NCBI GenBank assembly: GCA_035290625.1
Contig: DATDTY010000018.1
Location: forward strand, 1-32,905
Direction of reading: 5' to 3'
Length of the DNA stretch: 32,905 nucleotides
DNA from: Candidatus Nanoarchaeia archaeon
Lineage (GTDB): Archaea; Nanobdellota; Nanobdellia; Woesearchaeales; DATDTY01
This document shows, one piece after another, positions 1 to 32,905 of this stretch. The position numbers were made by a program, and so were the translations under genes. The stretch's first letter is position 1, and the number at the start of each line of letters is the position of its first letter. The notes under the pieces are model-generated. The model did no database searches. It was not told the DNA's origin and worked only from the letters and a program-made list of their open reading frames with translations.

Positions 1-623
1 GTGACCTCCTCCCCGCCCTAAAGGGCGGGGCTTCCTGCGCTAACTGAACACCACGTTGTGGTGTGCTTCCTGATTCTTGATATAGGCCTCACAAACGGCA
101 AGATCATTCACTCCTACCGTCGCTGAATAACTGCTCGGCGCCCAGAAATGCCTCTTGGGGTAGCGCAAGGCAACGTGCTCGCGGTTGCGAAAGATAAGGT
201 AGCTTGAACGGCCCTTCAACAACGCAAGCGCCTGCGAATCAGTCATGCCATTCGGCAGCGTCGCCAGCGAGTGCACATGCTCCGGAAGAACACTCAACAC
301 GCGAAACACAATCCCGTGCTCGTGTGCTGCCTTGCGAATCGCAGCAGCCACAAGATTTTTAATCTCCAGCCTCTGCATCATCTTGTAGCGATACTTCGTG
401 CACCACTCAAAGTGCCAAAAATTCATCGTCACCTTATGGCTCAACCGCTTCATGCTGTTCATGCTCTCGTCCTCCGGCGGAAGAGAGCTCACGCTACTTT
501 GGATTGGTAGTGCGTGCGCAGTTTCGTCCGCCAGCTTGCTGGCGGCGAAGCCGCCACAAAAATGTTTCTATGGAGAAACGCCCTAAAGGGCGGGGGTTTA
601 AACCCTAGCTCGCTACGCTCGCT
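1..623 (-). mobile_element. IS200/IS605-family element, TnpA only (IS200-like)
   Basis: Y1 transposase flanked by the same subterminal hairpin CGCCC-TAAA-GGGCG (within 11..30 and at 579..592). The minus-strand right end reads GAAG-hairpin-AGGAGGTCAC, ending at position 1. The left end has AAAC before the hairpin and a TTAG target (ctaa 624..627). Confidence 0.85.
40..492 (-). CDS. tnpA: IS200/IS605 HUH (Y1) transposase
   Basis: HFEWCTKYR, HUH motif EHVH, LKGRSS, FWAPSSY..TVG and catalytic Tyr in YIKNQ. The true start may be a downstream Met. Confidence 0.95.
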   Translation of the reverse strand: MSSLPPEDESMNSMKRLSHKVTMNFWHFEWCTKYRYKMMQRLEIKNLVAAAIRKAAHEHGIVFRVLSVLPEHVHSLATLPNGMTDSQALALLKGRSSYLIFRNREHVALRYPKRHFWAPSSYSATVGVNDLAVCEAYIKNQEAHHNVVFS

Positions 624-733
624 CTAACTTTGGAAGAGTTTGAAAGTATTGTAAAGTTCTTCTCTAACGACGCCAGAATGCAGTTTTACTTGACACTTTC
701 GCTAGAAAGCTTAGGAAGAGTCAAAACAGATTT

Positions 734-1057
734 TTATGTCCTTGCGCCTTCTTGTTGCTCTTTTAGATATTCTTCTAAATCCTTAAATACAGATGCGGTC
801 TGCTCCAAAAAAAACTTACCCCTTTCTGTTAAGACTTTATTACCGCTTGTTGGATTATCCCTAACAAACCCTTTTTTACTTAACTCTTCAAACATACTGC
901 TAACATCCTCTAAGTCAATACTAAAATTACTAGCGATGGATTCCGCATTGCTTTTTTTGGTAGGATACAATGAAATAAGGATTTTCATAGCTAAAGGATT
1001 TCTAATTAGCTCAGATGCCAAGCGTGCTCGGGAATAGAAATTAGGCAAGGATATCAC
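734..1057 (-). CDS. Winged helix-turn-helix protein (MarR/ArsR-like)
   Basis: KILISLY...SIASNFSIDLEDVSSMFEELSKKGFV...LTERGK matches the wHTH pattern. Confidence 0.7.
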   Translation of the reverse strand: MISLPNFYSRARLASELIRNPLAMKILISLYPTKKSNAESIASNFSIDLEDVSSMFEELSKKGFVRDNPTSGNKVLTERGKFFLEQTASVFKDLEEYLKEQQEGART

Positions 1058-1060
1058 CTC

Positions 1061-1768
1061 TTACCATCCTTCTGGGTTTTCGGGTTTAAAAGCCTTTCGG
1101 TTTTGTTCATGGTTATTCTCCTCATCTCTTGTAAGTATGTCTGACATTATATTTATTTCTGTTTTGACTCTTCCTAAAGCTTTCGCTAAAAAATCATCTT
1201 CGTCCTTTGCACCAATATGTGGATTTTTTAAGTGTTTATGCTGATGTGGAACAGTATCTATATCTTCCGTGAATAGTATAATATTTTCTTTTAACTTTTC
1301 ATATTTCGGATTTTCACATAATGTTACAAGCTCGATTTTAGCTCCATCCCCGCACTCTGCTTTTGTTATTGGTATATAGATAAATGGTACAGGTCTTCTA
1401 TAAGAATTAAGTATCAAATTACAAATTAATTCAAATTTCTTGGAATAATCAGGCAATTCTGTGTCATCTATCTCCTTAACATTTAGATCTCCCGCTATTA
1501 AGCAGGCGACCTTCTTGTCTACAACCTGCTTTCGCAATCTCATAAGAACTGGTTTGTGAACCTTGCAATAGCATCCCAACAAAAAAATGCATATAGATGA
1601 TTTTGCTCTTGACAATTCTGAACTATAAGTTTCGGATATTTTAGTACTGAACTTGTTTATTTTCTCTATATCCATTTCCATGTAATGGGCACTCATTTGT
1701 TTATAAAAGTACCTTTTTTGGTGACAAGAAGTAAAATTTGCATAAATAAGACATCCCCTCTTGTCCAA
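1061..1768 (-). CDS. Hypothetical protein, possible nucleoside 2-deoxyribosyltransferase (NDT)-like fold
   Basis: 235-aa ORF in an AT-rich segment. IFLLG...LRKQV and GAKIELVTL resemble the NDT beta1/alpha1 and G..xEL motifs. The start is probably a downstream Met. Confidence 0.55.
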   Translation of the reverse strand: MDKRGCLIYANFTSCHQKRYFYKQMSAHYMEMDIEKINKFSTKISETYSSELSRAKSSICIFLLGCYCKVHKPVLMRLRKQVVDKKVACLIAGDLNVKEIDDTELPDYSKKFELICNLILNSYRRPVPFIYIPITKAECGDGAKIELVTLCENPKYEKLKENIILFTEDIDTVPHQHKHLKNPHIGAKDEDDFLAKALGRVKTEINIMSDILTRDEENNHEQNRKAFKPENPEGW

Positions 1769-1851
1769 AAAAGCAAAGATTAAATACTTCTTCGCACATT
1801 CTAAGTAACGCTTTCCGTTAGAAAGGATATGCCCATCCCTCGCTCTTCGTT

Positions 1852-3264
1852 ATGACACAAATTCCAGATCTGAAGAACTGCTCTTTTATCCCCCAAGGAG
1901 GAAGAGCTTCCTATTTCCTGTCTGAATACCTGATTAATCTCTGCTACACCAAGAAATACGCCCATGGGGCGGATGAGAGGATAGGCAGGCTTCCCTTTGG
2001 GCTTGTGGGAACCTTCAGGGATCATCTGTGTAAATGGCATATGCTGACAAATGATTTGGAGTTTAAGGAAGAGTATCCTGCATGCCTCAATTCCTACCAG
2101 AATATTGAAGAGTTTAGCACTGCAGTGAGGGAAGAGACTGTAAAAAAGATTTCTAAGGAGTGGAGCAAGGCAACGAATGAGAAGATTGCAGCATCGGTAT
2201 CTTATTATTTTGACCAGTATACCCGGCTCATCCAAGCTGCAGGGGTTTTGAGGGTGTTTGATCTTTGCCTGCTTCGACGCTTAAAAGAAGCGCTTCAGGA
2301 TGAGGAAATAGCAATCTTATCCAGCGGCAGGCCGAGCATTGGAATGGAGGAAGAAGAGAAGCTGCTTCGCCTGGCAGCAGGGGTTTCAAAGGGCAGAATG
2401 CCAAAAGCTGGTGCGGAAAAGGCTCTCCAGAAGATTTATGAGAAGTATTGCTATTGGACCATGGGATATTATGATGAGAAACCAAAGAATTTTGATGACT
2501 ATAAGGGTGCTTTGGAGGGGTTTATTGCCAGGAATCCAACAGCGCTCTTGGAGCAGCGCAAGAAGCTGATGCAGGAACAGGCACAAAGGAGAAAGGCCAT
2601 TAGGGCAAGTCTTGACGCAGACATGAAGAGGATTGCCGATGCTGCAGCTGAGGCAGCGTATCTCAAGGATTATAATAAGTACTCGGTCAATAAGATAATT
2701 TATTATGCCGAGCCGCTCTTGAGGGAGGCTGCTAAGAGAAGCAACTACAGCCCCGAGTTCGTTAAGGATCTCGTGCCTGAAGAAGTGCTTGCTTTGCTGA
2801 AGGGGAAAAAGCCAGACAGCAAAAAAGTGAAGGAGCGGATCAAGCACTCTGTTCTTATCTCTTACCCGAACCAGATGATCATATTAACCGGAAAGGACGC
2901 TGCCAGGTTTGAGAAAGAGTATATTGAGGAGTCTCGTGATGAAACGACGATTACTGGCAGGAGCGCCTGCAGGGGGATGGCAAAGGGCATTGTGAGAGTG
3001 GTGCATTCTCAGGCGGATTTTGGCAAGCTGAGGAAGGGCGATATCCTGGTGGTTATCAACACGGGTCCTGATTTTGTTCCGGTCCTTCATAAGGTGTCTG
3101 CGATTATCGCAGAAGAGGGAGGCATTACCGCGCATGTGTCGGTGATCAGCAGGGAGCTGGGGATTCCCTGCATCGTTGGGGCCATCAATGCAACCAGCAT
3201 CTTTAAGGATGGAGAGCTTGTAGAGGTTGATGCTGAGAAAGGGGTTGCGAGGAAGATTAGTTGA
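1852..3264 (+). CDS. PEP-utilizing enzyme mobile (phosphohistidine swivel) domain protein
   Basis: C-terminal GxSACxGxAxG...GDILV...T.PD...AIIAEEGGITAHVSVISRELGIPCIVG...GELVEVDA. The N-terminal helical region is unassigned. Confidence 0.85.
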   Translation: MTQIPDLKNCSFIPQGGRASYFLSEYLINLCYTKKYAHGADERIGRLPFGLVGTFRDHLCKWHMLTNDLEFKEEYPACLNSYQNIEEFSTAVREETVKKISKEWSKATNEKIAASVSYYFDQYTRLIQAAGVLRVFDLCLLRRLKEALQDEEIAILSSGRPSIGMEEEEKLLRLAAGVSKGRMPKAGAEKALQKIYEKYCYWTMGYYDEKPKNFDDYKGALEGFIARNPTALLEQRKKLMQEQAQRRKAIRASLDADMKRIADAAAEAAYLKDYNKYSVNKIIYYAEPLLREAAKRSNYSPEFVKDLVPEEVLALLKGKKPDSKKVKERIKHSVLISYPNQMIILTGKDAARFEKEYIEESRDETTITGRSACRGMAKGIVRVVHSQADFGKLRKGDILVVINTGPDFVPVLHKVSAIIAEEGGITAHVSVISRELGIPCIVGAINATSIFKDGELVEVDAEKGVARKIS

Positions 3265-3435
3265 CGATTTCTTAGATATCCTCATCTTCCCGAAACAGGT
3301 CTTTGGCTTCCTGAGCATTAATCTTCAAATGCCTTCCTTTTCCGAATATTTTTTTGAGGTTGATTAGTTTAAATGCCTTCATTTTGATTAAAAAAGACGC
3401 AATTAATATAAACCTTTTCTTGTTTTTGATGGTTT

Positions 3436-4170
3436 ATGCAGCCTGTTAAGAAGGTACTCATGACAAGAGAAGGCAGACAGTATTTTGTCAGGGATACCAG
3501 CCAGGACTTCCACACACAGTTCGGGTTTGTCGCTAAAATGGATTTAAAGAAGAGATCAGGGAGTGTTAAGAGCCAGACAGGAAAGGAGTTTTTTATTTTT
3601 GACCCGTCTTTTATTGATTCTTATAGAAAGATAAAACGCGGGCCTCAGATCATTACATTGAAGGACTTGGGTTTTATCATTGCAGAGACTGGGATAGGAA
3701 AAGAGTCTAAGATAGTAGATGCAGGAGCCGGAAGCGGAGCTAGCTGCTGCTTTCTGGCGAATATTGCAAAAGAGGTTGTTTCATATGAGAACCGGAAGGA
3801 GTTTTATGAGATTGCAACGCTTAATGGGGAATCCCTGGGTTTGAAGAATTTGAGAGTGAAGTACAAGGATGTGTATGCAGGCATTTCAGAGAAGAATGTT
3901 GATTTGGTTTTGTTTGATTTGCCTGATCCCTGGAAAGGCGTTGATGTTGCTGCGAAGGCTTTGAAGCCTGGAGGGTTTTTGGTTTCCTATTCCCCTACAT
4001 TGGCGCAGGTTCAGGACTTTGTGAAAGCGGTTCAGGATTCGGGGAGGTTCATGTATATAAAGACAGCTGAGATAAATGAAAGGACGTGGGAGGTTGAGGA
4101 GAGAAAATTGAGGCCGAAGACTGCGTTTTTGAACCATACCGGGTTTATGAGTGTGTGCAGGAAGGCTTAG
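3436..4170 (+). CDS. trmI: tRNA (adenine57/58-N1)-methyltransferase TrmI (GCD14 family)
   Basis: RGPQIITLKD, DAGAGSG SAM motif, FDLPDPW, LKPGG..VSYSPT..QV, R.W...RP...HTGF. Confidence 0.92.
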   Translation: MQPVKKVLMTREGRQYFVRDTSQDFHTQFGFVAKMDLKKRSGSVKSQTGKEFFIFDPSFIDSYRKIKRGPQIITLKDLGFIIAETGIGKESKIVDAGAGSGASCCFLANIAKEVVSYENRKEFYEIATLNGESLGLKNLRVKYKDVYAGISEKNVDLVLFDLPDPWKGVDVAAKALKPGGFLVSYSPTLAQVQDFVKAVQDSGRFMYIKTAEINERTWEVEERKLRPKTAFLNHTGFMSVCRKA

Positions 4171-4514
4171 GATTTCTGTATTAGCTTCTTGATTCTCGAT
4201 GCTATGCCTCTTGGAGTTGTTTCGTAGTAAAGATTAGGATATCCAAGGTTATGTGCTGCTACTATATCCTCTGTTGCTCTATAAAAATTTTCAGAACTGC
4301 AGTTGATGATTATTGGCAGATTTGAGGATTTTGCCTGTTGCATCAGACGGATGAATCCTTTCGTTTCTACAGGAGGGCTGTGGAGTATGAGCGCGTCTAT
4401 TGAGTCTAGCTTTGAAGGGAGATGCTTAGAAATCTTAATACCAATCCGATCCGGGATTTCGCGATAGGATTCTGACGGTTTCCAGTCATAAATGCGAACC
4501 AGGGGCTTTTCCAT
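4167..4514 (-). CDS. Hypothetical protein
   Basis: 115-aa ORF; its start overlaps the tfe stop codon. Confidence 0.6.
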   Translation of the reverse strand: MEKPLVRIYDWKPSESYREIPDRIGIKISKHLPSKLDSIDALILHSPPVETKGFIRLMQQAKSSNLPIIINCSSENFYRATEDIVAAHNLGYPNLYYETTPRGIASRIKKLIQKS

Positions 4515-5029
4515 TATTCCGCTTCCAGCTCAACAAGCTTCTGCTTGATCATCTCAATGGTCTTCTGGTTTTCCTGCTGGTGCAGCAAGGTGCCGCATTC
4601 CGGGCATTTGAACTGGAACTCTGTTGCTGTATCAAAGTCTAATCGTGTGCAGGCATTCCTGCACATATAGAAATTGTTGAGGTTTGCTGCCTCCTTTTCA
4701 AGCCTGTTCCTGAGCTTATCGATGGCCTGCCGCCTGATGATGCCAACAAGCTCTTTGACCCTGTGGGGGCTGAATGTCCAATAGCTGATATACCAGCCCT
4801 TCTGGCGGTCCTTTTTCTTGATATACGAAGCAAGGTTCTTCTCATGGAGCCTGTAGAGGATGTTCCGGACATGATTAACTTCCATCTTTAGGTCTTTTGC
4901 AATCTTGAATTCAGAGAGGTTCTTCTTTCCCTGCAAGAACTCGACAATAGGGAGAGCGTCTGCTCCTACAGCTCCCTCCACAATCCTCTGGACAAGCTTT
5001 TGTGTGACTTTCATTGTGTTTACCTTCAT
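4514..5029 (-). CDS. tfe: Transcription factor E (TFIIE-alpha homolog)
   Basis: wHTH (EFKIAKDL..EVNHVRNILYRL...KGWYISYW) followed by a Zn ribbon C..C...FKCPECG. Confidence 0.92.
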   Translation of the reverse strand: MKVNTMKVTQKLVQRIVEGAVGADALPIVEFLQGKKNLSEFKIAKDLKMEVNHVRNILYRLHEKNLASYIKKKDRQKGWYISYWTFSPHRVKELVGIIRRQAIDKLRNRLEKEAANLNNFYMCRNACTRLDFDTATEFQFKCPECGTLLHQQENQKTIEMIKQKLVELEAE

Positions 5030-5171
5030 TGACTATGCCTATGGCTATCACCCTCTTTTTCATTGACCCCCTACCCCTTCCTAGAAGGTCCAGCTTTTTA
5101 AACCTTCTGGAGCAAATGTCCAGATATCACAACTTTTTTTACTGGATAGTTGTTACTATTTATGAATGAGG

Positions 5172-5188
5172 TTATATATAAATGTTTC
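5172..5188 (-). promoter_or_regulatory. Putative BRE/TATA promoter (GAAACATTTATATATAA), oriented toward tfe
   Basis: An identical 17-mer occurs at 10261..10277, also upstream of a minus-strand gene. Confidence 0.5.
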
Positions 5189-5336
5189 TGTTTTTTGGCG
5201 GGGTTGGCTAGACCGGGATCTACGTTCGCGGCGTTCATAACGTTCATAAGAGATAAACACATAGAGGATAGAGTATAGAAGACGGTATAATGAAAAGAAT
5301 GAAAAAAAGCTGGGGCCAAATGGCCCCTTAAAACAC

Positions 5337-5756
5337 TTAGTTCTTAGATATCCTGTAGACTGCCTTAAGCGCAGGGATAAAGACTGCGCCAGCCACAAAC
5401 AGCCCGAAGATGCTAAAGGCTGTGGTGACCATCTGGCCCATAGTAGGCGGCAGAAGAGGCCCCATGCCTGCAATGGCTATTGATCCTGAAGTAAGGCCTA
5501 TAGCTGCTATGATGAAGCCGCTGACCTCTGCCTCAGTTATGTTGAGGATGCCGACTATCAGGCCCAGCAGGACCATGAATGCCGAAATCATCCCTATTGT
5601 ACCTGTATCCAGCTGCATGAATGCTGCAGCAACACCGATGAGCAGGGCAATAATGACTCCTAGAATGAAAGCCCACACACCAATCGTCTTAACCATGTCA
5701 TTTTCCTTTGCTATATATGCCATAATAATTACCCCCTGCATGGAGGCTTGTTCCAT
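5337..5756 (-). CDS. Small multi-pass membrane protein
   Basis: About four hydrophobic segments, GLIVGILNITEAE motif. Likely start is 5723 or later. Confidence 0.8.
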   Translation of the reverse strand: MEQASMQGVIIMAYIAKENDMVKTIGVWAFILGVIIALLIGVAAAFMQLDTGTIGMISAFMVLLGLIVGILNITEAEVSGFIIAAIGLTSGSIAIAGMGPLLPPTMGQMVTTAFSIFGLFVAGAVFIPALKAVYRISKN

Positions 5757-5927
5757 ACCCCCACGACAATGCTTGGCTTTTAGGAAGGGGACATTTATAA
5801 ATTTTTTCTTTTTCGGATGCGAGTGTGTAAATAATTGGCACCAAATACCTATCTAAGCCTTTTTCTCCCTTGCTTTGAAGCAGGTTATTGTGCTTGATAA
5901 AACGCCTTCAGCTAAGTATAAGGAAGC

Positions 5928-6269
5928 CTATCTTAGTCCTGCAAGTAGCAAAGTATCATTTAGCCCCCTATACGAATAATGCCCAGAACCAACAGTCTGT
6001 ATTACACAGTTATCTTCCTTGAGGAGGACTTTTCCATCTTTCACTTGAATCAAATCTTTTCTAGCCTGGTACATTGTAATATTGGTTTCTGACGTTGGTG
6101 TTTTGACCAAGAAGTGCAGCATTCCTTCACGGCTTGCATGATAGGCTGCGAGATATTCATTACAATGATCATGTAAATTCCAATAATTTAGGTATACCAT
6201 CTGAACGACATCCCCAGACACAAGCAAATCCAAATCGTCCAAGCTTTCCAATGATTGCGAAGTTACCAT
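5928..6269 (-). CDS. Hypothetical protein
   Basis: 113-aa ORF with ATG, a TATA-like element upstream and no overlap with other genes. Confidence 0.6.
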   Translation of the reverse strand: MVTSQSLESLDDLDLLVSGDVVQMVYLNYWNLHDHCNEYLAAYHASREGMLHFLVKTPTSETNITMYQARKDLIQVKDGKVLLKEDNCVIQTVGSGHYSYRGLNDTLLLAGLR

Positions 6270-6409
6270 AAAGAAGGGGGACTTTTGCCGCTACTTAAAT
6301 CTTTTGCCTTGCCTATGCTGTTAAATGACCGGAATGAAAAATTCCAAGAGTTTCAATTGAGCGAGTGAAATCGTTTTGTTCAATAGGATAGAGGGTTTGC
6401 TGCCATCCT

Positions 6410-8158
6410 TCAGCTATAATAATACTTCCCTGCAGCCTTCTGCGCCTGATCCTTCTGCGACTCGGGCTTGTTAATTCTCGGCCTGTGGGAAAGCTCATCC
6501 CTGCGCAGGGTTATCTTCAGGCCTGAAAGCAACGAGTTCATGCCCTGTTCCATTGCATACGGGCCTTTTGCCCTGCCCTCAACTGCAGGAGATCCTTCAA
6601 AGACAAGGAGCCTGTCAGAGAGGACATCAAGGAAGAGGAGATCATGGTCGATGACAAGGCAGCTCTTTCCGGTTGTGAAGACAACATTCTCTATGACCTT
6701 GGCTGTTGTGATCCTCTGCTCAACATCCAGGTATGCTGAGGGCTCGTCAAGAAGGAACATATCACAGTCCTTGGCTAAGGCCGCTGCTATTGCAACCCGC
6801 TGCAGCTCTCCGCCTGAGAGCTGCTCTAAGCTCATATCAAGGAGCGGATCCAGGTTTAGGGGGCCGATGATATCATTCTGATGCTTTTCCAGGACTTTTG
6901 CAAGAGCTTCCCTTACTGTATATTCCGAAGGCTCCAGATACTGAGGCTTATAGGAGATTCTGATTTTCTCATCAGTGCGGCCTGAGTCTGGCTTTAGGAC
7001 GTGGCTCAGGATTCTTGCAAGGGTTGTTTTGCCTATCCCATTTTCTCCAAGGACACCAACAATCTCCTTTTGTGAGATGCTGCCTGCTTCTGCTGTGAGA
7101 GTAAAGGAGCCCAGTGTTTTCCGAATGCCTGACCAAGAGGTAAGAGTATCATGCTGCTGGGATTTCGAGGCTGGCCGCACGTCAAAGAGTAAGGGGTGAT
7201 CGCGGAAGCGCATATTATGCTCCTTGATATAGCCCTCAAGATAAACATTGATTCCTGCTTTGGTGGTTTTTGGAAGGGAGACGATTCCGTACACTGCAGG
7301 CTTCCCATACATGATATGGATCACGTCTGCCATATAATCCAGAGCGATGAGGTCGTGCTCGATGACCAGGACTGCTGTTTCAGGGGTCGCAAGCTCCCGG
7401 ATAAAGGAGGCTGTTCGCAACCGCTGCTTGATGTCAAGGTAGGAGGTAAGCTCATCAAAGATGTACAGGTTCGCCTTCTTGAGCGCTGTTGCTGCTACTG
7501 CAACCCTTTGAAGCTCGCCGCCTGAGATGCTTGTGATGTCATGGTCCAGAACCTGGCCGAGCTGGAGTTTCTCCACAATGTCATCGAATTTGCCTCTCTC
7601 ATCCACCTTTTGAAGCAAATGCCTTACTGTGCCTTTTGCTTTTTTTGGGATTATTTCCACCTGCTGCGGCTTATAAGAGACCTTGATTTTTCCTTTCTGG
7701 AGGCCTTCGAAGAATGCCTGGGCTTCGGTTCCCTTAAAGAATTGGACCAGATCTGAAAAACCTGCTTCAGTATCCTTTCCAAGATTTGGCTTGAGGATGC
7801 CTGCCAGGATCTTGATTGCCGTTGATTTTCCTATCCCATTGACTCCAAGGACTCCAACAACCTTGCCAAAGGAGGGCTGCGGAAGGCTGTAGAGATGGAA
7901 TCCGTTTTCTCCATAGCGGTGTATCGGAGGGGAGTCAAGCTCTTCAGGAAGGTTGATGATGTGGATCGAGTCTTTCGGTGATTTCAAAACGCAGATGCCG
8001 CAGCCAATGCAGAGCTTTTCATCAATGCTTAATCTGCCTTTGGCATCTACCCTGATGCATTCTTTTCCTTCCCGATTGACAGGGCATATGCTCTGGATAT
8101 AGAGGTTCTGATGCTTGTCCCTCAGCTTTTCGGGGTCCACTACTGCTATTCTTGGCAT
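6410..8158 (-). CDS. rli: Ribosome recycling ATPase ABCE1/RLI
   Basis: N-terminal CP...CIGCGIC, two ABC domains (GVNGIGKST, GENGIGKTT, SGGELQR twice), C-terminal RPRINK..SQKD..QK..G.YYY. Confidence 0.97.
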   Translation of the reverse strand: MPRIAVVDPEKLRDKHQNLYIQSICPVNREGKECIRVDAKGRLSIDEKLCIGCGICVLKSPKDSIHIINLPEELDSPPIHRYGENGFHLYSLPQPSFGKVVGVLGVNGIGKSTAIKILAGILKPNLGKDTEAGFSDLVQFFKGTEAQAFFEGLQKGKIKVSYKPQQVEIIPKKAKGTVRHLLQKVDERGKFDDIVEKLQLGQVLDHDITSISGGELQRVAVAATALKKANLYIFDELTSYLDIKQRLRTASFIRELATPETAVLVIEHDLIALDYMADVIHIMYGKPAVYGIVSLPKTTKAGINVYLEGYIKEHNMRFRDHPLLFDVRPASKSQQHDTLTSWSGIRKTLGSFTLTAEAGSISQKEIVGVLGENGIGKTTLARILSHVLKPDSGRTDEKIRISYKPQYLEPSEYTVREALAKVLEKHQNDIIGPLNLDPLLDMSLEQLSGGELQRVAIAAALAKDCDMFLLDEPSAYLDVEQRITTAKVIENVVFTTGKSCLVIDHDLLFLDVLSDRLLVFEGSPAVEGRAKGPYAMEQGMNSLLSGLKITLRRDELSHRPRINKPESQKDQAQKAAGKYYYS

Positions 8159-8469
8159 GATGTTCCTGAAGTTGAGCGGGTTTTAAAGATTATTGGTTTC
8201 ATGGGCTGGGCTCTTTGGGCTCTTAATCGGGGCCTTAACGTTTATTTTTTAATTGAAAGGGATTACTTTACCGTCCATTGTTAATGATAGTTTATTCGTT
8301 GGGTTCTTTTATTGATGGGTTCTTTTAATCCGATGGCCGCTATGCTTCATGAGGATACATTGATTGTTACTGAGTTACTTTATTCAACCGGGATTTGCAT
8401 TATCTTCTATGAAGTGTCAGTTATATTCGAATCATCATATTTATAAATGTGGGGAGGCTTATCAGGGAA

Positions 8470-8631
8470 ATGGCAAAATGTGAGATCTGCGGCAGCAGGA
8501 TTGGAGAGACGTTTCTGAAGAAGATTATCGGAAGCGTGGTCAAGGACCCAAAAGGCAAGAAGCATACGGTATGCAATGAGTGCCAGAGGAAGTTTCCCGC
8601 AAAAGAGGAGATTTTAAAAAATCTGAGGTGA
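8470..8631 (+). CDS. Small Zn-finger protein (CxxC...CxxC)
   Basis: MAKCEICGSRIGETFLKKIIG...VCNECQ, with TATA-like tttataaa ~25 bp upstream of ATG 8470. Confidence 0.75.
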   Translation: MAKCEICGSRIGETFLKKIIGSVVKDPKGKKHTVCNECQRKFPAKEEILKNLR

Positions 8632-8645
8632 TTTCTTTTTGTTAT

Positions 8646-8718
8646 GCCCTCGTAGCATAGTAGCTATTGCGGCAGATTCGTAATCTGCAGGTCATGGGTG
8701 CAACTCCCATCGAGGGCT
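8646..8718 (+). tRNA. tRNA-Thr(CGU)
   Basis: Acceptor GCCCTCG/CGAGGGC, anticodon arm GCAGA-TTCGTAA-TCTGC, T arm ATGGG-TGCAACT-CCCAT; no encoded CCA. Confidence 0.92.
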
Positions 8719-8886
8719 TAGAATCCCAATTGATTTGAGGTACTGTCAAATAAAAATTTTCTAAGAAAGTCTTTCAGGAATATGTCAAGCTCGTTAAGAT
8801 CCCTATGTATGATAAGAGTATCCTTCTGTAGGGAGTAACCGCCTCTCATCAAGAAGTGTCAAGCTGATAAAGTACTTAAGCCTGTC

Positions 8887-9333
8887 TTACGAAACAAGAA
8901 TCCTTCTCTCCTTCGGAACATAATTCAGGACTTTTCCTTCAACTGCCTTTCCGCAACCAAGGATGTCCTTATGATGCTTGATGATTTGGTATCCTTCAGC
9001 CTTGCTTGAGATTGTCTCTCCACGAAGCCATTGGCTGGCTTCGCTGTCTGTCACTTCAAGAACATTCTTCTTCGCCTTTGCTGCGATAAGCTGGCTTCCT
9101 TCAATGGAAAGCCGGATTCCGTCTGGCCGGATCTCCCCAAAGTAGAGGCCAGCACGGTCGATTCTGAGTTTCTTTGCGTCTATATCGGCCACATCCTTGG
9201 TGAGCAGGAACACCTTGTCTTTCTCATTCTTCAGGAAGGCTGCATCTATCTTGCCTGTGAAGCTGAATTGGGACTCAAGCTGAGCCATGATTGCCTTCAC
9301 TTCACGTGTGTTGAGGAATTTGAGCTGCTGCAT
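8887..9333 (-). CDS. NIP7-like / PUA-domain ribosome biogenesis RNA-binding protein
   Basis: GLYFG...IRLSIEGSQL...A..WLRG...ILGCGK...VLNYVPKERR. Confidence 0.75.
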   Translation of the reverse strand: MQQLKFLNTREVKAIMAQLESQFSFTGKIDAAFLKNEKDKVFLLTKDVADIDAKKLRIDRAGLYFGEIRPDGIRLSIEGSQLIAAKAKKNVLEVTDSEASQWLRGETISSKAEGYQIIKHHKDILGCGKAVEGKVLNYVPKERRILVS

Positions 9334-9378
9334 TGGTGTTAGAGACTGCCAGTACTATAAATTAGTTTTTATTGAGAA

Positions 9379-9534
9379 AGCAGCGTTCAAAATCTCCTGG
9401 GTTGCCATCGGCTCGCCTAATCTTTCTAAGGAATAAAGCTGACATCCCCGAGGGGGCAAGTCCCCCTGTCAGCTGTGCATCTGCCTGTAAAGAGGCTCGC
9501 AAGAATGATGGCAACCTTCATTTTGAACGCTGCC
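9379..9534. mobile_element. Structured MITE-like element, copy E1
   Basis: TIR AGCAGCGTTCAAAAT/ATTTTGAACGCTGCC; direct repeat TATTGAGAA at 9370..9378 and 9535..9543; core CCCCGAGGGGGCAAGTCCCC at 9446..9465. Confidence 0.8.
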
Positions 9535-9588
9535 TATTGAGAAACTTGTGAGGTTTAGAAAAAAGCATTAAAAAAGAAAAAATGAGCC

Positions 9589-10206
9589 TTACTTTGCGTA
9601 AGGCTGCCTGTGGGCATATTTTTCAAGGGTTGGCTGCTTAGATCTATTCAATAGATCAACCATATCACTGGTCGTCATCTTGGATGGGTCTACTATGTCC
9701 TCCAGACCGATGTGCTTCACAAGATCAGCAGCGTGCTCTTGCTTCAGACCACTATACCCTACCTGAAGGATTTGCTGTAAAGCAGCGTTACGGCCTTTCT
9801 CTGTGTCTTTAAGGAATGCTTGAACGCTGAATTCAGGACCAAGAGCTTCTACTGTCTGGTCAAAGTCTGAAGGTGTTACACCATAAAATCCATTAGCTAC
9901 ACCGCCTGCTTGGAATATATTCCAAGTTGATGTATCTGCTTTAAGCGCAGCCCCAAGACGATTTTTGATCTTGGCACCGAATGCGCTCTTTAGAGCAGCT
10001 TTCTTACCCGGATCAGACAGGTTTGTATAGTTCAGTTCTTCTGTAGCGGGATCGTAGAGCGTTTCCATAGCAGCATCATAAAGTGCTTGCTCGACTACGC
10101 CTGATCTTCCAGCTACTACTCTTTGCGCCTGTTCAGTTAGAGCGAGCGCATCCTTGAAGTCGGAATCTTTTCCTTCAGTTATATCTGCCTTTTTACCTTT
10201 TGTCAT
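9589..10206 (-). CDS. Hypothetical protein
   Basis: 205-aa ORF with GGGGTA RBS-like sequence and a BRE/TATA at 10261..10277. Confidence 0.8.
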   Translation of the reverse strand: MTKGKKADITEGKDSDFKDALALTEQAQRVVAGRSGVVEQALYDAAMETLYDPATEELNYTNLSDPGKKAALKSAFGAKIKNRLGAALKADTSTWNIFQAGGVANGFYGVTPSDFDQTVEALGPEFSVQAFLKDTEKGRNAALQQILQVGYSGLKQEHAADLVKHIGLEDIVDPSKMTTSDMVDLLNRSKQPTLEKYAHRQPYAK

Positions 10207-10260
10207 GTTTTACCCCCACATTGGTATGTGTATTTTGTTATTACTATATAGTAATACAAC

Positions 10261-10277
10261 TTATATATAAATGTTTC
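10261..10277 (-). promoter_or_regulatory. Putative BRE/TATA promoter for 9589..10206
   Basis: GAAACATTTATATATAA on the minus strand, 55 bp upstream of the ATG. Confidence 0.6.
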
Positions 10278-10510
10278 GATTTAATAGGGGCTGTAAAGGT
10301 AAGATTTGCTTGTTTTAGCGTGTGGTGAATTTCTCTGCTTATAAGGCTTTTGGAAGCTGTTCTTTTACAGTGGTAATCGGCTGGTTTTGATTGGCGAATC
10401 GTGGAGAAATGCGCAGTAAGGCTTACCATTTACAATGAGAAAATGGAATGTAAAGGGTAAGGCTTGCGGGTGGAAAGCTATATTAAGCCGGAAAACAAGC
10501 GTTTCTTGAC

Positions 10511-10885
10511 ATGACCCTCACAAACAAACAACGGTACATGCTGTTTATCCTCGGAGAGTATTATAAGAAGGAGAGGGGCAGGCTGAAGAAGAGTTTTCTC
10601 GATATTGCAATCTCAAAGCCGGTGTTCATCGACCTTGTGCTCAGCTCCGGGCTGGTCTCCAAGAAGAGCAGGGCTGTGTACAAGAACTTGGAGGTGTTAG
10701 AGAAGAAGAAGTTGATCTTTTATGAGAACAGGATGCTTAAACTGACTGAACAGGGATTCAAGAGATTCGGGGAGCTTGAGGATGCTATCTCTCCCTATCT
10801 GACAGCAATGCGGATTATCCGCGGCGGGAAGGCAAAAGCAAAGAAGAGCCAGACGATATTCAGCTATTTGGGAAGGATGGTGTAA
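10511..10885 (+). CDS. Winged-helix DNA-binding protein
   Basis: LTNKQRYML...SKKSRAVYKNLEVLEKKKLI...LKLTEQG. Confidence 0.7.
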   Translation: MTLTNKQRYMLFILGEYYKKERGRLKKSFLDIAISKPVFIDLVLSSGLVSKKSRAVYKNLEVLEKKKLIFYENRMLKLTEQGFKRFGELEDAISPYLTAMRIIRGGKAKAKKSQTIFSYLGRMV

Positions 10886-10962
10886 GGGGCTTAAAAAACG
10901 TTATTCTTGCAACCTTTAAAAATCGAAGCTTTTAAATAATAACCTTTAACTTTCTAAGACCA

Positions 10963-12897
10963 ATGGGTAAAAAAACAAAGAAGGAAGCGGGGGCTGATTC
11001 TAAAAAAGAAGAGAAGAAAGAGCAGGATCCGTTTCTCGCAGGGATCAGCCAGCTGCCGAAAGAGGCCCAGGAGAAGCTTAAGGCGATAAAGGCGAAACTC
11101 GACACATTCAAGGAAAAGGTTCTCAGCAAGTTTGACAAGTATGTCGCAGGGATTGCATTATTGCCGCCAAAGAGGAAATTGCAGGACCGGCCGGCACAGC
11201 AGGCTCATGAAGCGATTCAGGAAAACCAGAAAGCGACCCTTGTTCCGGAAAAAGTAGAAGTACAGGGAGAGAAAAAAGAGGAGCCTGAGATTTCTGTCTT
11301 AGTCCTGGTTGATGATTCTGACTCCAGCAAGATGCCAAAGTATGAGCTCAAAGACAAGCTTTCCAAGATCATCCAAACTATGGCGACAGAGGTGGACAAG
11401 GAGATTAAGGTAGAGGTCATCATCCTGTCAGAGCTTTGGCAGAGCTGCTTTGACGGAAAATATGACCTTCTGCAGCTCATTGCGGTTTCTGCCGCTGTGT
11501 ACGATAAGGGCATGCTGAGCGCAATCAAGATAGCTGAAGTCCACAAGAATATGGTGTTGAGGAAGTTTGAGAAGTACATTGTGAGCTATGTCTTAGCCGG
11601 AAGCCTTGTGCAGGGAAGGGCCACTAAGGAATCTGATATCGATGTCTGGATTGTGATTGATGATACTGATGTCAAGAAGATGACCCGGATTGAGCTCAAG
11701 GATAAGCTCAGGGCGATCATCATTGGGATGGGGATAGAGGCGGGCGAGCTCACAGGGATCAAGAACAAGATCAACATCCAGGTGTATATCCTCACTGAGT
11801 TCTGGGACAGCCTCAAGGAGGCAAATCCTATCATCTTTACTCTGCTCAGGGATGGTGTGCCCTTTTATGATCGTGGAATCTTCATGCCATGGAAGCAGCT
11901 TCTGAGGATGGGGAGGATCAAGCCGAGCTGGGAAGCCATTGACATGTTCATGAAATCAGGGGATCAGATGGTGTCCAGGGTCAAATACAAGCTGAAGGAG
12001 ATTGGTATGGAGGATGTGTTTTACGCCTTATTGACTCCTTCACAGGCTGCAATCATGATGATGGGGATAGCACCGCCTGCTCCGAAAGAGACTCCTGACC
12101 TGATGCGGGAGCTGTTTGTGAAAAAGAAGGCAATGATTGAAGAGAAGTACATCAAGATACTGGAAGATGTCATCAAGCTCAGGAAGGACCTGGAGCATGG
12201 AACAAAGAAAGAGGTTGAAGGGAAGGAGATTGATGGCCTTATCCGGGATGCTGACAGCTTCCTGAAACGGATCAAGAAGCTCTTTGGCCAGATTGATGAG
12301 ATGCGCGAGGCTGAGAGCATGGTCCATCTCTCTGACAGCATTCTTGGCACAACACGGGATGCGTTGCGGCTTGAAGGAGTAGAAGGGGTTGCCGACAAGG
12401 ATCTTGTTGCTGCATTTGAGGACAAGTTTGTGATCCAGGGAAGGATTCCTGCAAGGCATCTGAGGATGCTGAAGGATCTGCTGAAGGCAAAGAAGGATTA
12501 TGACGCCAAGAAGCTTACGAAGCAGGAGGTTGAGAAGCTGAAGAAGGACTCAGGAGGCTTCATCAGGTATATGGTAGAGCATATGCAGCGAAGGCGCGGG
12601 AGAGAGATTGAGCGGGCCAAAGTCAGGGTGAAGTACGGGGAGAAGTTTGCAGATGTCATCCTGCTTGGAGAGCAGGCATTCATCATCCATGATATCGATG
12701 CTGAGCAGAAGCAGATTTCCAAGGCGAAGATCAAAGAAGATGGAAGCCTGGGAGCGCTGGCAACGTCAAATCTTGAAGAATTTGAGAAGGATCTTGCCAA
12801 GGTGACTATTCCACCCAAGGTCTTTATCAAGGAGCCGATCTTTGAAAACCTTAAGAATATCTTTGGGCATGATATTGAGATTCTGGTGAATTACTAA
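10963..12897 (+). CDS. Tandem minimal nucleotidyltransferase + HEPN-like domain protein
   Basis: Intact NTase motif GSLVQG...SDIDVWIVIDD, preceded by a degenerate NTase repeat (VLVLVDD). Helical HEPN-like region with RKDLEH (RX4H). Confidence 0.8.
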   Translation: MGKKTKKEAGADSKKEEKKEQDPFLAGISQLPKEAQEKLKAIKAKLDTFKEKVLSKFDKYVAGIALLPPKRKLQDRPAQQAHEAIQENQKATLVPEKVEVQGEKKEEPEISVLVLVDDSDSSKMPKYELKDKLSKIIQTMATEVDKEIKVEVIILSELWQSCFDGKYDLLQLIAVSAAVYDKGMLSAIKIAEVHKNMVLRKFEKYIVSYVLAGSLVQGRATKESDIDVWIVIDDTDVKKMTRIELKDKLRAIIIGMGIEAGELTGIKNKINIQVYILTEFWDSLKEANPIIFTLLRDGVPFYDRGIFMPWKQLLRMGRIKPSWEAIDMFMKSGDQMVSRVKYKLKEIGMEDVFYALLTPSQAAIMMMGIAPPAPKETPDLMRELFVKKKAMIEEKYIKILEDVIKLRKDLEHGTKKEVEGKEIDGLIRDADSFLKRIKKLFGQIDEMREAESMVHLSDSILGTTRDALRLEGVEGVADKDLVAAFEDKFVIQGRIPARHLRMLKDLLKAKKDYDAKKLTKQEVEKLKKDSGGFIRYMVEHMQRRRGREIERAKVRVKYGEKFADVILLGEQAFIIHDIDAEQKQISKAKIKEDGSLGALATSNLEEFEKDLAKVTIPPKVFIKEPIFENLKNIFGHDIEILVNY

Positions 12898-12999
12898 AAC
12901 AGTTTATGGCTTTATTTCTGAGGGTTTCACGCTTGGTTCTGTAATAGGTTAAGCTCGGCCTGACCTTAACATTGTTTTCTGAATGGGCCTGCCTGGATA

Positions 13000-13202
13000 G
13001 GCTCTGCCGAAATCCTTCGCTTCGCGGCAGTGCCGGTACTCAAAAATGCTTTGTATTTTTGGTCGCTCCTTCGGAGCAGCTCGGTCTCGGCACGTTTACG
13101 AATATATCGACATATCCCCGAAGGTGGCAACCCCCTTGTCGATGCTCATTCTTTGGAATACTGACCTCGCGAATGGGCACTGCACCGGATTTCAGCAGAG
13201 CT
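13000..13202. mobile_element. Structured MITE-like element, copy E2
   Basis: TIR GGCTCTGCCGAAATCC/GGATTTCAGCAGAGCT; imperfect direct repeat GCCTGGATA (12991..12999) / GCCGGATA (13203..13210); core CCCCGAAGGTGGCAACCCCC at 13116..13135. Confidence 0.8.
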
Positions 13203-13258
13203 GCCGGATAGAAATCTTTATATATAAATTACCTTATATGTAGCTTTTAGGATACATA

Positions 13259-13438
13259 ATGGGTACTAAAGAGATAGGATCCGCAAAGATACATGTAAAG
13301 TTCACAAGAGAGCAGCTTGGGATAATCAGCAATCTCAAAGGAATTCTTGGCGGCACGAATGCTGAAGTTGTAAGGACAATCTGCATGGCGTATCTGTCTG
13401 AGAAGAACTTTCTTTCAAAGAAGAGGGGCGCTCCATGA
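13259..13438 (+). CDS. Ribbon-helix-helix (CopG-like) regulator, 59 aa; absent from the ORF track
   Basis: MGTKEIGSAKIHVKFTREQLGIISNLKGILGGTNAEVVRTICMAYLSEKNFLSKKRGAP; TATA at 13217; ATGA overlap with the next gene. Confidence 0.75.
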   Translation: MGTKEIGSAKIHVKFTREQLGIISNLKGILGGTNAEVVRTICMAYLSEKNFLSKKRGAP

Positions 13439-16400
13439 GGAATGCAGCGGCAATAAGGAGCGTGGAAAAGGGCAAGAGCGGGGCAAACGCATCTCGAAGG
13501 ATGGTCTATGCTTCATTGCTCGGCCTGATTCTGGCTGTTTTCTTATTTACGCCGCTTTTTTGGAGGCTTGATCCTACAGGGTATATTGTTGCAAAGCGAA
13601 CAACGACATATTCCCAGGAAGTGGGATGGGAGATAAATGAAAGCTCTGATGCTCTTTGGCTGGTAGAGCACCCGCAGGAGATAGTCCATATTGCAGTGAG
13701 CGGAAGCATAGCAAAGACTGGAAGCGCTAAGATATTTATTGAGGGATCAGATGGGCGCTACCTGATTTTTGACAGCAGCAGATTAGAGGAAAAAGGATTA
13801 TGGATAGTAACTGGCGCAGCTGTTCCCAATGAGAGTTTTGCCAATGAAACGACGTCTAATGAAACGATGTTAAACCTATCAGCCAACACTGGTTTTTCAA
13901 ATGAGACAAGCATCCAAACAAATATCACTTCAGCAAATATCACTCGGGTTCAGGAAGATAGGGGTTCTGCACCAACGCCGGCATCCGTTCTGGAAAGGAC
14001 CACTTTCAGCAATGCGTGCATTGATACCTGCGATGTAGCCGGATTCAACAGCAGCTCATATGTTCTTGTTTTTGAGATTAATGGCACTTATGTGCATATA
14101 GACGGCATTTCCTATTCCATTGAGAGGGAGGTTCTCAATAAACCACCTATTTTTGCCGGCATTCCCAACCAGACTATGATGATGGGCACGAATCTTTCTT
14201 TGAAGTTGAGTGATTATGCGCTTGATCCCGACAACGACTCCCTGACCTTCTCGTCATATAAGGCGGATAATTTGTCTGTCGTGATCGAAGGGGACCTGGT
14301 TACGCTGCTGCCTGAGCCGGGGTTTGAAGGAACGCGGTATATCTTCTTTATAGCTAATGACAGCATTGATGTTGCGGTTTCGCCTCTTGTTGAGGTTTCT
14401 GTAAGCAGAATTGCAAGACAGAGAATAGAAGGAGAGACTTTTCAGAGTTCTGCCAGGATTGGCAAACCTGTAAAATGGGTTAAGAGGATCAGAGGAGAGA
14501 AGGGCAGGGAGAACATAAGCACTGAGCTTCCAAGATTAGCGGGAAATATTTCTGTCAGGAAGGTGAATGAGCTGACTGGCGAGGAAAGAGAGCTTGAGAT
14601 TGCTGTTCAAAATGAAAGAGAAGTACAAGAGGTTCCTGCCATTATAACCGGCCAGGCAGTCAGTGAGGACAGCATATCAGGGGGTTCTGGATTGATTTCG
14701 AGATTTTTTGCATCCATTTCAGGAGCCAACAGGATCACGGGAAGGGCTGTTGAAGTGGTTCAGGAGCAGGAGAAAGAGAATATCACTGTGAACATAGACG
14801 GGGAAGCGGTTGAAGAGGAGGATGAATTTGTCATTGAATATTATACTGATGCCCCGTATGCAGAGGAGCGCAGGATAGATGGAAGATCCAAGGAGATAAC
14901 CGTTATCGGGCCTGATGAGGTTGGGTATGAGAATGTACTGGCTTTCTCAGAGCTTCCTTTTGAGGTTAGTGATGAGAGAAAGATAAAGCTGTATCATAGT
15001 GTTGACGGACTTAAGCAGGAAAGCGAGTTCACAGCATATGATAATGATGGAGACGGATTGTATGAGCGCATAGAATGGGTCGTTCCTCATCTGAGCGAGC
15101 AGGTTTATGAAATCGTCATTATAACAAAGGCTGAGCACCTGGATGAGAATAAGGCTGTTGTAAGCGATATATATGAAAGCGTTAAGGAACAGGAAGGAAT
15201 CTGGTCTGAGCCCATCCCTCCAAACCATTATGTTAGGGCCACATTTGAACAGCCGCTTGACTCTGCAAAAGACATAACCCTATACGCAAGATCTGCCGGC
15301 AACAGCTCAGCTTCTCTGGAGGTTTATACTGAGAACGGAGAGGGGATCATAGCATCAATTGGAAACATAACCGCAGAAAACAGCTATACGATGCCCCTTA
15401 TAGGATTGTCAGAAAGCACAGCAACTGTTGATATAAAAGTCCTTGATGGAACAATCGAGATCGACTATATCGTCGATCCCAGCCTGATCTCTGTATCAAC
15501 AGCAACTATTCCCCGAGTGATAAATATCCAGGGAAAACTGACAAATGCAGCAAATGCAGCAGTCTCTGACGGGACCTATGGGTTTGTGTTTACCCTGTAT
15601 AATGTCTCAAGCGGCGGCACGGGATTGTGGAATGAGAGCCACAATATCACAACCGTGAGCGGGGTGTATGATGCTGACCTTGGCAGAAAAACTTCCATGA
15701 ACCTTGAATTTGACCAGAGTTATTACCTTGGAATCAAGGTAGAGAGCGATGCAGAGATGACACCGAGGATAAACTTAACAACAAATCCGTGGGCATTCCG
15801 CTCTTTTGTCGCGTATGAGCTCGCAAGCACTGATGGATGGATATCATTGAAGGGGAATGTGAACGCAACCCAGAACCTTACAGTTGTTGAGAACCTGAAT
15901 GTAACTGGGAACATAACAGCAGCACAGTTTATTGGAGATGGAAGCCTGCTGACGGGGATTAGCAGCGGAGGAGGGAATACTACTACTGAAATGGCTTCTG
16001 CCCTGGACAACACGAGCATTGTTCGGGAGTATCAAGGGTATTTCAAAAGCGAAGTCAATCTGACCCAATTATTGGATGATAATTACAGGAATATATCAAG
16101 CAGGGTTGGCAACACAACGGCAGAGATACGGGAGCAGTTCCTTAACTCAAGCAATGTCACGATCAGAGATGGGGTTATTTCTATCAATGAAACGTTCCTG
16201 AGGGCAGGGGATGCAGCAGGCGGAAACACTTCTGCTGAGATGATAGATGCAACTACCGGGAATGTTAACTCTACTTCATGGTTGAAAGCTGGCGCAAACA
16301 TTATCTTAAAGGTTTTTTCAGATTTTGTTGGCATTGGCACATCCGGGCCATCATCTCGGCTGGATGTCAATGGAAGCGTTAACGCAACCCAGTACCTGAT

Positions 16401-18939
16401 TAACGGGACTGACATCTATAACGTATTTACTGAGCTGACTGATACAAAGGGCAATACCACATCAGAGATTGCCTCTGCCTTGGACAACACAACCATCTTA
16501 AGAGATTACCAGAAGCATGGCAATACCACGGCAGAGATATGGGAGCAATTCGGCAATTCCAGTAATATAACCATCATAAATGGAATTATTTCTATCAATG
16601 CTTCTTTTGTTGACGAAGGGCATGTTTTTGGAAATACGTCTGCTGAGATTGTTTCCGCTATGGCAAGCGAAATATCCAGCCTTAATACTTCCCTGAATAA
16701 TTCTTTCAGATCAGAAGACACGAACCTTAACGCTTCTATGAAAGAGTATGCAAGGAGCGAGGTTATTTTATTGAACACTTCCTTAAATAATTCCTTCAGA
16801 TCAGAAGACACGAACCTTAATGCATCAGCACAGGCTTATGCAAGAACTGAAGCTGCCAATCTGAATGCTTCTGTGAAGGCGTATGCAGACAATGCTGATT
16901 CACTTTTGAATGTTTCTATGAGGAGTTTGGGGTTCTTTAACAGCTTATCAAACATAACAGGGTATTTGAATATATCAAATGTGAAGATCACTGGCATTGC
17001 TAATTTCAGCGATGTGAATGTGACTGGCGGATTGTATGTGAGGGACAAAGTAGGCATTGGAACAACAGCGCCATCCCATACATTAACCGTAGCCGGGACT
17101 ATGAATGTATCAGGCAATACCCTGATTCTTGGAGAGCTGAATACAACAGGGAGAACAAACTTTAATGATGTAAATATCTCAGGAGTGTTTGACGCAGGGT
17201 TTCGCATTGCGGCTCCTGACAGGGAGGCTGTTACACAGAACCTCTGGATTCCACGATGGCCGGACTTGCAGTATGTGATTATGCAGGATTACCAGGACGA
17301 GCTTGCATACGCTGATATGTTTGCAGATAACATATCTGTTTCTCCAGCTGTTGAGGGCGGAACATCAATCAACAATATTTTCCGTGATGATGCAACGTGG
17401 GCGCAATTTAATTCTGGCGGATCCCCCTATCCAATAATAATAGATGTTAATTTGACAAGCAATCCGATTACTGCCAAGGCCAGCAGCAAATTCAATCTTG
17501 GGCTTACATTTAGGTCTACAGCTGCTGCAAACCCCAACAGGATTTCTGTGGAATTGTATAATTCCAGCGATGAATGGGTTCTCGCAACGAACACAACGTA
17601 TAACAGCACCGGCTCAAATGATGTCTGGCTTTCCCCGAGCCTTACCGGCCTTTCTGATACAAGCAGTGGTATCCGGGGCTTGAGGGTAACATTATACGGC
17701 ACCAATCCCCTGCCTGCAAATTTCCTTCTTCAGAGGATGATACTCTACCACCGAACTGCTCCGTGGGATCCCTGGAAGCTCCACATTGGCGGAGGGATGA
17801 TGTACGGCGGGGTGAATTTTTCAGGAGTCACCCAAGATATCACCACCCCTGCAGGAGAAGATCTCGCCTTGATGCCTGGAGGAAAAGTGACTGTTGTTGG
17901 GGATTTGAATGTCACTGGAACATCTTATATCTATGCAACTGAGGGAGTGATACAGCCAGTCTACGGGAGTGATGATGGATTAGCTTTGTATCTGCCATTC
18001 AACACAAATGAGACAACGAACCAACAGTATGATTATAGCCCTTACGGAAATGACGGGCTCATGGTAGGAGGGGTTGTCTGCAATTCAACGTATGGAAAGT
18101 ATGGGGTTGGATGCAATTTTTATGGATCTGGCGATTATATAGATTCAGGAAGGGATTTAGTAGCTGAGCTGGATCAGGTTAATGAGTTTACGCTCTTGGC
18201 GTGGATCAAACCAGCAAATGCTGACAAGTTTATGGGGATAATGGGGACAGGCAATCCCTATAGCGCTGACGGTGAGGGATTTATACTTGATTATAGAGGG
18301 AGTGTTGCTGGAGACCCAATACGGTTTCAATTGAATAATGATTCAGGAACCGCAACAACCATAACTGTGAATATTGGAGATCTTTCCAACCAATGGATCC
18401 ATGTTGCTGCTGTGGTAAACAGAACAGGGAATGTTGATGTGTATCTGAATGGCTCTCGAAAGGGAGGAGGCAGCATAGCTGTAAACTCTGGCGGGACAAT
18501 TAATAGCGGGACGGGTCTGGTTGTTGGTGTGTATGGCGAGGCATTAGGCACAGCAGACTTCAACGGCACAATTGATGAGCCTATGATTTATAAAAGAGCG
18601 TTATCACCGGATGAAATAAGAACGCAGTATCTCAGAGGCATTAAGGCTCATGGAACTCTCCAGGCAGATGAATTTAAGATTGCCAATACAACAGGCACTT
18701 TATCCTTAAAACTGAACCAGACCGATTTCCTATTCTCTACAGCTGGCATTGAAAGGTTTAGGATTGATAGCGCAGGAAAGGTAGGGATTGGAACATCAAC
18801 ACCAACGACTAAACTGGATGTGTTCGGTCAGGTCAATTCTACGGGGTATATTGCAAACGCATCAGTCGGATTTACAGGAAGCTGCGCAAGCACAACAACA
18901 ATAACAGTGGTGGGAGGGATCATTACTGCATGCAGTTAA
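13435..18939 (+). CDS. Giant membrane-anchored surface glycoprotein (Ig/cadherin-like, fibre-like repeats, LamG domain)
   Basis: N-terminal TM followed by TGY; DPDND cadherin-like motif; INIQGKLT..G.Y.F.LY..GG..LW.E module; VGIGT..P...LDV.G repeats; LamG (FTLLAWIKP...WIHVAAV...YLNG...FNGTIDE..IY.RALS..EI); very many N-x-S/T sequons. Confidence 0.85.
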   Translation: MRNAAAIRSVEKGKSGANASRRMVYASLLGLILAVFLFTPLFWRLDPTGYIVAKRTTTYSQEVGWEINESSDALWLVEHPQEIVHIAVSGSIAKTGSAKIFIEGSDGRYLIFDSSRLEEKGLWIVTGAAVPNESFANETTSNETMLNLSANTGFSNETSIQTNITSANITRVQEDRGSAPTPASVLERTTFSNACIDTCDVAGFNSSSYVLVFEINGTYVHIDGISYSIEREVLNKPPIFAGIPNQTMMMGTNLSLKLSDYALDPDNDSLTFSSYKADNLSVVIEGDLVTLLPEPGFEGTRYIFFIANDSIDVAVSPLVEVSVSRIARQRIEGETFQSSARIGKPVKWVKRIRGEKGRENISTELPRLAGNISVRKVNELTGEERELEIAVQNEREVQEVPAIITGQAVSEDSISGGSGLISRFFASISGANRITGRAVEVVQEQEKENITVNIDGEAVEEEDEFVIEYYTDAPYAEERRIDGRSKEITVIGPDEVGYENVLAFSELPFEVSDERKIKLYHSVDGLKQESEFTAYDNDGDGLYERIEWVVPHLSEQVYEIVIITKAEHLDENKAVVSDIYESVKEQEGIWSEPIPPNHYVRATFEQPLDSAKDITLYARSAGNSSASLEVYTENGEGIIASIGNITAENSYTMPLIGLSESTATVDIKVLDGTIEIDYIVDPSLISVSTATIPRVINIQGKLTNAANAAVSDGTYGFVFTLYNVSSGGTGLWNESHNITTVSGVYDADLGRKTSMNLEFDQSYYLGIKVESDAEMTPRINLTTNPWAFRSFVAYELASTDGWISLKGNVNATQNLTVVENLNVTGNITAAQFIGDGSLLTGISSGGGNTTTEMASALDNTSIVREYQGYFKSEVNLTQLLDDNYRNISSRVGNTTAEIREQFLNSSNVTIRDGVISINETFLRAGDAAGGNTSAEMIDATTGNVNSTSWLKAGANIILKVFSDFVGIGTSGPSSRLDVNGSVNATQYLINGTDIYNVFTELTDTKGNTTSEIASALDNTTILRDYQKHGNTTAEIWEQFGNSSNITIINGIISINASFVDEGHVFGNTSAEIVSAMASEISSLNTSLNNSFRSEDTNLNASMKEYARSEVILLNTSLNNSFRSEDTNLNASAQAYARTEAANLNASVKAYADNADSLLNVSMRSLGFFNSLSNITGYLNISNVKITGIANFSDVNVTGGLYVRDKVGIGTTAPSHTLTVAGTMNVSGNTLILGELNTTGRTNFNDVNISGVFDAGFRIAAPDREAVTQNLWIPRWPDLQYVIMQDYQDELAYADMFADNISVSPAVEGGTSINNIFRDDATWAQFNSGGSPYPIIIDVNLTSNPITAKASSKFNLGLTFRSTAAANPNRISVELYNSSDEWVLATNTTYNSTGSNDVWLSPSLTGLSDTSSGIRGLRVTLYGTNPLPANFLLQRMILYHRTAPWDPWKLHIGGGMMYGGVNFSGVTQDITTPAGEDLALMPGGKVTVVGDLNVTGTSYIYATEGVIQPVYGSDDGLALYLPFNTNETTNQQYDYSPYGNDGLMVGGVVCNSTYGKYGVGCNFYGSGDYIDSGRDLVAELDQVNEFTLLAWIKPANADKFMGIMGTGNPYSADGEGFILDYRGSVAGDPIRFQLNNDSGTATTITVNIGDLSNQWIHVAAVVNRTGNVDVYLNGSRKGGGSIAVNSGGTINSGTGLVVGVYGEALGTADFNGTIDEPMIYKRALSPDEIRTQYLRGIKAHGTLQADEFKIANTTGTLSLKLNQTDFLFSTAGIERFRIDSAGKVGIGTSTPTTKLDVFGQVNSTGYIANASVGFTGSCASTTTITVVGGIITACS
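15970..16850 (+). repeat. Internal coding repeats in the surface protein
   Basis: GNT[TS]xE modules duplicated (ASALDNT..RxYQ twice; GNTTAEI.EQF.NSSN.TI twice); 90-bp tandem unit LNTSLNNSFRSEDTNLNAS at 16684 and 16774. Confidence 0.85.
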
Positions 18940-19043
18940 TGGCCGAGTTGGATTATTGGATGATATACGGATATGCAGGAATCAGGAGGTTACGTAGAGA
19001 TCATATTCAGAGCCGTATCATTTCATAACATTGGGGAGAGGGT

Positions 19044-20171
19044 ATGAAAAGGACAGTATTGCTTGCAATATCTCTAGCGCTGCTAGCTATTCCGCTAGCT
19101 TTCTCTGCATCGACTGGCAGCACGAATTACGATACAAGTATAGTGGTTGGCGGAGGAGGGACAGATGATGCGGCTTCTGATAATTATAAGACCTCTATTG
19201 TGTCAGGCCAGATTATAACCGGGTCTCCAAGTTCAACGAATTACAGATCCAATACAGGGTTCTCTTACACCACTGAAGTCACTGCCCAGGCTGCTGCCGC
19301 AGCTGAAGCCCCAAGCGGAGACGCAGGAGGCGGAGCAGGGCCTGAAAGGCGGAGCTTTGAGGTCATTCCCTCTTCTTTCAGGATAGAGCTGCTTCCGGGC
19401 CAAACAAAGGTGCAAGAGATGTCTATACGGAATACCGGCTCACAGCCCCTGGAGTTTAGCATTAAAAACGATGACCTGCAGGATCTGGTGTTATTGAATA
19501 TTTACGAATTTAGTCTTGCAAACTACAATGATGAGCAGATGATAAAGGTTGCATTTACAGGGTCTAAAGAAGGGCTGTTTGAAGGGGATATTACAGTGGT
19601 GGCGGGCTCATTGGCTAAGACAGTTCCTCTTGCTATAAATGTCAGCAAGAAGCCATTGTTTGATATCAAGACAGATGTGCTTACAAAAGAGGTAGGGAAG
19701 GGCGAGCCTGTAAAAGCGAGTATAGCCATGCTCAACTTCGGAGAGCTGCCTGTTGACGTGTACTTGAATTATTCCATAAAGGATGAAGGGGGGGAGATTA
19801 TAGAAGGAAAATATGAGATGATAGCAGTTCCATTAAACCGCATCGTGGAGAGGGAATTGCCTGCACCTGATATGGAAGGGGGGTACTTCTTCCATGCTGA
19901 GATTTATTATGGGGATGAACGCGCAGAGAGTGAGGATTCATTCAGAGTTGTCTTCAAGGAAAAGGTTGAAGAAAAACCAGCTGAGAGATATTCTCCTCTG
20001 GAAGCGGATAGGACACTCTTGTTTATAGGGTTGCTTGGGGGGGCACTGATTGTGATCGTCTTGTTGATTGTGATTATTATGTTATTGGTGCTCATACTGA
20101 TGAGAAAAGGAAGGGGTGAGAGAAGAAAACGTGCTAGGATGCCTCCTGCTCCGAAACCGAAGAAAGCCTGA
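19044..20171 (+). CDS. Secreted Ig-like domain protein with C-terminal membrane anchor
   Basis: Signal peptide, Ser/Thr/Gly-rich N-terminus, beta-sandwich-like segments, long hydrophobic C-terminal helix and basic tail. Confidence 0.8.
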   Translation: MKRTVLLAISLALLAIPLAFSASTGSTNYDTSIVVGGGGTDDAASDNYKTSIVSGQIITGSPSSTNYRSNTGFSYTTEVTAQAAAAAEAPSGDAGGGAGPERRSFEVIPSSFRIELLPGQTKVQEMSIRNTGSQPLEFSIKNDDLQDLVLLNIYEFSLANYNDEQMIKVAFTGSKEGLFEGDITVVAGSLAKTVPLAINVSKKPLFDIKTDVLTKEVGKGEPVKASIAMLNFGELPVDVYLNYSIKDEGGEIIEGKYEMIAVPLNRIVERELPAPDMEGGYFFHAEIYYGDERAESEDSFRVVFKEKVEEKPAERYSPLEADRTLLFIGLLGGALIVIVLLIVIIMLLVLILMRKGRGERRKRARMPPAPKPKKA

Positions 20172-20192
20172 ACCCGGGCAAACCATCCAGCC

Positions 20193-20399
20193 GGTGGCAT
20201 TGAAAAGTCATGCAGCGCCCTCTTGTGAGCCATTATAACGGAGCGGCGGCACAGCGACAAGGGAGTTGCCCCCTTCGGGGAATGTCGCTATTCTGACCGA
20301 ATAGCTCATGGCGAACTGCTCCGCAGGAGCGACCAAAAATGCGAAGCATTTTTGAGTACTGGCGCTGCCGAGCGAAGCGAGCAACTTTTCAATGCCACC
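20193..20399. mobile_element. Structured MITE-like element, copy E3 (opposite orientation to E1/E2)
   Basis: Perfect 16-bp TIR GGTGGCATTGAAAAGT/ACTTTTCAATGCCACC; direct repeat ATCCAGCC at 20185..20192 and 20400..20407; core GGGAGTTGCCCCCTTCGGGG at 20261..20280. Confidence 0.85.
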
Positions 20400-20446
20400 A
20401 TCCAGCCGCAACTCTTTTAAACGCAAAACCTTTTTCGTTGTAAACT

Positions 20447-20562
20447 GCGGGAGTAGCAAAGCCTGGTCAAATGCGCAGGACTTAAGATACGAGACAAGGA
20501 AAGTAGGAGATAAGGCATCCTGTCGGTTAGTCCGTTCGCAGGTTCGAATCCTGCCTCCCGCA
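20447..20562 (+). tRNA. tRNA-Leu(UAA) with a 30-nt intron at 37/38 (20487..20516)
   Basis: Acceptor GCGGGAG/CTCCCGC, CAGGA/TCCTG anticodon stem, long variable arm, GCAGG-TTCGAAT-CCTGC; bulge-helix-bulge with helix CTTA/TAAG and bulges AGA/GCA. Confidence 0.93.
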
Positions 20563-20592
20563 TTACCTGTTAAGTAGATTTTTTAGTTCTTA

Positions 20593-20757
20593 GGCTTTTT
20601 GCAAAGGCTCGCTTGCGTTCGGGGTAGCGTCGGTTCGCACGCGATACTATTTGCTCCATTGACATCTCCCGGATGGAGAACAACCCCTCGGTCAATGCGC
20701 CTTCCTGTTTTTAAGGTGCTCACAATAGTGACGCTACCCTTCCCTTTGCAAAAAGCC
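20593..20757. mobile_element. Structured MITE-like element, copy E5 (diverged core)
   Basis: TIR GGCTTTTTGCAAAGG/CCTTTGCAAAAAGCC; stems GGGTAGCGTC/GACGCTACCC, GCAC/GTGC, CATTGAC/GTCAATG; core TCTCCCGGATGGAGAACAACCCC; no clear direct repeat. Confidence 0.75.
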
Positions 20758-20826
20758 TTGAGGAAGTTAACGGCTTTGCTCAACATTACCGCTAGATTTA
20801 TAAATCTGGTTTCTCAAGAGAGGGGA

Positions 20827-21339
20827 ATGGATGATCACAAAGTATTTCTTGTTTTTCTGATAGGAACGCTGCTAGCGTATGCTGTGCTTTTTACTGCAGA
20901 GATTACTGGCTTTCTTGTGAAGGAGGAGCAGCTTTCGCTGGATATCAAGGAGACTGGCAGCATCAGGAGGCATGCTCCAGGAGATACTGTGACCTTGGAG
21001 ATAAGGTTGCGGTCCAGCCAGCAGAGCTATCCTGCTGATGTGATCATCTTCTATTCAATCCAAGACAAGGACTTCCATGACCTCAGCTACCGAGAGGACA
21101 CCTTTGCTGTCACAGGGATGGAATCATCATTTACGAGGCAGATCAGGATTCCAGATGTTAAGGATGGACAATACTATACCTTTGCTGAAGCTCGGCTTGC
21201 GGCTGATGAGAGCACTCGCTCACAGGATCGGGTTGTTGTTTATATTTCAGGAGGACAGCCAACAAGAATTATTTATTTAGGCATCCCCCTTGGCCTGCTC
21301 TTCATGCTGAGCGTTGCTGCTCTGAAATATCGCCGCTGA
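20827..21339 (+). CDS. Small membrane-anchored Ig-like surface protein
   Basis: Start MDDHKV at 20827, with TATA at ~20798 and GAGGGG upstream. N-terminal TM with ITGFLV, C-terminal TM. The longer ORF call runs through element E5. Confidence 0.75.
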   Translation: MDDHKVFLVFLIGTLLAYAVLFTAEITGFLVKEEQLSLDIKETGSIRRHAPGDTVTLEIRLRSSQQSYPADVIIFYSIQDKDFHDLSYREDTFAVTGMESSFTRQIRIPDVKDGQYYTFAEARLAADESTRSQDRVVVYISGGQPTRIIYLGIPLGLLFMLSVAALKYRR

Positions 21340-22162
21340 AGCGTTCTGTGTTGGTTGTATGAAGCTTGAGAGTATCCACGATTGTTGAGATGTCGTTGGC
21401 AGAACGGCTGATGAGGGTGTTGTGAATCTTCCATGGGAACTGTTCTGTAACAGATAAGCAGCCTGCATAGTCGATGTGGCTTTGGATGAATTCACCTTTT
21501 TTCAGAAACGGCAGCCCATCCTGCTCTGCGAGATGGACTTCTGGAAGGCTGCCTGTTTCCTTATAGATGAAGCCAAGCAGAGCCTGAGCAGCAAGATCAA
21601 CAAGCGGCATGTGGCTTGCTATCATAAGGATGCGACGAGCAGGAATTGGGTTTCCAGCATATTCCAAAAGAGCCTCGTTGACGTTTTCAAGGATTGCAAG
21701 AGCCATTGCAGCTCCGCATAAGCCTTCCATCCGGGATGGAATGCCATCAATCTTCGAAGGAAAATAATGGGTTGTGGCCCAGGAGAGTATATAGCCGCTT
21801 ATGTTGCCTTCCTGGAGGCGGGGGTAATATTGGTGATACTGATCAGTGCCAAGCAGCTTCTTTGCCTCAAGGATGGCATCAAGGCCTGTCCTATGATCCT
21901 CTTTATATGAGATAGCATCAAGATGTATCTCCGCGCCACCAAAAAAGTATTCAATGGTCTCTTTTGTTCGCGGATAGCCTGAGTGGATTGCCAGTATAGA
22001 GTCATACGGTGGATGCAAGAGATTATTCCCTTGCTCCAGAAGAGTTTGCTGGCCGCGGGTGTTCACATGGGCAGCCCTGCTTACTTCGAGGGTTTCTCCT
22101 TGGAAACGCTGCCTTTCCCCGCTGCGAAATATGAAGATATCCAGCGAAGACAATGAGGACAT
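21302..22162 (-). CDS. Histidine phosphatase-superfamily-like protein with degenerate active site
   Basis: IFIFRSGE (cf. RHGE), SGYPRTKET (cf. SP.xRA.ET), LMIASH (cf. VSH). Confidence 0.55.
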   Translation of the reverse strand: MSSLSSLDIFIFRSGERQRFQGETLEVSRAAHVNTRGQQTLLEQGNNLLHPPYDSILAIHSGYPRTKETIEYFFGGAEIHLDAISYKEDHRTGLDAILEAKKLLGTDQYHQYYPRLQEGNISGYILSWATTHYFPSKIDGIPSRMEGLCGAAMALAILENVNEALLEYAGNPIPARRILMIASHMPLVDLAAQALLGFIYKETGSLPEVHLAEQDGLPFLKKGEFIQSHIDYAGCLSVTEQFPWKIHNTLISRSANDISTIVDTLKLHTTNTERFSGDISEQQRSA

Positions 22163-22208
22163 GCCTGAAGTGAATATGTTGGGTTTTATAAAACATTCCC
22201 ATAAAACA

Positions 22209-22370
22209 GGCTCAGTAGAAAGTCGATATTGCCGCCATTTTTGCGAGGCTCGACCAGGAAAGAAATTCGGAAGCGGAGGGAGTTGCCCCCTTCGGGGAGG
22301 TGCCGCTCCTAAATGAAACTTGCAAGAGCCGAGCTGGCGGCAATCGCGGAGCGAGACTTTCTACAGAGCC
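22209..22370. mobile_element. Structured MITE-like element, copy E4
   Basis: TIR GGCTCAGTAGAAAGTC/GACTTTCTACAGAGCC; perfect direct repeat CCATAAAACA at 22199..22208 and 22371..22380; core GGGGAGTTGCCCCTTCGGGG at 22278..22297. Confidence 0.88.
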
Positions 22371-22417
22371 CCATAAAACACCCGGGTTTTTAAAAGGGCT
22401 ATGCTTCTTTATGGCAC

Positions 22418-23938
22418 ATGAAGGATCCTATCCAGCACATTGTGGAAGATACGCTTCAGAAGGGCAAGCAAGCCCTGATATTTTTGTCAACGAAGCCAAG
22501 CGCAGAGAAGACTGCAGAGGATATCAGCAGGAGCCTTGGGAGCGAGAGCAAGGAGCTTGCTGAGCTTTCAGAGGAGATCCTGCACGATTTGGGAAAACCG
22601 ACTGAGCAATGCAGGAGGCTGGCATATTGTGTGAAGCGAGGCATTGCATACCACCATGCAGGGCTTACCCATGGCCAGAGGGAAAGGGTCGAGGATGGAT
22701 TCAGGAACGGTTTGATTAAGGTTATTTGCTCGACCCCGACTTTGGCGTACGGCATAGACATTCCGGCATTCCGCTCAATCATCAAGGGTGTGCAGAGATA
22801 TGGGGGAAAATACGGCATGCAGTGGATACCTGTCCTGGATTATATGCAGATGGCAGGAAGGGCAGGAAGGCCGAAGTATGACAAGGTTGGAGAGGCGCTG
22901 CTGATTGCAGGAACACAGGCCGAGGCTGAGAAGCTATTTGAGAGGTATCTCCAGGGCCAGGCAGAGCCGCTCTACTCGAAATTGGCAGTTGAGCCTGTGC
23001 TCAGGACATACCTCCTTTCCCTGATTTCAGCAGGATTTGCCGGAGACAAGCAAGGCATTCTTAGCTTTTTTGGGAAGACGTTCTGGGCGCATCAATACAG
23101 GGATATGGCCAGCCTCCAGAAGAAGATTGAGAAGATGCTCGGGCTGCTGGAGCGATGGGGGTTTATTGAGGCTGAGAGCGCAGAGTTTATGCCTGCATCG
23201 TCGCTTAAGAAGGCAGAGAATAGACGGTATGAGGCAACTGCTCTTGGAAAAAGGGTTGCTGAGCTGTACCTTGATCCGCAAACAGCTCACCACTTCCTCG
23301 AGTGCATGGGGGGAAAGGAAGCGACAGAGTTTGGGTTGGCGCAGGCAATTTCGTGGACACTTGAATTGCGGCCATTACTGAGGCACAGGCAGAAGGAATT
23401 TGATCTGCTGCAGGAGAAGCTTGGCGGGGTTCAGCTGCTTGTTTCAGAGCCAAACCTCTTTGATCCTGAGTATGATGAGTTCATTGATTCTGTGAAGACT
23501 GCAATGTTCTTCATGGACTGGATGGAAGAGAAGGATGATGACTATCTGCTTAATGAGCATCGTATCAGGCCTGGAGAGACGCGCGTAAAGCTTGCAACTG
23601 CAGACTGGCTTCTGTACGCATTTGAGGAATTTGCAAAGATTTTGAAGAAACGGGAGTTTCAGAAGAAGGCTGCTGAGGTGAGGATACGGCTCAAGTATGG
23701 AGTGAAATCAGAGCTTCTCCCTTTGCTCAGGCTTGAGGGGATTGGAAGGGTAAGGGCAAGAAAGCTGTTCAATTTCGGGATTAAAGATATTGGAGATGTG
23801 AAAAACGCAGGCCTTACCACCTTATCCCAGCTTCTTGGAAAAGAGACAGCACTTCGTGTCAAAAAGCAGGTTGGGCAGGAGATTGAGGCTGTTCCTGATG
23901 GGAAGAGGAAGGGCCAGGTCAGCCTTGGGAAGTTTTGA
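22418..23938 (+). CDS. hel308: Hel308 (Ski2-like) helicase, C-terminal portion only (RecA2, WH, ratchet, HhH)
   Basis: HHAGL, STPTLAYGIDIPA, QMAGRAGRP, ATALGKRVAELYLDP, RLKYGVKSELLPL..LEGIGRVRARKLF. No Walker A or DExH; in-frame TAA at 22391. Confidence 0.88.
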   Translation: MKDPIQHIVEDTLQKGKQALIFLSTKPSAEKTAEDISRSLGSESKELAELSEEILHDLGKPTEQCRRLAYCVKRGIAYHHAGLTHGQRERVEDGFRNGLIKVICSTPTLAYGIDIPAFRSIIKGVQRYGGKYGMQWIPVLDYMQMAGRAGRPKYDKVGEALLIAGTQAEAEKLFERYLQGQAEPLYSKLAVEPVLRTYLLSLISAGFAGDKQGILSFFGKTFWAHQYRDMASLQKKIEKMLGLLERWGFIEAESAEFMPASSLKKAENRRYEATALGKRVAELYLDPQTAHHFLECMGGKEATEFGLAQAISWTLELRPLLRHRQKEFDLLQEKLGGVQLLVSEPNLFDPEYDEFIDSVKTAMFFMDWMEEKDDDYLLNEHRIRPGETRVKLATADWLLYAFEEFAKILKKREFQKKAAEVRIRLKYGVKSELLPLLRLEGIGRVRARKLFNFGIKDIGDVKNAGLTTLSQLLGKETALRVKKQVGQEIEAVPDGKRKGQVSLGKF

Positions 23939-24677
23939 CTGCGAACTCCCATCTTAGAAATTCTAACAGGATGATGGAGATTAAGAGAACTCCAATGACT
24001 GCAAATCCGTTTACATAATCGATAAAAAATATGCAAAAAACAAGGATGAAGAGGATTGCTGCGTATGCTCTGTAAGCTTTTTTGAAGAGTTCTGTTCCTC
24101 TTTTGATCAGGGTTTTCAGGTTTTTGAAGATTCCAAGGCTGAATGCCTGTGTGCAGGAGATCAATAAAAAGTAAAAGAAGAACATGGATAGTAAGGTGAA
24201 GACGATATTAAGAGCTGTTGGGCCTTTTCCTAAGATTGCTGCATTGGTGAAGGATAACTGCACGTATAATGCTCCGAAGAGGAGGAAGAGGATGGACCAG
24301 AATATGTTTAGAGCAAAGAATCTTCTCAGATAGGTTATGAGGGTTAGCTTCTTCTTTATCTTTTTAAGGGCTATCTTCCAGGCAATGCCCTGCAATGCTG
24401 AGTATGAGAGATATATTCCGAACACCATGAAGAAGAAATACCTTACAACATTATTGTAGGCCTGCTGAAAGAGCTCTTGATTGGCCTGCACTGCCTGGAG
24501 CTGCTCTAATGTTGGCTGGGCTGTTCCTACAAACTCTGTCAAGGTAACGAGCTCATCAATCATCTTTGGGTAGAACATGCCGATACTGAAAGCCGCTGCA
24601 ATGATGAAGAAGATGTCCAAGAGGAGGCAGATAAGGAAAAGATGCTTCGATGACTTGATGATACGGAAGGACTGCAT
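23919..24677 (-). CDS. Multi-pass membrane protein
   Basis: About 5-6 hydrophobic segments; directly downstream of the 1768-aa gene. Confidence 0.8.
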   Translation of the reverse strand: MQSFRIIKSSKHLFLICLLLDIFFIIAAAFSIGMFYPKMIDELVTLTEFVGTAQPTLEQLQAVQANQELFQQAYNNVVRYFFFMVFGIYLSYSALQGIAWKIALKKIKKKLTLITYLRRFFALNIFWSILFLLFGALYVQLSFTNAAILGKGPTALNIVFTLLSMFFFYFLLISCTQAFSLGIFKNLKTLIKRGTELFKKAYRAYAAILFILVFCIFFIDYVNGFAVIGVLLISIILLEFLRWEFAVKTSQG

Positions 24678-24679
24678 GG

Positions 24680-27600
24680 TTACGTTGTTGCTGGAGCTGT
24701 GATCTGTATGCTCCTTGGTGTAGTAGTATCTCTTATATTTCCATCGCCGTCAGTGATTTTTAATTTTGTTTCATACGTGCTGCCATCAATAAGTCCGTCT
24801 GTGGTGATTGGTGCTTCATAGTCCACACTGTTGAGATAGGGCGCCCAGGTCTGCCTTAGGTTTCTCACATTATTTCCAAGGATGAATTCAACTTTGTAGA
24901 TTCCTGGATCATCATCGCGAATATTATTTGCTTTGAAGGTGAAGGTCTGGCCAAGAGGAATATTTACTGGGCCCTCATTTTGCTCCTCTCCATTGTATTC
25001 TATTGAATAAGTTATTCCTGTGTCTAAAGGTGGATCACGGTTGCATACAGTGCCTCTTCTGCAGTAAGGAGCTCCACTATTGCAGCAGTATTCGTTGTTT
25101 CCGCCGCCGCATCTTAAGCTGCCGCATCCGCACTCTGCTGTAAGCAAACTTCCTATAGCGCAGCCAAGCAAAGTCGCACCTTGAACCACCTGATAAGAAG
25201 CATCGAGCGGTCGATTATTAACTGCAATAGGAAACTCACGGGCCTGCTCTGCTCCGTTCCACCTGATGATTGAGGGGTCAAAGGTATGGCCAGGCTCCTC
25301 GCTTGCATAATGAAGGGAAATGCGGAGGGTGAGGGTTTTGTGGCTGCCTTCTGGCTGCGGTCGTCTTGGTTGGAGGGAAATTGTGAGGGGGATAGTATTT
25401 GCAGTATCAGTGAACGAGCCACGCAAGGTTATAGTTTGTGCTTGCCCATTCTCTGTAAATGTGCATTGGACTCCAGCAGCAAGGTCTTCAGTTGTTGCAG
25501 TTCTTGTTGTTTGAGTATTAAAACACGAATTCTCTGAATTTAATGTGTATTGACCGTCATTCTTTGTAATAGTAATTCTAAATCCAATAAACTGAGCCAG
25601 TGGGTTGCTGAATTCTACTGTTATTGGCTCATTTGCTGCTTGGATGCCTCTTTGCTGAATTGCCGTTGCTTGAGCCGAGGTTTCAAATGGATTCAAGTCT
25701 CGGTTTTGCAGGTTTGTAGGTGTGCTGACTATTTTGAACCCAGGGAACGGTCCTCCAGGAATGCCGCTTGCAAACGGAATTGTGCCGTCTGCTGTGAGCG
25801 GTATGATATTTTCTAGAATTTGCTCCTGACGGTTTTCCCTATTACCATAAAGGGTGTATTTCATGTACATGGTCTGCTGTGGGGTTTCTGAAGGCGAGTT
25901 CTTGACAATTGCGCCGTCAAGCTCGATTGTCTCTCCTAAAAAGAATCCAGGCTGGCCCTCGTCTTTCAGCCTTACGTTCTGGTCGAAATAGGCAACTCCG
26001 TATCTGCCGAAGTCAAATGCGCAGTGGTATTCCCATCCTTCAAAGCCGCAGTCTGCAGGCGGAGGGCCTCCGATGTTGGGAAGGTTGACCACAGCACATT
26101 CCTCATCCCTGACCTCCTGGTCCGAGTTTCCACCGCGGGGGTAAGAGATGAGGATCCTCGCCTTATCATAGCGGTAGGGCCTTTCTTCTTCCCTGAACTC
26201 TTCAACATTGATTGTCTCGCCCTGCCGCAGCCTTCCCGGGCCTGCCCTGACTTGGATTACCTGCTCTCCATCCCTAAAATGCAGGCAGTCGCAGTCGTTT
26301 CCGTTCGGATCAATATCTGAGTCACAGGTGTTTTCTCCTGAGCAGACAAGCTGGACCTTGTAGGTTGTTTCTGGCGCTCCTGCAACGATAAAGACTCCAA
26401 GATGGTAGAGGAATGATGCCCTGCCTTGCTGCGATGGGTCTTTTGTCAGGAATCTCCTTGTTCCTGTGATGTAGCAGGTTGTGGCAATCGGAACCTGGAC
26501 TTCCTGCTCTAATAATCCTTCAATGTTGTAATCCCAGTCTCCTGTAAATGCAAATCGGCAGGTTGCATGGACAAGCTTTCTCTCAAGGAAAAGGGAGCGA
26601 TAGATTCCGGTTGATCCATACCTTGAGCGTATCTTGTTTTGCGTCTGCGCTCCTGAATTTGAGATATAGCTCAGGAAGCCTGAGAACCCGCCGCGAACCT
26701 CTGACCTGGAGCCTCCAAATCCACGGCCTGCTTTCTCAATGATGCACTTTATTGCAAAGTAAATCAGATCGCAGATATAAATGGAGAGAACCTGCTTGCA
26801 GATTCCTGCAGATCCATCACCTGTAACTAAGATTGTGTTGAAGCAGTTCTTGACCATGAGCAAAATCTGCTTGTAGTGGTTGAGGTACTCGCTGATTGCT
26901 GTCAGGCAAATGCTCTGGAATGCAGAGATTAAGTCTGAGGTCGGATCAATGACATAGTCCTTTGCCTCAGCGCAGACCTGCTCATAGACTCCGAGAGGCA
27001 CCTTTCTCTGGAAAATTTGTGGCTGTTCCTCATATGGAATGAATTCCTCGGCATCTTCTCCAGCACCCCGTGGTCTTGTTGCGCAGAATGCACCTCCGCT
27101 GATATGTGTTCCCAAACTTTCCCTGACCCGCAATACTGGGCTTGCCTCTTTCTTCTTCACATAGTTTGCAATCGTATTTCCAATATCGCAGCGCTCAAGC
27201 TGGCTGTTTTCGTTGTCGCATCTAAATTCAGCATTATACTCTCCTTCCCAGGCTGCTTGGATAGAGCCGTCGCCTGACTGTGGATCAGCATCAATCACCC
27301 AGTAACTTGTATCCCTTTGGCCGACTGCGCTTGTTGCAATGACCAGCCTTTCATTGGTTTGGCCTGTGCAGACTCCTCGAATGAGCCTTGGAAATACCTG
27401 CAAGCCGCCGCATTTTGCATCCTCTTTTCCTGCAGGGGTCAAGCAGTAGCTCTCCTTGAACTCATTGAGACCAACAGCAACAGAATCATACTCTTTGATG
27501 TATTCGTATTCGCAGTATTGCTGATTGATGTTTGAGCCGACGTTATTTGGACCGCTGCCGGGGCGAGCCTCGATAAGGAAATTGTCAGGGTTCCAGTACT

Positions 27601-29986
27601 CCTGCCACTTTTCATCGCCTCTTTTGGAATCCCAGTCCACGTCAGTCACAGGTTGCTGGGAGCAATGAGAGGGAACTTCATTCGTGTTCTTTTTTGCATC
27701 TCTGACGTACTTCTGGACAGTCGGAGCAGCAGGGCACATGATCCTATCACAGATCCACTGCGTCTTTTCCCAGAATTTTGCTGTCTCTCCTCTTGCACGG
27801 AGGCAGTTTGCGCACGGATCATTGGGATCGTCTGGATGAGGGGTGCATGAAGGGATCCCTGCTGAAAGTGAGACGCCAACGCAGCTTGACCACTCTGTCG
27901 CTTTCTTGACCCACCATGCTGCCCATGAGCCTAAGCAGCCGATAAAGACCCATTTCTTGGCTGTATTCACTGGCCTGAGGACTGTGTCAATTATATCTAT
28001 CGCAGACTCAAGGACATTCACTGAGCCTTCTAGGAATGCTTTCGGAATCGCATCCGCAGGCAGCCTTCTGTCTATGGTAATCTCGACATCCCAGCATTGG
28101 CGCTGGAGGCCAGTGAGGTATTCTTGAGTGTTTCTGCCAGGAGTTCCTGAAAACCCTGAACTGCCTGCAACAGGATTAACAGGAGCATATGTGTCCCTGT
28201 AGGTATAAGGAATTTCAAGCATGAGCGGGATTTTCAAGCAGCCTGTTCCTGGAATCGTGCATTCATTCAGGCGGTGGTCTGAGATCTCGTTTTCAAGGCT
28301 GAGTGTTGTTTCATCTCCCTGCCTTCTGGGCTGCCTGATGTCAAGGAGGAAATAGGCTGCGCTTGTCCGTGTAGGGCTGTCAAGCGATGGAGGCCTGGAA
28401 AGCCTTACCCATTCTTCATCATAATTATCTGCGTCCTCCTGGGAGAGAGGCCTGTCGATAAGCCTTGGAGTCTGCAGGACTGCGTCCTGATCCTCGCCTG
28501 GACCTGCCCACTCAAACTCAGCGCTGAAGCCAACCTGGCTAAGCCCCTCTAAAACAAGCCTTGGGATAATCACATCAGGAGTGATGCTGGAAGTCGTGAT
28601 GATCCAGTCCCCTCCTGAGCCGCAGAGGCTATAGCGGATTTGCCCCCTGATCTGCTGGCTTTCCAACCCAACATCATCTACTGCTACAAGAGTTACTGCG
28701 TTTCTGAATTCTGATTGGGTAAGAATTCCCAGCCTGGAAGAATCCTGGGCTGTTCGTTCAGTATGGGCGATGTCTGGGTCTCTCCTGAGGGTTACTGGCA
28801 GAGCGAAATTTCCACTCTCATCAGTCTCGACTGAAAATACGTCTTCTGTGTTGATGAAGTCTGAGAGTGTCTGCTCTGGCTCTGTGAACAAGGGAGAAGG
28901 TAAGTCTGGCTGATTGACAAATGCCAGTACTGTTGCCTTCTTGCTGACTTTTCCTATTATCGTGATTTCCTGCGAGTAGCTTGGATCCAGTCTCTCCATG
29001 TTGCTTGTCTCTATTACTGGAGGATCCTGGTCTAATGCAGTCAGATTTTGGATTGTTACTGAGTTATTTGCCCTGTCTGTAATGATGATAGTGACTCGAT
29101 TGACGCCACGATTGAGCGTTAATGTCTGCTCAAAATCTCCAGTTGCTGTTATGGCAATAGGCTCTGGCCTGTTTTCGCAGGCAAGAGGTATTTCCTGCTC
29201 AGTTGTTTCTCTTGCCTCGCCGCTCAGCGTTACTGCTTCTAAAGGATCAGAGCGAGGACCCTCATTGCATTGCAAGACTGCTGCAACCTGGTAGGTGTAC
29301 GTTGTTCCTGCATTCAGGCTTGCCTCGATGAATTGCGGCGTTGTTGTTACGGCAATCCTGACGTTATTCCTGTAAACTACATAGGTGTAGCCTTCAACAG
29401 GAGCCCACGTGAGCTTTAGGGAGTTTGCTGCAACATCCTCGAGCTGCAGGTTCTCGGGCTTCGGGATGGTTACTGCTGCTCCTGATTCGAGAAGGAAGGT
29501 TATTGTTGATTCCTCATTGACTGTTCCAGTGAGCACAAGGCTTTCTTCTGCAGTGAGCCTTGGGATTGAAGAGAGCGTGTACTCGGGGTTTTGGGTGTCT
29601 ACATTCACCCTGAATTCTCTTGAACTTTGCTGGCCTGACGGATCAGTTGCTGTCAGGGTGATGAGGTTTTCCCCTTCTTCCAAAGTACGCAGCATGTATT
29701 CAAAGGAACCATCTGCTGTTGATTGAGGAGTTATTGAAGCAACAAGATGCCTGTCCTCGCCAGCCAGGATGTCTACTGTGCTGCCTGGCGTCGTTGTTCC
29801 ATGGATGAGGAGCTCTCTCCTGTTGTAGTTCTCCGGAAGAGTAACTTCAAGGGAAGCCGGAGACTGAAGGAGGGGGGTTGAGCCTTCCTTTACCTCGATT
29901 GCCTGCAGCGCAACAGCTGACTCAACAGGCAGCATAATGACTAAGAATATCATCAGGAATGCCAGGGACTGCAATGCTGTTTTCAT
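24680..29986 (-). CDS. Giant Cys-rich secreted protein with Ig-like and fibronectin type III domains
   Basis: Signal peptide; LEEGENLITLTATDPSG Ig-like; FN3 (LKLTW...YVVYRN...LNAGTTYTYQVAAV); many Cys pairs; internal hydrophobic helices. Confidence 0.8.
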   Translation of the reverse strand: MKTALQSLAFLMIFLVIMLPVESAVALQAIEVKEGSTPLLQSPASLEVTLPENYNRRELLIHGTTTPGSTVDILAGEDRHLVASITPQSTADGSFEYMLRTLEEGENLITLTATDPSGQQSSREFRVNVDTQNPEYTLSSIPRLTAEESLVLTGTVNEESTITFLLESGAAVTIPKPENLQLEDVAANSLKLTWAPVEGYTYVVYRNNVRIAVTTTPQFIEASLNAGTTYTYQVAAVLQCNEGPRSDPLEAVTLSGEARETTEQEIPLACENRPEPIAITATGDFEQTLTLNRGVNRVTIIITDRANNSVTIQNLTALDQDPPVIETSNMERLDPSYSQEITIIGKVSKKATVLAFVNQPDLPSPLFTEPEQTLSDFINTEDVFSVETDESGNFALPVTLRRDPDIAHTERTAQDSSRLGILTQSEFRNAVTLVAVDDVGLESQQIRGQIRYSLCGSGGDWIITTSSITPDVIIPRLVLEGLSQVGFSAEFEWAGPGEDQDAVLQTPRLIDRPLSQEDADNYDEEWVRLSRPPSLDSPTRTSAAYFLLDIRQPRRQGDETTLSLENEISDHRLNECTIPGTGCLKIPLMLEIPYTYRDTYAPVNPVAGSSGFSGTPGRNTQEYLTGLQRQCWDVEITIDRRLPADAIPKAFLEGSVNVLESAIDIIDTVLRPVNTAKKWVFIGCLGSWAAWWVKKATEWSSCVGVSLSAGIPSCTPHPDDPNDPCANCLRARGETAKFWEKTQWICDRIMCPAAPTVQKYVRDAKKNTNEVPSHCSQQPVTDVDWDSKRGDEKWQEYWNPDNFLIEARPGSGPNNVGSNINQQYCEYEYIKEYDSVAVGLNEFKESYCLTPAGKEDAKCGGLQVFPRLIRGVCTGQTNERLVIATSAVGQRDTSYWVIDADPQSGDGSIQAAWEGEYNAEFRCDNENSQLERCDIGNTIANYVKKKEASPVLRVRESLGTHISGGAFCATRPRGAGEDAEEFIPYEEQPQIFQRKVPLGVYEQVCAEAKDYVIDPTSDLISAFQSICLTAISEYLNHYKQILLMVKNCFNTILVTGDGSAGICKQVLSIYICDLIYFAIKCIIEKAGRGFGGSRSEVRGGFSGFLSYISNSGAQTQNKIRSRYGSTGIYRSLFLERKLVHATCRFAFTGDWDYNIEGLLEQEVQVPIATTCYITGTRRFLTKDPSQQGRASFLYHLGVFIVAGAPETTYKVQLVCSGENTCDSDIDPNGNDCDCLHFRDGEQVIQVRAGPGRLRQGETINVEEFREEERPYRYDKARILISYPRGGNSDQEVRDEECAVVNLPNIGGPPPADCGFEGWEYHCAFDFGRYGVAYFDQNVRLKDEGQPGFFLGETIELDGAIVKNSPSETPQQTMYMKYTLYGNRENRQEQILENIIPLTADGTIPFASGIPGGPFPGFKIVSTPTNLQNRDLNPFETSAQATAIQQRGIQAANEPITVEFSNPLAQFIGFRITITKNDGQYTLNSENSCFNTQTTRTATTEDLAAGVQCTFTENGQAQTITLRGSFTDTANTIPLTISLQPRRPQPEGSHKTLTLRISLHYASEEPGHTFDPSIIRWNGAEQAREFPIAVNNRPLDASYQVVQGATLLGCAIGSLLTAECGCGSLRCGGGNNEYCCNSGAPYCRRGTVCNRDPPLDTGITYSIEYNGEEQNEGPVNIPLGQTFTFKANNIRDDDPGIYKVEFILGNNVRNLRQTWAPYLNSVDYEAPITTDGLIDGSTYETKLKITDGDGNIRDTTTPRSIQITAPATT

Positions 29987-30157
29987 GGAATTTTTTTATT
30001 GTTTAGGGTTATATTGATTCTCATTCATTGCGATTTTGATTGATTTTAATTTCTGCATCCAGTTAATTTTTTAATTGGTTTTTTCATTGATTTTGTTTTC
30101 ATTGAATTTTTCATTTTTAAATTTTCAATTGATTTCATTGGAATTTTGTTGACTGGT

Positions 30158-32242
30158 TCATCTTAGTTCAGGAGGTATCTCTGTTTTATAACTTTCATCG
30201 TCCTGAAGGAAATTCAGGATTTCCCATTCCTGCGTATCATTAATCGGGGTTGGAAGATATTCGATGACATTGAAGACAAGCTCGTCTGCGCTTGCGATGT
30301 CGCTCCATTGAACATTCCACGTAAAATTTTGATAACCGCCTAATACCCGATCGTGCGCATTCTCATCAATCAGGACAATATCAACGCGGTAGCTTCCGTC
30401 TTCCTGGATCAGGTCAATGGAGCTGAACTCGGGATTCAGCTCTGCCTCTGGAGCAAGAGGATCTTGAGCCACAGGGAATTCCCTGAACAGGAGATGCTGG
30501 GGGTTTTCAATGCTCTGGATGCTGATGATGGCTTTCTCATTTGGAGCAAGGTCCTCCTCAGGCCTTATCCTGCTGGCTGCAAGGGGATCCACTGAATTGT
30601 ATTCGTGCTTTACGACACTGAAAGGCAGCCTTTTGAGCTTCTTGAGATTAAGCATAAGAAGAGGTGATGGATTTGCGTCTGTTGTAACAATCTGCTGCTT
30701 TGCCTGGAGGTATCCTTCCTTGTCAGCGATCATGATTCCGTTGCCGCAGTTTCTTGGAAGCTTTGTGACAAGGCGATTTATCCCAAACCTGTCTTGATCT
30801 GTCTGCCCAAGGGAACAGTCGTAAATGCCGCAACTATAGGTGATAGCAGCTCCCCTTAGATCGTCATTATATCCTGCGTCGTCAATGCCTCTGGCCCGGA
30901 TATCAAATTCTGGAAGGCCGGGATCATCCATGTCTGTGCATGTCCCGATAAAGCTGCCAGGGGTGTCAAAGAAGCTCCTTCCAAGAAACTCCCTGCCAGG
31001 CTGGTTGTGGTCAACAAGGACAGGGAAAGCAAAGCTGAAGATGAATCCTTCTCCATTGAAGGCTGAGTCATCACGGATTGATGCTTTTATGGGATATTGC
31101 ACATCATATGTAAAATGGTAGGGATTAAGGCAGAGGAACCTTAAGAAGCTCTGGCCTCGCTCAACCTGGGATTCAAGGTAGCGGCCATTCCTTGGACGTC
31201 CTGTGATGTCCATTCCCCATTCTGGATCGTATTGGAACCCTACAGTAAGGTCTCTATACCTTTCTGCATCCATATCAAAGCCAAGGAGGTAATGGAAATA
31301 ATCATAGGCATCTTCAGGAAGGCCTTCAGAAGGAAGGCCAATGATGCCGCCATCGTCATTCCAGGCCAAATCGCGATATTGCTCATAGAACTCCTCGGGC
31401 TGTTCAAAGGGAGGATAGTCTGTGTCTTTGATCCTAATCCGGACAAGCTCTTGCCTGAGCGCATCCTGGAGGCCTTCTTTTATTTCAAAGAGATCCCACC
31501 TGCGCCTGCCGCAGTGGAAATCAATCCCTGTAAAGGGGATTTCAGGATTGAGCGCCATGAGGTCAATGGTAATATTCTCAAAATACTGGTTGTCGTTCTC
31601 TTCATTCATGATTTTTTTTGCAAGATCAAAGATTTTTCCGAGCTTGACAGGAACCTTTGCTTCAAAGGAAGGAAGGACTGTCTTCCTGTCAGAGAGCTGC
31701 TGCTCTGCTTCGACTACATAGTTGAGCTGAACTGTAACCTCATCATCTCCTATGGTTGTTGTTGCTGTTGGGGGGCTTTCTGTTGTGATTGTGAACTGCT
31801 GGGTGAAGGGAGAGAAGTCGTCAAGGCAGCCAATGATGTTCTGCTCTACATACTGAGAGATCTCCCTGGCCATGGATCCTCTTGTTTCCGGAGAGTGATC
31901 AAATCCAGTATAATACCAGAAGGGAATTCTGGAGGGATTCCTGTGCTGGGGGACTGTTCGTATGCTCGGATAAGGGAACAGGGTGCTCTGGAGGTCGAGC
32001 TGCATATCAGCAGGAAGGTTGATGTAGCCCCCTCTAGTGCCAAGAATCGTAATGGCGTCCTTTGCAATGTTGGAAAGGCAGGAGTCTGTGTAGATCTTGA
32101 TTGGAATAGCCTCTGGCTGCAGGATCTCCTTCTGGCCAAGCTGGGCTTGCATGAGCGAGAAGACTAGAAAGAAGGCAAGAAGGATGAGCAGCCCTATGAT
32201 TATGTAGACTGTGACCTGGCCTCTCTTCATGACAGTTTCCAC
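30158..32242 (-). CDS. Large protein with class III (prepilin-type) signal peptide
   Basis: MKRG|QVTVYIIIGLLILL followed by P...I..Y..SCL. Confidence 0.8.
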   Translation of the reverse strand: METVMKRGQVTVYIIIGLLILLAFFLVFSLMQAQLGQKEILQPEAIPIKIYTDSCLSNIAKDAITILGTRGGYINLPADMQLDLQSTLFPYPSIRTVPQHRNPSRIPFWYYTGFDHSPETRGSMAREISQYVEQNIIGCLDDFSPFTQQFTITTESPPTATTTIGDDEVTVQLNYVVEAEQQLSDRKTVLPSFEAKVPVKLGKIFDLAKKIMNEENDNQYFENITIDLMALNPEIPFTGIDFHCGRRRWDLFEIKEGLQDALRQELVRIRIKDTDYPPFEQPEEFYEQYRDLAWNDDGGIIGLPSEGLPEDAYDYFHYLLGFDMDAERYRDLTVGFQYDPEWGMDITGRPRNGRYLESQVERGQSFLRFLCLNPYHFTYDVQYPIKASIRDDSAFNGEGFIFSFAFPVLVDHNQPGREFLGRSFFDTPGSFIGTCTDMDDPGLPEFDIRARGIDDAGYNDDLRGAAITYSCGIYDCSLGQTDQDRFGINRLVTKLPRNCGNGIMIADKEGYLQAKQQIVTTDANPSPLLMLNLKKLKRLPFSVVKHEYNSVDPLAASRIRPEEDLAPNEKAIISIQSIENPQHLLFREFPVAQDPLAPEAELNPEFSSIDLIQEDGSYRVDIVLIDENAHDRVLGGYQNFTWNVQWSDIASADELVFNVIEYLPTPINDTQEWEILNFLQDDESYKTEIPPELR

Positions 32243-32330
32243 TATCTCCCCTTAAGCCTCCCCAAAGTGTGTTTAAATACCTTTCTCTGATTCCGCAATT
32301 CTTTTAAAGCTCCCTGGCTTTCCAGTTACT

Positions 32331-32905
32331 ATGTTTGGGTGGGCACGAAAGATTGCAGGAGGGTATCGTTTTCTTCATGATGTTATTCAAGATACATACA
32401 CGCGCATCAGAAATCTGGATGTTGTTGAGGAGCTTCAGGATTCTTTAGGACAAGAGAAGAAAAGACTTGCTGATACTGAAAGGGGGCTGAGGGGGTATAG
32501 TGAAGAGCTCAAAGCGGAGCTGCAAGAGGCTACAGAGCGATGCGAGAACCAACGTGCTGTGATTCGGGCGCTTGAAAAGAAGAGTCCTCACGAGAGGTAC
32601 AGCACTACAGAAGCCATTGAGGTCATTAGGGATTTGAGGAACCTGTTGCGCATTGCGGAGGAGGAAGCGGGGCAGGATCACCAAAGGTATGAGGGCTTGC
32701 GGCTGGCTCTTGAAAATAACATGCAGCGGATTGAGCTGCTGACACAGGAAAATTTGGGTTTGAAAGGAAGAGCCCAGGATTTGGAGAGCAAGATTAATGA
32801 AGTTACTGAGCAGCATCAGAAGGAGCTTGGGCTGCTTGAGAAGCAGTTTAAGCAGCAGCATGAGGGGTGGGAGGAGGAGCTCAGCGCTCTACATAGGGAT
32901 GTTGA
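32331..32905 (+). CDS. Coiled-coil protein, runs off the window (3'-partial)
   Basis: ATG at 32331 with TATA-like ttttaaa upstream. Open to the window end; E/L/K/Q-rich heptads (MFGWARKIAGGYRFLHDVIQDTYTRIRNLDVVEELQDSL...). Confidence 0.75.
   Translation, partial: MFGWARKIAGGYRFLHDVIQDTYTRIRNLDVVEELQDSLGQEKKRLADTERGLRGYSEELKAELQEATERCENQRAVIRALEKKSPHERYSTTEAIEVIRDLRNLLRIAEEEAGQDHQRYEGLRLALENNMQRIELLTQENLGLKGRAQDLESKINEVTEQHQKELGLLEKQFKQQHEGWEEELSALHRDV

What the first reader, a model, noticed from the sequence alone, without database searches (positions are those of the whole stretch)
9379..22370. Five-copy family of non-coding elements sharing a covarying nested fold
Seen: five intergenic elements (9379-9534, 13000-13202, 20193-20399 rc, 20593-20757, 22209-22370 rc) share one architecture: TIR - P1 - G[C/T]TC - P2 - spacer - P3 - core CCCC-GAA-GGGG(G)CAACYCCC - P3' - spacer - P2' - TC[G/A]CRA - P1' - TIR. 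Stem sequences differ but pairing is kept, listed in that element order. P1: GGTTGCCATC/GATGGCAACC, GCAGTGCC/GGCACTGC, GCAGCGCC/GGCGCTGC, GGGTAGCGTC/GACGCTACCC, ATTGCCGCCA/TGGCGGCAAT. P2 5' arms: GCC, GGTC, GCCAT, GCAC, GGCTC. P3 5' arms: GCTGACA, ATCGACA, AGCGACA, CATTGAC, GGAGCGG. Inference: compensatory change with conserved joining residues implies selection on a folded single-stranded RNA or DNA, unlike ordinary decaying MITEs. I cannot match it by eye to tRNA, SRP, RNase P, known small ribozymes or common riboswitches. It may be an undescribed structured mobile element, and five copies in 13 kb suggests many genome-wide.
Basis: partly seen in the sequence, partly recalled or inferred. 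Interest (0 to 1): 0.92.

Follow-up and report, generated by a model that had tools for sequence, protein, structure and literature searches.

The report
Hairpin mini-transposons beside archaeal promoters
The five look-alike elements are copies of an abundant family of small non-coding transposons (MITEs) in a tiny DPANN-type archaeon that fold into a conserved rod and land just upstream of gene promoters; nothing shows that they are a new structured RNA.

Summary
All five elements are where stated, share the nested architecture, and their stems covary far beyond controls (own genome plus relatives: 88.6% of cells paired against 69.4% in shuffles, 36 of 38 pairs with double changes; relatives only: 90.2% against 66.1%). 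The elements are MITEs. They have GGC...GCC inverted ends and 9-bp target-site duplications, lie at 178 loci (2.1% of the 1.37-Mb genome), and occur in 13 of 40 and 25 of 150 sampled genomes of the same order. Their ends resemble those of 0.9-1.0-kb IS5-family insertion sequences in relatives and in this genome. Pairing shows no strand preference: G:U 92 against A:C 83, subfamily consensus sequences are almost purely Watson-Crick, and both strands fold equally well. So the constraint acts on DNA complementarity, or on both strands, and there is no sign of an RNA read from one strand. No Rfam family matches. MITEs and parent ISs sit at a fixed distance (TATA box about 16 nt beyond the element end) upstream of outward-facing promoters, and the same target is reused in tandem. 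Earlier reports of this scan reached the same reading on other pieces of this genome. I checked its main points independently here. I rate it a new variant of a known kind, of moderate interest.

The parts
9379..9534 (+). MITE copy E1 (156 bp, short form); ends (A)GCAGCGTTCAAAAT...ATTTTGAACGCTGCC
   Evidence: (124.8 bits)
9370..9378 (.). Left copy of the E1 target-site duplication TATTGAGAA(A). The right copy is at 9535-9543(4).
   Evidence: read
9354..9361 (-). TATA-like box (TTTATAGT on the minus strand), 18 nt outward from the left end of E1 and 28 nt before the start codon of ORF 8887-9333 (-)
13000..13202 (+). MITE copy E2 (203 bp, long form). The flanking 9-mers CCTGGATAG (12991-12999) and GCCGGATAG (13203-13211) agree at 7 of 9 positions.
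13037..13079 (+). Optional two-hairpin module of about 43 nt in the 5' arm of E2; absent from short-form copies
   Evidence: I1; one search shows contigs of other copies that skip the matching 42 nt in E3
13217..13224 (+). TATA-like box TTTATATA, 15 nt beyond the right end of E2
20193..20399 (-). MITE copy E3 (207 bp, long form with the 42-nt module at 20317-20359). Target duplication ATCCAGCC(G) at 20185-20192 and 20400-20408.
20415..20422 (+). TATA-like box TTTTAAAC, 16 nt beyond E3 and 25 nt before the intron-bearing tRNA gene (20447-20562)
20593..20757 (+). MITE copy E4 (165 bp). Its core variant CTCC-CGGAT-GGAG keeps the first hairpin by a double change. It has no recognisable target duplication and no TATA box at the usual distance.
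   Evidence: (120.6 bits)
22209..22370 (-). MITE copy E5 (162 bp). Target duplication (C)CATAAAACA at 22199-22208 and 22371-22380.
   Evidence: (125.7 bits)
22184..22193 (-). TATA-like box (TTTTATAAAA read outward), 16 nt from E5, serving ORF 21302-22162 (-)
22387..22396 (+). TATA-like box TTTTTAAAAG, 17 nt from E5 and about 22 nt before the ATG of ORF 22418-23938 (+). E5 sits between two divergent promoters.

Best explanation
The five elements belong to a large family of non-autonomous DNA transposons (MITEs) of Woesearchaeota-type DPANN archaea. IS5-family DDE transposases supplied in trans most likely move them.

Each copy is a near-perfect 140-210-bp palindrome, a 'rod', bounded by GGC...GCC inverted repeats. 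Its interior does not come from the parent IS. That interior holds three covarying stems, conserved asymmetric junctions and a conserved C4-G4/5-C4/5 tip.

Shown:
- Insertion duplicates 9 bp of target.
- MITEs and parent ISs sit so that an outward-facing BRE/TATA promoter starts about 15-18 nt beyond the element end, that is 6-9 nt beyond the duplicated target.
- The same target is hit repeatedly.
- Stem complementarity is maintained across dozens of lineages and many genomes.
- It is Watson-Crick complementarity with no strand preference.

Inferred:
- Lineages that keep transposing must keep the two arms complementary, because the substrate or an intermediate of mobilisation is a snap-back or cruciform DNA that puts both ends side by side.
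- The conserved unpaired motifs and tip are protein-recognition features.
- The position next to promoters reflects target choice by the transposase (bent or TBP/TFB-bound DNA), sharpened by loss of harmful insertions.
For: MITE identity:
- 178 loci, 2.1% of the genome.
- The 9-bp register of flanking direct repeats: 13 exact and 20 with at least 8 of 9 matches among the 69 copies with GGC..GCC ends; per-position agreement is 34-45 of 69 in register 9 against 11-30 in registers 7, 8, 10 and 11.
- In relatives, 18 of 68 copies have an exact 9-bp repeat.
- In the window, E1, E3 and E5 have perfect 8-10-bp duplications.

Parent ISs:
- L089:1081-2099 is 1019 bp, with an 18 of 18 TIR GGCTAATATGAAACCCTC, the TSD AAATAGAAG, and a 305-aa protein that hits NF033579 (IS5 family) at 145 bits, over the cut-off of 140.
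- L090:1468-2369 is 902 bp with the TSD GTTAACTCC.
- L096 is a decayed 955-bp copy whose TIR GGCTCTGTCCAAAAT also occurs on MITEs.
- In this genome, C49:19040-20006 is 967 bp and its protein hits NF033579 at 98.9 bits (E 3.6e-28). An IS end at C28:34355 is followed by sequence 74% identical to the last 42 aligned residues of the L090 transposase.
- MITE and IS share only the 10-18-nt ends.

No strand preference:
- G:U 92 against A:C 83; 75 against 110 in relatives.
- Consensus sequences of clusters with at least 2 members: 207 WC, 1 GU, 4 AC, 13 other.
- MFE -73.5 against -75.0 kcal/mol; the core strand is the more stable in 55 of 122 copies.

Promoter position:
- A TATA-like hexamer starts at +13..+20 outward on at least one side in 84 of 130 copies. 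In a control window at +33..+40 it occurs on 11 right and 6 left sides, and in 2.1% of random genome windows.
- 61 of 90 such sides have the start codon of an ORF of at least 50 aa 20-39 nt after the TATA start, against 29 of 160 sides without the motif.
- The pattern repeats in 46 of 68 copies from other genomes and at three of the parent IS copies: L089, L096 and C49.

Target reuse:
- Tandem MITEs are separated by copies of one 8-9-bp target (C33:72974-73300). 5 of 8 adjacent pairs have gaps of 7-12 nt.
Against: - No transposition assay exists, and no empty site was seen. Contigs of four metagenome runs simply break at the repeats.
- TIR matches between the MITE subfamilies of this genome and the ISs found are approximate, and no IS with exactly the commonest MITE ends was recovered.
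- The C49 transposase scores below the curated NCBIfam cut-off (98.9 against 140 bits).
- Known IS5/IS903-type transposition (recalled) needs no hairpin substrate, so the proposed role of the rod is inference only.
- 46 of 130 copies have no TATA-like motif at the usual distance.
- Only about a third of copies keep a recognisable duplication.
- One-sidedness of the promoter signal could come partly from selection against harmful insertions and not only from target choice.
- Absence of a G:U excess does not exclude transcripts from both strands.
- ISfinder could not be searched.
Confidence: 0.8

Rival explanations
1. A strand-specific structured non-coding RNA (a ribozyme-, riboswitch- or guide-like RNA) that happens to be carried on, or spread as, a mobile element. 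On this reading the covariation reflects selection on the folded RNA.
For: - Strong covariation with conserved unpaired junctions and tip.
- Optional extra hairpins appear as modules in one arm, as in expansion segments of RNAs.
- The core and junctions are asymmetric, so the two strands differ.
- Elements in low-GC relatives keep the fold at 38-48% GC.
Against: - No excess of G:U over A:C (92 against 83; 75 against 110).
- Consensus stems are pure Watson-Crick.
- Both strands fold equally well.
- Orientation relative to the adjacent promoter is random (40 against 33), and the element lies upstream of that promoter, outside its transcript.
- No internal TATA-like promoter was seen.
- No Rfam family matches even at E up to 10. 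The only overlap with an element is GA-cis at 18.1 bits against a gathering score of 34.7.
Confidence: 0.07
2. The copies have been taken over by the host as bidirectional insulators or 3'-end hairpins between genes. Read-through transcripts in either direction fold into the rod, which stops or stabilises the upstream message and shields the next promoter. Selection on the host side then keeps the stems.
For: - The copies lie between the end of one gene and the BRE/TATA of the next.
- Both strands fold equally, as a bidirectional element would need.
- Each 3' arm carries a T4-5 run from the conserved GAAAA of the ends.
- Within subfamilies, paired sites differ from the consensus half as often as unpaired sites (8.5% against 16.4%).
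Against: - The same fixed position holds for the coding parent ISs, so position follows from targeting and needs no host function.
- The within-subfamily contrast mixes sub-lineage differences with decay of single copies, so it cannot show selection on individual copies.
- Distribution across genomes of the order is patchy (13 of 40 and 25 of 150), as for a parasite.
- Archaeal termination depends on oligo-T tracts and not on hairpins (established knowledge, recalled).
Confidence: 0.12
3. The covariation needs no selection. Quasi-palindromes are 'corrected' by intramolecular template switching during replication, so a change in one arm is copied into the other. The fold would then be a by-product of palindromic DNA.
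For: - Complementarity is Watson-Crick with no strand preference, which is what templated correction gives.
- Template-switch correction of quasi-palindromes is well documented in bacteria (recalled, not checked here).
Against: - It does not explain why the asymmetric junctions (GYTCG opposite CTCRCRA) and the tip stay unpaired and conserved in sequence across genomes of many families.
- It does not explain why the palindrome is retained at all over such divergence (52 clusters at 85% identity among 85 copies).
Confidence: 0.15

Closest known systems
MITEs that share only their ends with IS5-family insertion sequences, in particular the IS903 group (9-bp duplication, GGC termini; features recalled from ISfinder, not checked against it)
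   Same: - Small and non-coding, in many copies.
- Terminal inverted repeats starting with GGC, and a 9-bp target-site duplication.
- Ends resembling those of 0.9-1.0-kb ISs that encode an IS5-family DDE transposase.
   Different: - The interior is not a deletion derivative of the IS. It is a conserved rod that stays the same while the ends vary.
- The terminal repeats are more variable than the core.
- Insertion lies at a fixed distance upstream of archaeal promoters.
Bacterial palindromic repeat elements that fold as hairpins (ERIC/IRU, Correia/NEMIS, RUP, BOX, REP and REPIN elements)
   Same: - Intergenic, abundant, able to fold into long hairpins.
- Compensatory changes that keep the hairpin are described for some of these (recalled).
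- A 2024 review and a 2024 census treat such properties as typical of prokaryotic MITEs. I saw only the search listing and abstract of the review PMC10969869, and passages of the census PMC11602168.
   Different: - REP/REPIN elements are moved by Y1 (RAYT) transposases and make no target duplication, whereas these elements make 9-bp duplications and pair with DDE ISs.
- The host is archaeal.
- The conserved asymmetric tip and junctions, and the promoter-proximal target.
Retrotransposons that read promoters (Ty3 and Ty1 at Pol III genes, Tf1 at Pol II promoters, Dictyostelium TRE elements; recalled)
   Same: Insertion at a narrowly fixed distance upstream of the transcription machinery's binding site, with repeated use of the same site and tandem arrays.
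   Different: - Those are eukaryotic retroelements tethered by integrase-factor contacts.
- Here a prokaryotic DDE DNA transposon is involved, and any tether (TBP/TFB or DNA bending) is unproven.
Integron attC sites and IS200/IS605 ends (single-stranded DNA hairpins recognised by structure)
   Same: A conserved fold with little conserved stem sequence, and conserved unpaired bases. This is the best precedent for covariation in DNA rather than RNA.
   Different: - Those systems use tyrosine or HUH enzymes and make no target duplication.
- Nothing here shows that an IS5-type transposase acts on folded single strands.

Membership tests
MITE (miniature inverted-repeat transposable element) | Short (under about 300 bp), non-coding, multi-copy | tested here: met
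   140-210 bp for most copies; 178 loci in 1.37 Mb. The ORFs that overlap the elements are short frames within the repeat.
MITE (miniature inverted-repeat transposable element) | Terminal inverted repeats | tested here: met
   131 of 178 loci have at least 12 of 14 complementary terminal bases. The TIR helix is 88.4% paired.
MITE (miniature inverted-repeat transposable element) | Target-site duplication of fixed length | tested here: met
   The 9-bp register is favoured. 13 exact and 20 with at least 8 of 9 among 69 copies; 18 exact of 68 in relatives. Many copies have lost it.
MITE (miniature inverted-repeat transposable element) | Ends shared with an autonomous IS that could supply the transposase | tested here: met
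   L089, L090 and L096 in relatives, and C49 and C28 in this genome, carry GGC...AAA-type ends like those of MITE subfamilies. The matches are close but not identical for the subfamilies of this genome.
MITE (miniature inverted-repeat transposable element) | Demonstrated mobility (filled against empty sites, or transposition) | tested here: inconclusive
   No empty site was seen in the contigs of 4 runs, because contigs break at the repeats. Mobility is inferred from the duplications, the copy number and tandem reuse of one target.
IS5 family (IS903-like group) as the mobilising partner | DDE transposase of the IS5 family | tested here: met
   NF033579 at 145 bits (cut-off 140) for L089 and 98.9 bits for C49. 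PF01609 matches.
IS5 family (IS903-like group) as the mobilising partner | 9-bp duplication and GGC termini (ISfinder definition of the IS903 group, recalled) | tested here: met
   L089 has the TSD AAATAGAAG and L090 has GTTAACTCC; both start with GGC. Assignment to a group by phylogeny against ISfinder members was not possible.
Any Rfam RNA family | Score at or above the family's gathering threshold | tested here: not met
   Only two tRNAs pass. At E up to 10, nothing credible lies on the elements.
Strand-specific structured RNA (generic) | Wobble-tolerant covariation and better folding on the functional strand | tested here: not met
   G:U 92 against A:C 83, 75 against 110 in relatives. MFE is equal on both strands.
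Strand-specific structured RNA (generic) | A discrete transcript | not testable with these tools
   No RNA run holding this sequence is listed.
REP/REPIN elements with a RAYT (Y1) transposase | No target duplication; association with a Y1 transposase gene flanked by the repeats | tested here: not met
   9-bp duplications are present. The IS200-type Y1 gene at window 40-492 is flanked by a different 20-nt hairpin repeat (D13, 30, 53).

The most novel reading that the evidence does not exclude
A lineage of IS5-family transposons in Woesearchaeota-type archaea reads promoters. Its transposase would integrate at a fixed position 6-9 bp upstream of the BRE/TATA, guided by TBP/TFB-bound or bent DNA. 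Its non-autonomous partners would be a separate, conserved rod-shaped DNA module with a C4-G5-C4 tip and asymmetric junctions. That module must fold, as a snap-back single strand or a cruciform, to be mobilised. This would be structure-dependent recognition by a DDE transposase, and would explain covariation in DNA.
Probability: 0.3. Interest if true: 0.7.

Novelty: new variant of a known kind. Interest (0 to 1): 0.45.

Why it matters
What looked like a new class of structured RNA is a transposon family, so it should not be entered as an RNA gene. The family is still instructive in four ways.
- It makes up about 2% of a very small, streamlined genome and breaks its assembly: 27 of the 178 loci lie within 200 nt of one of the 168 contig ends.
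- It shows clear covariation that can be explained without RNA. This is a caution for covariation-based RNA discovery in repeat-rich genomes.
- Its fixed position next to BRE/TATA boxes gives a free, genome-wide map of promoters in uncultured DPANN archaea.
- It suggests a promoter-targeting DNA transposon in archaea, which could be tested with purified proteins.

Tried and rejected
- **Rfam:** gathering thresholds and E up to 10 gave nothing on the elements.
- **RNA-specific loops:** I first read the TTCG and GCAA loops as stable RNA tetraloops. Checking the register showed triloops (GCTCC-TTC-GGAGC) that are equally palindromic on the other strand, so I dropped this as evidence for RNA.
- **Alternative core hairpin:** the G-run can pair with the downstream C-run. 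There are no double changes for this pairing and only 2+2 for the upstream one, so the data do not decide.
- **Long TIR pairs in this genome:** I looked for pairs of MITE-type ends 300-4000 bp apart that enclose a transposase. The nine candidates were pairs of separate MITEs or ordinary genes.
- **Pfam searches of this genome:** PF01609 found only an unrelated IS1634-type element on C61 and PF12762 found nothing. This first suggested that the genome has no partner. tblastn with the relatives' transposases then found C49 and C28, so that reading was wrong.
- **Sequencing runs:** no RNA holder is listed.
- **Laying contigs of 4 DNA runs:** contigs end at the elements, and no contig joins across an empty site. 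The 42-nt 'skips' come from short-form copies elsewhere in the genome.
- **The search for related loci with one transposase in genome contigs:** only one partial relative was found.
- **REPIN/RAYT, attC-like and retroelement readings:** considered and rejected because of the regular 9-bp duplications and the DDE partners.
- **Within-subfamily substitution analysis:** it cannot separate selection on single copies from differences between sub-lineages.
- **Not done or not available:** ISfinder is not available here. The supplementary MITE sequence files of PMC11602168 were not opened, and they may already contain members of this family.

Full report
**1. The observation**

The P1 arms, the junctions G[C/T]TCG and CTC[G/A]C[A/G]A, and the core CCCC-GNA-GGGG(G)-CAAC-YCCC read as described. 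Each element folds into a single long hairpin on either strand.

The family is large:
- The 20-nt core with up to 4 substitutions occurs 74 times in the 1.37-Mb, 84-contig genome that holds the window.
- A covariance model (R1: 161 positions, 38 pairs, built from 12 copies with my structure) gives 150 scored matches. That is the cap, out of 457 candidates.
- An nhmmer profile gives 178 non-overlapping loci covering 28,888 bases, 2.1% of the genome. 27 of them lie within 200 nt of a contig end.
- Only the five reported copies lie in the window.

**2. Covariation is real**

| Alignment | Cells paired | Shuffled | Partners slid 1-3 columns | Pairs with changes on both sides |
|---|---|---|---|---|
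| A3: 85 copies (74 own, 11 from relatives) | 88.6% | 69.4% (0 of 500 shuffles reach it) | 32.8-45.3% | 36 of 38 |
| A4: 72 matches in loci from at least 16 other genomes | 90.2% | 66.1% | not given here | 37 of 38 |

These alignments were fitted to the model, which favours the structure. An RNAalifold run on a plain MAFFT alignment of 12 copies also gave 21 of 28 predicted pairs with compensatory changes. The 85 copies fall into 52 clusters at 85% identity, so the family is old and diverse.

**3. The complementarity has no preferred strand**

- In the paired columns of A3 there are 2480 Watson-Crick cells, 92 G:U and 83 A:C. An A:C cell would be G:U on the other strand.
- In relatives the counts are 75 G:U and 110 A:C.
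- Consensus sequences of clusters with at least two members have 207 Watson-Crick pairs, 1 G:U, 4 A:C and 13 other.
- Mean folding energy is -73.5 kcal/mol for the core strand and -75.0 for the other. The core strand is the more stable in 55 of 122 copies.

An RNA made from one strand should tolerate wobble pairs on that strand, and it does not. I first took the TTCG and GCAA loops for RNA tetraloops. In the correct register they are triloops that are palindromic on both strands, so I withdrew that point.

No Rfam family matches.

**4. They are MITEs**

- 131 of 178 loci have at least 12 of 14 complementary terminal bases, and most begin with GGC and end with GCC.
- Among the 69 copies with exact GGC...GCC ends, the flanking direct repeat is in the 9-bp register. 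13 are exact, 20 have at least 8 of 9 matches, and per-position agreement is 34-45 of 69 against 11-30 in registers 7, 8, 10 and 11.
- 18 of 68 copies in relatives have exact 9-bp repeats.
- In the window: E1 has TATTGAGAA(A), E3 has ATCCAGCC(G), E5 has (C)CATAAAACA, E2 agrees at 7 of 9, and E4 has none.

**5. Partner insertion sequences**

| Place | Length | Ends and duplication | Transposase evidence |
|---|---|---|---|
| L089:1081-2099 (relative) | 1019 bp | 18 of 18 TIR GGCTAATATGAAACCCTC; 9-bp TSD AAATAGAAG | 305 aa, NF033579 (IS5 family) 145 bits, cut-off 140 |
| L090:1468-2369 (relative) | 902 bp | TSD GTTAACTCC | 286-aa ORF; 28% identical to the L089 protein by tblastn |
| L096:1415-2369 (relative) | 955 bp, decayed | TIR GGCTCTGTCCAAAAT, also found on MITEs | broken frame |
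| C49:19040-20006 (this genome) | 967 bp | TIR GGCTCGATTGCAAGTT | NF033579 98.9 bits, E 3.6e-28, below the cut-off |
| C28:34355 to contig end (this genome) | cut by the contig end | GGCTCTGTCCCGAAAGTC | 74% identical to the last 42 aligned residues of the L090 transposase |

- The Pfam search of this genome had missed C49 and C28. It found only an unrelated IS1634-type element.
- MITEs and ISs share only their 10-18-nt ends. The rod interior is therefore a separate conserved module, not a deletion derivative.
- A related transposase lies in a contig titled Candidatus Woesearchaeota archaeon.
- The family was found in 13 of 40 other genomes of the same order, each from a different family. It was also found in 25 of 150 genomes sampled across the phylum, and every listed genome with a match is of the same order.

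**6. Where they sit**

- Base composition of the flanks shows an A-rich stretch at +10..+13 and then a T-then-A-rich block at +16..+23, on both sides when read outward.
- A TATA-like hexamer starts at +13..+20 on the right side only in 40 copies, on the left only in 33, on both in 11 and on neither in 46, of 130 copies. A control window at +33..+40 gives 11 and 6, and random genome windows give 2.1%.
- On 61 of 90 such sides, an ORF of at least 50 aa starts 20-39 nt after the TATA start. This is the spacing of leaderless archaeal genes. The figure is 29 of 160 for sides without the motif.
- The pattern repeats in 46 of 68 copies from other genomes. It also holds at the parent ISs L089, L096 and C49, and C49 has it on both flanks.
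- In the window, four of the five elements obey it. E1 abuts the promoter of ORF 8887-9333. E2 abuts a TATA box at 13217. E3 abuts the promoter of the intron-bearing tRNA gene. E5 sits between two divergent promoters.
- Tandem elements are separated by repeated copies of one 8-9-bp target (C33:72974-73300: CAGCCAAT, CAGCCAAC, CAGCCCAG). 5 of 8 adjacent pairs have gaps of 7-12 nt. This argues for repeated choice of the same site and not only for survival of harmless insertions.
- Orientation of the core relative to the promoter is random (40 against 33).

**7. Mechanism**

Shown: these are MITEs with 9-bp duplications, IS5-family partners, promoter-proximal positions, and Watson-Crick complementarity that is maintained without strand preference.

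Inferred:
- Only lineages whose arms stay complementary keep spreading, because mobilisation uses a folded form (a snap-back strand or a cruciform) that brings both ends together.
- The conserved unpaired junctions and the C-G-C tip are recognition features.
- The transposase chooses bent or factor-bound promoter DNA.

Rivals:
- A strand-specific RNA (0.07).
- Host use as bidirectional insulators or 3' hairpins (0.12).
- Neutral template-switch correction of quasi-palindromes (0.15), which does not explain the conserved asymmetric loops.

**8. What is known**

- Four literature searches found no description of this family and no report of promoter-targeted IS insertion in archaea.
- In the 2024 MITE census PMC11602168 I saw passages only. 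It reports a Woesearchaea genome among the archaeal genomes with the highest MITE density, 105 per Mb, so members may sit in its supplementary files, which I did not open.
- Earlier reports of this scan on other pieces of the same genome (e1-4724092, e1-930329, e1-930323) reached the same reading: IS5/IS903-type MITEs, a rod-like fold, and positions hugging promoters. I used them as leads and re-derived each point from my own calls.

**9. Verdict**

This is a new variant of a known kind (MITE), of moderate interest, mainly for the promoter-proximal targeting and as a case of covariation in DNA.

Noticed in passing
window 40-492 (-), with repeats at 14-33 and 579-598: An IS200/IS605-type Y1 transposase gene (PF01797, E 2.2e-20; NF033573, 71.8 bits). 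It is flanked on both sides by the same 20-nt hairpin-forming repeat CGCCCTAAAGGGCGGGG(C/G)TT in direct orientation. This is probably a small IS200-like element, unrelated to the MITE family.
   Followed up: partly
window 20447-20562 (+): A tRNA gene with a 33-nt insertion in the anticodon region (Rfam tRNA, 49 bits). ARAGORN did not report it. It is probably an archaeal intron-bearing tRNA. MITE E3 sits just upstream of its TATA box and E4 lies 30 nt downstream of it.
   Followed up: partly
window 22418-23938 (+): An archaeal Hel308-type helicase ORF that starts with the Helicase_C domain at residue 73 and has no N-terminal DEAD/ATP-binding domain. The MITE E5 and a divergent gene lie directly upstream. 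It may be a split or truncated helicase.
   Followed up: no
G000:C15:2072-2290; also C30 and C17: A second, different short element (about 219 bp) carries the exact terminal repeat GGCTCGATTGCAAGTT of the 967-bp IS at C49 but lacks the rod core. This would be another MITE family of the same IS. Several copies of the IS itself end at contig breaks (C25, C41, C42, C50, C74).
   Followed up: partly
G000:C33:72974-73360: At least two, and probably three, MITEs of different subfamilies lie in tandem. They are separated by copies of one 8-9-bp target (CAGCCAAT, CAGCCAAC, CAGCCCAG) next to a leftward TATA box.
   Followed up: partly
G000:C61 (L083) 271-1821: The whole 2.3-kb contig is essentially one IS1634-family element (NF033559, 267 bits), with ends unrelated to the MITEs.
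   Followed up: partly
window 15850-16890 within ORF 13435-18939: Internal direct repeats of 60-80 nt at 70-80% identity (D1, D2, D4, D20) lie inside a 1834-aa surface-type protein that has a Laminin_G_3 domain. A second giant ORF (24680-29986, 1768 aa) carries fn3 and Ig-like domains.
   Followed up: no

Follow-up and report, generated by a model that had tools for sequence, protein, structure and literature searches.

Insertion sequences of the IS5 family are ~900 bp long, carry a single DDE transposase gene between ~15-bp GGC...AAA ends and make 8-9-bp target duplications, and the miniature inverted-repeat elements (MITEs) derived from them have matching ends. The IS5-family subgroups concerned here are presumably the IS903 and archaeal ISH1 groups. 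The elements described below share these ends and duplications with IS5-derived MITEs, but their interior is not IS sequence, their insertion is tied to TATA boxes, and their core is common to at least six transposase clades and to a second family of ends. The bridge (or seek) RNA of IS110/IS1111 elements has internal loops of variable sequence between conserved stems, and these elements make no 8-9-bp duplications. As far as the descriptions available go, that RNA is of similar size and build to our core; the loops found here, however, do not match the target, and the elements are flanked by 8-9-bp duplications. Targeting by transcription factors is known from yeast Ty3, which is directed by TFIIIB.

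Insertion at a constant spacing from a promoter is described for the prokaryotic Mutator-like elements TnGBS, ISLre2 and ISKra4, bacterial members of the Mutator superfamily that insert 15-17 bp upstream of the sigma-A -35 box and whose symmetric ends permit both orientations, and a promoter preference is merely suggested for archaeal ISH6 (PMC3942029, available text). The fixed distance and the two orientations are shared by the elements reported here; unlike in those bacterial elements, IS5, IS6, IS481 and an unnamed family all have a common gap to the archaeal TATA box. Structured MITE-like repeats of ~150 bp, with short duplications and stable folds, are known from bacteria (Bacillus bcr1, Nezha, nemis/Correia; PMC3184786; further examples in PMC10969869), and bcr1 exhibits both 5-bp repeats and compensatory changes (PMC3184786). 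In contrast to our family, each of these is described with one kind of end, and the available text of PMC3184786 describes no exchange of a core between transposase families. Neither a core crossing between end families nor a common TATA gap was found in the literature searched, mostly open papers without their supplements.

The window, that is, the whole stretch of DNA analysed (32,905 bp), is contig C18 of a genome of 84 contigs (1.37 Mb) from a groundwater archaeon of the Woesearchaeales (DPANN). Where relatives of its transposases are named, most are from Woesearchaeota, and a TFB gene is present. Five elements, E1 to E5, lie in the window, and the flanking repeats and ends named for them in a preliminary description were all found in place (perfect for E4, E1 and E3, with a one-base indel for E2). 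Their extents and, for E4, their parts are as follows, with the repeats and boxes read from the sequence itself.

9379-9534, minus strand: E1, a 156-bp MITE of end class E with a perfect 9-bp duplication (9370-9378 and 9535-9543); its left end is that of the autonomous element L082.
13000-13202, minus strand: E2, a 203-bp MITE of class I with an optional hairpin module and a worn 9-bp duplication containing a one-base indel; a TATA box lies 6 bp past the right copy.
20193-20399, plus strand: E3, a 207-bp MITE of class B with a perfect 8-bp duplication (20185-20192 and 20400-20407); the class B word is also found on autonomous L072 and L497 and on the left end of L498.
20568-20785, minus strand: E5, true extent 218 bp with TGT...ACA ends, a GGC-type stem (20593-20757) being internal; a perfect 5-bp duplication, TTACC, flanks it (20563-20567 and 20786-20790), with a TATA box 6 bp past the right duplication.
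22185-22192, minus strand: TATA-like box facing away from E4, 5-6 bp past its left duplication and ahead of the minus-strand gene at 21302-22162.
22199-22208, no strand: left target duplication of E4, 10 bp, perfect.
22209-22370, plus strand: E4, a 162-bp MITE whose ends are of class A (the IS5 clade marked by the inner word GTAGAAA); two autonomous members of the IS5 family with 9-bp duplications, L175 and L500, have the same ends.
22209-22223, plus strand: left terminal inverted repeat of E4, pairing at 14/15 positions with 22356-22370 (sequence and fold).
22229-22343, plus strand: conserved core of E4 (fold z -4.5 as DNA and -5.8 as RNA; covariation).
22278-22297, plus strand: apical motif of E4, consisting of a purine run, 4 nt and a YYC-pentaloop-GRR hairpin, with possible base triples (three-way covariation, a lead only).
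22371-22380, no strand: right target duplication of E4, 10 bp, perfect.
22387-22395, plus strand: TATA-like box 6 bp past the right duplication of E4, ahead of a Hel308-like gene at 22418.

E4 is flanked by two divergent promoters, with a gap of 5-6 bp on each side. Its 10-bp duplication exceeds the class norm of 9 bp; among autonomous relatives, 3/36 perfect duplications are likewise 10 bp long. E3 sits upstream of the promoter of a tRNA at 20447; this tRNA (20447-20562, between E3 and E5) spans 116 nt, suggesting an insert or intron, and the duplication of E5 starts at its 3' end. Copies on contigs C33, C51 and C72 likewise abut tRNA-like ends.

Other features of the window were recorded alongside. 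The Hel308-like helicase looks split: the gene in the window (22418-23938, plus strand) encodes Helicase_C, domain 4 and HhH with no DEAD domain, and a separate 222-aa gene with Walker A and DEVH motifs lies on contig C46 (L014, 582-1250, minus strand). A gene with a start similar to that of the window gene was seen in genome G232 (L308). An IS200/IS605 TnpA is encoded at 40-492 (minus strand) with palindromes at 14-33 and 579-598, one of six such matches in the genome, and no link between it and the MITE core was found. A further, separate element of 467 bp occupies positions 711-1177 and overlaps short ORFs; its inverted ends (20 bp) are perfect, and its 14-16-bp flanks resemble each other.

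E1 to E5 are members of a non-coding family of ~180 copies. A profile built from 75 de novo copies matched 183 places in the genome (2.2% of the sequence) and none in the reversed genome. Paired ends were found for 130/183 matches, nearly all of them 136-262 bp long, so that these elements are short, non-coding and bounded by terminal inverted repeats, as MITEs are; two of the 130 were left out beforehand, and the counts below refer to the remaining 128 bounded copies. The density of ~130 per Mb is close to the 105 candidate MITEs per Mb that a survey of prokaryotic genomes gives for one Woesearchaea genome (PMC11602168); unlike the present analysis, the main text of that survey has no mention of TATA boxes or account of ends, partners or structure, and its supplements may list these same sequences. 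The same element with its duplication is present in other families of the order (E4 alone matched 4/60 genomes), and more copies were found in loci fetched from other genomes; no claim is built on genomes G120, G131, G182, G207 and G315. Close neighbours, with an identity of 98% or more, exist for only 4/128 copies, which marks most insertions as old. Taken together, E1 to E5 are probably non-autonomous DNA transposons (MITEs) built of exchangeable parts.

Target duplications were assessed as direct repeats of 8-10 bp abutting the element ends with at most one mismatch, and chance was estimated by swapping flanks between copies in 2000 shuffles. Such repeats flank 55/128 copies and are perfect in 34, compared with a chance mean of 0.115 (maximum 2) and 0.02 for perfect repeats; a good duplication is missing in 73/128. 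Insertion with 8-10-bp target duplications, as proposed from the window, is borne out, and the repeats do recur in additional copies. It had also been proposed that each copy has its own terminal inverted repeat. Here the complementarity of the two ends within a copy stands as described, but the ends sort into ~10 classes that recur, and the duplication length depends on the class. Class B (E3) has 8-bp duplications, perfect in 14/27 copies with none perfect at 9 bp, and classes A (E4), C, D and E (E1) have mostly 9-bp duplications. No empty allele of E1 to E5 was seen in read runs X3, X14, X6 and X20, of which three are apparently of the same strain and one has scant cover. A filled and empty pair was seen at one site, for an autonomous class J element (L150 versus contig C7): L150, identical to our genome over three pieces, has the class J IS behind the duplication of the class A MITE of C7, and C7 has no element at that site and a TATA box 6 bp on, although L150 may be mis-joined across a repeat at its far end. 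The class-specific duplications, together with autonomous elements that have the same ends, support insertion by DDE transposition.

An IS5 model matched 137/401 genomes of the order, and ends were read at 230 transposase loci (the IS5 matches plus two collection scans) and then at 47 more, 7 of them re-read. Elements of ~900 bp bear the MITE ends of class A (L175, L500), class E (L082, L260), class D (L257) and class J (L069), class B ends are found on L072 and L497, and class F ends on L491 (1183 bp). Six classes (A, B, D, E, F and J) are thereby matched, along with one end of a seventh, I; among the transposase loci read, classes C and G had no partner. NF033579, the NCBIfam model of the IS5 family (cut-off 140), is passed by 6/7 of the partner-type proteins scanned, and by 4/4 of the alignment members scanned as well as L082. 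Four proteins fall below the cut-off (L104 131.7, L175 131.6, L072 95.9, L491 88.3), and NF033579 is the best match for all of them. Representatives of different end classes are 22-51% identical.

A tree of 140 distinct proteins with good ends, out of the 230 loci (quick method, SH-aLRT only), shows that the inner end word follows the transposase clades, with the class B protein on a long branch. Among 95 high-scoring proteins, end positions 7-10 are the same as in the nearest transposase in 81. Within single autonomous elements, the two arms mismatch at positions 3-6 in 28/95 (at two or more positions in 17) and at positions 7-10 in 3/95, figures that understate arm mismatch because at least 11/15 matching arm letters were required. 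The arms of the MITEs themselves depart jointly from their class consensus 51 times versus 13 expected, which can be explained by descent or by arm correction; recognition that depends on pairing would give the same result.

These observations bear on the two readings offered in the preliminary description, namely one structured cargo riding several DDE lineages, or an enzyme that recognises a paired stem and not a sequence. Under the second reading, a single enzyme would bind the stem in which the two ends of a folded single strand pair, and the ends could drift together freely. The complementary arms within copies, their joint departures, the classes C and G that lack a partner and the state of E5 (an inner stem that is perfect beside worn outer ends, see below) are all compatible with such an enzyme. 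However, identical end words delimit autonomous IS5-family elements and track the tree of their transposases, duplication length varies with end class (8, 9 or 5 bp), which is not expected of one enzyme, and the clade-specific word at positions 7-10 is kept although unpaired positions 3-6 are tolerated. Since the ends follow the transposase tree and positions 3-6 are often unpaired, a stem-reading enzyme is not needed, and we give the idea hardly any credence. The sequences instead have the pattern of a set of sequence-specific IS5 lineages for which outer-arm pairing would not be required. The first reading is supported: end classes map to separate IS5-family clades, and the core also occurs within the 5-bp family of ends described below.

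The genome itself offers few candidate mobilisers. As proposed, no DDE transposase lies in the window (searches with four DDE models gave 0 matches there). In a search of the whole genome for transposases with the same ends, both ends of a class J element turned up where contigs break off and proved identical to L150, and C17 has a class A-like remnant, but no intact transposase of classes A-F is assembled. Most copies are thus probably either old or the work of visiting elements. The intact resident IS5 has ends that match only core-less MITEs (a complete copy on C30 and a second end pair on C15); the copy on C30, 219 bp long at 15139-15357, adjoins an IS481-like end. The kinship of the ends to IS6 and IS903 that had been suggested survives in part: they are IS903-like at the family level only (NF033579), and the readable ends of IS6 differ. 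The IS6 elements (the C49 resident and L351/L352) have other ends with 8-bp duplications and match neither the GGC classes nor the 5-bp family. An IS1634-family transposase (L001) on the 2.3-kb contig C61 was rejected as a mobiliser, since its ends differ from those of the MITEs; a repeat in the flank of C61 is known from bacteria, and C61 may be a binning stray. IS1595 and PF13751 models had no match in the genome, and no solved structure related to the transposase was found by sequence. As a separate observation, the transposase frame of autonomous IS5 elements (L041, L043, L047, L051 and others) often runs through the right inverted repeat, such that the end encodes the last residues and the stop codon is supplied by target DNA.

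For E5 no clear duplication had been described. None is indeed present at its GGC ends, because the GGC-type stem is the inner one; the real ends lie 25-28 bp further out and are flanked by the perfect TTACC. The outer arms of E5 are worn (8/15 matching each other) and the inner stem is perfect (15/15), so the assignment rests on better copies with the same build on C24, C59 and C80 (5-bp repeats matching at 5/5, 4/5 and 4/5) and on other genomes. A 20-nt pattern of the TGT end matched 17/301 genomes, several of them with many copies, and the complete TGT-ended copies in those genomes have 5-bp repeats. In G170 the core is enclosed by TGT ends that are flanked by a perfect 5-bp duplication, in G250 it adjoins TGT ends, and unrelated hairpins occupy the TGT-ended copies of G232 and G076. 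The TGT ends thus define a separate MITE family, and the core is common to both. Contig ends of G134 (L425-L433, L445-L462) show a burst of near-identical TGT-ended elements with ~50-bp ends and an unassembled interior, nearly all of them 12-14 nt from a TATA box.

The transposase of the TGT/5-bp family was sought in several ways. Pattern searches of 301 and 261 genomes failed to reveal it, as did an rve search in 5 genomes, the reading of 40 fetched regions, a de novo scan of our own genome and a search in G134, where the element interior is unassembled. Of two viral scans, one gave 0 matches and the other 26 single ends, none of them paired. IS481 has TGT ends, but its inner sequence differs and its duplications are 14-16 bp, and it was rejected as the mobiliser of this class.

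Between the ends, the copies share a core that folds into nested helices. In E4 these are helix P2 (22229-22237 with 22335-22343), a short helix with tandem G.A pairs (22245-22246 with 22331-22332) and helix P4, together with two variable loops. Of the 71 copies free of optional modules, 62-71 form a Watson-Crick pair at any given column of the terminal helix, of P2 and of the tandem G.A helix, and several pair types are represented. Arm pairing exceeds that in swapped-arm controls for P2 (7.7 vs 4.6), P3 (3.7 vs 2.6) and P4 (5.8 vs 4.0), counts that are inflated by the relatedness of the copies. The pairing pattern holds across genomes in 13 sequences, a comparison that is partly circular since the structure was taken from E4. 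Within the apical motif, the purine strand of the hairpin has a mirror in the first purine run: the run has A where the hairpin has T-A in 11/11 and 9/9 cases, and where the hairpin has C-G in 7/72 and 14/78. This three-way covariation suggests base triples, although it may rest on two events.

The core is absent from all 230 autonomous elements, and the four core matches in those loci stand beside the IS. Core exchange between end classes was assessed on the 103/128 copies that could be parsed. The nearest core belongs to another end class for 24/96 copies (one such pair is 97% identical), and 3/103 copies have two different assigned ends, which fits recombination between copies. Five optional hairpin modules gave 86/86 matches inside elements and none outside, and there is hence no sign of modules moving alone. 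An unidentified sequence starts right after a GCCCC run at C34 13478, C9 19761 and C39 25807; two of these three junctions lie inside the apical motif of the core, which is possibly targeted by a mobile element.

A functional RNA, whether regulatory or an RNA intermediate of the element's own spread, could account for such a fold, with the MITE ends as a vehicle and selection acting on the RNA. In keeping with this, the invariant tandem G.A pairs occur on one strand only, the apical loop on that strand resembles the UNCG type, the apical motif shows three-way covariation and other families of the order preserve the fold. However, the stems are almost purely Watson-Crick without a G.U bias (23 G.T vs 16 A.C), the conserved strand folds better in only 67/128 copies, and only 6/128 copies contain a TATA box of their own. 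Orientation relative to the flanking promoter is even (27 vs 29, with 5 flanked on both sides), and 28/64 contexts are divergent and offer no read-through. No Rfam family matched the elements in the window at E<=1, and only chance-level matches were obtained at E<=5 in 9 loci. HDV-like ribozymes require a P3/L3 layout, which is missing here, and a pseudoknot of the 5' linker with the purine run was dropped (247/1000 shuffles were as good). The variable loops were rejected as guides: in the 102/128 copies parsed, their longest match to target flanks averages 5.77 vs 5.66, and 28/200 shuffles reach the value. We regard selection as an RNA as improbable. The scarcity of copies with a promoter, the insertion in either orientation to genes and the divergent contexts favour a role at the DNA level, and most likely the fold would help transposition or survival of the element as DNA, a reading that the available evidence weakly suggests.

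Alternatively, the fold may have no function, with template switching at inverted repeats correcting one arm by the other and the core being a passive stuffer. The nearly pure Watson-Crick stems are as expected from such correction, the TGT-ended MITEs of other genomes hold unrelated hairpins, and the core-less MITE of the resident IS5 shows that a core is not required. But arm correction would erase the tandem G.A mismatch, it leaves the fixed loop lengths and the conserved apical motif unexplained, and the de novo scan yielded just two core-less short elements against ~180 with the core. This explanation is unlikely, if less so than selection as RNA, and a fold that benefits the element at the DNA level is retained as the working reading.

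The insertion sites themselves follow a pattern. A TTTAWA box starts 13-19 nt outward of the element end at 61/128 copies, compared with 3.8% of 20,000 random non-coding sites; a strict TATA match is missing at 67/128. At 30/65 sides the box is followed 27-29 nt on by the first ATG, as in leaderless genes. TATA starts peak at 12, 15, 16 and 22 for duplications of 5, 8, 9 and 15 bp, i.e., at the duplication length plus 7. The peak is at 15 for class B (10/18 sides) and 16 for class A (10/21), and autonomous IS5 elements have the box exactly at 16 on 50/83 TATA-bearing sides. For the TGT ends it lies at 12-14 in G134 (15/18), with only 2/10 at 12 in our own genome by the strict pattern. For IS481 it is at 21-23 (7/14 ends), for IS6 at 15 (3/9, with three others at 12 or 17) and for the resident IS5 at 15 (3/7). 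The duplication therefore ends ~6 bp before an outward-facing TATA box, and in archaeal promoters these 6 bp are the position of the BRE. Insertion at what would be the upstream edge of the BRE leaves promoter and gene intact. Successive insertions stack at one promoter edge, both at the L150/C7 site and on C1, where the 9-bp duplication of a class A copy consists of the 8-bp repeat belonging to the adjacent class B copy and one further base. The available text of PMC7986276, PMC7002104 and PMC6640164 gives no account of TATA-linked insertion.

This position could result from selection only, if insertions occurred at random and only those in the little free sequence upstream of the BRE survived. 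The genome is ~84% coding by the ORF map, and selection would place unrelated families at the same position, as observed. Yet beyond the other end of the element there is a median of 49 bp of free sequence, and often more than 100 bp, so selection alone poorly explains a peak that is 1-2 bases wide, and that peak shifts base for base with duplication length and is met exactly by the majority of TATA-bearing autonomous IS5 sides. We consider selection as the sole cause quite unlikely. The same gap for IS6 and IS481 points to a hotspot made by the host more than to a trick of one transposase. Such a hotspot may be the edge of bound TBP/TFB, or the bend made by TBP/TFB; a predicted complex of the TFB core with an IS5 transposase scored 0.01, a value that speaks neither for nor against it.

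From these results we propose the following mechanism. In each copy, the ~15-bp ends would serve as recognition sites for a single clade of small IS5-family transposases (~900 bp) working in trans. The clade could be told from the inner letters of an end, and it would also determine whether 8 or 9 bp are duplicated. Ends, duplication lengths and tree do match one another in the data, and they suggest mobilisation in trans by the cognate transposases. In a minority of copies, including E5, the core with its GGC-type stem would be nested in TGT...ACA ends with a 5-bp duplication, which would need an unrelated DDE enzyme. The core would be a nested hairpin kept by compensatory change and no remnant of an IS. 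Mosaic copies are observed, and the core may change its ends by recombination between its many copies and by nesting.

The either/or posed by the preliminary description can be answered from the genome data: the varied ends reflect several sequence-specific transposases, not a structure reader. One conserved fold in both IS5-type and unrelated TGT/5-bp ends goes beyond ordinary MITE biology, and its crossing to an unrelated end family suggests selection on the cargo itself. A bolder reading, possible though doubtful as a whole, is that the core is a selfish folded single-strand module that aids any ends and is passed between unrelated DDE families, and that TBP/TFB sets one universal site 6 bp upstream of TATA for all DDE families of these archaea. 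If this is true, a selfish core that has tandem G.A pairs and, at its tip, a small structure like a triple helix would raise the success of the transposon ends that surround it. Four duplication lengths with one TATA gap make a simple, testable rule comparable to sigma-A targeting in bacteria, and the archaeal transcription machinery may steer transposition to harmless sites.
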